Assembly (NCBI GenBank): GCA_965645245.1
Contig: OZ287073.1
Location: forward strand, 682,001 to 746,000
Length of the DNA: 64,000 bases
DNA from: Massalongia carnosa
Taxonomy: Eukaryota
Reading direction: 5' to 3'
Both the position numbers and the translations under genes were made by a program. Positions within the stretch are counted from its first letter, which is position 1. Every line of letters begins with the position of its first letter. Under the pieces are notes generated by a model. The model ran no database searches, had not been told where the DNA came from, and saw only the letters and a program-made list of their open reading frames with translations. Below, piece by piece: positions 1-64,000 of this stretch.

Positions 1-1771
1 TGGCTCACGGCGTTCAATACTCGATACGGTCAATTTAAATATCTTGTGATGCCTTCGGACTATGCAACGCTCCATCAACATTTCAGAGCTATATCAATAA
101 CTCCCTGCGAGAATACTTAGATTATTTCGTCACCGCCTATCTGGACGACGTACTGGTGTTCAGTGAAACAGAAACGGAGCACATCGAGCAGGTACTGAAG
201 GTACTTCGTCGTCTGAAAGAAAGAGGACTTCAACTGGACATAGACAAGTGTGAATTCTCTGTCTCCGAAGTCAAGTACCTCGGAATGTTCGTGGGGGTAA
301 ATGGCGTTAGAATGGACCCAGAAAAGGTGACGGCCATACTAGAATGGAAGACGCCCGCGTCAGTAAAAGAGGTGCAGTCCTTTCTTGGATTCGCTAACTT
401 CTATCGTCGCTTCATTGAGCGATTCTCCGAAAAGGTGAAGTGTCTGACCGAGCTAACCCGCGGAGAGCAATATGTCACGAAAGGCGGAAAGAGACGCACC
501 AAGTATCAAGACTTCGTGTGGACCACTGAATGTCAGCAAGCTTTCGAAGACATGAAGATTTCTTTTACCTCTGCGCCGATTCTTGCTCATTACGACCCAA
601 GGCTAGAGACCTGGGTGGAGACAGACGCATCTGACTTCGTAGTATCGGGGATACTCTCTCAGATGCATGAAGGCGTTCTGAAACCCGTGGCTTATTTCTC
701 GAAGAAGATGAGCCCCGCCGAATGCAATTATGAGATCTACGATAAAGAACTCCTAGCCATCGTAGAAAGTTTCGTCATCTGGAGACCGGAGCTAGCGGGA
801 GTGGAGCAATCAACAAAGGTCTACTCAGATCATAAGAATCTGGAGACCTTCATGACTTTGAAACAACTAAATCGCCGTCAAGTGCGTTGGGCTGAGATGC
901 TGGCGGAATATAATTTTCGCATTATGTATAGACCAGGCAAGCAAGGGGGCAAACCGGACGCCCTCACCAGAAAAGAGCAAGATCTGCCGATGGACGCGGA
1001 GGATGATCGCACCAGATATCAATATCAGGTGCTGCTAAAAGAAAATCAGCTGGACGATGAAGTGAAACAGGACCTGAAGCTGTACGTGACAACCAGATCC
1101 ATGGCCAATCGAGAACGGGTTGAAGACAACATTACTACTGACTCATCCGATCAAATCAGGGATGAGGAAGTAGAGGACTTGACGGTAGAGGAGTTCACAA
1201 TCAATTCGAATGATGATTCGGATGCAGAAAAGCCTGATGAATTATTAGAAAATCTTTTAGCGGAGGCATATCAAGAAGACGCAATGATTCAGGAAGTCAT
1301 GAAGGCTAAGTTGGAAAATCTGAAGAAATTGCCCGATAAAATTCTAAGCAACGGGCTGAGACTGGCGATGGGTGACTTGGAAGTCCGTCACGAAAGACTA
1401 TACTACAAAACACGCCTCTTCATTCCGAATTTCGACAAGCTGAAGCTGCGTCTTTTATCGGATCATCATAATCCCCCGATGCAAGGACACCCCGGGTATC
1501 GAGGCATGTATACCAAAATGCTGGAGAACTATTTCTGGATGTCCATGAAGGATGATTGTCGAAGATACGCTACTAACTGCTCTACATGCCGAAGGTCCAA
1601 GGCGTACAACGATCAGAAACAGGGACTATTAGCCCCACTACCCATACCTCAAAGAAAATGGACAGACGTATCTCTGGACTTTGTAGTCAAACTGCCCAAA
1701 TGTCACAGACGGGGCCGGACGTACGAAAATATCTTGGTTATCGTGGACAGATTGACCAAACGTAGGTTGTA

Positions 1772-3096
1772 CAAATCGGGTCTAGGAAGTCAGCAAACAC
1801 TTCGCTTAATTTCCCCTCATATAAATTCCCCTCTTACTTCACCCTCCCCTTTCTCCATCAATTTTCATCTGATCAACGAAATGCCTTCCAAACCCAAGAC
1901 GGCCAGACGTGAACATTCGTCTGAAACCATTGCTATCGTTGTAGCTCTTCATGAAGTCCACTATTCCTATGCTGAAATAGCCCGTCAAGTTCGGCTGGCC
2001 CGTTCCACCGTGGTCACCATAGTTCATAGAGCTAAGAGACAAGCCGACGCCTCTTCCGTTCCCAAAAAACGTACTGGTCGGCCAACCAAGCTAAATGTCC
2101 GTGCCAGACGGGCATTGATTCGCCATGTTGAGAAAAATCCACACGATAATTTTCTGGCCCTGACTACCCCTTCCAAATCGGGTCAAAAGCTCTCTCGCGT
2201 CACCGTACGAAAATATCTGAAGCTCGGTGGCTATTTCCGTTTCAGGGCTAGAAAAAAGCCGTTTCTATCAGCACGTCACAAAGCAATCAGGCTAAAATGG
2301 GGCAAGGAGCATAAGCATTGGACGGTAGGAGATTGGGGCCGAGTTATATGGACAGATGAAGCTACGTTTGAAACTGGTTTAGACACTCGCTCGTGCTACG
2401 TCACGAGACGAAAAGGCACGGCCATGGAGTCTAGATATCTGAAGCCTACATTCAAAAGCGGACGAAGCACTGTGAGCATCTGGGCTAGCATATGATTGGG
2501 TGAAAAAGGCCCTATGCTCGTTTTGAATAAGGGGAGACGAATGAATTCAGATATCTACATTGACGAGGTGCTAAGGCCTTTAGGGCTCTCGTTTTATGAA
2601 GCATGCTTGACTAGGCGAGGTTTGACGATCTGGATGGATGACGGAGCCAGCTATCATACTTCGAAAAAGGTGATTGATTGGGGGAGACGAAACGGGCTTT
2701 TACGCATGGATTGGCCACCTCAGTCACCCGATTTGAATCCCATTGAGAATCTCTGGCGTATTATCAAAATACGGGTCAGTGCCCGTAGTCACCAAATCCA
2801 TACAATTGAGGCCATGGAGCAGGCTATTCGGGAGGAATGGGAGCTGTTGACTGAGGAGGACTTCAGACGGTGCATTGAGAGCATGCCTGAGCGTATTCAC
2901 TTTCTTATTAAGGCTAAAGGGGGTTCTATTAAATACTGATGATTTAATCTTCTTCAGCATACAGTATTTGACGAAATATGAAGGTTTCAAAGCATCAAGT
3001 TGGAAATTGATTGATTGGGGTGATTTTCATCATTAGGGGTGAGGGGTAAAATGGGGGTGGAACGTGCGCTGTTCGGTCACTTCCTAGACCCGACTG
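1772..3096 (+). mobile_element. Tc1/mariner (DD34E-type) DNA transposon
   Basis: TA at 1770-1771 and 3097-3098; imperfect TIRs caaatcgggtctaggaagt / acttcctagacccgactg; host integrase frame is continuous when the element is removed. Confidence 0.92.
1881..2939 (+). pseudogene. Tc1 transposase with one internal stop (TGA 2493-2495)
   Basis: HTH region with GRP motif, WTDE, MDDGA, WPPQSPDLNPIENLW; the two ORF halves are in the same frame. Confidence 0.9.
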
Positions 3097-4191
3097 TACG
3101 AAGCTATGGTAGATATAGGCACGAAGGACGTACTAGAAGTCCTCAAACGTCGGGTCTTTTCAACATACGGCTTGCCAAACTCCATCGTCCACGATCGCGG
3201 GACGCAATTGACAGCCCATCTGTGAAAGCGAATTTGTCAGCGATTAGGAGTCAAATCGAAACCGTCCTCCGCGCATCATCCAGAAACAGATGGTCAAACC
3301 GAAAATGCGAATAAGGTTATGAAGAACTACCTGAGAGCATACGTCAGACATGCTCAAGACGACTGGGTGGACTACTTACCAGATGCCGAATTTGCAGTCA
3401 ATAATCATACGAACGCTTCAACCGGAATGTCCCCCTTCTTCGCTGATCACGGTTATCACCCTCGTAGTGGCTCGGAGCCGCCTCAGCCTTTTGACTCAAA
3501 TGTCACCGGACGCGCGGAACTGATGTCGGCAGACAAAATAACCGCCCGACAAGAAGCCATGACCAAATGGCTTATCGAGCACCTAACCTGGGCACAGGCA
3601 GATCAGATGAGATATGCCAATGAGTCGCGGGCCCCACATCCAGACTACAAGATAGGAGACATGGTATATGTCAACACCAAAGATTTCTCCGTCGACAAGC
3701 AGAGTCGCTCCCTGAGTTCCAAAAACGCGGGGCCATGGAAAATCATCCGAAACATAGATAACAAGGCCTATGAATTGGAAATTCCCGAACACTTGAAAAG
3801 AGTGGGGCTCACACCCATATTTCATCCATGGAAACTTCATCTGGCTCCTACGAACCCATTCCCCGGTCAACTTATTGAACCGGGTCCCCCGATACTGATT
3901 CAAGAAGACGCCGAATCCAGTCCTCATGAAGAATATGAAGTCCTCGAAATCGTCGAATGCCGTGAAACTAAGAAATACGGCACTCAGTATAAAGCAACCT
4001 CTATCGGCTCATGGGATGACTGGAACGCAAACCCACCTTGGCAGCCATGGACTGATTTCATTCGCGCCAAAGAAGAAATCAGAAAATTTCATACAGACAA
4101 TAAAGGAAAACCCAACGCCCCAAAGGATGTCCTATTCATGAATAACAGTCAACCATCGACGTCCGGAGCCGCCGTCTCAGAGGAGGGGTAG

Positions 4192-4403
4192 TGTCAGGGT
4201 CCTGAGGTCACCTGACATCAGACTAGTATCGATTAGGTAATGTGCTGAGGAACCGACTTTTCAGGGGTTATATAGAACTCCGCCCGAGTAAAGCTTTTAG
4301 ACTTCGTCTGAAGATTTTGGTGTAGAACTAGGCTATTGAAATTGAACTCGTTTTATCCCTCACAGACTCGAAAATTTCTACTCTGAAAACCCCTATTATA
4401 ACA
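4192..4403 (+). repeat. 3' LTR of element A
   Basis: TG...CA termini directly after the PPT; TATA-like tatatag at ~4269. Confidence 0.8.
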
Positions 4404-5227
4404 GATTCTTTTCTGTAATTTTTCTGTATCGCGTCTGTTTTCATAAAATCTTCTCTATCTTTTTTCTTGTATGATTTTCAAAATACGATTTATTTTCTTT
4501 TTTTCTGTCGACGTTTGTAGTATTGTTCGTTTATTTTATGACTGCTGTAACGGTTCAACCAGGCGTGTTACGAACGGCAGGACCTACAGCGAACATAACA
4601 GGAGTCCCAGTTATAGTAGAATAGTATAACGGATTACACCGCTCTAATCTTAGGCAACATATGACGTAGTGCTATTCACCTTATCTAACCGAAAACGGAT
4701 CTAGCACTATGTCATGAAATCGAACCAACCCGATCCAGAATCAATCCCGCAGATGAATCTGACTAAGCTCCCGTTCTTCTATTCAGCTTAGTCGGAATCT
4801 CATTAACTAAATCGAGTTTAGACCCCTCTCAACGGCTTCAGGTCAAAGCTGTACCATCACCATCAAAGCGTACCAACGACAGGAGAACCTCGTCTCCACC
4901 TTTTATCGTCAAACACCTCGTCAAACCTTCGTGCCGTACGTCTCCTAATAGGGGGAGATGAACACTGATCGAATCTTTATGCAAAGGGGTTCGAGACAAA
5001 TATAAAAGGAAGGACAAGTTAATTAGATAGTTGACTCCTTGTCCGACGTCTTGTATAGCAATCTATCACCTAGCTATAGCCTTATTAATAAAGACATCTT
5101 GATCACCCAATCCAATTCCTAGGAACATTAGTTCAATCCCCTGCCCAGTCCTTGACATTACGTCGGACCTACATCGAAAGGTGCCTTTCATAGCACTAGC
5201 CCCTGTCCCCCCTCATATTTCACCATC

Positions 5228-6421
5228 ATGTCTTCGTCTTCAGAAGAGATGACCGTCCCCCAAAATCCTCTCATCGACGAGAACGTGAAGTTGTTTCAAA
5301 ACCAGTTCCAAACCAATCCTGAAGCATTCGTCGCGGAAATACGACGACTTCAAGACGAGGTGGCACGGTTGCAGGCCGCCCCAGCTCCCGACCCCCCTAT
5401 ACCCACTCCAGCATCAACCTCGTCTCCCTCGTTCGTTCCGGCAATGGACCCTCAGATAGCTGCCCTCCTGCAGCTCCTTTTGACCCGGAATTCCGAGTCC
5501 AAAACCGATCTTCGTTCCGAAAAACTTCCCGACATCTCCGAGTACGATGGAGATGAAGCCAAGTTGGACTCCTGGGAACAGAGCCTGATTCAACGGATGC
5601 ACGTTAATCATGATCGATACTCCACCGATGCCTCCAAGATTGCATCCGCGGAGAATCGGCTCACCATCGGGAAACGAGCTCACAACCTTATGAATGCGTA
5701 TCGAGTGGATGGCATTTGTAGACTCACCACCTTCTCCGAATGGCGTTCTGCTCTTCGCCTAGCCTGCGGCAACCCCTTCGAACAAGAGGATGCCCGTAAG
5801 TACCTTCGAGAAACCCTCAAGCAGGGCTCTCTGAGTTTCGAAGAGTACAACACTCTCTTCTCTCAGAAAAAAGACCGATCCAGAATGGAAGACGCTTCGT
5901 TGATTGATGCCATGAAGGCAAACATCAACTACTCCGTTCAAACCGCGGCCGTCCACTACCGAGTCCCCGGCACCAATCTGGAGCCAATCACCTTCGACGA
6001 GCACGTCGCAATGTGGTTAAGCACGGACCGGAAAATCCGTCAGATCCGTCATCTGGCACCCAAGGCCACGACTCCGGCCACATCAGCTCCCGCCAATCGA
6101 AGAAACGGCACCAACCTTCCTGCTGCCCCTTTCCCCCGCACTGTCGTCACGGGCACGGTCACCCCATTGATCCCAACCCCCGCCTTCCCCCCAGCTGGAG
6201 ACCCCATGGACCTAAGTCAGGCCATGGCGGCTGTCAAAGGTCAGTCGTTGAAAACCGAGGGAGTAAGGAAGATCTGCGAGAATTGGAACCTGTGCTTCTA
6301 TTGCAAATTGCAATACCTCGGGTCGGCCTCCGACTGTCCAAATAAGCCTACCAAACGCCTTCGCAACATGGAAGTCGTCTCGACCCTCACTCCTGAGACT
6401 GAAGACTCGGGAAACGTCTAG
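5228..6421 (+). CDS. gag: Gag of element B
   Basis: 397-aa ORF after the LTR/PBS; KLPDISEYDG and GDPMDLS motifs; degenerate knuckle CFYC...C; homologous to the Gag at 18516. Confidence 0.88.
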   Translation: MSSSSEEMTVPQNPLIDENVKLFQNQFQTNPEAFVAEIRRLQDEVARLQAAPAPDPPIPTPASTSSPSFVPAMDPQIAALLQLLLTRNSESKTDLRSEKLPDISEYDGDEAKLDSWEQSLIQRMHVNHDRYSTDASKIASAENRLTIGKRAHNLMNAYRVDGICRLTTFSEWRSALRLACGNPFEQEDARKYLRETLKQGSLSFEEYNTLFSQKKDRSRMEDASLIDAMKANINYSVQTAAVHYRVPGTNLEPITFDEHVAMWLSTDRKIRQIRHLAPKATTPATSAPANRRNGTNLPAAPFPRTVVTGTVTPLIPTPAFPPAGDPMDLSQAMAAVKGQSLKTEGVRKICENWNLCFYCKLQYLGSASDCPNKPTKRLRNMEVVSTLTPETEDSGNV

Positions 6422-9400
6422 ACTCTGCGCATCGTCGCGCGCAGAGCCCTATTTTAATTTCTTCTTGTCTGTTAGCCAACTCGTTCTCTCCCCCCTTCAA
6501 TCAAACACTCGTTTTTCCGCAGCCTCCGCTTTGGAGCTGTTTGAAACCGAAGAAGCGTTTCGAGATAGCCACCTAGTGGTATCATGTATCTTACGTTTAG
6601 GTAGATCTCGAATTCAAGCTCTCAATCTGATTGATTGTGGTGCATCTGGCTATGCATTCATTGGCAAGAAGTTTGCGCAAACTCACCAAAATCCCCCTTC
6701 ATCCCCTCAAATACGCCCGACGCCTTGAAGGCTTCGACGGTCAGCCGGCTCTGACTGGAAATATCACTCATGTGGCCGAGGTAATCATGGACTTAAACGG
6801 ACATGTAGAAAGATTATTCCTTTTCGTAAGAGGACTGAAAACCTACCCCATCGTCCTGGGACACCCGTGGTTGCGACGACATCAAGCTCTCGCTGATTTC
6901 GAGTCCAACTCTCTCTCCCTGTCTTCCTCTTTCTGCCTGGCTCATTGTAGCCCTCATCCAGTCAAGGTGAAGGCCTACACGGGCGAGAAATTCCTATCTC
7001 CTGCGGAAAGTCAGGAAGTATGGGAATCGGAAAACTACTCGTCCAATAGTCAAATCCTGTCCGAAAAACCTGTCCTGTCCGATAAAACCACGCCGCGCGA
7101 TAGTAAGACAACTTCTCTCGAAAATCAGGACATCAGTCGTATCGAAAAAGCGATTGAACAGGGCGACTCACCGAAAATCCGATATCGAAGTCCCTCTTCG
7201 TATCGCACCTCCACTCAGCGACATGCTGCCCAGCAGAATCGCAATCCTCCTGTTTTGGACGTCTGTGAAATCGGCGCCCTCAACTTCAACTATCTCGGAC
7301 GAAAAAAGAGTCACGAGATGTTTGCTCTCTCCTTGAAAGAAATCGATCACTTTCTCAGCCTGACTCAACCTGAACCTAAGCCTGAACCCAAACCCGAATC
7401 TCGCCTTCGTCAAGAGACTGACTGGGCACACTCGAAACCAACCTACCAACCCAACCCCCGGTCCAGCCCTAGTGAAAAGAAATATCACTTAGCCCTGTTC
7501 CGTATGAACCAGGCTCTGACACAGTTATGTTCAGTGACCGAACCCGAACCTCAACCCTTGACACTGCAATCATCAGTGACCGCCGAAGAACTGAACGCTT
7601 ATCGTGAGCGAAAGAACGTCGACCCAGCCCCCCTTCTACCCAAACAGTATCACGACTTTCTGGATTCTTCTCCAAAAAAGAATCGGACGTCCTGCCCGAA
7701 CACCGACCCTACGACCATGCCATAAAGCTAAAAGAAGGCTCTCCAATCCCGAATCAAGCTCTTTATGGCATGAGTCGAACCGAAATCGAAGAACTCCGAC
7801 GCTACCTTGATGAGAATCTGTCGAAAGGCTTCATCCGAGCTAGTAAATCCCCCGCTGCCTCCCCAGTCATGTTCGTAAAGAAGCCAGGAGGAGGACTTCG
7901 CTTCTGTGTCGACTATCGAGGCCTCAATGCCATCACGATTAAGAATCGGTATCCGCTTCCCCTGATCACCGAAACCCTGAATCGCCTGAGTCGGGCTAAG
8001 ATATTCACCAAGCTTGACATTATTTCAGCGTTCAATCGGCTCCGCATCAAGGAAGGAGATGAAGAACTCACCGCATTCAGAACCCGTTTTGGCCTCTTCG
8101 AATCCCTGGTCCTACCATTCGGCCTCTGTAACGGCCCCGCCTCCTTTCAACACTTCATCAATGATACTCTTCGAGAGTATCTCGACGACTTTTGCACGGC
8201 CTATCTAGATGACATTCTCATCTACAGCGAAATTGAAGGCGAGCATGAAATCCACGTCAAACGTATCCTCATCAAGCTGAGAGAAGCCGGGCTGCAAGTA
8301 GACATCACCAAATGCAAATTTCATGTCACAGAAGTTGCCTATCTCGGACTAATCGTAACCACCGAGGGAATCAAAATGGACCCCGCTAAAATCGAAACAG
8401 TAACTCATTGGCCAATACCGATCAATATGAATGATGTACAAAGCTTTCTGGGATTTGCTAACTTCTATAGACGATTCGTATACGGCTTTAGTAAGATAGC
8501 CGGCCCACTGACGAATCTAACCAAAAAGGAGGTCAGCTTTCAATGGACTGACAAATGTCAACAGGCATTCGAAACTCTAAAAAAGCTTTCACCTCGGAAC
8601 TAATACTGATGCATTTCGATCCCGATCGTCCTATCATCGTGGAAACCGATGCTTCGGACTACGTCTCTGGTGGTATCCTTTCTCAGTATGACAACGAGAA
8701 CGTGCTTCGCCCCATCGCATACTTCTCCAAGAAACACAACCCGGCCGAATGTAATTATGAGATCTATGACAAGGAACTCATGGCCATCGTCCGATGCTTC
8801 GAAGAATGGAGACCGGAATTGGAAGGTTCTGCTCACCCCATCAGCGTTATCTCAGATCATAAGAATTTGGAATACTTCGCTTCAACCAAACAACTCAGTC
8901 GTCGTCAAGCTCGCTGGTCCGAATTCTTGTCCCGATTTGACTTTAGAATAGTCTATCGACCCGGAAAAGCTGGTGGAAAACCAGATGCACTGACTCGTCG
9001 CTCAGGAGACCTCCCTAAAGAGGGGGATGAAACTGATGAAAGACATAAACATCAGCATCAAACCATCCTGAAAACTCATAACCTGGGCGACGAAGTGGCG
9101 AAAAGTTTCTTATCCACGATTATCCTAGCCCCCGCGTTCATCGAACAGGATCCCGAGTCCGTTGAACATGATCACGAGTTCATTGAACCTGAACCACAGC
9201 TGGATCAGCCTGCCGACCAAACCAATCCTGGCCAAGACCCGACCGACGTCCCAACTCAGCTGTTATGGGAACAAGCGCTGGAACAGGATCAATTCTCTCT
9301 GAAAGTTCTAGACATGCTTCGCAATAATGTCAGATATCATAACGGCATTCAGCTAGCCGAATGTGAAGATAAAGAAGGGATTCTTTATTTTCGAAACCGT

Positions 9401-10798
9401 CGATACGTACCCAATTCGGATCGGCTCCGTCTCCGTCTCATTCAACAGGCACACGACAGCGTAGCAGGTGGCCATCCCGGTCGTTCCAAATGCTACGAAC
9501 TAATGAATCGATCATACTGGTGGCCCAGTATGCATCAAACCGTCAAACGATTCATTCGTAACTGTCACACCTGTAGACGATCCAAACCATCCCGCCAACG
9601 ATACCAAGGATGGCTACGCCCTCTGTCCCCACCCGAACGTCGATGGCGTGACGTTTCCATGGACTACGTAGGTCCGCTGCCTCCGAGCACCTTCATGGGT
9701 ATAACCTATCGTTATATCCTCGTATTCATCGATCGCCTTTCCAAGATGCGACATTTCGTCCCCACCACCTCCATGGAGGTAGAAGAGGCTGCTAACTCCT
9801 TCTACCAAAATGTATGGAAATTACACGGTCTCCCAGACGCCTTGATTTCGGATCGAGGCACCCAATTCACCTCCGATTTCTGGGACATCATGTGTAAACG
9901 GCTTAGAATTGATGCTAGGCTATCAACCAGTTTTCATCCCGAGGCAGATGGCCAAACCGAGAGGGCTAATGCAACCATGGAGCACTATCTTCGGGCATAC
10001 GTCAATTACATGCAAGATGACTGGGCCCAGTACTTACCCGGTGCCGAATTCTCCAGCAATAACACCGACTCCTCCAGCATTCTCGCCTCTCCCTTCCTGG
10101 CTAATTATGGACAACACCCCAGGGTAGGATTCGAACCCAAAGAGCCCCTTCCGCAAGACCTGAGCGCCCAGGGAATCGCTAACCTGATCGCCGCCAATCG
10201 ATTCGTAGACAAGATGCGAGACGTAGACACTCACCTACGAGAAGAGATGTTGATCGCGCAGGCCTCATACGAATCTTCCGCCAATGAGAACCGCCGTCCC
10301 TGTCCTCGTTATCTTGTAGGAGACATGGTGTGGCTGAACACCCGAAATATCCAGACAGCCCGTCCGGCAGCCAAACTGGACGATCGAAATGTCGGTCCTT
10401 ACCGAGTCTGTAAGGTGTTCGCCAACCCTCTTGTTGTTCAACTGGAACTCCCTGACACGGTTAAAATTCATCCGGTCTTTCATGTAAATCTGCTACAACA
10501 CGACGCAGACGACCCCCTCCCAGGACAAATTCCCGAGCTTCGCGACCCAATAATAGCCGAAGATGGACAGCGAGAATGGTATGTCAACAGCATTCTGAAC
10601 TCGAAACTGGACAGACGTTATCAACCTCCGCTTCTCAAGTATTTCGTCAACTGGGAAGGACATACCCCCACCTGGGAGCCATTTTACCTACTAACCAACT
10701 GTCAACAAGCTCTGGACGAATTCCACGAAGCCTATCCTGGTGCATCCGGCCCACATCTCACCCCCTGTTCCATTCCTCGATGTCGCTGTCATGAATAA
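6409..10798 (+). pseudogene. pol: pol of element B (PR-RT-RH-IN-chromo) broken by about four 1-nt frameshifts
   Basis: LIDCGA protease, YLDD, ETDASD, HHCC, integrase core and chromodomain spread over ORFs 6465, 6631, 7770 and 8555; colinear with the intact pol at 19793. Confidence 0.92.
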
Positions 10799-11419
10799 AA
10801 CTGCTTCGCAGGAGCTCAGCTCTTGAAAGGGGAGCTACTGTCATGAAATCGAACCAACCCGATCCAGAATCAATCCCGCAGATGAATCTGACTAAGCTCC
10901 CGTTCCTCTATTCAGCTTAGTTGCCTCAGTACCTCAGACGTGCGTGGCTCAATGAGCCGGCTAAGCCCCTCCGGGTTAGCCTATTTTCGCTAAGCCCCTT
11001 CGGGTTAGCGTCGCTGCTGACTAACATCAGTGCGATAGCACGTCTGAGCGCAAAACTCAAAATTACGGCCAGATCCGCGTAATAAAAATTTTAGCAGTGC
11101 AACCATTCCTTTTATGGATTTAATACAATGATTAGGGTCGTATTAGTTTACCAGAGACTGTATTTTATACCAAAAACGCACCTCTCAAGATGGATGACTC
11201 GATAATCATGTGTTATAACTACTGTCAGGCTAAGAAAAGCGATGTGAAAGTCGATTAAGTGATAAATTGTTCGCTTTCGCTCAATTTTGAGGTTGATGAA
11301 CTGATTATTTTCATGTGGCGCGATTACATTGAGTTACAAAGATCATGATGATATGAATAACGACGGCCAATCAATGGTATTGTATGATTTATCTAGATTG
11401 AAGCTATCTGACGAAAGCC

Positions 11420-14097
11420 ATGGCTCTTGTCGGGGGCCCCTCCTCGCCACTTACCGACCTACGGACAAGTCCCTTGACTCCCGCCGGTGCGCTCAAGCGG
11501 CCCCACCCATCGCCGTCAGGCAGTAATGATAGCTCACCCTCTTCCTCCTCCCCTCCTGCCTTACCTGAAAAAAAATGGAGGCGCGAAACGCCACCGCCGG
11601 CGCATATCAGATTACGACAAGCTGGTTGAGGTGCTTAAATTTCTGAGCTCTCTAAATTGGTCGGTAAAAGATTTTTTATCAACACTTTGTAAGAATCGAG
11701 CCCGTCATAGTATGCGAAAGGCGCAAGGCCAGCTCTTCGATTTTGTCTATGTCGATATTGTGCGGCAAGAAGACTTTTCAAGCCTCATTGGGCCTGGTAG
11801 AATATCCACTATCCTTCGCGAGAGAGGATGGGTTTGGGCCGCGGATGTGCTTCGTGAAGAAATCAAAGCTTTGGCAGATCACGCAGCCTTTGGCCCTTTC
11901 CAGCCGCCCTCTGCGACAGTCGAGTTTGGGACCTTGGAGGCTATTAAACTTGCTGCATCTGCCGCCAAGCAGTTGGCGCCACGATGGCTTGAGCTAATTG
12001 ATAGTGTTTGTCGCGAGGCTCGCCCGCAGGAACCTCTCGATGTGACGTTGGATTCTCCCAGCGGCCGGCACACCGTTATATTGGCAATGCTTTGTCACAA
12101 ATTGCGACCAAATAAGGCGACCAATATTCAGTCCGTCTTAGGCCTTTATATTTATCAAGGTGGGGCGAGGCGGCGAGTTCTAGATACACTCTGTCATTTT
12201 GACCTGACGATGTCATATACTACCCTGCAGCGGCGCATGTTGTCCTTGATTAAGGAGGCCGAACGAAAGGTTCAGATGCTAGGACAAGGCTCAAACATGA
12301 TCTTGACATACGATAACTTTGACTTCGCAGAAGGTAAACGAGGAGAGCGCACGGGGGATAATAGAGACGTCAGATCAATCACTACCGCTCTAATTTTCCA
12401 GGGGCAAGGATTCGATGCCGGCGCTTTGAGGCAGGATATGTGGCGCCCCGCCACGCATCTTTTATCAGCTGAAAGAATTGCGCGAAAGCTGGAGACTGGT
12501 GATCTCGAGATGCAGGTGAGTTCAATACAGGACGAGGTGTATATACCGCGCTCAATCGCTAATGCACCGCGTACCTAGATTCGTCTTCATCATCTAGAGT
12601 CAGCGATTCGAGCGCTTTATGGCCCAGAGATCGGCGACGTTCAACTTCCTTGGTCGACTGCAATGCCCGTGCTGAATAAGATGAAAAAATACAAGACCAA
12701 TTACATTCCTATCAAACCAGTCATGAAGGATGAGAGCACAACATCTAATAATATTCAAATATTGGAGGATATATTTGTGCGACAGTTCAAGTTCAAGGAG
12801 GATGACTCGACGTTTGCGAGCGTCATTCGGCTTATCTATGGTGACCTCAAGACATGGTCGAGAATGCAATCTGTCAAGGAATTACGTCGTGGGATATCGG
12901 AGCAATCTTTCGATCGGTTCGACTGGATTTTACCGGGATTAGGGTTATGGCATCTTCGCTTTAACATGCTGCAGCTTATTCATAAAATACATTGGAGAGG
13001 CCCAGCCGGTTGATCCTTCGACTCTTCAATATGCCGCCGATCGGTGGGGCCGCGCTCGTGTCGTGCAGCCGAACGATTTCCAGGCCTTAGAGGATCTGAT
13101 CATTCAGAGCTATCAAGCTAGAATCGTTGGGACGTGGATTAGGTTTTTACGAAAGGATGGATATGCTCCGCAGCGAATCGAAGCAACTATTTCGTGGCTC
13201 ACAGCGCAGACTTGCGGGCAGGATGGCACCTGGATGAATATGTTGGGCAGGATATCTCGCAAACTTCACGCGGAATTACCCTCAACGTCAATAGATATGC
13301 TTCCTCCAACGCTTGATCAACAATTTCGGAATCATCAGAACTTCTGTGATCACGTTGAATCGTATCTAACACTTCGATACGCAATCAAATATGCGGATAT
13401 TGGACTACTTCGTCACGCATTGCGCCACGCAACGGTGATCTTTCAGGCAAGCGTAGCTGGCACCCCGAAATATGCGCAAGCTCTTCTATACACCCTTCAT
13501 GCGATTGATTCTTCCGCAGCGACCATAAGGCTACAGGAAAGTATTTTAATGAATAGTCTTGTCAATTTACGCGGTGACGAAGAGTCGAGTTTTGAGACTG
13601 ATCGGCTTTTAGAGATACTAAACAATAACCTCAAGACGTTCCAGCACGAGCGATCTTATTTTTCAAAGTATAGTGACACCTTGCTCGAGAACTGGGCACT
13701 CAACGGTCCATATCTTATGAAGCTCAAAGAAATCGTTGAGTTTTACTTTGGAAGAGTCAACTCTTCAAGGCATCCAGCAAAATCGGCCGCAGAGGATGTG
13801 TGGGGCATGGCTACGGCACTAGCGCATAAATCACTCTGTAAAAGAAGCTATGATCGATTTTCAACTAATCCAACAGCTAATCTTTATGTTGAGGGATTGA
13901 AGAAACTTGGAGAAAATGTATTAAAATACAATCAGCAGTATCTTTCCGAAGAAATTTCAAAAGAAATTTCAACAGACGACCTTGAGGGTAAGTATGAAGC
14001 CGAGCCCGATTTTGTCAATGAAACAAAGCAGGTCCCCGACAGCCCTGTCATTTCAATGGCCCGTCTCGAGATATCCGGCGGTATGTTTTTTGATTAA
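11420..14097 (+). pseudogene. Academ/DUF6589-like transposase, one intron (12516-12578), two frameshifts
   Basis: Motifs LTYDNFD, LIYGDLKT, PGLGLWHLRFN, FETDRLLE. The GTGAG..GCTAAT..TAG intron joins ORFs 11487 and 12663 in frame; frameshifts near 11570 (A run) and 13000. Start codon inferred. Confidence 0.72.
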
Positions 14098-14156
14098 ATC
14101 ATCGATACCACGAGATAGCCTAGTCATGTAAATCCGCGCCGCGCGGCTTTACAGAG

Positions 14157-16331
14157 TCAGAGGTAGCGGACGGGGCACTTTCTTTCTTGTCTAGATCGTG
14201 TCGGAGGAAGGGCCATGGGTACATTCAGCGACAACGCTTCCATAGGATCTCGAGGCGCTTTTTTGGTCTTTGATGCCTTCATCGATGATTTAAGAGCATC
14301 AACATTGTCAACAACGAGCGCCGCATCGGAGATATTGTGATTAGGCGCAGGATTCTCGCCCGATGGCTCCGTGCTCTCGCTTTCCTTCGAGACTTTCTTC
14401 TTGACCGCATTTCGCTTTTTAAAAACCTTTCTCGACATATATCCTTGTTTGATCATCCAGTTTTTCCTCCGTTCCTCAAATTCAATACTGGCGGAGTTGC
14501 ATGTTAGGCTGGGTAATCGTTTTCTCTTTATGTCGTTGTGTCGTTTCCATTCCTCGAACATGTCTCCCTCGTCTAATCTCATTGCTTGACCCCGCTTTAA
14601 AATTTCTAAAAGCTCGGCGCCGTAGGGCCTAATACCAGTCCATGTGTTACCAATCCATCGCCGCATGGTGGGCTCGTCCACAATCTGATCCGCCCAAGTG
14701 GTCAAAGAATTCAGTACCTCATCGGGCATTATCAATGATGGGAAGTATCGCATATGTGAATTTGGGAACTTTTCCTGCGCCTTGGCCTCCCTCCATTCTC
14801 GAAGTTTAAGGGTGAACCAAGGCCGCCTAGACGAGTCACGCTCGGCCGTTCTATTTAACATCTCATTGGCGGCTGTTGATGTCTGAAAACTTGGATCGCA
14901 AATTGAACAGCAAGGTTGCGGCTTAACATAGGCCGACGTTGGATACACTTTATCATTGAAGAAATTCAAGCCAATACCTCGAACGCAACCATCTGAAGGC
15001 ACATTGATTATCTCCCAAAGACCCGGTGGCATATCTCGTCGCCGATCAGCATCCTTTTGATTGATGCGGCGTTTACTGGCCTTGGATTCAATCTCGATTC
15101 CCGCGTCATATCCGTCCTGTTCGTCCATTTTTGATCCGCTTCTTGGACCCATGCACCAAGAAGGATGCAAAAGAGTAAAATGCGCCTGTCCTCGACCGCA
15201 ACGCAAAGCACGACCTAAACGTTGGTATAGCTTCGCCATTGACGAGGGTAGCAGCCATTGCGTAACTCTCATAACGTCTGGATTATCAATACCAAGCCCG
15301 TATGCATCCGTTGCGATCAGGATTCGAGGAAATTACATTGATTCGAGGGCATTTCGAAGCGAGCCGCAATCCTTTCTTTGTCTTGGGTGGCCATGTCGGA
15401 AAAGAAAGGCGCGACCCAACTAGCAGCCTCAATTGGATAGGACAATTGATTCATCCATACTTTCATTAGCGCACACGCCTTTTTGATAGATGAAATTGAA
15501 TCCATGAAGATAATCGTTTTCGGAATATCAAAAGGACTCTCAGCCCGTGTTGGTAAAAGATGTTGAAGATCGATCATGCTGTTCATAGGCCGCTGTAGAC
15601 TGCTTGTCTGTATGTATATCTCTGGACGATCAAGCGCTGTTTGAATAACAGTACTTTCGTTATCAAAGCCACAGCGATCTTTAACGCTCTCTAGGGTTCT
15701 TGGATCCAGCGTTGCAGACGCACCCAGAAAAGGAATACCATCTGGTAATCGTGTACGAAGCACACCGAGATTGAAGTATTCGGGCCGGAAATCTCGCCAT
15801 TCGGATACCAGATGCATCTCATCAAGAGCTAAAAGACATAAATTCAAGAAGAAACTTGGATGCCTCAGAACCTCCTGATTAAACAGCTTTGACGTCGCTA
15901 TCTCTGGGCTAGTAAAAACTATTCATATTAACGAGTAAGTTTTTATATTTATCTCAATCATAATTTGAATACACACCATGCGTATAATTGTTTTCACGAA
16001 TTAACTTTAAATTAGAAGAATTATTACTATCACCGTCCAACACGAAAGGCTTGCATCCCTCGATAACGCTCAATTTCTTGCACTGTTGAGCTTCTAAGGT
16101 CTTGAGAGGCATGATAATTAAAGCGATCTTAAGACAAGAGAACATTAATGGCATAGCTTGAAAGATAATACTCTTTCCAAATCCAGTCTTGGCGATAAAT
16201 ATCAGATCCTTTTGATCTTGTGCTAAAGTCATGATAGCGTCAACTTGCTCATTCTTTGGATAAAAGCCGAATTTACTTAAAATCACGGTCGTCACCTGCT
16301 CGCGAGTTATCGACGCTATAGGATCGTCCAT
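14157..16331 (-). pseudogene. RecQ-like SF2 DEAH-box helicase, one intron (15919-15976), one frameshift near 15330
   Basis: Walker A AKTGFGKS, FTSPE, DEMH, SAT, ATDAYGLGID, QRLGRALR, Cys cluster C..CCSIC and an HRDC-like LREWR segment. Confidence 0.88.
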
Positions 16332-18515
16332 TTCGATGTGTTCGCGAGCGATATTCGACGATTCGCGAGTTGGATTCTTAGCCCGCAAAACGCACATCAA
16401 GCAAGTTCATCACATTCAACGATTTTAGGCTTTCGAAAACAACGCTCGGAGGATCAGATTAATGATCAGAAGCGCCGACAATGAAAAACTGGAGCTAGTG
16501 ACCCGTTGAGTCTGCTGTGGTGGTGTCGAAATTTCGAGTCAAAGTCGAGTCCTCGTCGCGAGATCGATATTGCGACTCAATTTTGCATCGATATGTAATT
16601 AAAATATTGATTAATCGATAGAATGTATATCAAAGCATCATTTCTATTATTACATAATTTATGAAATGTCGTTGCGCGTTGTTGATTCCGCCGTCAACTT
16701 GATTCTTGATGATTTTTGAGGTTAAGCCAAAAATTTGTATGAGCGCGCACCAAAATAAGCCGGATCTGACAAAAATACAGAGTTTTGCGCTCAGACGTGC
16801 CGCCCGTAGCATGCGTAGTCAGCTAAAGGGCCGCTAACCCGAAGGGGCTTAGCGAAGATAGGCTAACCCGGAGGGGCTTAGCCGGCTCATTGAGCCACGC
16901 ACGTCTGAGGTAACAGCTTAGTCGGAATCTCATTAACTAAATCGAGTTTAGACCCCTCTCAACGGCTTCAGGTCAAAGCTGTACCATCACCATCAAAGCG
17001 TACCAACGACAGGAGAACCTCATCTCCACCTTTTATCGTCAAACACCTCGTCAAACCTTCGTGCCGTACGTCTCCTAATAGGGGGAGATGAACACTGATC
17101 GAATCTTTATGCAAAGGGGTTCGAGACAAATATAAAAGGAAGGACAAGTTAATTAGATAGTTGACTCCTTGTCCGACGTCTTGTATAGCAATCTATCACC
17201 TAGCTATAGCCTTATTAATAAAGACATCTTGATCACCCAATCCAATTCCTAGGAACATTAGTTCAATCCCCTGCCTAGTCCTTGACACACTAACCGTGCG
17301 ACCGAGATAAATCCGATGGACCGCACCAGGAGCTACGCTCCAGGTGCGGCTCACCTCTATGACGCTATCATCTCCATGACGCATTTCTCAAACTATTTAC
17401 ATTATATCCATTGATTGACCCTTTCAAAATGAAGCTATTCAAAATCAAAGGCTGACGTTCATCTATCCAGCTTTCGGCCTTTTTACCCACAAAGCCAAAC
17501 CGTTTAGCTATCGCTTTTCCATAGAGAAATATTTTCTTTTGTCTAGCCGTATCAGCACGCTTTTGACGACCCTCCTCCCTTTCCACCTCTTAGGTACGAT
17601 GTAGGTGATTATGCCTCACATCTCGAACGGTAACGATTCCTTCCTTCTGAACAACGGTGCCAGCAAGCTTTTTTCGGGCCCTTTTAGCTAATGCAGCTGT
17701 GTGTGTGGCTTGCAAGTCGCGTTGCGTCAATTCTAGTAAATTAGCGTTTGCAACCGACCCTTTGATAAAACGTCGCATTCTTTCTGGAGTAATTTCTTCA
17801 TTATTATTCATTCGCTGAATAATGTTTTCCCCTTCCTTAGCAACGTCTTTGGGCTTTTTGGGGGTATGAGGTAGAATTATTGTCTCCGAAGATGATATTG
17901 GTAGTGGTGGTAATGCCGGATTTAAAGCACGAATTTTGGTCAAGACTACCTCCGGATTGTAAGGTATCAACCCAGTTTTTTCCCAGGCTGATTTGATAGT
18001 AGATGATTTTGTCACGGAATCGCTTCGCACCCTCCCGCTTGTCCTGATCGGGTTAGTATTTAACAGGGCCCATTGCTGTCATCCATCGTGCTCAGGCGTT
18101 CTTCTGCCGCCCTCAGCGCACTATCAATCTCCTACAATCCGCATCCAATCTCAACGTCTCCACTATCCAGGCTTATGACTGAGAGTGCTTCAGCACAGAT
18201 AAAGGCGGGATAGGTCAAAGCAATCATGTTAAGGAAATTAGTACAGGAACAGAGACGGGGCAAGTCGAGAATAGGAGAGTTGAAAGCCATGGCTATAAAG
18301 TCTGTGGTTTCCCAGGTGTTTAGAGCTCTTCATCGGACGTCTTGTATATTATTCTCTACTTCTAGTTTTAGCATATCTAGATATCCGTTCTGCAAGATAG
18401 AGTCTTGTATCTCTCCAGCCCTCCCCTGACATTACGTCCGATCTATATTTTTTTGTGTTTTTCAAAGCACTATTCTTCCTTTCTCTTTTCGTTTTTTGCC
18501 TATAGATAATCAGTC

Positions 18516-19754
18516 ATGTCAAACCAAGATCAAGGACAACCTATGCCCGAGCAGCCCATTGAAAGCACAGATGCACAGCTTGCCTACGTGCAGGCCAACC
18601 CCCTTCCATTCCTTCAAGAAATGGAGAGATTGCAAAACCAAATAGCAAAATTGGAACAGGAAGCCCAAGCACGACAAGCCTCCACCATCGTTACACCACC
18701 TTCCACGTCTTCCCCTTCTTCCTCTCTCAGTCCCGAGTTCCTTACTTCGATCGTGGCCGCCGTAACAGCTGCTATGTCCAAGAACCTCTTCACAGACAAA
18801 CCGGCCAAGTCAGAAAAGCTGCCGGACATTGCCGAATACGACGGCAACATGGACAATCTCGATTCATGGGAACAGAGTCTGATACAGAGGATGCATGTGA
18901 ACCATGACCGCTATCCTACAGAGAACGAAAAGATAACCTATGCCGAATCCCGACTTACCATCGGAAAAAAAGCACACAACTTGATGAACAGGTATAGAAA
19001 GGATGGCTTGTGCGCGCTGACAAGTCTAAAAGATTGGCGAATGAAATTGCGCCAGGCATGTGGCAATCGCTTTGAGGAAGAAGACGCACGCACCTATCTT
19101 CGTGACACCCTCAAACAGGGTACGCTAAGTTTCGAAGAATACTATAACCTCTTCACACAGAAGAAAGAACGATCGGGAATGGAAGATGCCTCTCTAATCG
19201 ACGCCATGCGATCAAATGTCAACTACGCCACACAGGCAGCCGCAATCTCGTGGCGAAAAACCGATGGGTCCAGGCCCGTTACGTTTGACGATCATGTGCA
19301 GATGTGGTCCGACACCGACTGGGACCTGAGGCAGTTAAAACATCGCCATTCTCGCACCACCCCTGCTGCTAATGCTAGCAATCCTCCGACCACTAGACGA
19401 GGAAACGCCCCTGCCACGACCAGCACCTCCAACACGACCACACGCATCACCCCGGCCGTCACCACACCTGCTGCCCCTGTCGCCGCTGCCGGCGGCGATC
19501 CTATGGATCTGAGTTCAGCAATGGCCGCCGTTCGAGGCCATAAGTTGACGGATCCAGGAGTCCGTAAGATCTGTGATGACTGGAAGCTATGCTTCTATTG
19601 TCGACGTCAACATCCGGGTACCATTGGTGACTGCCCGAATCGAAAGACAACCGCGGTTCGCTCCCTTGTCCTATATGAGGGATCATCAAATGCACAATCA
19701 ACGCCGATATCAACGTCACAGATATCTAAGGTCCAGGAGGTGGAAAAAGCTTAG
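18516..19754 (+). CDS. gag: Gag of element C
   Basis: 412-aa ORF; GDPMDLS motif; CFYCRRQHPGTIGDC knuckle. Confidence 0.92.
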   Translation: MSNQDQGQPMPEQPIESTDAQLAYVQANPLPFLQEMERLQNQIAKLEQEAQARQASTIVTPPSTSSPSSSLSPEFLTSIVAAVTAAMSKNLFTDKPAKSEKLPDIAEYDGNMDNLDSWEQSLIQRMHVNHDRYPTENEKITYAESRLTIGKKAHNLMNRYRKDGLCALTSLKDWRMKLRQACGNRFEEEDARTYLRDTLKQGTLSFEEYYNLFTQKKERSGMEDASLIDAMRSNVNYATQAAAISWRKTDGSRPVTFDDHVQMWSDTDWDLRQLKHRHSRTTPAANASNPPTTRRGNAPATTSTSNTTTRITPAVTTPAAPVAAAGGDPMDLSSAMAAVRGHKLTDPGVRKICDDWKLCFYCRRQHPGTIGDCPNRKTTAVRSLVLYEGSSNAQSTPISTSQISKVQEVEKA

Positions 19755-22700
19755 TCTCTGCGCATAGTCGCGCGCAGAGACAACCAGATTTCTTGATTTC
19801 TTCTTGCCTGCTGTCCACATCGTTTACACCGCCGCTCATGTCTAGCAATCGTTTTTCGGCGTCGTCTGCTCTTACTCTTTTTGAAACTGATGAGACATTT
19901 AGAGATAGTCATATGGTTATCTCTTGTATATTACGTCGTTTTCAAACCAGAATAAAAGCTTTGATTCTTGTGGACAGTGGTGCATCTGGATATTCCTTTA
20001 TTGATCAAGATTTCGCGCGTTTTCATAACTTCCCCTTACACCAATTGAAATATCCTAGACGACTTTCCGGCTTCGATGGCCAGCCAGCATTGACTGGCAA
20101 CATAACTCACATCGCCGAAGTTACCATGGACCTAAATGGGCATGTAGAAAAGCTCTTTCTTTATGTAACAGGATTAAGACATTACCCCATTGTTTTGGGC
20201 CACCCATGGCTTCGCAGACACGGAGTCATTACAAACTTTTCCAACAACACCTTGTCCCTATCGTCCCCCTTTTGCCTTGCACACTGCTGTCCTTCACCTG
20301 TAATGATGCAATCAGCCACCACGAAAGAAGAAGAATTCCTTATGCCTGCCGAAAGTCAGAAGGTATGGCAATCAGAAGAAACAGCTCTGCAGACCAGTCA
20401 ACCCGAGCTCTCCATCTTTGAATATCAAAAAGAAGATGGCCCAAGCCGAATACTCACCGCCATTCAGAGAGGCACAACTCCGAAAATCAGACCACGATCA
20501 CAAAGCTATGTACGTGTCAGACCCCAATCAGTTCGGACACTCAGTCCAATCCAGAAACCCAATCAGACTCAGATATCCAGCTCAGTTCAGACAATCAACT
20601 CAACTCAGACATCCTGCAGCAATTCGTCACAAATTTGCGAAGTCAGCGCAGTAACTTTCGATCGCCTTGCTAGAAAGAAAAATCACGAGATATTTAGTAT
20701 CTCACTTCATGAAATCGATCGCTTTTTAGGAATAAAAGCACCTCCCAGTCCCAGTCCCAGTCATTCCGACCCTAGCTCATCCATTAGCCTAATAGCGAAG
20801 CAGGCCTTTCCACCATTGAATCCGAAGGCCTGCCCTAGCGATAAGGATATGCATATGACCATCTGCAAAATAAATAAGGAGCTAACCTTAGAAACATCCG
20901 TAACTCAAGAAGAGCTTGAAGCCATTCGGGAACGAAAGAACGTTGACCCGAGCACCATCTTACCGAAACAATATCACGAATTCCTAGACGTTTTTTCTAG
21001 AAAAGAATCTGAAGTGCTTCCAGAGCGCCGGCCCTACGACCATGCCATCAATTTGAAAGATGGCTTCCAACCTCCAAATCAAGCGTTATACGGCATGAGC
21101 CGCGACGAAATAGAAGAACTCCGTCGGTATTTAGACGATAATTTGGCCAAGGGGTTCATTCGTGCCAGCCGTTCGCATGCGGCGTCTCCTGTCATGTTCG
21201 TGAAAAAGCCCGGAGGGGGCCTTCGCTTCTGTGTTGATTACAGAGGCCTGAATGCCGTCACTATCAAGAATAGATATCCGTTGCCATTGATAGCCGAGAC
21301 CTTGAATCGCTTGTCCAGAGCTAAAATATTTACTAAATTAGATATAATAGCAGCCTTTAATCGCCTACGCATAAAGGAAGGCGACGAAGAACTCACCGCA
21401 TTCCGCACAAGATTTGGTCTATTTGAGTACCTGGTAATGCCTTTCGGGTTGTGTAATGGACCCGCCTCTTTTCAGCACTTTATCAACGATACTCTGCGAG
21501 AGTATCTGGACGACTTTTGCACCGCATATTTGGATGACATTCTGATATACAGTGACGTTGAATCAGAGCACGAGATTCACGTTAAAAGAATTCTGATCAA
21601 ACTGCGTGAGGCAGGCCTTCAAGCAGACATCACTAAATGCGCATTTCATGTGAAAGAAGTTTCATATCTAGGTCTAATCGTGACCACAGAGGGGATAAAA
21701 ATGGACCCTGCCAAAGTCGAAACTGTTATTAATTGGCCCACTCCCCAAAACGTGAAAGACGTACAGAGCTTCTTAGGGTTTGCGAACTTTTACAGACGAT
21801 TCATTCTGAGGTTTAGCATGATTGCTGGCCCATTAACCAACCTCACACGAAAAGACGTGAAATTTTTATGGACTGATAAATGTCAGCAAGCTTTCGACAC
21901 TATGAAGAGAACCTTCACCTCAGACGTAGTCTTATTGCACTTCGATCCAGACAAGCCAATTATCGTGGAGACAGACGCCTCTGATTATATATCCGCAGGA
22001 ATTCTTTCGCAATATGACAAGAACAGTGTTCTAAGACCTATTGCTTACTTTTCCAAGAAACACAATCCGGCGGAATGTAATTATGAAATCTATGATAAGG
22101 AGTTAATGGCAATCGTTCGGGCTTTCGAAGAATGGAGACCCGAATTGGAGGGTTCCGCTCACCCAATCAATGTAATCACGGATCACAAAAATCTAGAATA
22201 TTTCACGTCTTCCAAGCAATTGAGCCGCCGTCAAGCCCGCTGGAGCGAGTTCTTATCCCGATTTGATTATAAAATAATCTATCGCCCTGGAAAAGCAGGT
22301 GGGAAACCAGACGCCCTAACAAGGAGATCAGGAGATCTCCCTAAAGAAGGGGATGAAACAGACGAACGCCGACAATTTCAACATCAAACTGTCATCAAAT
22401 CGCATAATATCGATGAAGAAGTTGCCCGAGACCTGAATTTATGCCCTGCTATAAGATTAGCACCCGCTTTCCTAGAACAAGAAGTCATAAGGCTAGCACC
22501 TGCGTTTTTAGAACAGGAACACGAACTCGATGAATCCGAAAATCTAGGCAACGAAGATGATAATCATAACGACGAACCTCAACTCGATCCAGATTCAGAT
22601 CAGATCGCCTCTGACAATGACCCGATGGATATCCCTACCGACGAGCTTTGGAATCAAGCCATTCAAAGAGATCGCTTTGCCCCGAAAATTCTAGTAATGC

Positions 22701-24187
22701 TGCAAAACGGAACCAGATATCACAGCGGAATTCAGTTGGCTGAATGCGAAGACAGGGATGGTGTTCTTTACTTCCGAAATCGACGATATGTACCAAAATC
22801 AGACAGATTGAGACTCAGGATTCTGCAATTAGCCCACGATAGTGTGGTAGGTGGCCATCCAGGACGTGCGAAATGCTTCGAGATTATCGGCCGCTCCTAT
22901 TGGTGGCCCAGTATGCATAAGACCATTCAGCAATTCGGGCGAAACTGCCATGTGTGTAAACGGTCTAAACCATCGCGGGAAAGATATCAAGGATGGTTGC
23001 GACCGTTGCCTCCGCCAGAACGCCGCTGGCGCGACGTATCCATGGATTATGTCGGTCCTCTCCCCGTAAGTACCTTTATGGGAGTCACCTATCGCTACAT
23101 TCTTGTATTCGTTGATCGATTATCCAAACAAAAGCATTACGCACCTACCGTAACGATGGAAGTCGAAGAAGCCGCAACAGCTTTTTATTGGTATGTATGG
23201 AAACACCATGGCCTGCCAGATGTTCTAGTTTCTGATCGTGGATCCCAATTCGTATCGGACTTCTGGCAAACATTGTGCAAACGACTAAAGATTGATGCTC
23301 GTTTATCAACCAGTTATCATCCTGAAACAGATGGTCAAACGGAAAGAGCAAATGCGTCAATGGAGCATTACCTTAGGGCTTATGTGAATTATATGCAGGA
23401 TGATTGGGTCGAGTTTCTTCCTGGCGCTGAATTCGCTGCCAATAACACTGATTCATCTAGCACTCTGGCATCGCCATTTTTAGCAAATTCAGGGCAACAC
23501 CCCCGCATGGGCTTTGAACCTGCAGAACCTCTACCGGAAAATATATCGACCCAGGCCCGGGCAAATCTGATTGCTGCTAATAAATTCGCTGACAGGATGC
23601 AGAAATTAGATTCTCACCTGCGTGACGAAATGCTAATTGCCCAAGCCATATATGAATCCAACGCTAACGCAAATCGTCGTCCCTGCCCTCGTTATTCTGT
23701 CGGAGATATGGTCTGGTTAAACACAAAGAATATCCAGACTGCTAGACCTACGGTGAAATTGGACGACAGAAATATTGGACCATATCGGGTGAATCGTGTC
23801 TTCCCGAACAATCCTTTAATCGTACAGTTGGAACTCCCAGAGACTGTCAAGATTCATCCTGTTTTCCATGTCAATCTCTTGCAACACGACCCTGCCGACC
23901 CTTTGCCCGGTCAACACCCAGCACCGCGTGATCCTGTTATCGCAGAAGACGGGCAACGGGAATGGTATGTAAACAGTATTCTGAACTCAAAATACGATCG
24001 CCGTTATCAGCCGCCTCTGTTGCAGTATTTCGTCAATTGGGAAGGACATACCCCTACTTGGGAACCATTCAACTTCCTAACTAATTGTCAGCAAGCCTTA
24101 GACGACTTTCATTCTGCTTACCCTGCCGCCGCCGGACTACACATCACCCCATGTACAACTCCCCGCTGTCGTTGCCAAGAAATTTAG
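19742..24187 (+). CDS. pol: Pol of element C (PR-RT-RNaseH-IN-chromodomain), -1 frame relative to gag
   Basis: Uninterrupted ORF of over 1460 aa: LVDSGA, YLDD, ETDASD, HHCC, DDE core, chromodomain; -1 frame is open from the gag end. Confidence 0.96.
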   Translation, partial: GKSLVSAHSRAQRQPDFLISSCLLSTSFTPPLMSSNRFSASSALTLFETDETFRDSHMVISCILRRFQTRIKALILVDSGASGYSFIDQDFARFHNFPLHQLKYPRRLSGFDGQPALTGNITHIAEVTMDLNGHVEKLFLYVTGLRHYPIVLGHPWLRRHGVITNFSNNTLSLSSPFCLAHCCPSPVMMQSATTKEEEFLMPAESQKVWQSEETALQTSQPELSIFEYQKEDGPSRILTAIQRGTTPKIRPRSQSYVRVRPQSVRTLSPIQKPNQTQISSSVQTINSTQTSCSNSSQICEVSAVTFDRLARKKNHEIFSISLHEIDRFLGIKAPPSPSPSHSDPSSSISLIAKQAFPPLNPKACPSDKDMHMTICKINKELTLETSVTQEELEAIRERKNVDPSTILPKQYHEFLDVFSRKESEVLPERRPYDHAINLKDGFQPPNQALYGMSRDEIEELRRYLDDNLAKGFIRASRSHAASPVMFVKKPGGGLRFCVDYRGLNAVTIKNRYPLPLIAETLNRLSRAKIFTKLDIIAAFNRLRIKEGDEELTAFRTRFGLFEYLVMPFGLCNGPASFQHFINDTLREYLDDFCTAYLDDILIYSDVESEHEIHVKRILIKLREAGLQADITKCAFHVKEVSYLGLIVTTEGIKMDPAKVETVINWPTPQNVKDVQSFLGFANFYRRFILRFSMIAGPLTNLTRKDVKFLWTDKCQQAFDTMKRTFTSDVVLLHFDPDKPIIVETDASDYISAGILSQYDKNSVLRPIAYFSKKHNPAECNYEIYDKELMAIVRAFEEWRPELEGSAHPINVITDHKNLEYFTSSKQLSRRQARWSEFLSRFDYKIIYRPGKAGGKPDALTRRSGDLPKEGDETDERRQFQHQTVIKSHNIDEEVARDLNLCPAIRLAPAFLEQEVIRLAPAFLEQEHELDESENLGNEDDNHNDEPQLDPDSDQIASDNDPMDIPTDELWNQAIQRDRFAPKILVMLQNGTRYHSGIQLAECEDRDGVLYFRNRRYVPKSDRLRLRILQLAHDSVVGGHPGRAKCFEIIGRSYWWPSMHKTIQQFGRNCHVCKRSKPSRERYQGWLRPLPPPERRWRDVSMDYVGPLPVSTFMGVTYRYILVFVDRLSKQKHYAPTVTMEVEEAATAFYWYVWKHHGLPDVLVSDRGSQFVSDFWQTLCKRLKIDARLSTSYHPETDGQTERANASMEHYLRAYVNYMQDDWVEFLPGAEFAANNTDSSSTLASPFLANSGQHPRMGFEPAEPLPENISTQARANLIAANKFADRMQKLDSHLRDEMLIAQAIYESNANANRRPCPRYSVGDMVWLNTKNIQTARPTVKLDDRNIGPYRVNRVFPNNPLIVQLELPETVKIHPVFHVNLLQHDPADPLPGQHPAPRDPVIAEDGQREWYVNSILNSKYDRRYQPPLLQYFVNWEGHTPTWEPFNFLTNCQQALDDFHSAYPAAAGLHITPCTTPRCRCQEI

Positions 24188-25564
24188 TCAACTCGCAGGA
24201 GCTCGTTCTTGAAGAGGGGAGCTACTGTCACGGAATCGCTTCGCACCCTCCCGCTTGTCCTGATCGGGTTAGTATTTAACAGGGCCCATTGCTGTCATCC
24301 ATCGTGCTCAGGCGTTCTTCTGCCGCCCTCAGCGCACTATCAATCTCCTACAATCCGCATCCAATCTCAACGTCTCCACTATCCAGGCTTATGACTGAGA
24401 GTGCTTCAGCACAGATAAAGGCGGGATAGGTCAAAGCAATCATGTTAAGGAAATTAGTACAGGAACAGAGACGGGGCAAGTCGAGAATAGGAGAGTTGAA
24501 AGCCATGGCTATAAAGTCTGTGGTTTCCCAGGTGTTTAGAGCTCTTTATCGGACGTCTTGTATATTATTCTCTACTTCTAGTTTTAGCATATCTAGATAT
24601 CCGTTCTGCAAGATAGAGTCTTGTATCTCTCCAGCCCTCCCCTGACAGATTTGAATGTCTTTGTACGAAATTGATTGAATGCGGCCAGAAAACCCAGACC
24701 ATGAAGTCAACGTCACCCAACCGAATGGCGTTGTCAACCGCTTCAGCATGATAATGTTTCATTGGCTGCAAAACACCAACGTCCAATGGCTGCGTCAAAT
24801 GGGTTGAATGGGGGGGTAATCTGAATAAACAGATCTTATTTTCTTTCGAATATTCCCAAAATTCATACGTTAGATGAGATCCATATACATCCAACAAAAG
24901 AAGCCTAAACGCTCCTTTTTGAACCTTTTTTGAATCAGCATTAAAATGCTTTAACCACTCTAATGCTAGAAAATCATTCGAATAGCCGCTATCGCTTGTA
25001 GTCAACACGATATCATCTTTCAAATCATTCTCTAAGGCCCATTTGTGAAGTATGTTGACCCCTTTCAAAATCAAAAAGGATGGAACGCTTCCGCCAACTC
25101 CATTGATGCATTCGACCGAAGTTATATAGTCTCGATTGTCTGGATCAGCGATCATAATTCGTTTATGTGATGATAGTGTCACCACCAAATGGGTTACCCC
25201 ACAGCCAACTCGAAAGCCTATCTCATCCATATTCCATATATCATCTGGAGTTATACCAAGAAGGGCTACAGTCGATTGAAATGAAGAGAAATAAGTTTGA
25301 ATATCCGTAACAATGTGAGCGTTTTTCATTTCGGCTGCTAACGGCTTGGCTTTTTGCATGAAAAATTGGGGATTTCTTTTCAAGAATCGTCCGGTCCAGG
25401 ATTTTCCTACGCGGGTGAGAGAAGATGAAGACGAGGAAGGATGTTGCAATTGCATCAAATAATTAGCTGCACCGCGAATCAATAACAATCTCATTGATAA
25501 TTCAATATCATCAAGAAATTCAATATACTCCTTCAAGGCTAGTTCTTGTGCAGCAGACAGCCTC

Positions 25565-26079
25565 TGTAAGAGTCAGACCTGGCGATTATCAGACACCAGG
25601 CCTAGGGATATGTGACAATGTGAAGACACTAATGATTTGCTATACTAATGTACTAAAAGAAGTATGTAGGTAAAGCGGAAGACTAATCGTTGAAGATTGC
25701 ATCTCCCTCGAGCAGCCTCCTTATATACCCGGACCGAAGCCCTTGACCCTCTGGGCCCTTGATACTGTAACTGTCTTGACCGCCCATTACTCCTACCGGA
25801 TAAGCCGGCTAAACACTCTGCTGACTGCATCGTGGACACTGTGCTGACTGTATCGTAGAAACTGTGCTGACTGTATCGTGGATACTGTGCTGACTGTATC
25901 GTACCATTCGCTCACTAATCGTACGAGCATCCTCGTATATCTCGATCGCTCGTACTATACTCTCGGCAGTAGATACCAGCCGCGTAACGCAGACCAACTG
26001 CTTTCCATATGACTAAGCCTAGCCGTAGAACTAAGCCCCGCTTAGTTAGCTTAGCCCTTATTCCTTCTATGCCCTGACA
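25565..26079 (-). mobile_element. Solo LTR (515 bp) inside the pogo transposase
   Basis: TG...CA termini; TSD gcctc 25560-25564 / 26080-26084; internal ~23-bp tandem repeat at ~25814-25902; orientation inferred. Confidence 0.88.
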
Positions 26080-26609
26080 GCCTCATATTGACTACTTTTC
26101 GCTTGCTATATCCATGTAGTCTTCTTTGAAATAGACGAGGTAAAATATCGAATTCTTTGGCACAGGCTACGGCTGATTTGTATGTGTTCTTTGCAAATGC
26201 ATCTAAGGCCTTTGCAATATTAGCCTCTCGTTTCTTGTACGAATAAGACATGATGTGGTTGAATAATAAATGGTTGATGATAGATGATAGAAATTTTTAA
26301 AAATGCGTCATGGAGGTGAGCCGCACCTGGAGCGTAGCTCCGGGTGCGGTCCATCGGATTTACCTCGGTCGCACGGTTACCCGTAGTGACATTATCAATA
26401 CTCATGGTATGAGTAGTTCCACGACGGTGATGAAAACCTACATTAGGCTTAGCACGGTATGAGTTTTTATTAACCGGCGATCTGTACATAGCTTTCCTTC
26501 TTTATCTTACTAGTTTTCGTATATAGTCCCTATTAGATTTCTATCTAGGTCGGCGTGCTATAAATAGAGCTTGGTCTGCGGACTAAGTAATGTGCCTTTT
26601 GGTCGGGAG

Positions 26610-26982
26610 TGTCATGGAGTGACTGGGCACCTGCCAGTTAGTTCATTGAACCAACCTTAGCTGCTTGAACGAAGCACTAGCCGGCTAGCCGATCCGAAAG
26701 GAACTAAGCTTAATCCGGTTTAGTCAGGGCAAAGGTAAGTGTTCCGGCTGAAGGTAAGTGTTCGGACTTGTCAATAGTGTCATAGCGATAGTTTCATGCC
26801 AGGGACTTGGGAAATTGGATCAACGGCTGGATTGGGACTGGTTCCGTTCGCCAGAGTCTTATACTCGCCCACGTTGGATTTTCTGTTTCTTTTCTCCTTG
26901 TCGAACGTCTTGTCCACCTAGCTAGACAATCAAGTAATACGTTTGCACCATCTGAATTTCTACCTGACCTCGCACCGTGACA
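26610..26982 (+). mobile_element. Solo LTR (373 bp) inside LTR F
   Basis: tgtcatgg...ccgtgaca termini; TSD gggag 26605-26609 / 26983-26987. Confidence 0.88.
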
Positions 26983-27129
26983 GGGAGGACAGGTGGCGCA
27001 ATGGTAGAAATCTACTCATTATCTCGCTTCGTCACAACTGCTTTATTATTTCTTGCAATAAATCTTACTTTTTTTTCTAATTATGTCGTCTTTAATGTCT
27101 TTCTTTAATTCTTGATAAAATGTTATAAA

Positions 27130-27299
27130 TGTAACGGTTCGACCATACGTGGTACGGACGGCAGGACCCACAGCGAATATAGTACGAGTCCCAGTTATAG
27201 TAGAATAGAGCTTGGTCTTCGGACTAAGTATTGTGCCTTTTGGTCGGGAGGACAGGTGGCGCAATGGTAGAAATCTATTCACTATCTCGCTTCGTCACA
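27130..27299. mobile_element. Solo LTR family F copy
   Basis: Full-length match to 37504-37672; TSD not clearly preserved. Confidence 0.82.
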
Positions 27300-27602
27300 G
27301 TTAATGTCGTAGCGTTTTATTCTATTGTAATTGTTTATTGATGAAATTCTACTGCATAATTGATCGCGAATTCTAATTGTCTCAACTTTAATATTTCTCT
27401 TTCTATTGTACATTTTTCGTCGACGTCTTCGAATATAAATCGTAACTCGTTTTCGAATTTTTCATAATTCTAAAATACTTATCTTGTGACGTCTTTTCAT
27501 TCGACTCGATCATTCTCTAAGCAATTTCTTATTAAAGAATTTATTTATCTGATAACTTTGTCTCGCATAAATTATTAGACGTATAGTATTCTTTCTTGAT
27601 CG

Positions 27603-29080
27603 TGTCACGATTCTACACGGCACGACCTCGGCACTCGGCACCGCCTAGGGCAATCGTAGATGGAACACGCAGGCGCTTTCGATTTCGTTCCCGCAGCTGC
27701 TAGAAGGTTCCATGACGACTATACCACATGGGTACTAGCGCAGTAGAGGATATATATGGGCATATTCTGGTTGTCGATTGTATTTTTCCTTCTTCATCTT
27801 TATTGTATTCGTTTCTAGTATCCCTATGACTTGTCTCTAGGTAGATCATAAAATTACAATAAAGATCGTCTTCGTCAATTATCCTACGTGAGGGATGTAA
27901 AAGAACTCACCGAATCGAGGACTAAAGAAAGAACGACCCTTTCATTAGGCAAGTCGTACGAACCAGAGCCAGAACTACCAGAACCAGAAGGCCGCTGTCA
28001 CGATTCTACACGGCACGACCTCGGCACTCGGCACCGCCTAGGGCAATCGTAGATGGAACACACAGGCGCTTTCGGTTTCGTTCCCGCAGCTGCTAGAAGG
28101 TTCCATGACGGCTATACCAAATGGGTACTAGCGCAGTAGAGGATATATAGGGGCAGGTTCTGGTTGTCGATTGTCTATTTCCTTCTTCATCTTTATTGTA
28201 TTCGTTTCTAGCATCCCTATAACTTGTCTCTAGGTAGATCATAACAGCCGCCACCCCTATAGCGTGGCACCCAGACCCAGAACCCGAACCAGAAGGCCGC
28301 CACCCCTACAGCGTGGCAGCCAGACCCAGAATCCGAACCCAGAAGAACTATCCTCGCTGGCGGATGTAAAAGAAACCCACATCGGAACGACAACGAGCGA
28401 CCCTTGCACTAGGCCAGTCTTACGAACCAGAACCACCAGAACCTTCAGAACCACCCAGACCCAGAAGAACCATCCTCGGTGGCGGATGTAAAAGAACCCC
28501 ACATCGGAACGACAACGAGCGACCCTTGCACTAGTTAGGCCAGTCGTACGAACCAGACCCAGAACCAGAACCAGGACCACCAGACACTAGACACCAGAAA
28601 CAGACAGCAGGCACCAGACACCAGACACCAGACCCCAGATACCAAAGCACTGACTGCACCGAAATTACCGGAAAATCGACGAAAGAGCTTGGAAAGACAC
28701 GGGAAACCTTGGTAAAGAATCTGAAGCACTTCAGCTAATGAACCAGTTTCACCGCTGACTACTGACTGCCTGCACCGCTTGCACCGCCTAGTTCGCGCTC
28801 AGGTGATCACGATTTAAAGCGAAGGGTAGTGTCACGATTCTACACGGCACGACCTCGGCACTCGGCACCGCCTAGGGCAATCGTAGATGGAACACGCAGG
28901 CGCTTTCGATTTCGTTCCCGCAGCTGCTAGAAGGTTTCATGACGACTATACCACATGGGTACTAGCGCAGTAGAGGATATATAGGGGCAGGTTCTGGTTG
29001 TCGATTGTCTTTTTCCTTCTTTATCTTTATTGTATTCGTTACTAGTGTCCTTATGACTTGTCTCTAGGTAGATCATAACA
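27603..29080 (+). mobile_element. Non-autonomous TRIM-like LTR element 'E'
   Basis: 251-bp LTRs 27603-27853 and 28830-29080; PBS-position sequence tacaataaagat; PPT aaagcgaagggtag; repetitive non-coding interior; no matching TSD. Confidence 0.8.
27996..28246 (+). mobile_element. Solo LTR of family E inserted in element E
   Basis: 251-bp copy with TSD gccgc 27991-27995 / 28247-28251. Confidence 0.9.
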
Positions 29081-29132
29081 GTCTAATATAACTTTAAATT
29101 ATTATATAAAATCAAGTAATTATTAATTAAAA

Positions 29133-29717
29133 ACGGCTGAAAATACACACGCAGCTAAAAAAGGCAGAAAGCGCTCTAACAACTCAAATCCGCACTGGCA
29201 AGATCGGGTTAGCTGACTTCCTCTACAAGCGACGGGTGCCCTCCGTCACCTCACCGGCCTGCTCATGTGGCTGGCACAGACAAACTCCAGAACATGTAAT
29301 TATGTTCTGCAGACTTATTGACAATAGAGAACAGATATTTCGCGCCGCCGGCACGAGCGACTATCAGCAGCTGACCAAATCATCAAAAACTCTAAAGATA
29401 CTAAATGCTTGGCTAATAAAAACAGGCTTATTGAATCAATTCACACTAGCATCAACATTATTGTAAAATCAACAATAGTTGAACCTTTCTTTCTTTCTTC
29501 TCTTTTCACAAGGCATTACAGTTCCCACACGTCTTTTGCACTGCGTCTCCCGCCCGACGTCGACACGTAGTCACATCGGACGGGTATCAAGGGACATGGT
29601 TTTTACACCTGTGAAAGGTTTTCCATGTAACATAACTTAGATAGCTTTGCCCGCATGGGCCGGCCTACGGCCGGTGTCATATCGGAGTATGAATACATCA
29701 TCATTATTATTATCATT
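29133..29717 (+). mobile_element. 5'-truncated non-LTR retrotransposon (Tad1-like LINE 3' end)
   Basis: Frame reads QIRTGKIGL...CSCG...QTPEHVIMFC (C-terminal CCHC of LINE ORF2), stop at 29466; 3' UTR ends in a (cat/tat)n tail. Confidence 0.75.
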
Positions 29718-30430
29718 AATTAAAGACAACATCTTATAAATAGTCAGCAAACAAAAGATTTCTCTATAAAACGACCCTCTGATTACGTAATTCGGGTCAG
29801 GCGTTGTTGAGTAATCCGCTGTTGCTAAAATAATCGGAGAAAATATTTTTCAAATTGTTTTTTGTATAATTAGTATTACTCGGTCAATACTATTTCAAAA
29901 AAGTAATTTTATTTATCATTTTGTAGCTCTTATTAGGAAATATTTTGTGACATAATATAAAAAATTTGCAACTAAGACTGAAGTTTATATCCTGATCGGA
30001 CAGAAACCCGAAAATTTGTCCGACGGTCATTCTAGAAATAATCAGAAATAATCAAATATGTCGATCGCAGCAATGTTTCTTATCGTTAAATCTGTCGCGA
30101 TAGATTTTCTCTTTTAACAGACTAATCACGTCTTGTCACGTCGGATTATTATTTCTCTAATAATATTTAATGAGATTCTCTCATCTCACGTTTTTCTGTA
30201 TTGTTATTGTCACGCTTCTACACTGCACGACTTCGACACCGCCTAGGGCAATCGTAGATGGGTATAAGAGGGACAGTAGACACTAGTCCTTATGGGTTAT
30301 AATGCTCAGTGTGACTGCTAATAGATTGGTAGGTGCTAAAGCTAAAAGCTGATTCCCTGAAGATGGGAATCGAGCTTTCTATATACCCCTTGGGGTCCTA
30401 TTTACTAACTACTTGTCTGGTTACCTGTCT

Positions 30431-30587
30431 GCCTTGTTGCCTTCAGCTGAGGTCTAGTAGATAGCCTTGCTGCCTTCAGCTGAGGTCTAGCAGATAACCT
30501 TGTTGCCTTCAGCTGAGGTCTAGCAGATAGCCTTGTTACCTTCAGCTGAGGTCTAGCAGATAGCCTTGTTGCCTTCAGCTGAGGTCT
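30431..30587. repeat. 33-bp tandem repeat (~4.7 copies) in LTR D, also at ~36467-36623
   Basis: Unit gccttgttgccttcagctgaggtctagcagata. Confidence 0.9.
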
Positions 30588-31168
30588 CCTAGGCGTCCCA
30601 GGCCTCCCATGAGATCGAGGCTTATCTGAATAGCTTCAGTTGCTGCCTAATAAACTGGTAAGGCTGATTGCTGATGGCTTAGTATTGCTATCCGCCTTAT
30701 CATGACTAAGCATCCGGATTATCAGTCACCCGGTCTTCTTGGGTGAGTCATCCCAGGAGCTAGCGCAGTCCTGTATTGCCGCGCTATTACAATTACCTCC
30801 CTTCTAGTAATGAGCTCCTGCGAAATTCATCCCAGGTAGTTCGTGCGTTCAGCCCATCATCGCGTGGTAATTGCAAGCGGTTAATCGTGCCGATGGCTTT
30901 AACGTCGATGGCCGCTTGAATGCAGGCTAGCAAGAGTTGGGATTTGTAAGAGCTTGGAAGATATTAGGATAACATAACTTGATGCTCTGGCCCAGCCTCA
31001 TTAAAAACCTCCCACCTCCCTTCTAGGGAAGGTGCTAGGAAAAGAGCTACTGGCCTGGATGGAATCGAGCATGACGTTACTGCAACACATTGCTGAGCTC
31101 CTAGCGCAGCCTCATTAAAAACCTCCAACCTTTTTTCGTGGGCAGGTGGTAGGAAAAGAGTGCTGGCC

Positions 31169-34100
31169 TTATTTAGTCCTCTTTGTGCGTCGTCCTGTTT
31201 CTTTCGCTAATGAGGGAGTTCTAGTGGCCTGAGGGGTGGACTTTGCTGTTGGCTTGGTAGGATTTTTCTCATGAAATTCCCTCAATAGCTTTCGTAGATG
31301 TTTGACGCCGGCGACGGGCTCCCATGTGTCTTCCGCGTCGGGATAACCTTTCCAATGCACTAGATAATATAATCCAGCCGGTCGTCCGTCTTCTGCTTCT
31401 TTTGCATAGACTGCACTATCTCGTATGCACTCTACTTCATACTCTTGCATGTCATCGTCTTCGAATTCAAGCTGTTCAGCCATTTGTTCGTCTACTACCT
31501 CCCTTCTAGTGGTGTCTCTTTCCAGCAGAGACACATGAAAGACTGGGTGTATTTTCCAACTTTTCGGAAGTTCTAGCTCGTAAGCTTGAGTGCCTACAGG
31601 CCTCAACACCTTAAAGGGACCCAAGAACTTATGCTCAAGCTTCTTGTTCCTTTTCGTCTTAATATGTTTGCTGTTTAGCCAAACCATATCATCGGGAGCG
31701 TAGCAACGTTCTTTCACCGTTCTATTGTGATATTTGGCTTGATTGTCTTGGGCTAATTGCAGGTTATTTTTCAACTCTGCTAACAAATCGCGTAGATTTT
31801 TAGCCTGTTCCTCAGCTGTCTTCGACTTCGATCGAGGGTCTTGGTTATCTTCATAACTCATCCTTGGGTGGTAGCCTATATTAGCCTCGAACGGGGTGAG
31901 CTTGGTGCTTGAATGACGGGTGTTATTGTATGCAAATTCAGCGGTAGGGAGCCATTGCACCCAGTCATCTTGTTCGAAACGGCAGTAAGACCTAAGGTAA
32001 GCTTCCATGGTACTATTTTGACGTTCTGTCTGACCGTCTGTTTGTGGATGGAAGGCTGTGCTTAGCCTACGCTTTATCTTCATGTAATAGCATAGGGATG
32101 ACCAGAAGTTTGATGTAAATAGCGAGCCCCGATCGGTGACTATGGAGTCAGGTAGGCCGTGATACTTGAACACGCAGTGCCTTAGCACTTCAGCTAACTG
32201 TTCAGCAGTCAGCGTTTTCTTCACTGCCTCATAGTGCACCATCTTGGTGAGCCTATCAACGACGACTAGGATGGAGTCATAATCAACTCCCCTCCAGTCC
32301 TTACTCTTAGGTAAGCCAGTGACGAAGTCCATCGTAATGTCCTTCCACTTATGAGTTGGTATAGGCAACGACTGCAAGTTTCCATAAGGCTTATGCCTCG
32401 TAGCTTTGCTACTCATGCAGACGTCGCAACCCTCTACATAGCGTGCTATGTCTGACTTCATCGATGGCCAGTAGTACTTTCTACTCACTAGCTCAATCGT
32501 CTTGTCTTTCCCGAAGTGCCCTGCCAGCGGATCATCATGATTTAACTCAAGAATTTCTCCTCGTAAGGAGGCTGGGATGTAGGCCTTTCCTTCATGGAAT
32601 AGACAGTGGTCCGAGTCCGACCATGGCTCGCTGGAGGGCGCCACCTCCTGTGTCCCCGACACGTCACTGTCTTTCAAGGTAGCTAACCTTTTCCGAACAG
32701 TGATAGCGACCTCGTCAACCTGTTGCAACTCAGGAAGACGCTCTAATACTCCCCTAGAAGCGGGTTGAGTATAAGGTGACTCGCGCTGTGCGAGAGAGTT
32801 TCGCAATGAACTCCAGTATGCCTTCACCTTCGGAACAACCAATGTTCCGCATGTTATGATCTTCCATATTTCACCGTGGTGAGACCCCGTCGGGCCAGAA
32901 GCATCATCTAACGACTCCCCTGACATTGCCCTCATTAGACAAACGCGTGCGTTCTTATCTGCTAGGGATGTCTGCAAAAGGTGGAGCGTTTTGCGGTTTT
33001 CAACCAGCACTTCGCCATCATCATCGCCAGCGGTAGGAGGTCTTGACAGCCCATCGGCTGGGTTCCTCTTACCCTGACGATAATCGATGCGGAAATTATA
33101 CCTGGAAAGCTCTTGAGCCCACCTTACTTGCCTGCCGCTTAGGCGCTTGGTATCCATAAACCTCGTAAGGTTATTGTGATCAGTCAACACGAGAATTTCG
33201 TGAGACGACCCCTCAAGGTAATGTCTCCAAATTTTGAAGGCCTCGACTATCGCTAATAGTTCAGCATCATGGGTCTCGTAATTACGCTCAGCCGGTAGCA
33301 TCTTGCGTGAGTAATAGGCAACAGGGTGCCATTGTCCCTCGTCATCTTGCTGAGCCAATATGCCGCCAATAGCATAACCTGACGCATCGGTTTCCACGCG
33401 TACTGGTTTACTAGCATCGTAATGCCTTAGTACCGGGGCCTCTATGAACGACTTTTTCAGCTTCTCAAAAGCCTCTAGAGCTTCCTCCGTAAGGAACTCG
33501 CTTTCGACACCCTTAGGTGGTTTCTGTCTATGATTAGCGGGCTTTGTTTTCAGCATAGCGGTAAGTGGCCCTGCTATTTTACTGAACCCACGAATGAATC
33601 GTCTATAGAAATTCGCGAAGCCTATGAACACCTGTACATCGCGTACGCATGTGGGCCGTGGCCAATTTTGCACTGCTTGGATGCGATCTTTTCGCATATA
33701 AACACCCTTAGGATTGATGACATAGCCTAGGAATTCGACTTCGTCGGTGCTGAATCGGCATTTTTGTAAGTTACAAAATAAGCCATGCTTGCGGAGTTGT
33801 TCTAACACCCATCGCACAGCATCTTCATGGGCCTTACCCTTCTGTTCGGTATAGATCAGTATATCATCCAAATAAACGATGCAGAAGACATCCAGTTTTA
33901 GTGCCAACGCTTTATTAATATAAGCTTGGAAGGAGGCGGGAGCATTGGATAATCCGAACGGCATGACGCAGTATTCGAAATGGCCATATCGGGTGCGAAA
34001 GGCTGTCTTCCATTCGTCGCCTTTCTTAATTCTGATGCGATTATAGGCTGCAGTCAAATCCAATTGGGTGTATTGTTTGGCCCGTCCTAGTCGATCTAAA

Positions 34101-35056
34101 GACTCGCCTACTAATGGTAGCGGGTAGCGATTTTTAACTGTCAGATTGTTCAGACCCCTATAATCCACGCAGAGCCTCAGGGTACCATTTGCCTTAGGCA
34201 CGAAGAGAATAGGAGCTCCAGCTGGTGAGGTAGATGGCCGGATAAATCCATTAGCCAGGTGAGCATCGAGGTAGGCTCTTAGCACTGCAAGCTCTGTTTC
34301 TGATAGGCTATAGATAGGTCCATATGGAGGCTGCTTTCCATCCACGAGGTCGATCGCATGATCATGGGGCCCGTGCTCTGGTAGCTCGGCTGCACTATCT
34401 TCAGAAAAGACATCTGCGAAATCCTTATAAGCCTCAGGGACCTTGATTTCTTGTACCTTCACTGAGGCTATTCTAGCTCGACGGCTCGAATGGATGTTAT
34501 CTACACCTAGCGCCTTAGCATGGACCACGTAGGTCGGTGTATCTTCTGATAACGCCTCTTCTATGAAGACTTCTGGCTCTATAAGCTCTATCCGATGAGT
34601 AGTCATCATGGCCGATTGAACGCTTAGTTCTCGCCAATTCAGGGTCCTTGCTGACCAATCAATATCGGGATTGGCTAGCTGCAGGAATGGCATGCCCAAC
34701 ACGATATTATGAGGTATATCTGCTATTAGGAATGTTTCCTCAAAGAAACGTTGCAGACCTAATTGATCAGTTACCCCGAACACCAACAGACCCATGCCAT
34801 GTGTCATGACTTGCTGGTGGTTAATAGCTTCCAAACTGACGCTGGTGTGTAACACTGTCAGAGCGCATTTATTTGCGTAAGCTCTAGAAATAAGGTTGAC
34901 TTCACTTCCGCTGTCAATTAGTGCTTTTGCTATTTCTTTAGCGTGTGTTATTTCGTACTCTATGCAGGGTGCGATTTCCAATGTCTTAGGACTTGCCGAT
35001 GCCTCTTTGATAGTAGTCGCCGGTAGGGAGGCAGCAGCGGCGACTATGCTTTTTTT
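31169..35056 (-). CDS. pol: Pol of element D (PR-RT-RNaseH-IN-chromodomain)
   Basis: LIDSGS, YLDD, ETDASG, HHCC, integrase core and chromodomain (EYEVE..YLVHWKGY..TWEP); uninterrupted. Confidence 0.96.
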   Translation of the reverse strand, partial: KKSIVAAAASLPATTIKEASASPKTLEIAPCIEYEITHAKEIAKALIDSGSEVNLISRAYANKCALTVLHTSVSLEAINHQQVMTHGMGLLVFGVTDQLGLQRFFEETFLIADIPHNIVLGMPFLQLANPDIDWSARTLNWRELSVQSAMMTTHRIELIEPEVFIEEALSEDTPTYVVHAKALGVDNIHSSRRARIASVKVQEIKVPEAYKDFADVFSEDSAAELPEHGPHDHAIDLVDGKQPPYGPIYSLSETELAVLRAYLDAHLANGFIRPSTSPAGAPILFVPKANGTLRLCVDYRGLNNLTVKNRYPLPLVGESLDRLGRAKQYTQLDLTAAYNRIRIKKGDEWKTAFRTRYGHFEYCVMPFGLSNAPASFQAYINKALALKLDVFCIVYLDDILIYTEQKGKAHEDAVRWVLEQLRKHGLFCNLQKCRFSTDEVEFLGYVINPKGVYMRKDRIQAVQNWPRPTCVRDVQVFIGFANFYRRFIRGFSKIAGPLTAMLKTKPANHRQKPPKGVESEFLTEEALEAFEKLKKSFIEAPVLRHYDASKPVRVETDASGYAIGGILAQQDDEGQWHPVAYYSRKMLPAERNYETHDAELLAIVEAFKIWRHYLEGSSHEILVLTDHNNLTRFMDTKRLSGRQVRWAQELSRYNFRIDYRQGKRNPADGLSRPPTAGDDDGEVLVENRKTLHLLQTSLADKNARVCLMRAMSGESLDDASGPTGSHHGEIWKIITCGTLVVPKVKAYWSSLRNSLAQRESPYTQPASRGVLERLPELQQVDEVAITVRKRLATLKDSDVSGTQEVAPSSEPWSDSDHCLFHEGKAYIPASLRGEILELNHDDPLAGHFGKDKTIELVSRKYYWPSMKSDIARYVEGCDVCMSSKATRHKPYGNLQSLPIPTHKWKDITMDFVTGLPKSKDWRGVDYDSILVVVDRLTKMVHYEAVKKTLTAEQLAEVLRHCVFKYHGLPDSIVTDRGSLFTSNFWSSLCYYMKIKRRLSTAFHPQTDGQTERQNSTMEAYLRSYCRFEQDDWVQWLPTAEFAYNNTRHSSTKLTPFEANIGYHPRMSYEDNQDPRSKSKTAEEQAKNLRDLLAELKNNLQLAQDNQAKYHNRTVKERCYAPDDMVWLNSKHIKTKRNKKLEHKFLGPFKVLRPVGTQAYELELPKSWKIHPVFHVSLLERDTTRREVVDEQMAEQLEFEDDDMQEYEVECIRDSAVYAKEAEDGRPAGLYYLVHWKGYPDAEDTWEPVAGVKHLRKLLREFHEKNPTKPTAKSTPQATRTPSLAKETGRRTKRTK

Positions 35057-36198
35057 GGATGGGGACAGTCCTTTACCCAATGTTCGAGGGATCCACAATT
35101 ATAGCAGCTATTCTTGTTATTATCTTGTATCTCGGTCACAGTGCCTAGCGGAATGGCATTGCTATTTGTCGACGGCGCGCTAGTACCAGCCGGAGCCGCA
35201 TTCCTGCCGCCTCGGCCTCTTCCGCCTCTATTGCCTCTTCCGTGGTGACTACCTCGATGACCTCTTCCGCCTCGACCTCCGCGATGATTAGTTGGATATG
35301 GTTCTCGGCGGCCCTGATCGTTAGAAGCCTGGGCACCTTGCTCCCGCTTGGAGTAGCCTCTACCTGTTGATGATGGCAAAACAGCCGCTCCCTCAGCTAG
35401 TTGTGCATCACTGATGAATTCCGCTATGGTAGCGGGATGTCGATGACCTAGTGCTAAGGAATTCCGAATTATTGGTATGACTCCCGTACGAAGCTTCTGG
35501 ACCATCTGTTCTTCGGTAATAGGATGTTCCGGATCTGCATCGGCTAATATTGTTCGTAGGCGTTGTAAGTAGGCCGCAAAGGATTGAACAGTATCATTGG
35601 GACGTTGTTGCGCATGATGGTACTGCATCCAGGTTCGATCTTTGAAAACTTCAGTAGAGCCTAGTTGATTCATGAGGTTCTTTTTGAACTCCTTCCAGGT
35701 AAGATTCAGATGACCCCCTCGTGATAGTATCTCATGCCAATTGTCGCTAGGGGTGTCTCGAAGGTAGCTGCCTGCATAGGCTATACGACGATCTTGTTCC
35801 GTTTCAGGCATGCCACTAGTGTTAAAGACAGCCTCGCATTGTCTGGTGAATTCGAACAAGGTCTTATGGTCCTTGCCATAGTACGGGTCGGGCGACTTAG
35901 CTTTGAGGTTATACCTGACAGATCGTTCCATGGAGCGAGGACGACGAGGCTCTCTTTCCTCGTGTAGTCGTTCTAGTTCCCTTTCATTGGCAGCGAGACG
36001 GGTACTTTGCTGAGTCAATAAGGTGGCCTGGGCCTGCATGGCTGCTGTCTGTTCGGTCAAATGGGCCTGCATGGCTCTAATCTCGTCGATTAGCTGGTTT
36101 GGTGGTGTTTGTTCCAGCGTATCGTAGTCCAGTAGGTCATCACCCTGATTGGACGTGGGATTGGCCGAATTCTGGCCGCCTCGTCCTCGTGTGTTCAT
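35044..36198 (-). CDS. gag: Gag of element D
   Basis: 384 aa with an RGG-rich stretch and a canonical CX2CX4HX4C knuckle (CYNCGSLEHWVKDC). Confidence 0.93.
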   Translation of the reverse strand: MNTRGRGGQNSANPTSNQGDDLLDYDTLEQTPPNQLIDEIRAMQAHLTEQTAAMQAQATLLTQQSTRLAANERELERLHEEREPRRPRSMERSVRYNLKAKSPDPYYGKDHKTLFEFTRQCEAVFNTSGMPETEQDRRIAYAGSYLRDTPSDNWHEILSRGGHLNLTWKEFKKNLMNQLGSTEVFKDRTWMQYHHAQQRPNDTVQSFAAYLQRLRTILADADPEHPITEEQMVQKLRTGVIPIIRNSLALGHRHPATIAEFISDAQLAEGAAVLPSSTGRGYSKREQGAQASNDQGRREPYPTNHRGGRGGRGHRGSHHGRGNRGGRGRGGRNAAPAGTSAPSTNSNAIPLGTVTEIQDNNKNSCYNCGSLEHWVKDCPHPKKA

Positions 36199-37004
36199 GT
36201 TGACGATAAATAGGTTGAATTGTTTGGACGGTAGGTGTGATAGGATTGAACTATCAACAGTCGGACCAAGCTATCCTAAGATATGGAGCTTTTAGAATTA
36301 TAAGAGGGACAGTAGACACTAGTCCTTATGGGTTATAATGCTCAGTGTGACTGCTAATAGATTGGTAGGTGCTAAAGCTAAAAGCTGATTCCCTGAAGAT
36401 GGGAATCGAGCTTTCTATATACCCCTTGGGGTCCTATTTACTAACTACTTGTCTGGTTACCTGTCTGCCTTGTTGCCTTCAGCTGAGGTCTAGTAGATAG
36501 CCTTGCTGCCTTCAGCTGAGGTCTAGCAGATAACCTTGTTGCCTTCAGCTGAGGTCTAGCAGATAGCCTTGTTACCTTCAGCTGAGGTCTAGCAGATAGC
36601 CTTGTTGCCTTCAGCTGAGGTCTCCTAGGCGTCCCAGGCCTCCCATGAGATCGAGGCTTATCTGAATAGCTTCAGTTGCTGCCTAATAAACTGGTAAGGC
36701 TGATTGCTGATGGCTTAGTATTGCTATCCGCCTTATCATGACTAAGCATCCGGATTATCAGTCACCCGGTCTTCTTGGGTGAGTCATCCCAGGAGCTAGC
36801 GCAGTCCTGTATTGCCGCGCTATTACAATGGGACACGCAGGCACTTTCGATTTCGTTCCCGCAGCTACTAGAAGGTTCCATGACGATTATGCCACATGGG
36901 TACTAGCGCAGTAGAGGATATATAGGGGCAGATTCTGGTTGTCGATTGTGTTTTTCCTTCTTGATTCTTGATTGTATTCGTTTCTAGTGTCCCTATGACT
37001 TGTC

Positions 37005-37156
37005 TACGCCGCGCAACGGGTCGGGTTTCTCTACTGAAAACCCAACCCGTTTGTGGTAAATCCTATGATATTTGGTATCCGGGTTGAGTTTTGAAAGAAA
37101 AACCCGGTGGCGAAAAAGCAACTTTGTGGCGAAAACCCAACCCGTTGCGCGGCGTA
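37005..37156. mobile_element. MITE with 8-bp TSD (hAT-type)
   Basis: TIR tacgccgcgcaacggg; TSD gacttgtc / gacctgtc; empty site visible in the other LTR E copies. Confidence 0.85.
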
Positions 37157-37503
37157 GACCTGTCTCTAGGTAGATCATAACAGTCATCGCTTGTTCGTCG
37201 AGTCATACGTTCCCGACTTATCCTATGTTCGCAGATACCGATATCAGAGTAGTCATGTCTGAGATAGCGTGTTAGGTTAACAGGTAACACTAGGCCTAGC
37301 TGAGCTCTTGCTACGGTATGCCGAAGGCGGATTGTAACGTAAATAACAATATGTATAATCTTGATATATAAGATAAAGAATTGTTATAAAGTAGTCTTCT
37401 TTTTTTAAATGATAATTTTCTATTAAGCGAAGTGATAATAAGTTATGGGAACTAATACCGGGACACCCCTTTTCACAACCTTGATACCCTTATTCTCTAG
37501 GTT

Positions 37504-37672
37504 TGTAACGGTTCGACCAAGCGTGGTGCGGACGGCAGGACCTACAGCGAACATAACAGGAGTCCCAGTTATAGTAGAATAGAGCTTGGTCTGCGGACAA
37601 GTATTGTGCCTTTTGGTCGGGAGGACAGGTGGCGCAAAGGTAGAAATCTATTCACTATCTCGCTTCGTCACA
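37504..37672. mobile_element. Solo LTR family F, uninterrupted
   Basis: tgtaacg...cgtcaca; TSD aggtt 37499-37503 / 37673-37677. Confidence 0.9.
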
Positions 37673-37952
37673 AGGTTAACACCTCTAAGTAAGCTAACCC
37701 GATTTGATAGTTTATCCGTTCCGGAGCTAGAACTTCGAAAATTTCTGCACTCATACCTGCATGCATTTCATAGGGCCTCCTACTGTAACGTTAATGCAAC
37801 CTCTCTATAGTCAGTAGAGATGCATGGGCAATCAAGTATAAACTGTGTTAGAGTTATCTGGAATATCCCCTTCTGGATTACTAGTGAATTAACCGCGAGG
37901 AAGAATGTAAATACGAAATAAAGCTTAATTCATTGAAAACGATCATCGAGGA

Positions 37953-38086
37953 TACGCCGCGGCAACGGGTCGGATTTCTCCACTGAAAACCCAACCCGTT
38001 TGTGGCGAACCCTATGATTTTTAGTGTTCGGGTTGAGTTTTAAAAGAAAAACCCGGTGGCGAAAACCCAACCCGTGGCGCGGCGTA
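37953..38086. mobile_element. Second copy of the MITE
   Basis: Same TIR and interior with a short internal deletion; perfect TSD atcgagga 37945-37952 / 38087-38094. Confidence 0.88.
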
Positions 38087-38670
38087 ATCGAGGAATTATC
38101 AAACGACTGTTTAAAACACACCTGAATTTCATCAAATCGAGAATGTTTTCTTCAGTTGTTTCTGCGTCCGAGGGAAATTTATACTCAATCGAGTTAGCTT
38201 ACTTAAGGGTGTTAACCAATTTATTCGAGTCTAGATTACTTAAGAGATCGTTAAAGGTTTTAAGTAATTGATACGATTAGACTAAATCTGATCTAATGTG
38301 TTGATAGAAGTTAAACATTTAACAGATTTTTATCATTTTAATTTTCGAAAGTAAAAGATCGGATCAAACCCGACGAGCAGATTTTCGAGGATTCGATCAA
38401 TTAATCGAATTTGTTTAACATTGTCAAATGTCGACGACTATCGAACATCAGTATTTGTCCGAAACCCGACTCGATGGGCAGTCTAGTGTTCGCCTAAATT
38501 TTTTGCGCTCTCATTTTTACAAGTTCAAAACACGGCACACCATTTTGCAAAGATGTGTAACAGATGACATCATAATAGTGTTCCAGCTACATTGTCATCT
38601 CAAACCCTCCATCTCCCGAACCTTCCTTTTTTCTACTTCCCGTATCTCCAACCTACGTTAAAATTCAGGA

Positions 38671-39310
38671 ATGGCAGACACTCCAGACCATGTTGAGGAG
38701 CCGCGTAACTTCGCTCCCAAAGACCCCCCGAAGCTGAACCCGCCCAAAAGCGACCCCATCAGCATCAAAGAGCTTGCAGACTGCAACGGTGGGGTGAACC
38801 ACGCTGAGATTCCACTCTGCCTTTCTGCCCCGTTGAGAACTCGTGTTAGGGAGTAATTACCGGATTCATTACTGATTCGAAATCATTGGGATGGTGGGGG
38901 GAGGACTAGGTACAGACTCAAGTCGCCCGACTTACGTGGCGATCAAAGGGACTGTGTTCGACGTGTCGGGCAATAGCGCGTATGCTCCCGGTGGGGCTTA
39001 TCACCGTACGTACACAATCTACGGCTAAATCACTAAGGATCGAAGAGTGTTTCTTGAGGAGATTTAATTTTTTCATTCTTTCTTTCTACCTACATACCAG
39101 ATGGTTGTTTTCGGTGCTAACGGATCCCGTTTTCTTCAAGTGTTTGCGGGGAAAGACGCCTCCCGTGCTCTTGCGCAGTCGTCGCTCCAGGCCGAGGATT
39201 GCAGGGCCGAGTATGAGGATTTGGGAGACAAGGAACAGACGGTGTTGAACGATTGGTTTACTTTCTTCAGCAAGCGCTATAATGTGGTCGGGAAGGTGCA
39301 GCAGGCTTGA
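38671..39310 (+). CDS. Cytochrome b5-like heme/steroid-binding (MAPR family) protein; exons 38671-38788, 38910-39005, 39141-39310
   Basis: Spliced product reads ELADCNGTDSSRPTYVAIKGTVFDVS...YHLFAGKDASRALA...LNDWFTFFSKRYNVVG. Confidence 0.9.
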
Positions 39311-40142
39311 TAGGTCGGAGGATTTTTCATGATAACCCGGTAATAATACATTGCAGTCAGTACTCGGCACGTTTGACAGACGTTCAGTGCGGAGCTGTTG
39401 CTTCGTTGTGGTAGGCTGGGGTGGGAACGGTGGTGATTGCTGCATGAAAGCACGGAGCAATCAACCCTGCATCGATTTGATATACCAGATTCGTCGCAAA
39501 TCTTGTTGGTCAAGCTGTGATCTGGTATCGATTGTTGTTCCATTTTCTCCGTTCCTATTGGCAAGTTCGCGTTTACCGGCTGCAGTCTCGGCTTCCGAAG
39601 TGTTGTTGCACCCGTTGACAATTAAGATAAAGATGCAGTTGATGGGCTGCGTTCTACTGCTACCCGGTTGTGCACAATCGATCGTCGGCAAAATACCATG
39701 AATGGTAGCACCAACACGGTCATTGTTGTATTGTGCAATCCTCTGGAGCGAGCAAATCTCATAATTTTAATCTGTACATTTATTTTGTGAAAGGATTTCA
39801 TGTTGTGCATGCTCGTTGTCACGGGTTGATTGACTCTGATTTAGGAACTGATGGATTAGGATCGTAACATCATTTGATTCTAAAAACGCATCAACCCACA
39901 TTGCGATACGGCTAACGCATACTGATCTTTAAATCCAAGTCGACACATCACAAGTGAAGACTTGGTAAAGACGATGCTAATGATACACAACACTAGCGCC
40001 TATGAACGTAGATTTCCAAGTCGTACTAACCCATTCGATGACCAACCTGCGCAACACTATAATTCGCTAGGTAGAATTAGCATTATCCTTTCCTGAATTG
40101 CCAAGGCAATTTGCTTACCCATGGCAAAATTAGGGATTTGTT

Positions 40143-40373
40143 TTATCGCTCTGTGAAATGCTGCTGCTGTTCTTGCTGTTGCTGCTGATTCTGCTCCTCA
40201 GCCCTCCGTCGATTACAATCTTCACAATCCGCATATACTTGATACCATTTCCTTTTCAGTTGTTGAACCCCGAAGCAGTCATGCAACAGGTCGTTTCGGG
40301 CAAAATGGCAATGCGAGTATCGACGGTGAACTTGGTGATGACATCGAAAGGTAATGAGTTCAAAGTAGCACAT
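40143..40373 (-). CDS. Small Cys/His-rich hypothetical protein (76 aa)
   Basis: ATG in aatcATG context; MC-x8-C-x-H...CHFARN...H-x-C...C-x2-C pattern plus Gln-rich tail. Confidence 0.6.
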   Translation of the reverse strand: MCYFELITFRCHHQVHRRYSHCHFARNDLLHDCFGVQQLKRKWYQVYADCEDCNRRRAEEQNQQQQQEQQQHFTER

Positions 40374-41424
40374 GATTCTTCTTAGTCCTGAGGTTGGTGA
40401 GCTTCGTTGTTCATCGAGTAAAGAATCTGGAACGTACAGTGTTCGTTGGAATTCTCACTTTCAAGGTCTTTAGGGGTTCTGATATGCCGAAAACTGCCCC
40501 AAGTAGTTTGTTGAGTCTAAAGGCAATCGAAGCTGCTAGTTTTCTTTGGATCCGGAGAGATTCTGCTGGATAGATTAGAGCTAGGGGGGCAGACTCAGAT
40601 ATGATCAAGCTGTCCTTGATGCCATGAGGATAACACAAGCGCATCTAACTTTTTATATTATTTCATGATACTCGTCTAGCACGACGACCTCTGCATGGTG
40701 TTAGGATCCACCTTGTGCCCTTCCACTGGTTATTCCGCATGATCATCATTAGGTGCTTCAGAGGCCCGCTTGATTGCTTAAGTCGGCTCTTTGCCAAAGA
40801 CATGCTTCTCTTGTCAAGTCCAGTTTCCAGCGCATATAATATGACGCAGGGATTATACGGAAATATTGATTTGCCAGACATGGTTGGAAGGAATCTCCAG
40901 AACAGATATGTGAGGCCATAAGTTATTTCTGAGTTTTCGACGCCAATTGGAAAGTAACATTAGGTGCTTTATTCCTCTAGGGAAACAGTGCGTAGATGTG
41001 AAAACTGGAAATTACAACAGGTGTAGCTTGGACCCTATCCAACGCATTCAGTCTCGCGAGACTTGATATGAAAGTACGTTGGTTAAAAAGCTGAATGTGT
41101 ACATAGAGCAATTGGATGAAATAGCTGATAATTTTAAGCTAAAATCCAGAGTCTTGGTTTATACACCCAATTGAACTACTGCACCTTTTCTGCTTGCTTG
41201 CATGAGAACGGGTGGAATCCGCGCCTATAGATCTCAGTTTTAGCATCAGGGCTGGCATGAGCACTCGAGATTCGTGTATTCTGTAGAATTCTCCCATGCT
41301 AGACAATTTATCCCACGGGCTTGCACATAGGTGCAGTGCTTATAGTGAATGAACATTGAGATCACCCTCTGCAAGCTTCTTTTGGGGATCTCCCACGATA
41401 AATGTACCTGTACAATAATGCTCC

Positions 41425-43731
41425 TCACAACCATGTTGCACTTCTGTTTTTTCGAAGCATTCTCTTCTTTCCTATTATTCGCCGCCGTATCGCAATATCA
41501 TTCAAATCATTTGACATACCATTATCGCTTTTTCTCTTAGCCGGGACTGTTGATCCGACAACCTCTGAATTCTCATGGTCCTCTCGCTTTCTTTTCAACC
41601 CTTTTCTCGTCCTTGCCATTAGCGAATCTCTACTTAGCGAATCTCTACTCAATGATTTTGTTGTTGTTGCCGGAATCTGTCCTTGTTCAATTTTCTGGAC
41701 GACGAGGTTCGATCTTTCTCGCGCCTTGGCTTCTCGATCCTGCCGTCTTTCGACCACTTGCGCATTTTCGATGGCAAATTCCACAATCAACCGCTTTTTC
41801 TTCCCGGAGATTCTCTTATCTGCAGGTACTTCACCTCCCAGCTCGTTGGCTTCATATCCGTTCAGCCACCGAAGCCCCATTAGTGCCCACCGATGGGAGG
41901 TGTACTCAATGAACCCATAGCCACGACTTCGACCCGCACCACTGCTTTCTAATACTTTATTACCTTCCCTGCCTTCAAAGACAACCTTCGCTTGTTTTAC
42001 TATGCCCTTGCCCCTGACTTTTCGTGACTTCTCTGCATCCCGTAACTCGTATCCCCCACGTAGGAGCTCCTCTTTTGACAGCTTTTTTCGCCGCCCTGCC
42101 TTGACATCCTTGGCAAATCCCACAACTGCGTCCCTTGCTAAGGCCTTGAGGCTTTTGGACGTGATACTGCGCGGAAGGTTACGTACAGAAAGACGAGTAA
42201 GGCTCAAATGCAGACTAGGGTTGCTTTTGATAAGTGATTGTCTCTGCCTGGCGCTGTCTTCCCGCAACTTAATCTCGGATGGTGCTAGTTGCTCATATAA
42301 CAGCGCATTTGAAGGAATAGTCCCTTCAGACAACAAATATAAACGCCGTTTGTCCGTATCTTGAAGAGTTCGAAGAGAGTTTCCTATAGTCGTGAGTCGG
42401 ATAGCTTCTTTTTTGTCAACAGCTCGAGATACTTGAAGTACACGTCCATCAAGACTATACCGGCCTGAAGGGTCTGCCTCAAGATCTTCAAGTAGGGACT
42501 GTTTCATCTGAGGAAACGCATTGCTTAGGCTACTCGTATTCGATCTCACAGGTGCTGACTGTGATCGAGGAGACTCCCGAAGACATACATCAGCATCGGC
42601 TGCCCGTGAAAAGCAGACGAAGCCGGTGCCTCTGGAGCGTTCTGTTAAAGGATCCAGGACTACCCGTGCATAGCGTAATGGACCAAATATGCGGAAATGT
42701 TCATATAATATCATGTCGGTTGTATTGAAGGGGAGATTCCGAACGAAACAAGTGCACATTTGTGGATCCTTCTGTTGCTGTCTTGAACCCTGCTCCGTAT
42801 CACTCCATGCCACTAAAGAACTTTTCTCGCTATGGGCTTCAATATCTTCATGAACTTCACTCATCGGGTCATCTTCAGAATTAGAACAATCAATGATACA
42901 ATCACCTTCCGATTTGGCATCCTCAACTCCATTGACTTCCTGAACCATAACAGTAGCCTCGCCAACCTCCGGGTTTTCAGAATTACTCTTTAGCACATGA
43001 CTCTGTGCCGACTCCCAAAGTTCCTTCTCTACAGCCCAGTCGACTGCGAGTGTTCTTCCTTCAATCTCCTTCCCATTCATGCCTTGCAAGGCCTTTTCTG
43101 CCTTCTTCCGTCCTCGTAGCGTAATGAACCCAAAGCCTGCCGAACGCCCGGGTGTTTTCTTTGGCAAAGTAGCATAAATCACCTTTCCATAACTTCTGAA
43201 GAGTGCTGCTAATTGCTCTGGTTCATTGATTTTCCATGGTAAGTTTCTGATAATAAGCTTGGATGAATTCTGATTGGTCTTCTTTTGTCGCTCTTCGTCA
43301 GGCTTAGTTATTGCAGCCGGTGTGGCCGAGGTGGCTGTGAATTTCTCGGTGCTATGGCTGCCGCGGTGACGGGGCTCTGCCGGCTTAATTTTCAGTTTTC
43401 TGCCTTCGAACAAAAAACCATTGAAAGACTCCCTTGCCTTGCTAGCATCCTCAGAATCCGCAAACGTGACGAAGCCATAGCCCTTGGACTTCTTTGTTAA
43501 CGGATCTCGGACCACCGTAGCATGTTTGAGAGGGTAGGACTGAGAGAAGAGTCTTGTAAGACTCTCTGCCGAGACTGTTTCCGACAACGAATATACAAAT
43601 AATGACTTCGTTTGATGCGGTTTGTGCGGATCGAAGGCAAGAACATCTGACGCAGCTTGACCAACGACGGTGGTTAGCTTTTCTCTCATCTGCTGATCTT
43701 TCCAAAGCTGAGATTCTTGATCATCTACCAT
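41425..43731 (-). CDS. NOP4: Nucleolar multi-RRM ribosome biogenesis protein (Nop4/RBM28)
   Basis: Four RRMs (KGYGFVTF, GFGFI, RGTGFVCF, RGYGFIEY); DKRRLYLLSEG, LSLTRLSVRNLP and RLIVEFAIEN motifs. Confidence 0.92.
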   Translation of the reverse strand: MVDDQESQLWKDQQMREKLTTVVGQAASDVLAFDPHKPHQTKSLFVYSLSETVSAESLTRLFSQSYPLKHATVVRDPLTKKSKGYGFVTFADSEDASKARESFNGFLFEGRKLKIKPAEPRHRGSHSTEKFTATSATPAAITKPDEERQKKTNQNSSKLIIRNLPWKINEPEQLAALFRSYGKVIYATLPKKTPGRSAGFGFITLRGRKKAEKALQGMNGKEIEGRTLAVDWAVEKELWESAQSHVLKSNSENPEVGEATVMVQEVNGVEDAKSEGDCIIDCSNSEDDPMSEVHEDIEAHSEKSSLVAWSDTEQGSRQQQKDPQMCTCFVRNLPFNTTDMILYEHFRIFGPLRYARVVLDPLTERSRGTGFVCFSRAADADVCLRESPRSQSAPVRSNTSSLSNAFPQMKQSLLEDLEADPSGRYSLDGRVLQVSRAVDKKEAIRLTTIGNSLRTLQDTDKRRLYLLSEGTIPSNALLYEQLAPSEIKLREDSARQRQSLIKSNPSLHLSLTRLSVRNLPRSITSKSLKALARDAVVGFAKDVKAGRRKKLSKEELLRGGYELRDAEKSRKVRGKGIVKQAKVVFEGREGNKVLESSGAGRSRGYGFIEYTSHRWALMGLRWLNGYEANELGGEVPADKRISGKKKRLIVEFAIENAQVVERRQDREAKARERSNLVVQKIEQGQIPATTTKSLSRDSLSRDSLMARTRKGLKRKREDHENSEVVGSTVPAKRKSDNGMSNDLNDIAIRRRIIGKKRMLRKNRSATWL

Positions 43732-44510
43732 TGTAACGACAACAAAGCTTACAACAAATTCGCAGCAAAAATATTTGAGGTTAATAGCTGTTGAACTTCA
43801 ACGATTTGAATAAGAGTTTTGCGATATTTACAGGTGGATTCGCATCTCAACCTAGGCAACTTACCTAACCTGTTATAGAGTAGTGGAGCTACCCTTAACA
43901 GCAAAACATACCGAAAGAGACCACATAATGTTGTCTAACCTGCTTAGGCATCATGTCGCATGTAACTAAGTTGCCGTTATGTTGATAATCACGTCATTAT
44001 GTGAAGCAAATCCAAGTCCTGATTAACATATTCAGAGTTGAATTGGGCACCAGGTTTTCATTCTCTGTGGAGTTTGCAGTGATGGATGGAGCATTCGCTT
44101 GCTCATTCAGTACCCTACAGTTACATTCCATTTCGTCCCTATCGTAGCAGGGGATTGAAACCCACATCCAACGGGGCTTGATCGCTCATGACCAAACCCA
44201 GTAGCTTCATACTAATCTCCCAACATCACTTGTAAGACTGACCAAAAGCACTCAACGCCACACACGCAAGTCCTATGCAGCTTTATCCCAATTGCCATCG
44301 TCATCTAATTACAAGCTGAGGTGAGTCGGGTATTGAAACGGGCGTTCCAGGGAATGTCATTGACGGCGATCCAGTTCTTGAGAATTCAAACGAATGTGAG
44401 TGTGAAAGCGGCGGTGTCTGCCAGGTTCATCATTAGTATATCTCTCTTTTCCTTTCTGACCACTGAAAGAAAGACTTGAAATTGAGACGTCTGGATAAAC
44501 ATGATGGAAC

Positions 44511-45401
44511 TCATGGAGTAAGTTGGGTGTGAGACGGAAAAGCTTTCTGAAACTGGAAACTGTGGTCAGGGTGATTTACATGAGCGTTTGAGTCTTGGTA
44601 AGACTGTGTTGTTGGGATATCCATGCTGCTCAAAGGTGGATAACCCATATTATACTGGCTGAGTATGTCGTCTTCATCGAACAGACACTCGCTCTTTGTG
44701 ACGCCAAGCTCGTATGAGGACATGCTGGGCAATGTCACCGGCAGCGGCGGCAGATACAACGGCTGACCTGGGAAATCTGGAAAAGGAGCTGGGAGAGTGT
44801 GAAAAGGAGCATGTTGAGGGTAAGGCGTGTGAGCGACCGGTTCGGGTAAGGGATACGAGTAGTTCAACGAGGGTGGAGGAGAGCCAGACATCTCTCTTGG
44901 ATAATTGCGATTGAACAGGCTCGTTCGGTCATCCTTGGGAGTGGGATACAGAGCCGGTGCGCGTTCTGGTGAGGCTCGCAGGTTCTGCCTGCTATTCTCG
45001 TTCCTTGATTTTTGTCTCTTTACCCCGTCCTCGATTTTTCGACGGGCAGGAACGGCTGGCGCGAGCTCAGCATGTGACTGCTCCGGGGATGCTGATGATG
45101 AGCCGGCTCTCCGCTCAAGGTCCTCAAGACGTCTCTTTATCTTTTTACCTGGTCACCTGTTAGTACAGAAATCTTGCCCATCACCGGCCTGGTGACGGGT
45201 GGTGGAAGACTACTCACGATAATTCCGCTGAGCAATACGGTTCTGGATTCGCCGTCGCTCGGCGAGGTCTGAGATCTTCGTCCAGTCCTCATTAGGGTTT
45301 GCGCTGGCGCTGAAGGCACTGCTGGTGCTGTGCACCGAGGCGTACTTGGGAGAGGTAGGACCGGCGAAGGAATATGAGTAGTTGTCATGGGAGGGTTGCA
45401 T
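44511..45401 (-). CDS. Fungal bZIP transcription factor; intron 45149-45217
   Basis: EDWTKISDLAERRRIQNRIAQRNYR spliced to KKIKRRLEDLERRA, in frame with ORF 44511-44891; start and 3' end uncertain. Confidence 0.85.
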
Positions 45402-48400
45402 GGTGTGGTTGGAGGCTCGACGAGCGTATTTGGGAGAGGGGAGAGAGCGGCCAATATGGAGAGTCCAAGAGGTGATGTATAGTTGCGCAAAGGGATGTTT
45501 GAGCAGAATGGAAAGGATGAGGGATTATGGGGCCACACGGACATATTAATATCCATCTTCATCGCCGGAGGGTCCGAAGGCATTTTTCGTCCTGAGTTCG
45601 TTTGGCCAGCAGTTTGGCTTCCAAACCCCTCCATCCTTGTTAAGCACATGGAGCACCGAGGAGGCTGCGTACGTGCCCTTGGTAGTCTTAATCATGCCCT
45701 GCAGTTTCGGTTTGGTGGGGTCCAGGGAGTTTAGGGCCGTTTTTGCCGACAAGGGATCGACTCGACGGTGAACCTGAAGCGGGTGCACAGGTGGTTCCAA
45801 TTTTGGTGGGGAAGGAGGGTTAGGGTTGCTTCGTTGCTCACGTTGCAGTTGTGTGCTGCATGTGGTACGGGAGGGAAGACGATGCAGTACATCGCAACGT
45901 GCAGCAAAAGCTAATTTGGGGAGAATTTCCGATCCGACCCCACGAACTCCTCGACCGCCCATTCGTGCCACTTCGAACCGAGCACTCGCTTCATATCATA
46001 TTTATAGCGTCATTGTTGGAGGTTGGACATTCAGACATGATGCTGGATGTGAAGCATTCCCATTTGATTAGAGGGTTGTACTCCGTACTCCTCTTACGTA
46101 CCATGGTTATAATTGGCTGATAAACGTCCCACTGCTCTCATCATGCTCCGTAACACCTTCGCTATCTACAACGTACCTTCCTCGTCACTTTCCACTTCTC
46201 ACTTCGTTCGTTGCGCTTGCAAAGGAATGTGGATATCGGTACGGAGTCTGTACTCACTCTACCTCGAAGTCTCGTCGAACCTATAATTAACAGAAGAAAC
46301 AAACTTTATCTCGCAGGGCTAACTACCTTTCTGCGACAGTCGCAAACATAACTTCTTTAGGATGTACCTTGGGACATTTGTCATCTGATTGGAGGGGAAA
46401 TCTCCCCTACGGTTACATGCTAAAGGATCGAACCAGGGAGGATGGACCAACTCGTGTCTATTATCGTCCTTTACTATAGGAGCTAATATACCCAATTAGG
46501 GAATACACGAGGTAGAATCTTTCATCCATGAAACCGAATAGCGGTCAGAACCCTAAGTGACGACAAAGAGACGTCATTCTCAAATAGAAATTGATTGATC
46601 ATGGACGGTGGGAGGTTCGAGTAGAAATCATCTGATTGCAGTCCCGCAGCTGGCAATGAATGACCAAATGAATGAGCGGTCGAGTCACTTATGTGCACGC
46701 AGCCGCTTTCAGTATTGGTCGTTGCAAAGTTGTTGCGAGTCAGCCCCAAGCCAGCGCTTTTGCTTTCGCTATGCTGGTCCTGTCGGATATGTTTGGCCCA
46801 ATATGCCTTCTACAGAGTGACCGAGATCATTTCAATTCCTACTGAAAACCCAGCTATCTTCTTCCACGTACAAGGTTAGCCCAAAGGACAACGTAGAGAA
46901 TGTCCCCAAAACACGCCCACATATTGTGTTGTGGCATTTATGGCGTTGGAAGGTTTTCAGGCCTTCACCGTGTTCAGGTCAGTATCATGTACTCTGTATG
47001 GATCGGATTATTCAGGCGCGAAATTGTCATGGGCCAACGGGAGATGGCGCAAAGGGATTCATAGGATGGAATGTTCTTTGCCCCCTTCCAGTGCTCCCAT
47101 GTGGGTCTCCAGACCGACAGCTGGCCCCGACACCGCTTCTTTGGCGTGGAAACTGGTTCGCTACTCGTAAATGGCTAACTTCATCCAGAGTCCAACCCCC
47201 GATCAAAGCAGCCATTGGCCAGCTCGGTTCGGTTTAGGCCTTACGAAGAGTTAGTTAGAGTAGGTACAAGGTACATCCTAGGTGGTAATCGCTACTCGCG
47301 CCATGACTGGTCTCATGCATGATCTCGCTTGTCTCGCTTCTGCTGACCGATGTTTTTTCATCGCAATGAAATATGCAAATGGATTAAGCGAGCGGATCGA
47401 GGGCTGAAGGAGCAACATCCTACTCCTTCCTGTCCCTTGGCACCAACGGGCTTTCCCACCCCCTACGCCTTCACCAACTACCTTCACCAACTGGCTCCAC
47501 ACAAAATTCTTGAAGATTTAGATCCCAGCCGCCTTCTTACACGCTCCCTTCCATGTCGCCCTCCGAAGCCGAAAGATTCACGATAATTATAGGAAATATT
47601 AAGGAGCCTGGCCCGCCTGACAGCTTTTCTCGTCGATTGGCTCCTCATCGAACATCATCACTAGCCCCAATCATACTCTTTCCACTCTATTAGCGGAGCA
47701 GAGAGGGCTAACTGTTCTCGCAACTGTCTTCGGACGCTACGAACAAGTTTGGCTTTCGACACGTTTCATCAGAAGGAACATCCTCAATGTTAGGTCTTTG
47801 ACCATAAAAACTCGCTTGAGCGGATGCTACAAAGTTAGTATATGTACACATCATTTTCTCCTGATAAAGTTCTGACACTCCATGCTTTCGCACCTGCGTC
47901 TGATTACTCCGTAGTTTCGCAAGAGAGAGAGAAGCCCAACGCCCCAACCGAACATTCCGAAACTGGGGTTCGGCGAACAACACAGCACCGAAGACTCTCC
48001 AAAAACTACATCTTCGACGATCATTAGTTAGTGATCCGGCTGTGACAACGCTTCATGTTTTTTATGGTCGTAGTTCAAGCACTTACGTAGTTATCTATTT
48101 AGCTAGAGGCTATAATTCACTCAAGTCGCCGAACGACAAATTCAGGAAACTCCTAATGACATTCCCTAATCTAATGTACGTAGGTTACATATGTATACCG
48201 AATCGGCCTTGGGTTATTGATGATTTAAAATATTAATTAAATTAAATTCATTTACATATCGAAGAGAAAAAAGTGGGGAGCCCGCCACCACCACCACCAC
48301 CGCCACCAGCCCACCACCACCCAAGCGGTGTGTGTCTGAATATGTATACTATTTAAGTGGGAGACCTGTGACCCTTTTCATACTTTGCTGTAGTATAGCT

Positions 48401-49365
48401 ATGTATACTTATAGTTTAAATTATCTGCCCCGTGGGTAGTGATTCTATAGGGGGCATCTACTGCTACGTACAATGATATTTGGGGAAATTTCCCTAACAT
48501 GTCTCTCACCAATGAAACCGTGATAAAAAAAAGATATTTCCGTGATCTTTGTTTTGGGTCCTTAGTTTCTCGTTCTCTTTCTTCTCCTGACTTTTGTTTT
48601 CGGGGGAAAGGTCGTGTATGTAGCTAATTTGACAAAACACATACATACCTGTTCTTGGAGGTTTATGTACGTGTCTATTTACACCGACTCCCCGAATCAA
48701 CCAACGGTGAGTTTTAAGACTTTTTAGCATTCCTCTGGTACGGACGAAGTTGCATATACCCATTCACCATCGTTTTACCCTATGTATGTATGTACAGAGT
48801 ATGTATCAGAATTAGCCATCACAATTAACAAATAGATTACCCGTAGGCAATTCGTTCACGCCGACTCCATGAGGGAGGGAGGCCTAGTTGCCAAAACGGG
48901 GGGTTCGGTTTCATGTTGATGAATGGATGGATAGATGTATGGACTGATTCACCGGCTGAACTTGGCTATGGTTGTACGAGAGTGCAACAGTGGTGATAGG
49001 TAGGTATTGCCTGTTACGGAGAGATGTGGTAAGGGTGGAGAGAGAAAGCTTAGTGGTGCTGCTTGTTATTAGCTGATTGGCTCAAGTGATTGTGGTTAAC
49101 CCTACTTCGGGATCGGGGACATACGGGCAGATATGCCCGATCCCTGGATGGGTTGCGGCAAGCAAGTAAAGGTCATGTTACTTGTTATCAAACCCGTCTG
49201 CTGAACGAGAGTTGTAAATGTATTACTCTGCCCACAGGAATTCAAGACCCCGTTTACAATTGGGCCCGCAGTCAAGCAAAATGCTCATTTTTTGATACTT
49301 CCATCTACTTTTTGATCTAGACTCTAGGCCCTGAAGAACACCATACTAGATATGAAGGAAGACAT

Positions 49366-50459
49366 TCAAAGCTTCTGCATAGCAGCCTGGAGACATATCA
49401 GCATTGTGGCTGTTGCATGTATAGGGTGTATACTCACTACATCCGTAGACTGAACATGATCTTCATCAGATTCGATTCGCGCCTGCAGATCGTCGATTGA
49501 CACTTTCTCATCCTCAACCACCAAATTCACTTGTAGCTTCTTGATTCCAAAGGCCAGCGGCACAAGTTTGGACGCTCCCCAGGTCAACCCATCAATCTCG
49601 ATAGTGCGCATCTTCGATTCAAGCTCTTTCATATCGGTCTCGTCATCTTTAACACCAAATGTCAATTTCTTTGACATGCGAGCCAAGCTAATGGGGTCAG
49701 AGGAGCTGAATCAAGCACATACCCCATGGTTTCACATCTAGCGTCACAATACTCTTTGCTGCAGGCTTTGTCTTCCCTTCCTTCTTCTTTTTGTATGCTG
49801 CCAAATTCTCCTCCCTTATTCTTACAGCCTCAGCATCTTCTTCTTCATCGTCACTCCCAAACAGGTTATCCTCATCCTCATCATCCTCTTCCGCCTTGGT
49901 AGTACTGGGGGCATCCTTAGGGTTGGTAGCTGCCTCGGTCTTCTCTGGACCATAGTTCGTGTATGCCTTGGATGGATCTCCAGGAAGAGCAGAGAACTCG
50001 GATTGATAAGATGAAATGTGTTTATACCATCGGTAGGCGTTAGGGTACTTAGCAGGATTCGGTTGTTCTTTCAGACCTTTGAACGAGGCCACATCCGCTT
50101 GGGAAGGACCGTATCTTTAAGCAATGTTAGGAATGAAGAGGGCTCAATGGTAGCTCAAAGAATATGCATGTAGGATATTCAATCTCAGAGGTGCGCATAG
50201 AAGCGCTATTGGAAGTAATCTTTTAGCGGGGTCTTACGCCGCTTCATCAACACGGACCAAATTTTATCTCATCAGGATAGAAATGAAAAATAAAATTCTG
50301 CTTTCAAACGAAAGAATAGTATATCTTACCCGACAATGTAACTACGCATGCTCAACCAATTGTTCAGGACTAAACCTGTGAGTAAGATGGGCCAATAGAG
50401 CGGCATGAAAGTGCCTTACCACTAAGCCCAGCATCAGTGAGGAAGTCAGTGAAGCCCAT
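49366..50459 (-). CDS. EFB1: Translation elongation factor 1-beta; exons 50459-50420, 50369-50330, 50114-49723, 49646-49438, 49386-49366
   Basis: MGFTDF..., [44 protein letters not shown] introns. Confidence 0.96.
50180..50280 (-). ncRNA. snR18: Box C/D snoRNA U18/snR18 homolog in EF-1beta intron 2
   Basis: C box TGATGA (50274-50269), guide TTGGTCCGTGTT complementary to LSU rRNA AACACGGACCAA, D box CTGA (50188-50185), short terminal stem; same host gene as yeast snR18. Confidence 0.85.
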
Positions 50460-50757
50460 AGTGAAGATACAGTTTCTATAGATAGAATTCGAAAAACCAG
50501 AGTTGCTAAGTGGTGTATTCAGGTCGAGCCCACAAAGATTTGGAAGATGTTCGAGTCAACGAAATTCTGCGGAACCAGGGAAGCTAACGACATGACAAGG
50601 ATGACTAGGGACGCTAACTAGTTAAGGGGAAATGGTTTATCCGGGGGAACTCCCGTAGGAGTCAAACATTCCAATAAGGTTTATTTCTTTTCATCGCAAC
50701 AGTTCTTCGCTCAAGCCATTCTCAGCCACCCACTTATCCGTCCATTTATCTTTGGAA

Positions 50758-53286
50758 ATGGTACTTCTGTCCTCAAGACTGTTACCAAGATTTCCTTTCT
50801 TTCTCATCGCCAGCCGAACGCCAGTAGCCCGTGGACTTGAACGGTCACCCATACCTTGGGTCGTTTTACACTCTCAGCATACGAGCTTACCACGCCGAAG
50901 TTTCGTTCGACAATATGCAAACGGAGGATCTCCGGCACCTCGTGGAGGGAGTTTTCGCATGGGTCCCGAAGCTACACCCGAGAAGCCTGCTCTAGAGCAA
51001 TATGGCGTGGATTTAACTCAACGTGCACGTGAGGGAAAGCTGGACCCTGTGATTGGAAGAGAGGAGGTTATTCAAAGACTGTTGCAAATTCTTTCAAGAA
51101 GGACCAAAAACAATCCAGTACTCACTGGCTCAGCTGGAGTAGGGAAAACAGCAATCATGGAAGGCCTCGCCCAGCGCATCGTGCAGGGAGATGTACCTGA
51201 AAGTATGAAGAACAAACGCGTGGTTAGTCTTGATCTAGGTCTACTCATAGCTGGCGCCAAATTCAGGGGCGATTTCGAGGAACGCTTGAAGTCTGTGCTA
51301 AAAGAAGTGGAAGATGCCCATGGTGGGGTGATCTTATTCGTTGATGAGCTTCATAATCTTCTAGGGCTTGGGAAAGCTGAAGGGAGTATTGATGCCAGCA
51401 ATCTTTTGAAACCCCCTCTTTCGCGTGGAGAGCTGCAATGTAAGCATTTTTGGCTCCCAAGTGAAAAGGATTCGCTATGTCAGAACTAATTAGATCGAAT
51501 CGCAGGTTGTGGAGCTACTACTTTGATCGAGTACCGTCAGATCGAGAAAGATGCTGCGTTAGCAAGACGCTTCCAGCCGATCCTAGTTCCTGAACCGTCC
51601 GTTCAGGACACTATCTCAATATTACGTGGTATTAAGGATCGTTATGAAGTTCACCATGGAGGTATCCGGATATCGGATGCTGCGCTTGTTGCAGCAGTAA
51701 CCTACAGTAATCGATATATCACCGACAGGTTTTTACCTGACAAAGCCATTGACCTGGTTGATGAGGCCGCTTCTGCATTGAGATTACAGCAAGAAAGCAA
51801 ACCCGATGCGATTCAGGAGCTTGATCGGCAGATCATGACAATCCAGATAGAATTAGAATCATTAAGGAAAGAAACAGACATCGTCAGCAAAGAGCGCAAG
51901 GAGAAGCTAGAGGCTACCCTGAGGTCGAAGCAGAACGAAAATGCCGGGTTGACCGAAATCTGGAATAAAAAGAAAGCCGAGATCAATGCTATCAAAACAG
52001 CAAAATCTGAACTTGAAAAAGCAAGAATCGAGCTGGATCATGCTCAGCGGGAAAATGACTTTGAGAAAGCCAGCAGAATTACGTACTCTATTCTCCCGGA
52101 ACTTCAAAAGAAATTGCACCAGGATGACTCTGAAACATCCCATAGCACCAAGAGTGGTGAAATGATGATACATGATTATGTCACGGCAGACGATATTGCA
52201 AGTGTTGTCTCAAAGACCACGGGAATCCCGCTCAAAAAACTTCAGTCTGGTGAGGTCGAAAAACTGATACACATGGAAGATACTCTTCGCCAATCTATCC
52301 GGGGTCAAGATGAAGCGTTGTCTGCGGTTGCAAAGGCTGTTCGAATGCAACGCGCTGGGCTTTCGGGAGAGAATAGACCGTTAGCATCCTTCATGTTTTT
52401 GGGTCCTACAGGCGTAGGAAAAACGTATAGCCAATCAAGCTTCCACCCGTAATTAGTCTTTAGGTCTTCGCTAACTTTGCGCAGGGAATTGTGTAAGAAA
52501 CTCGCCAACTTCTTGTTCTCCACCGAAACCGCAATGATACGATTCGACATGAGCGAATTCCAGGAAAGGCATTCAGTTTCTAAACTTGTAGGAGCTCCAG
52601 CAGGTTATGTAGGCTATGAAGATGCAGGCCAGCTTACGGAAGCTGTGCGGAGAAAGCCTTATGCCGTCCTGCTTTTCGATGAGTTTGAAAAGGCGCATCG
52701 CGACATATCGTCATTGCTTCTACAAGTGCTCGATGAAGGGTTCCTTACCGACTCGCAGGGCCATAAGGTAGACTTTAGAAACACCCTAATTGTACTCACA
52801 TCAAATCTCGCGAGTTCCGAAATTCTGTTACAAGGAGATCCTTCGCAGTCTGGTGCCGAAGGATGGAGCCAGAGTAATGAGATCACTCCTGAAACACGTA
52901 AATCTGTCATGGATGTTGTGCGTTCTTCGTTCGCACCGGAGTTCTTGAATCGCATCGACGAGTTTATTATTTTTCGACGCTTGTCGAAAGACGCCTTAAG
53001 GGATATAGTTGACATTCGCCTGAAGGAGCTACAAGCGCGACTGGATGAACGTCGCATTCAGCTCGATGTGGATGACAGTGTGCGGGACTGGCTAGCGAGT
53101 AACTCATTCGACATTCGGTACGGGGCACGGCCGCTTAACAGATTGGTATCTAAAACCATTGGGAATGCCCTCGCCGATCAGATCATCAGCGGAGAAATAC
53201 GAAGCGGACAAACTGCCAAAGTACAGATCACTGATGCGGGCAGCTTGACTATTGTCCCAACTGGCAACGATATCCAAAGGCATTGA
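50758..53286 (+). CDS. HSP78: Mitochondrial ClpB-family disaggregase; introns ~51440-51505 and ~52426-52486
   Basis: Arg-rich presequence and no N-domain; [40 protein letters not shown]. Confidence 0.94.
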
Positions 53287-55859
53287 GAATTGTATTAATT
53301 GGACAAACCAATAAGTATGCATCTTCTCTCCCTTATTCATTTCTTCGGAACTTTGTATTCATTATGTACTATTAGCGCTATTAAAACCCTTTTTGAGGTA
53401 CTGACTATATGCATGTTTTAATCGAACACCGATGCGTTGGATCATTCATGAAAATTGAACTCGTCAACTGCCGAACAGACTAAGTTACCAGGGATGAACT
53501 TGCAGGTCAGGATACAAACCATCCACTATATACAAGCCTAAAGCCTATTTAGCATTCCATAATTCTGAACTCCATCCGTGGCATGTAAAAATCTGCTGCA
53601 TGCCGTTTGCTGGAAAATAATAGTTTATGGGTTGGAATCTCATTATCTCTTGAAGTATTAGTGACTGATTTTCTTGTTTCTTCAATCCGTGCTGTGCGGG
53701 TTTTTTTGGGTCAATCTTTTAACCTATAGATCTTTCAAACTCATCGGAGGGTCGGGTATTGGATTATTATGATCACCGTGTCGATTTTTTTTAAAAGCTT
53801 TTAAATAAATTGGCTGGCCTTCGAACAACTCAACTAACGCTGTGGCTGCAATGAAATTAAATAAAATTGCAAATTCTAGGATACCACTACAATATCATTA
53901 ACGTATCTTATCACCGGATGAACTTTATCACCGGATGAACACACCCACCAAAATTAACCCACAATATTCCAATTGGTCTAAAATGGTCAACGAAGCAGCT
54001 ATTCAGGAAGCGATTATTGATTTAAAATCCCAGAAAGCTCCTAATTTTGCTGCTATTGCTAAAAAGCATAGCGTACCTCGTTTGACCTTAACGCGTCGCT
54101 TCAAAGGCGAAACCGTCTCGAGCGCCGAAGCTCACTCTATACATCATAAGCTACTGACCAATGCTCAAGAATCGGTCCTCATTGAGCATATTTGAGAGCT
54201 TTCGGACCGGGGTATTAATCCCACTACTCAAATACTCGAAAATCTGGTTGTGGAGTCCGTGAGAAAGCACATCGGGAAGTGCTGGGTCTATCGATTTCTA
54301 GAGCGCTACGAAAATGAGCTTACAAGCGTATTACTACACAATATTGACTATTCTAGGCATATTGCGGATAATTCTAAGTATTTTGAACATTACTTTGCAG
54401 TCTTACTAGCCCATTTCCCCTCATTTCCCTATAACCTATGCTTATGCCGCTGAACTGACCCTAGACCCCCTAGCTCCAGGAGAAGATCGAAAAATACCAC
54501 ATCAAGCCCTTGAACATATACAACTTCGATGAAAAAGGCTTCCTAATGGGTATATGTCGTACTATGAAGCGTATCGTATCGATTGATTACCTTCGAAGCA
54601 AAAAGACGCTCGGTTCGAGTCAGGACGGATCTCGCGAGTTCATCTCCCTTTTGGCTACGATTTGCGCCGACGGTAGCGCTCTAACACTAGCTTTGATCTA
54701 TTAGGGGGATTCGTACGATCTACAAGATACCTGGCTCGAAGATTATGACTGCTTATCAGATGAAGCTTACTTTGCTGTATCCAAAAAGGGCCGGACCAAT
54801 GAAGAACTGGGGCTTTCCTGGCTTTCAAAGCTTTTCGAACCGATTACGCGCAAAAAGGCAGGTAACGCTAGGCGCCTATTGATTATGGATGGTCATTCGA
54901 GCCATGTAAACATGAAGTTTATCGAGTTATGCGATAATCATGTGATTATTCTAGCTATTTTGCCCCCGCATTCTACACATCGGTTACAGCCCCTGGATGT
55001 TGGAATCTTCTCACCGCTCTCTACCGCCTATTCGAACCAAATTGACCATTTGATCCAGTCGAGCCAGGGCTTCTCTCGAGTTACTAAGCGTAGCTTTTGG
55101 TCTATGTTCCGTACGGCATGGAAAACAGCCCTAAGCTTTGAAAATATACGCTCAGCTTTCGCTGCCACTGCGGTTTACCCACTATGCCCCGAAAAGGTTA
55201 TAAACCAGCTCAAAAGGAAGACTCCATCACCAATTCAAAGCGATTGCGAATCTAAGAAAAAGACTCCGGGCTCCGTACGAGGTGTACGAAGAGCAGTCAA
55301 AGCGACTCGATCCGAAACGACCGACATAGCTGCAGGACTGGATTTGGTGATTCGAGCAAGCGAGAAACTAGCAATTAAAAATGATATACTAGAACACGAG
55401 ATTGTTGGGCTTCGTACAGCACTAGTAGACGAAAAAAAAACGCCGGAGAAGGGGGAAACCGATGGGTCTATTTGTCAAAGATGAGCCCGGGCAGGCTATG
55501 TTCTTTTGTCTGGCTAAAATTGCTGCGGTTCGAACCCGTCAAGAGGAGCTCGAGGCTCAGAAAGAACAGGAGAAGCTTGAAAAGGAAGTAGAGCGTCAAA
55601 ATCGGCCTGCTGAGAGGGAGCGCAAAGCTCAGGAAGCTCAGGAACGGCGCCAAACTAGGCAGAAGACTCGGGGTGAAAAGCCGAGATGCTTAGGGACAGT
55701 CCCCCCCCGACCGTCCCCCCCCCCCCCCCCCCTGTGTAAATCTTTACTAGTAAGCAGCCATTTTACTACTCATCCAGGGTGCGTACAAGCTAGCAGTTAC
55801 ACTACGTATTAATAATGTTGCTATTACTGACTAAGTGTATTCAACACCTACAAATCTAC

Positions 55860-57300
55860 CTATTGCGATGACTTCAACTCCAAAAACTCGTCAGCCAGTT
55901 GCGATACATCATCTTTTCTAGGCTTCATGGTTTTGGCCACCTTTCTCACTTGAGCCCTAGCCTGTTTGACTGATTTCTCGACTCTTTGCTGAGATTCCAA
56001 CTCCAACTGAGCCTTTGATTTCTTCGCCACACCCCGAGACCTTCGCTTTGTTGCAGAGGAAGTAGGGAGAATTTGACTGGCGCGCACGTTTTGGCTAAGA
56101 CTATAAAGAGATGGAGCCGGCGCTGCCTGAGGTAGGGCTTTTTGACTATGCTTGGCAAGCACATCGTCAATATCTTCGAGCGAATCCGACGAGGCTTCTG
56201 ATGTAAGAATAATATCATTTTCGTCATCCGAAGGAAACATAGGATCCACAGAGCGACCGAGAATGGGCTGAGTGCTTATATACTGCACCTCGTCATCGTC
56301 GTCGGAGACGATAGACGCGTTTTCAATTCTCTCCATAACTAATTTTTCTCCTAAACCTATTGTACCCAATATTAGCCGACCCGAGCGCAATAACTTTGCA
56401 ACATCGTGAATTTTACAATCTGTTTCACCTTCTGTTTCACCTTCAACCTCATCGTCGCCCCCAGCACGCAATCTATTATATCTAAGCCTCCTCCTTTGTT
56501 CAATAGAGTCCCTTCGCCTAGTACGTCGCTGTTCAGTTTCTCTAGCCTCAGCTGCCGCGCGACCAGTGTAGGCATGTCGACGACTCCCTCCTTTCTTATA
56601 CATGAGGTTTTCTTTGGGCCGAATTTCGTCGGGGAATGTGGTGGGGATGAGAGGTCTTACCAGCTCCTTCTTTTGCCATTTCTTATTGAACTTTTCAACG
56701 ATGTGAGCATGCTCGCGAGCGTACTCCTCCCTTCGATGAGAATCTTCTATTGATTGATGCAGGTCAATAGATTGATATGCCACAGAACGTAGCAAATCAA
56801 GGCCCCCGCGGCGAAATCTATCCTCACTCAACATGCCTTCTTCGAGCTCGACCTCATCCTTATCCGCCTCAATCTCTCCCGTTCCTTCGACCTCATCGAC
56901 GATCTTTTCGACCTCGGGCTCCGAGCCGCGAGCGAAATCGAAGGTCATTTGCCAAGAGACTACATAAGGTGGGCCATCAAAAACCAGCGGGGGTGGATGA
57001 GGGAAACGGGAATAGGGACCGAGTCGATGATGCAGTTATACAACCAGCATTTGCATGGGAGACCGTACCTTAAAGGCAATTCACAATCATAAACACAGCT
57101 TCCACCATCAGGGACAATAGAAAGGATTCGTTCAGCTAATGATTTGGCGGCATCGAGTTCTCTTGAAACGAGGCCAATGGCATGATGCGTAATTTTCCCA
57201 ATGAGTAGCGTAAAAGCATTTCTATCGATCAATCTAGGGTTGCGTATTCACTGTTGATTGCACAAAATCTCCTGATCTAACTTTTTTTCCGCACCTCATC
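55860..57300 (-). pseudogene. C-terminal half of a MULE transposase
   Basis: SWIM-like C-x3-C...YGLPCKC and IHPRW motifs followed by an acidic/basic tail; no DDE core visible; frameshift near 56960. Confidence 0.65.
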
Positions 57301-57466
57301 ACATATTTTCTTCACCGATTGTCTTATAGGCAAGGGCAAATGGTAAGTGAGGGTGAGGGTGAGGGTATGCTTTATCAGACCGAGTAGGGTAATTATTAGT
57401 AGCAATAACACGTCATACGATTTAAACCGAAAAGAGTTTAATGTGCTGTTGGCAGTTGCATTACTA

Positions 57467-58751
57467 CACCTTTTCCGGGGGGTTATTTGTTAGTGGTGTA
57501 CATGCAGGGGTAAAAATCCGCTAACCTTTTGAGGTTTACTTCTTAGGCATCTCATCCCAAAAAGAAAATTCATTTCGATCATTCAGAATGGAAGCAACAG
57601 TGCCCCCCCCCTCAACGCCCAAAAAGCAGTCTGATTTAACGCGAGACCAGCGTATTCAGGTCACCACATTAAGAGAAATTGGATGGTCATACGAGCAAAT
57701 TGCTAAACATTTGGGCATTACCATTCGTCAAGTCCAATACTCCTGCACCGCCGGTCGCCCTACTCCGCAGAAAAAAAATTGCGGCCCGCGCAGCATTATT
57801 AGTGACGATGCTCGTCAAATGTTAATCAATTTCGTATGCGCTTCTGCAGAAAACAGGCGACTTTCTTACGCTCAACTAGCTTGGAAGCTTGGTTGGAATG
57901 TCTCTGAAGATGTTATACGAAAAGCATTGAAAAAAGAAGGATTTTCGAGACGCATTGCTCGTAGCAAACCTCCGATTTCCGAAGTAAATCGCCTGCGACG
58001 ATTGGAATGGTCATTGGAGCATTTAAACTGGACGAAAGAGCAATGGAATTTTATACTGTGGAGCGACGAGACTTGGGTCAACGGCACGCGTCATCAACGC
58101 GTATGGGTAACCAGACGAGCTCATGAAGAGTTGGACCCTACCTGTATTGTTCCTCGTTTGAGACGACAAGGCGGATGGATGTTTTGAGGCTGCTTTGCGG
58201 GCATACAAAAAGGGCCATGTCTCTTTTGGGAGAAGGATTTGGGGACTATCAATAAGGAATCATACTGCGAGCGTATAGTGCCTCTTGTACATGGTTGGAT
58301 ACGTATGCATCCGGAGCTACAATTCATGCAAGACAACGCGCCTGGCCATGCAGCAAATTTTACTATTCAGGAACTTCAAGAACGCGATATTTCGACTATT
58401 CTATGGCCCCCATTCTCGCCTGACTTGAACCCTATAGAAACTGTATGGGAAATCATGAAAAATTGGATTCAGATGCACTATGGAAATGAAGACAAACTGT
58501 CCTACGATCAACTACGTCAGGCAGTGAGGGAGGCATGGGATGCGGTCGGTGCTGATCAGTTAAATGAGCTGATCGAGTCCATGATGGAGCGATGTCAGGC
58601 AGTTATTGATGCCGAAGGAAAGCATACCAAATTTTAAAGAAGTTTGATTGGTCAACTTTATTGCGCCCGATCTAAAATAATCCCTGTCTTCCCCCCTGTC
58701 TCCCCCCCCCTGCTTTGTACCTCCCTAACAAATAACCCCCCGGCGTAGGTG
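57467..58751 (+). mobile_element. Tc1/mariner DNA transposon inside the MULE
   Basis: TA at 57465-57466 and 58752-58753; TIR cacct...ccggggggttatttgttag at both ends. Confidence 0.92.
57588..58637 (+). pseudogene. Tc1 transposase with one stop (TGA 58185-58187 in MF[W]GC)
   Basis: WSDE, MQDNA, WPPFSPDLNPIE; both halves in the same frame. Confidence 0.9.
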
Positions 58752-60281
58752 TAGCTTGTACGCACCCTGGATAAGCAGTGAAATGGCTGTTTACTAGCAA
58801 AGATTTACCACAGGGGGGGGGGGAGGACGGTCGGGGGGGGACTGTCCCTAAGCACCTCGGTGAAAAGCTGGAGCAGAAGCAGCGCGAAAAAGAAGCTCGT
58901 ACGAAGTAGAAGGAGCTTAATAAGCAGCATAGGCTTGAAGAGCAGTCAGAAAAGGATCAAAAGAAACAAGCTACTATAGCTAGAAAGCGAAAACTGGAGG
59001 ATCCACCTCCTATAGAGCCGAAACTGCCCGAAACGAGAGTAGCTCGTAGCGGGCGCACTGTAGTGATTCCTTCTAAGTTTAAGGAGTAGAAAATAGCTGT
59101 ATCGTGTTCGTACAATGATATTTACCCTTTCATATGATTTTTATAGCTTTATATTCATTGTTCATTGAGATATTCTAGTTTTATGTCGTAATTACCATTT
59201 CTGGAGGTGTGTTCATCCGGTGATAAAGTTCATCCGGTGATAAAATACGTTACATAATCTTCAACGTATCTTAAAATGCTGGGCTGCGTTTTTTCTCCTA
59301 TTCCCTGCATGAAAACTATTTCAACAAGTGTTACAAATAGCTTTCTCAGGTTGCCACTCCCAGTGTATACAAATCGGAAATCGGAAAGCTTAACAGCGCG
59401 GAGAATGACCTCGAAAAATTGCAGCTTGGGAGAAAGCCTCGGGCGCCGTTTTGTGTTTTAGGGTCGCGATTAATGATATAACCCCGCCGTTTGGCTTGGA
59501 GGACGCTCTCGGTGATCCGGCTGGAGCGCTTCCATTTAGGCATCTGATTTCTTCACAAATCTTAAGCATGAAGAGGCTCCATTCTCCGCAGAAAAATTCT
59601 CGCAATAATTTGATAGACAATTTAAACAAGAATCATTCGGTTGAAACAGTGGAATGAATGCGTTTTTCCTTGGGTGGCTTCCAAGATAATATCACAAAAG
59701 CAATTACACCAAGAGTACCGTTAAAGGTATATGAAAGACTTGATAATAAGCAAGCCTCAAGTGCTCACTTGAGTGTCCTTGGGATGGGCCTTGATTAGTA
59801 CAAACACCAGCATGATAGGGACGTGGATATCCATCACCTAGTGTTCCGAGCTGTATACTTACAGGCCAGGCCGCGGTTGAGGGCCCAACAGAGCAATAGA
59901 TCACATAGATTTTGACGCCTCCAGCAAACTCATCACTATCAAAAGCAAGGCGAGCCTTCGTACGGCTTTACTGATTAACATGAAGGGGGCATAGTCACGG
60001 AATATGACCTATCTAGAATTTGAGCTAATTTTAGTGCTTTACTATCAAACCTCAAAATTCTACATATGAGGTCTTCCGATGGCTTCTGATGGCGGTAGAT
60101 GAAATAACAGATTAGGGCACGGTACTCGGTCACAGCCCTATTTCTAGAGAATCTGGGTATGGTAGGTTATCACAGCTTGTTTCTAACCCACATACCTCAC
60201 TTTTACTTTCTAAAAACTCGCCAAAGCGTGAGAAGCGTATTAGGTAAAAGTGCCTTACAGCAATCTTCGCTAGAGTAAGAT

Positions 60282-63200
60282 ATGGTGCTAAGTCATCCAT
60301 CCAAACGTCGCAAAAAGGCTTCAGATTTTACCTCGTCAACAAGTGGCAGCAAAGCCTCTTTTTCATCAGCTTCGGCACATTCATCACCAGCATCTATCAC
60401 ACGGCCTTTGGGTTATTTTCAGCGCTCGCCCAGTGAGGATTCTAACTTACATTCACCATCAAAGCCAGGTAGCTCGGTTGCTACATTCGCCCGTGGCAAC
60501 TCCATCGTTTCATCCTCTCGTGCGACATCTTATGGGGCTTCTGCAAGCATTGCAGTTGTCCAAAATGCCGCTGACATCCAGGATCGCGAGGAAAATGACT
60601 CCCTTGACGAGGTCATCATGGCGGTAGACCTTCGTGATAGAGGAACTGTAGGATGTTGCTACTATGTCGCGCGGGAGGAGAAGCTATACTTGATGGAGGA
60701 TGTTAAACATGGGGGATTAGAGGTGGTCGATTCTTGTATTTTCTCTTCCCAAATTCACAGCTGGCTGCGATACTTAATGGATCAACGAATTATAGTGAAA
60801 CTGCACATCCTTCCCACCATTATTCTTTTGTCTAGCCGAATTGATGAAAGCGTTGAGACCCATCTGGATACCGAGGGGAATTTTCACCAATCAGCAAATG
60901 AGGATAGTATGTAGATTCAAACCCCTGTGGCCATCAGCTAACAAAACAGCAAATGCAATTCGCCTACCTTATGTACTTGAGACTCGCCCTTCGCCGGAAT
61001 TTAAGTATGAAGCTGGTAAAAAAAAACTTATCAATCTCCAGCTTAACACCGACAATGAAGCTCAGGTTGCCTTCCTCACACCCGCAGAGGCAATGATTTC
61101 AGATGAGCATGTTGACTTCGACGAGCCAGGTTATACAAACCGCCGAGGAAATATTTTAAAGTTTTCTGCCAAATTTGACATTGATAGCTGTCTTACTATT
61201 GGTTGTGCCGGAGCCGTTATCAGCTACTTGCAGCGAAGGAGAGCGGTGGATTTCTTACCAGGCGATGTCGATGCGAATGTGTCCTTTCGGATTTTGGGTA
61301 TTGCGGCGTTTAGTCTGAAGGATTTTATGTGAGTCAATGAAGGGCGATGCTGTAATAAAACGGGCTGATAATAAATGGTTTAGGTATATGAACGCCGATA
61401 CTCTTGCTTCATTACAGATCCTGCAGTCCGAAATTCATCCTCAAGCACATAACCAAGGCCCGACGAATGCGCATTCAGGATTAAAAGAAGGACTCTCGGT
61501 ATATGGCCTGTTTCAGCACTTGGCTCGCACTCCTCAGGGAAAATACCTTTTGAGGCAGTATTTCCTACGTCCAAGTTTGAACTTGGATATTATAAATGAA
61601 AGGCTTGACACTGTGGGTGTTTTTGTTCAACCAGATAATGATGGTCCGATGAAAAATATGGTTAAGAGTTTGGGACAAATAAAAAACATGAAGACTGTTG
61701 TTATCCACCTTAGAAAAGGAGTCAGTGGTGGACTCAATAAGGGAGGTGGGATCAAAAGCGGTATCTGGACAAGTCTTCGATCTGTGAGCGAGAGCAGGTT
61801 CTAAAGACTTAAGTTGCCCTCTAATCGCCTTAGTAGTTTGCATTTCATACATTACATATACGTGACACCTTTAGTGAGGTTATCGGGGCTGAGAACCTAG
61901 CGATCAGAATGAAAGTGAAGGATCTTTCCCTACTTATTTAAGCAACCACTTATCTTTATGGCAGATCTACGAGAACTTTGATGCCTGGCAGCTAGCTCGT
62001 ATTGGGACACTTATTAGTCAGATAGTGCGTTTTCAACTTTCGTTATCCCCTGTGAAGGGAAGGAAATTTTAACGAGAAAGCGCAGGTTGACTTTTCAGGT
62101 TCAGCTGAAATGCATCGAACCGTTGTCAACAGGGGTATTGATGATGATTTAGATGCCATGAAGCAAACGTATGATGGCATTGAGGATTTACTGAACCAAA
62201 CATCGAAGAACATTGCTGCCACGATACCGCCACAGCACAGTCTCGATTTGAATGTGATATTCTTCCCTCAAATAGGATTTCTGATTTCGATACCTTTTGA
62301 TGCGAACACCCGCAGAGGCAATTATGAAGGGCCTGACACCGAGGGAGATCGATGGGATTGTATATTCTCAACGGGGTCGCGAGTATATTACAAAGATTTC
62401 CGTATGAGAGACCTTGATGATACTATTGGAGATATGTATGCTATTATCTGTGGTAAGTTCAAAAACCGACCTCCTGCTACCTTGAAATGAGTGTTTACCA
62501 AAGAACATCAGACATGGAGATTGAAATCATTTATGAGTTGGGCCAGGAGGTCCTGAAGCATGAGAAACTGCTGAGCTCTGTATCAGACATATGCGGAGAG
62601 CTGGATAGGTATCACATCGAGATTTCACTAAACAGACGTTTGTTAACCTGCACTTAGCCTTCTCGCTCTGGCTCAGGGAGCGAAGATGTACAAATACTCA
62701 AGACCGCGACTTACAACAAAAAACCTTTTACAAATTCAAGGGGGTCGGTAAGTCAAAGCCGATCCCTTTTTTCAAACGCAGTTTCTGAAGCCAAGAAAGC
62801 CATCCGTTACAAGAATTAACCGTTTCTTCGTATGTTGCCAATAACGCTTTCCTAGTTGGGGGCGCTGGTAGCGATACATGCATTCAGGACAACGGCATGC
62901 CTGCCTTTCACTCCTCTCAAAAGCCACCACAGGATGGAAAAATCGAAGCGCCAAGTATGTTGATGATGACGGGACCAAACTATTCTGGGAAAAGCGTTTT
63001 CCTCAAACAAATTGCGCTCATTGTATACTTAGCCCATATTGGATGTTTTGTTCCTGCTAACAGCGCAACCATTGGCGTCACCGACAAGATTTTAACACGA
63101 ATTGCAACAAGGGAAACAGTTTCCAAAGGCCAGAGCGCATTTGCGATTGACCTACAACAAATTGCACTTGCAATGAATCTTGCTAGCCATCGAAGCTTGG

Positions 63201-63969
63201 TTATCATTGATGAATTTGGCAAAGGAACCGAGTCAAGCGGTATGCTTCGCATCAGCTTGAGCTATAACATTACTGATTAAAAATATAGATGGTGCAGGGC
63301 TCGCTTGTGGAATCTTTCAGCATTTTCTCGGGTTGGGGGTAATGAGGCCACGAGTGCTGGCAGCAACACATTTTCATGAAATTTTCGAGAACGGCTTTCT
63401 TGCGCCACAGCCTTTCTTGACATTCGGACATATGGAAATACGCGTTGATCCGGAGATAGAAGAAGCCGAACATCAGATCACCTACCTTTACAAGTAGAGA
63501 ACTTCATCCATACTTGGTGATTAATACTAAGACTTTGCCCAGCTTCCGACCTGGCCGCAGTACCTCTAGCTTTGGAAATAGGTATCAATTCCTAGTTAAA
63601 ACGCTCTTATGTGCGCTTACATTCGTTGGTAGTTGCGCCGCCATGAATGGTGTGGATTCGGCTGTCGTCGCGAGAGCAGAAGAGCTAGTAATCCTGAACG
63701 CAAAAGGAGAAGACTTGGTGGCGGCATGCACAGAAGTATCGGTTGGCGAAGTCGCTGATTTCTTACAGGCTGTGTGTCTTTTTGCAGAGAATTTCATGAG
63801 ATAATCAATTCTAACAGGAAAACAGGAAGACATTGCAAAAGACTTTCTTCTAGAAGATCTTGACGAGAACCAAACTGACACCGCAGCCGTCAAGGCATTA
63901 ACCGATCCCCGGAAAATTATAGAAAGACTTATCGGGGCAGAAAGTTTAATTCGAGACATAGAAGCCTGA
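60282..63969 (+). CDS. MSH5: Meiotic MutS homolog 5, multi-intron
   Basis: RGTVGCCYY, TLASLQI, FFPQIGFLI, HPLQEL, TGPNYSGKSVFLKQ, SAFAIDLQQ, IDEFGKGT, ATHFHE; no mismatch-binding domain; exon borders only partly resolved. Confidence 0.9.
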
Positions 63970-64000
63970 ATAGTGTATTCTCGGTCAAATCGGCATACAA

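Follow-up and report, generated by a model that had tools for sequence, protein, structure and literature searches.

A probable helicase-bearing Academ transposon of Massalongia carnosa with a DUF6589 transposase gene and a RecQ-like helicase gene

AcademH elements are DNA transposons with a RecQ-like helicase. Two other groups of DNA transposons, hAT and P, generate 8-bp target-site duplications (TSDs) and to our knowledge carry no helicase gene, and Kolobok elements are marked by TTAA duplications and a THAP domain. AcademH is the helicase-encoding lineage of the Academ superfamily (Kojima 2020, Mob DNA 11:15). Passages in PMC10045372, PMC10799480 and PMC5751038 describe AcademH elements as low-copy residents of Ascomycota, Basidiomycota and Mucoromycota that encode a separate SF2 helicase (DEAD plus Helicase_C) as their second gene. 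According to the sections of PMC10045372 that deal with duplications, AcademH produces TSDs of 9-10 bp and AcademX of 3-4 bp. KolobokH is, in those parts of the literature that name it, another DNA transposon group reported with a DEAD/Helicase_C helicase. One paper that names DUF6589 suggests for the domain a possible part in virulence or regulation and draws no link to transposons, and the supplements of PMC10799480 mention neither Academ nor DUF6589 nor PF20231.

Here, we analyzed a window of 64,000 nt from Massalongia carnosa (GCA_965645245.1, contig OZ287073.1, 682,001-746,000, forward strand) and describe an element in which a DUF6589 gene and a helicase gene lie between the same terminal inverted repeats (TIRs). 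We put at about 0.75 the probability that it is an autonomous cut-and-paste transposon of the helicase-bearing Academ lineage (AcademH-like), which would add a new member to a type of element already known, although little studied.

Insertion site and element ends

A preliminary description of this DNA had proposed that the element interrupts the 3' LTR of Gypsy B, which is a Ty3/Gypsy element, and that the 5' LTR preserves a perfect empty site. Both points were borne out by the LTR alignment. The features of the site and of the ends are as follows.

4710..5157, + strand: uninterrupted 5' LTR of the Gypsy host, 448 nt, the empty-site control
10913..10920, no strand: left copy of the TSD, CAGCTTAG; 9 nt with T10921 counted
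10921..16913, + strand: whole element, 5,993 bp, termini 5'-TTGCCTCAG ... CTGAGGTAA-3'
10921..11015, + strand: left TIR, including 8 nt at 10922-10929; its 5'-TTGYCTCAGTTCTCAGACGTG end also occurs in locus L012
10933..11048, + strand: structured left end, 11-bp stem 10933-10943 / 11038-11048 around small hairpins
16790..16909, + strand: structured right end, 11-bp stem 16790-16800 / 16899-16909 around motifs 16833-16853 and 16862-16882
16827..16913, - strand: right TIR, from repeat comparison
16914..16921, no strand: right copy of the TSD, from the LTR alignment

The 5' LTR aligned without gaps to 10839-10921 plus 16923-17370, and the uninterrupted target site is visible in it at 4784-4792. 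The alignment contained 3 mismatches over the 448 sites (99.3% likeness), the figure that had been given earlier. Because the element is located inside an LTR of Gypsy B it is younger than that element, again as proposed, and its insertion into the 3' LTR of this young retroelement was probably recent.

Nine nucleotides (CAGCTTAGT) flank the insert on both sides, in agreement with the repeat from which a 9-bp duplication (10 bp with one mismatch) had been claimed. However, T10921 is most likely part of the element; when it is counted there, the duplication is 8 bp (CAGCTTAG) and not 9, and a length of 8 bp rather than 9-10 bp is probably correct. A related family, in loci L012 and L013, has an 8-bp duplication, GACCTGAC. 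These TSD readings come from two insertions, the one in the window (8 or 9 bp) and the one in L012 (8 bp). Contigs with unlike flanks start at 10921 in three public runs (five contigs in X1, four in X2 and one in X4).

The TIR arms, 10930-11015 and 16827-16912, are 86 nt long and 97% complementary. A second inverted block pairs 11038-11077 with 16761-16800, and the TIRs reach about 160 nt, so that the long TIRs of the preliminary description are present. The window contains two matches to a 40-nt TIR pattern, compared to zero expected by chance. The left end has 8 extra nucleotides (tgcctcag, 10922-10929) that are absent from the right end. Both ends are predicted to fold, the left at -35.8 kcal/mol (z -6.6) and the right at -35.5 kcal/mol (z -4.3), and in each case none of 200 shuffles equaled the value. 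The hairpins of the left end include two 21-nt motifs, 10960-10980 and 10989-11009. A family with only about 45% identity in the transposase retains this design, in which each end has an 11-bp stem around two to four small hairpins.

Joints resembling short internal deletions (10965 to 16815, 10980 to 16833 and others) were also present. Most came from a single run, their likeness was 90% and their sides were short, and they amount to no more than a hint of MITE-like derivatives.

The transposase and helicase genes

Two convergent genes had been proposed, both containing introns; both are present, with one predicted intron each.

11420..12515, + strand: transposase exon 1, with ATG at 11420, YDNFD (first catalytic block) at 12309-12323 and an extra A in a run at 11568
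12516..12578, + strand: predicted transposase intron, 63 nt, GTGAGT..CTAAT..TAG
12579..14097, + strand: transposase exon 2 (DUF6589), with YGDLKT at 12837-12854, FETDRLLE at 13591-13614, TAA at 14095-14097 and GG missing after 12993
14157..15918, - strand: helicase exon 2, with DEMH plus aromatic loop at 15776-15823, stop at 14157-14159 and one T missing after 15332
Within exon 2, - strand: helicase motif V at 15285-15314, motif VI at 15201-15224, 4-Cys cluster at 14898-14987 and HRDC-like segment at 14568-14855
15919..15976, - strand: predicted helicase intron, 58 nt, GTGTGT..ATAG
15977..16397, - strand: helicase exon 1, with ATG at 16397-16395 and Walker A GFGKS at 16170-16184

A gap of similar size lies at the place of the transposase intron in a metagenome family. 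Corrected at homopolymer sites according to contigs of public runs, the plus-strand gene encodes 871 aa and the minus-strand gene 727 aa. As the preliminary description had expected, Pfam found DUF6589 on the former (3.8e-26 and 2e-31) and DEAD and Helicase_C on the latter. Relatives numbered 719 at E<=0.001, and all 20 long ones scanned carry DUF6589 alone.

We examined the fold on a predicted model of a DUF6589 homologue (P0065), rather than of the window's own protein. The homologue aligned to the three transposase pieces of the window with 26-33% identity (alignment A1) and to the C-terminal piece with 35% (A2/A3). Its model (pLDDT 89) matched DDE transposases or RAG1 in all of the top 32 rows, at Z 5.2-10.1 (Hermes 10.1, P element 9.7, ISCth4 8.4, RAG1 8.2, Transib 5.2), and the next, unrelated row had Z 4.5; for a 611-residue, largely helical model, a Z of about 10 is moderate by the alignment tool's own note. 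D80 lies in strand 1, D218 after strand 4 and E460-E466 at a helix start. The RNase H-like DDE fold, whose absence from the plus-strand protein would have counted against the earlier reading, is thus present in the homologue model. Judged from that model, DUF6589 is probably the catalytic core of a transposase, with an RNase H-like DDE fold in which a large helical insertion separates the second Asp from the Glu. The corresponding acidic residues of the 871-aa protein are predicted to be D298, D454 and D707/E711.

The product of the minus-strand gene is probably a divergent RecQ-like helicase in which the SF2 core is joined by a RecQ aromatic loop, a putative 4-Cys zinc site and an HRDC-like domain. 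When exon 2 was the query, RecQ-family members made up 36 of the 38 matched PDB sequences, the best being E. coli RecQ (1.1e-11). TIGR00614 (recQ_fam) was the top NCBIfam match for all three helicase exons, and the matches were colinear. Their bit scores were 30.7, 54.1 and 35.7, and that of the homologue L011 was 85.6, against a cut-off of 219.8; the helicase therefore does not closely copy a cellular RecQ, and in these scores its grouping with cellular RecQ orthologs, a possibility raised earlier, finds no support. The 4-Cys cluster (452, 477, 478 and 481) was identified by eye at the position of the RecQ zinc site, and RecQ_Zn_bind matched L011 at E 0.0012-0.0047, under its cut-off. In the model of the helicase C-terminal part (pLDDT 44 overall, residues 160-255 usable), the HRDC-like segment (pLDDT 60-83) matched the HRDC domains of RecQ, WRN, Sgs1, BLM and Rrp6 at Z 8.2-9.4; the Pfam HRDC match, at E 0.28, was not significant. 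The RecQ motifs, zinc cluster and HRDC-like tail that had been read from the sequence are supported, the zinc site by eye and the tail from the model. Like cellular RecQ helicases (E. coli RecQ, WRN, BLM/Sgs1, RECQ5), the protein has motifs I-VI, the RecQ aromatic loop adjoining DExH, a candidate zinc-site cysteine cluster and a predicted HRDC-like fold. In contrast to them, it scores far under the family cut-off, has no detected winged-helix (RQC) domain, has only about 15 residues between the zinc site and the HRDC-like part, and is encoded within TIRs by a gene that travels with a transposase.

Frame breaks and related families

Three frame breaks are found in the window, at 11568, 12993 and 15332, all at homopolymer runs (A9 in the window versus A8 in the contigs, G2 versus G4 and T2 versus T3). 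The contigs differ from the window at 11568 and 12993 in four of four public runs and at 15332 in three of four, X5 being without cover there, and their readings open both genes. Since the breaks are absent from the contigs of all runs with cover, the genes of the family are intact, and the breaks are probably assembly or copy-specific homopolymer differences rather than a family feature. Depth in these runs cannot be taken as copy number.

The window also has R at 13328 where the runs have Q, and at 15809 it again departs from the contigs of all four runs. With these differences the window does not represent the runs' copies and may itself be dead: the three indels would be real mutations, and only other copies of the family would be functional. 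A single mutated copy would stay hidden, because contigs lose rare variants. We nevertheless consider a dead copy somewhat unlikely, as all three indels fall in homopolymers, the usual pattern of long-read assembly error, the young host Gypsy likewise has its pol broken over overlapping frames, and elsewhere the element, including its TIRs, shares 99% or more identity with the run contigs. Judged from sequence, the family seems to be intact and to have moved recently, and the element is probably active.

Relatives were found at 15 metagenome loci. Twelve of these have at least 1 kb downstream of the transposase match, and in 11 of the 12 a convergent helicase gene follows; the 11 loci represent only two further families. 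Both families have the same termini (5'-TTRCCTCAG) and subterminal motifs as the element in the window. Because the gene pair and the termini recur in them, we conclude that the helicase belongs to the element; copies lacking the helicase would have weakened the earlier reading, and the related families keep it in the same convergent position. The metagenome loci are mutated, with a G+C content of 30-33%; a repeat search detected no TIRs there, and their ends were located by motif search. Classical RIP indices did not fit these copies, and they are therefore not called RIP-mutated. The relatives come from Ascomycota metagenome-assembled genomes and Mortierella and from Basidiomycota and Mucoromycota clusters. 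Those in public records are labeled 'hypothetical protein', the kind of label that gene callers had been predicted to give. Scans of genome-contig and viral-contig collections yielded no relative, and an Atlas search with PF20231 left out gave no usable match.

Placement among DNA transposons and the role of the helicase

For comparison with Academ we used the RNase_H_Academ profile from the supplement of PMC5751038, of which 108 of 465 nodes were compared by eye with gap-free scoring. In this profile the information content is highest at nodes D3-N4-[W/F/I]5-D6, G190-D191-Q192 and D450...E454. The DUF6589 family blocks Y-D-N-F-[D/E/Q], Y-G-D-Q-K-T and E-T-D-R-L-x-E follow in the same order with similar spacing, and the transposase in the window agrees with 8 of 9 high-information nodes. 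With a score matrix for nodes 1-6, the best match coincided with the catalytic site for 13 of 17 proteins, and in the window protein that match scored 9.3 versus 5.6 for the runner-up, a value reached by 0.8% of 2000 shuffles. The best match fell on the catalytic site in 6 of 17 proteins for nodes 185-194 and in 4 of 17 for nodes 450-457; for the protein encoded in the window, nodes 185-194 did not have their best match on the D2 block. Four scored blocks gave no signal, among them nodes 16-24 and 424-449 (best match on the family site in 0 proteins) and 450-465 (0 of 17). This partial, motif-level comparison points to an Academ-type RNase H-like DDE core. Beside it, inside the TIRs, lies a DEAD plus Helicase_C gene, which is also convergent with the transposase gene in the two further families. 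The DDE fold, the partial profile match and the associated helicase together support the AcademH-type identity proposed earlier. The element resembles AcademH in its DDE transposase with separate SF2 helicase, its TIRs, low copy number and fungal range, and its catalytic blocks fitting the Academ RNase H profile. It probably differs in its TSD, read as 8 bp (possibly 9), compared to the 9-10 bp reported for AcademH in the relevant section of PMC10045372.

The catalytic motifs are also shared with AcademX, since the profile was built largely from Academ transposases. AcademX, however, has an XPG nuclease fused to its transposase, and we rejected it on the absence of an XPG domain from the window proteins and the 20 long relatives and on the TSD of 8-9 bp. 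A DUF6589-XPG fusion would have tied DUF6589 to AcademX; none was found in word-index protein searches for longer proteins, one spanning 1849-5000 aa. KolobokH was rejected as the duplications are CAGCTTAG and GACCTGAC and not TTAA, and no THAP domain was seen.

A different placement would make the DUF6589-plus-helicase elements a separate hAT/P-like lineage with 8-bp TSDs, undescribed as such, whose Academ motif matches are remote or convergent. The TSD length in L012, and probably in the window, is that of hAT and P rather than the 9-10 bp of AcademH, Hermes and the P element are the best structural matches and likewise combine an RNase H fold with an insertion domain that is all helical, several Academ profile blocks lack signal, and the paper that names DUF6589 draws no transposon link for it. 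We regard this placement as improbable: the three catalytic blocks fit the top-information Academ nodes in order and with similar spacing, and both the helicase as second gene and the fungal range of the relatives agree with what is reported in the AcademH passages cited above. Membership in hAT itself was rejected, with only DUF6589 found in the transposase by Pfam at E<=0.1, neither a C-terminal dimerization nor a BED domain, and only 10-12% identity to the structural matches. The 8-bp TSD and the fold resemblance (Z 10.1) are features in common with hAT. That a host RecQ and a neighboring host gene lie by chance between inverted repeats has a negligible probability: to a gene caller the two would look like ordinary genes with introns, and relatives are named 'hypothetical protein', but the exact empty site in the sister LTR and the same ends joined to other flanks in several runs refute it, and the recurrence of gene pair and termini in two other families and the low RecQ-family bit scores speak against it as well.

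As an AcademH-like transposon, the element would move by a transposase that binds the paired 21-nt subterminal motifs and cuts at the 5'-TTG...YAA-3' ends, which would then be joined to a target whose two strands are cut 8 bp apart. The helicase is probably an accessory protein of the element itself. Our best guess is that it may remodel the folded, multi-hairpin ends while the transposition complex is being assembled or released; alternatively, it could process the donor gap for templated repair. We think it rather unlikely, at present, that the helicase is a working part of transposition that opens or extrudes the stem-hairpin ends for transposase binding and cutting; if true, this would be a helicase-dependent step in DDE cut-and-paste transposition not described before.

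On the AcademH-like reading, the Pfam 'domain of unknown function' DUF6589 gains a working name, transposase catalytic core. The element also shows that RecQ-like genes of fungal genomes can be carried as cargo by transposons, which matters for gene annotation and for work on fusions between host and transposon genes. Finally, an intact-looking and apparently recently mobile family with an exact empty site would provide a practical system for investigating the role of a helicase in DDE transposition.

Insertion site and termini

The element lies in the 3' LTR of a Ty3/Gypsy element with 448-nt LTRs. The 5' LTR is complete at 4710-5157, whereas the 3' LTR is interrupted, with parts at 10839-10921 and from 16914 onward. 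Once the insert was taken out together with one of the repeat copies, the two LTRs aligned without gaps and differed at three sites (4777, 4892 and 5146). The 5' LTR therefore displays the exact empty site, ...TATTCAGCTTAGTCGGAATC..., as the preliminary description had proposed. The arms of the terminal inverted repeats (TIRs), at 10930-11015 and 16827-16912, are 86 nt long and 97% identical as inverted ends. A second inverted block pairs 11038-11077 with 16761-16800, and in a global alignment of both ends the similarity reaches ~160 nt. A 40-nt TIR pattern was found at only these two places in the window (chance expectation 0), and a search across the window for further copies or fragments of the element found none.

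Both junctions share nine repeated nucleotides, CAGCTTAGT. The left end had previously been set at 10922, with a 9-10 bp duplication, because 8 nt at the left end (tgcctcag) are absent from the right end. However, contigs with unlike flanks from public sequencing runs start matching at 10921 (five in X1, four in X2 and one in X4). In a related metagenome family, locus L012 and its near-identical twin L013 have the ends 5'-TTGTCTCAGTTCTCAGACGTG... and ...CTGAGGCAA-3', and L012 lies between the copies of an unambiguous duplication of 8 bp, GACCTGAC. The left end of L012 is the same as the window's, "extra" 8 nt included, indicating that the element in the window is complete on the left and has lost 8 nt on the right. 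L011, which represents a third family, terminates in ...CTGAGGTAA, nine letters that also close the window's element on the right. Taken together, these ends shift the boundary from 10922 to 10921 and give termini of the form 5'-TTRCCTCAG...CTGAGGYAA-3'. Thus, the nine repeated nucleotides stand but the boundary does not, and the simplest length for the window's duplication is 8 bp (CAGCTTAG), with 9 bp possible, lengths being readable at two insertions only.

Each end carries two copies of a 21-nt motif spaced 29 nt, and each motif pair is enclosed by 11 nt on one side and their reverse complement on the other. In predicted folding, the single-stranded ends form an 11-bp stem around small hairpins, with energies of -35.8 kcal/mol at the left end (z -6.6) and -35.5 kcal/mol at the right (z -4.3); none of 200 shuffles equaled either fold. 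The ends of L012 adopt a like fold (z -3.4 and -2.5, the latter equaled by 5 of 200 shuffles). The folded structure may be functionally important.

The window is transposon-rich at 1-36300 and 54705-55484, with at least four Ty3/Gypsy elements, and an HTH_Tnp_Tc3_2 match falls within the first Gypsy frame:
39-4191: Ty3/Gypsy element
5156-10798: Ty3/Gypsy element
18510-24187: Ty3/Gypsy element
31169-36270, - strand: Ty3/Gypsy element
24565-25572, - strand: pogo-like DDE_1 fragment
54705-55484: pogo-like DDE_1 fragment
50659-53286, + strand: ClpB/Hsp104-like gene (AAA, AAA_lid_9, AAA_2, ClpB_D2-small)
The ClpB/Hsp104-like gene consists of three stop-to-stop frames that lie end to end and in the same phase; its in-frame stops (51487-51489 and 52450-52452) could reflect introns of multiple-of-three length, errors or a pseudogene.

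The DUF6589 transposase and its probable relation to Academ

Between the TIRs are two convergent intron-containing genes, as first described:
11420 (ATG) to 14095-14097 (TAA), + strand: transposase gene, one intron
12516-12578, + strand: transposase intron, 63 nt, GTGAGT..CTAAT..TAG
16397-16395 (ATG) to 14159-14157 (stop), - strand: helicase gene, one intron
15919-15976, - strand: helicase intron, 58 nt

Pfam identified DUF6589 in both halves of transposase exon 2 (3.8e-26 and 2e-31). When the first 511 residues were searched exhaustively, with the intron translated through, 719 relatives had E<=0.001 and 58 had E<=1e-30, and DUF6589 was the sole domain in all 20 long relatives scanned. The named relatives are "hypothetical protein" entries from MAGs of two ascomycetes and from a Mortierella, and the Atlas clusters of relatives are mainly from Basidiomycota, with one from Mucoromycota.

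The fold was modeled on a homologue, P0065 (611 aa), from an alignment in which the window's pieces were included. P0065 shares 26-33% identity with the window's three pieces in alignment A1 and 35% with the C-terminal piece in A2/A3, and its model had a pLDDT of 89 and a pTM of 0.88. The first 12 Foldseek rows were Hermes and P element (E 1.6e-3 to 1.2e-2), with no match below 1e-3. In a second-look structure alignment the model matched Hermes (Z 10.1), P element (9.7), ISCth4 (8.4), RAG1 (8.2) and Transib (5.2); the first 32 rows were all of this kind and the next had Z 4.5. The + strand protein family therefore has the DDE fold, a point the preliminary description had left to be checked. 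In the model, D80 lies in the first strand, D218 just past the fourth, and E460/D462/E466 begin a helix after a ~200-residue helical insertion (D298, D454 and E705/D707/E711 in the window's protein). These conserved acidic residues are predicted to sit where those of DDE enzymes do. DUF6589 is the transposase core of the element.

In 2017 Pfam had no match for the Academ RNase H domain, for which a dedicated profile was made (PMC5751038). We compared at motif level 108 of its 465 nodes from the supplement, in which the most informative are D3-N4-[W/F/I]5-D6, G190-D191-Q192 and D450-x-x-l-E454. In the DUF6589 family the corresponding blocks, Y-D-N-F-[D/E/Q], Y-G-D-Q-K-T and E-T-D-R-L-x-E, follow one another as they do in the profile. 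In the window's protein they are spaced by 156 and then 257 residues (the latter from D454 to E711), where the profile has 188 and 263 nodes. Profile blocks were then scored as ungapped matrices over 17 full-length proteins, which are one family and hence not 17 independent trials.

Table. Proteins of the DUF6589 family (n = 17) in which the best match of a profile block falls on the catalytic site
Nodes 1-6: 13 of 17
Nodes 16-24: none
Nodes 185-194: 6 of 17, the window's protein not among them
Nodes 424-449: none
Nodes 450-457: 4 of 17
Nodes 450-465: 0 of 17

For nodes 1-6, the window's protein scored 9.3, a value attained by 0.8% of shuffles, versus 5.6 for the runner-up. Over the nodes compared, homology between DUF6589 proteins and Academ transposases has good motif-level support.

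A divergent RecQ-like helicase that accompanies the transposase

Three query pieces of the helicase, labeled exons 1-3, were compared with known proteins. Exon 2 had 38 matches among PDB sequences at E<=1, 36 of them RecQ-family and the best E. coli RecQ (1.1e-11), in an alignment spanning DExH and the RecQ aromatic loop. The best match of exon 1 was WRN (3.7e-5), and exon 3 aligned to motifs V-VI of RecQ4, BLM, RECQ5 and WRN, and of DEAD-box proteins as well. TIGR00614 recQ_fam was the top NCBIfam match of every exon, at colinear profile positions; the scores were 30.7, 54.1 and 35.7 bits, where the cut-off is 219.8. These matches indicate that the helicase is RecQ-like, as proposed, and divergent. 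Four cysteines (452, 477, 478 and 481) lie at the place of RecQ zinc binding, and RecQ_Zn_bind gave a sub-threshold match in the intact L011 relative. The exon 3 fold model was poor overall (pLDDT 44); its residues 160-255 (pLDDT 60-83) resemble the HRDC domains of Rrp6 (Z 9.4), D. radiodurans RecQ (9.3), E. coli RecQ (9.2), WRN (8.5), Sgs1 (8.2) and BLM (8.2). The motifs of the preliminary description were recovered, its zinc cluster and HRDC-like tail are putative, and Pfam gave no significant HRDC match. No winged-helix domain was detected.

A scan of metagenome contigs yielded 15 loci with transposase relatives. Twelve (L001-L009 and L012-L014) form one degenerate family in which most pairs are 85-92% alike and a few are 99% alike, i.e. 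near-duplicates; a second family comprises L010 and L011, and L015 is a short fragment. At least 1 kb lies downstream of the transposase match in 12 loci, and 11 of these, which count as two families and not eleven, have convergent helicase homologues; the helicase is absent from L002. All three exons are present in six loci, and L011 has an open 569-aa helicase frame next to a transposase 33% identical to the window's. That three families have their gene order, termini and subterminal motifs in common shows that transposase and helicase travel together. The helicase belongs to the element, and related families carry it.

In L012, ~5.5 kb (489-6034) separate the left terminus from the transposase gene, compared with 0.5 kb in the window; this stretch, common to several copies and without a long open frame, could represent additional cargo or an insertion nested in the element. 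The twelve-locus family has 30-33% G+C and many stops of the TGG-to-TGA/TAG and CAA-to-TAA type. Its RIP dinucleotide indices were not RIP-like (TpA/ApT 0.45-0.52).

Frame breaks, spread and classification

Of the 21 runs listed, 13, from 11 studies, contained sampled words of the element, and half or more of the words were present in seven: four coded organisms (one fungus or several) and a lichen metagenome. In X1, X2, X4 and X5, most pieces were at least 99% alike to the element. X1 and X2 also contain a second, diverged relative, with contigs ~92% alike at far lower depth (10986; 14887-16853) and a variant subterminal motif resembling that of the metagenome family.

As assembled, the window's frames are broken at 11568, 12993 and 15332, all homopolymer runs. 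We aligned contigs of X1, X2, X4 and X5 (four coded organism labels) to the stretch. Compared with the window, they have one A fewer at 11568 and an extra GG after 12993 (four of four runs each), and one extra T after 15332 (three of four; X5 lacks cover). With these readings, the frames are open over 871 aa (+ gene) and 727 aa (- gene), indicating that the genes of the family are intact. The breaks in the window may be assembly errors. The host Gypsy element fits such indel errors, since its gag-pol is split despite LTRs that are 99.3% alike, into four overlapping or adjacent frames:
5156-6421, + strand: gag-pol frame
6631-7725, + strand: gag-pol frame
7608-8603, + strand: gag-pol frame
8552-10798, + strand: gag-pol frame
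Alternatively, the breaks may be mutations of this particular copy. All four runs encode Gln at 13328, where the window encodes a conserved Arg, and all four also differ from the window at 15809 by a silent change.

AcademH is reported to make 9-10 bp duplications and to encode a helicase, and AcademX to make 3-4 bp duplications and to encode a nuclease (PMC10045372). Another paper describes AcademH as supplying DEAD and Helicase_C domains, low in copy number and found in Basidiomycota, Ascomycota and Mucoromycota (PMC10799480). A duplication of 8 bp in the window would lie below the reported AcademH range, and one of 9 bp within it. The finding is real, and the original assignment of the element as an AcademH-type, helicase-bearing transposon was essentially right. 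The present account departs from it in three respects: a duplication that is likely 8 bp long, a left terminus that is complete, and how the frame breaks are to be explained. We conclude that the element is a young and probably active, helicase-bearing transposon, probably of the Academ type. Helicase-bearing Academ elements are an already known kind, by report in ascomycetes too, and this family would be well suited to testing the role of the helicase.
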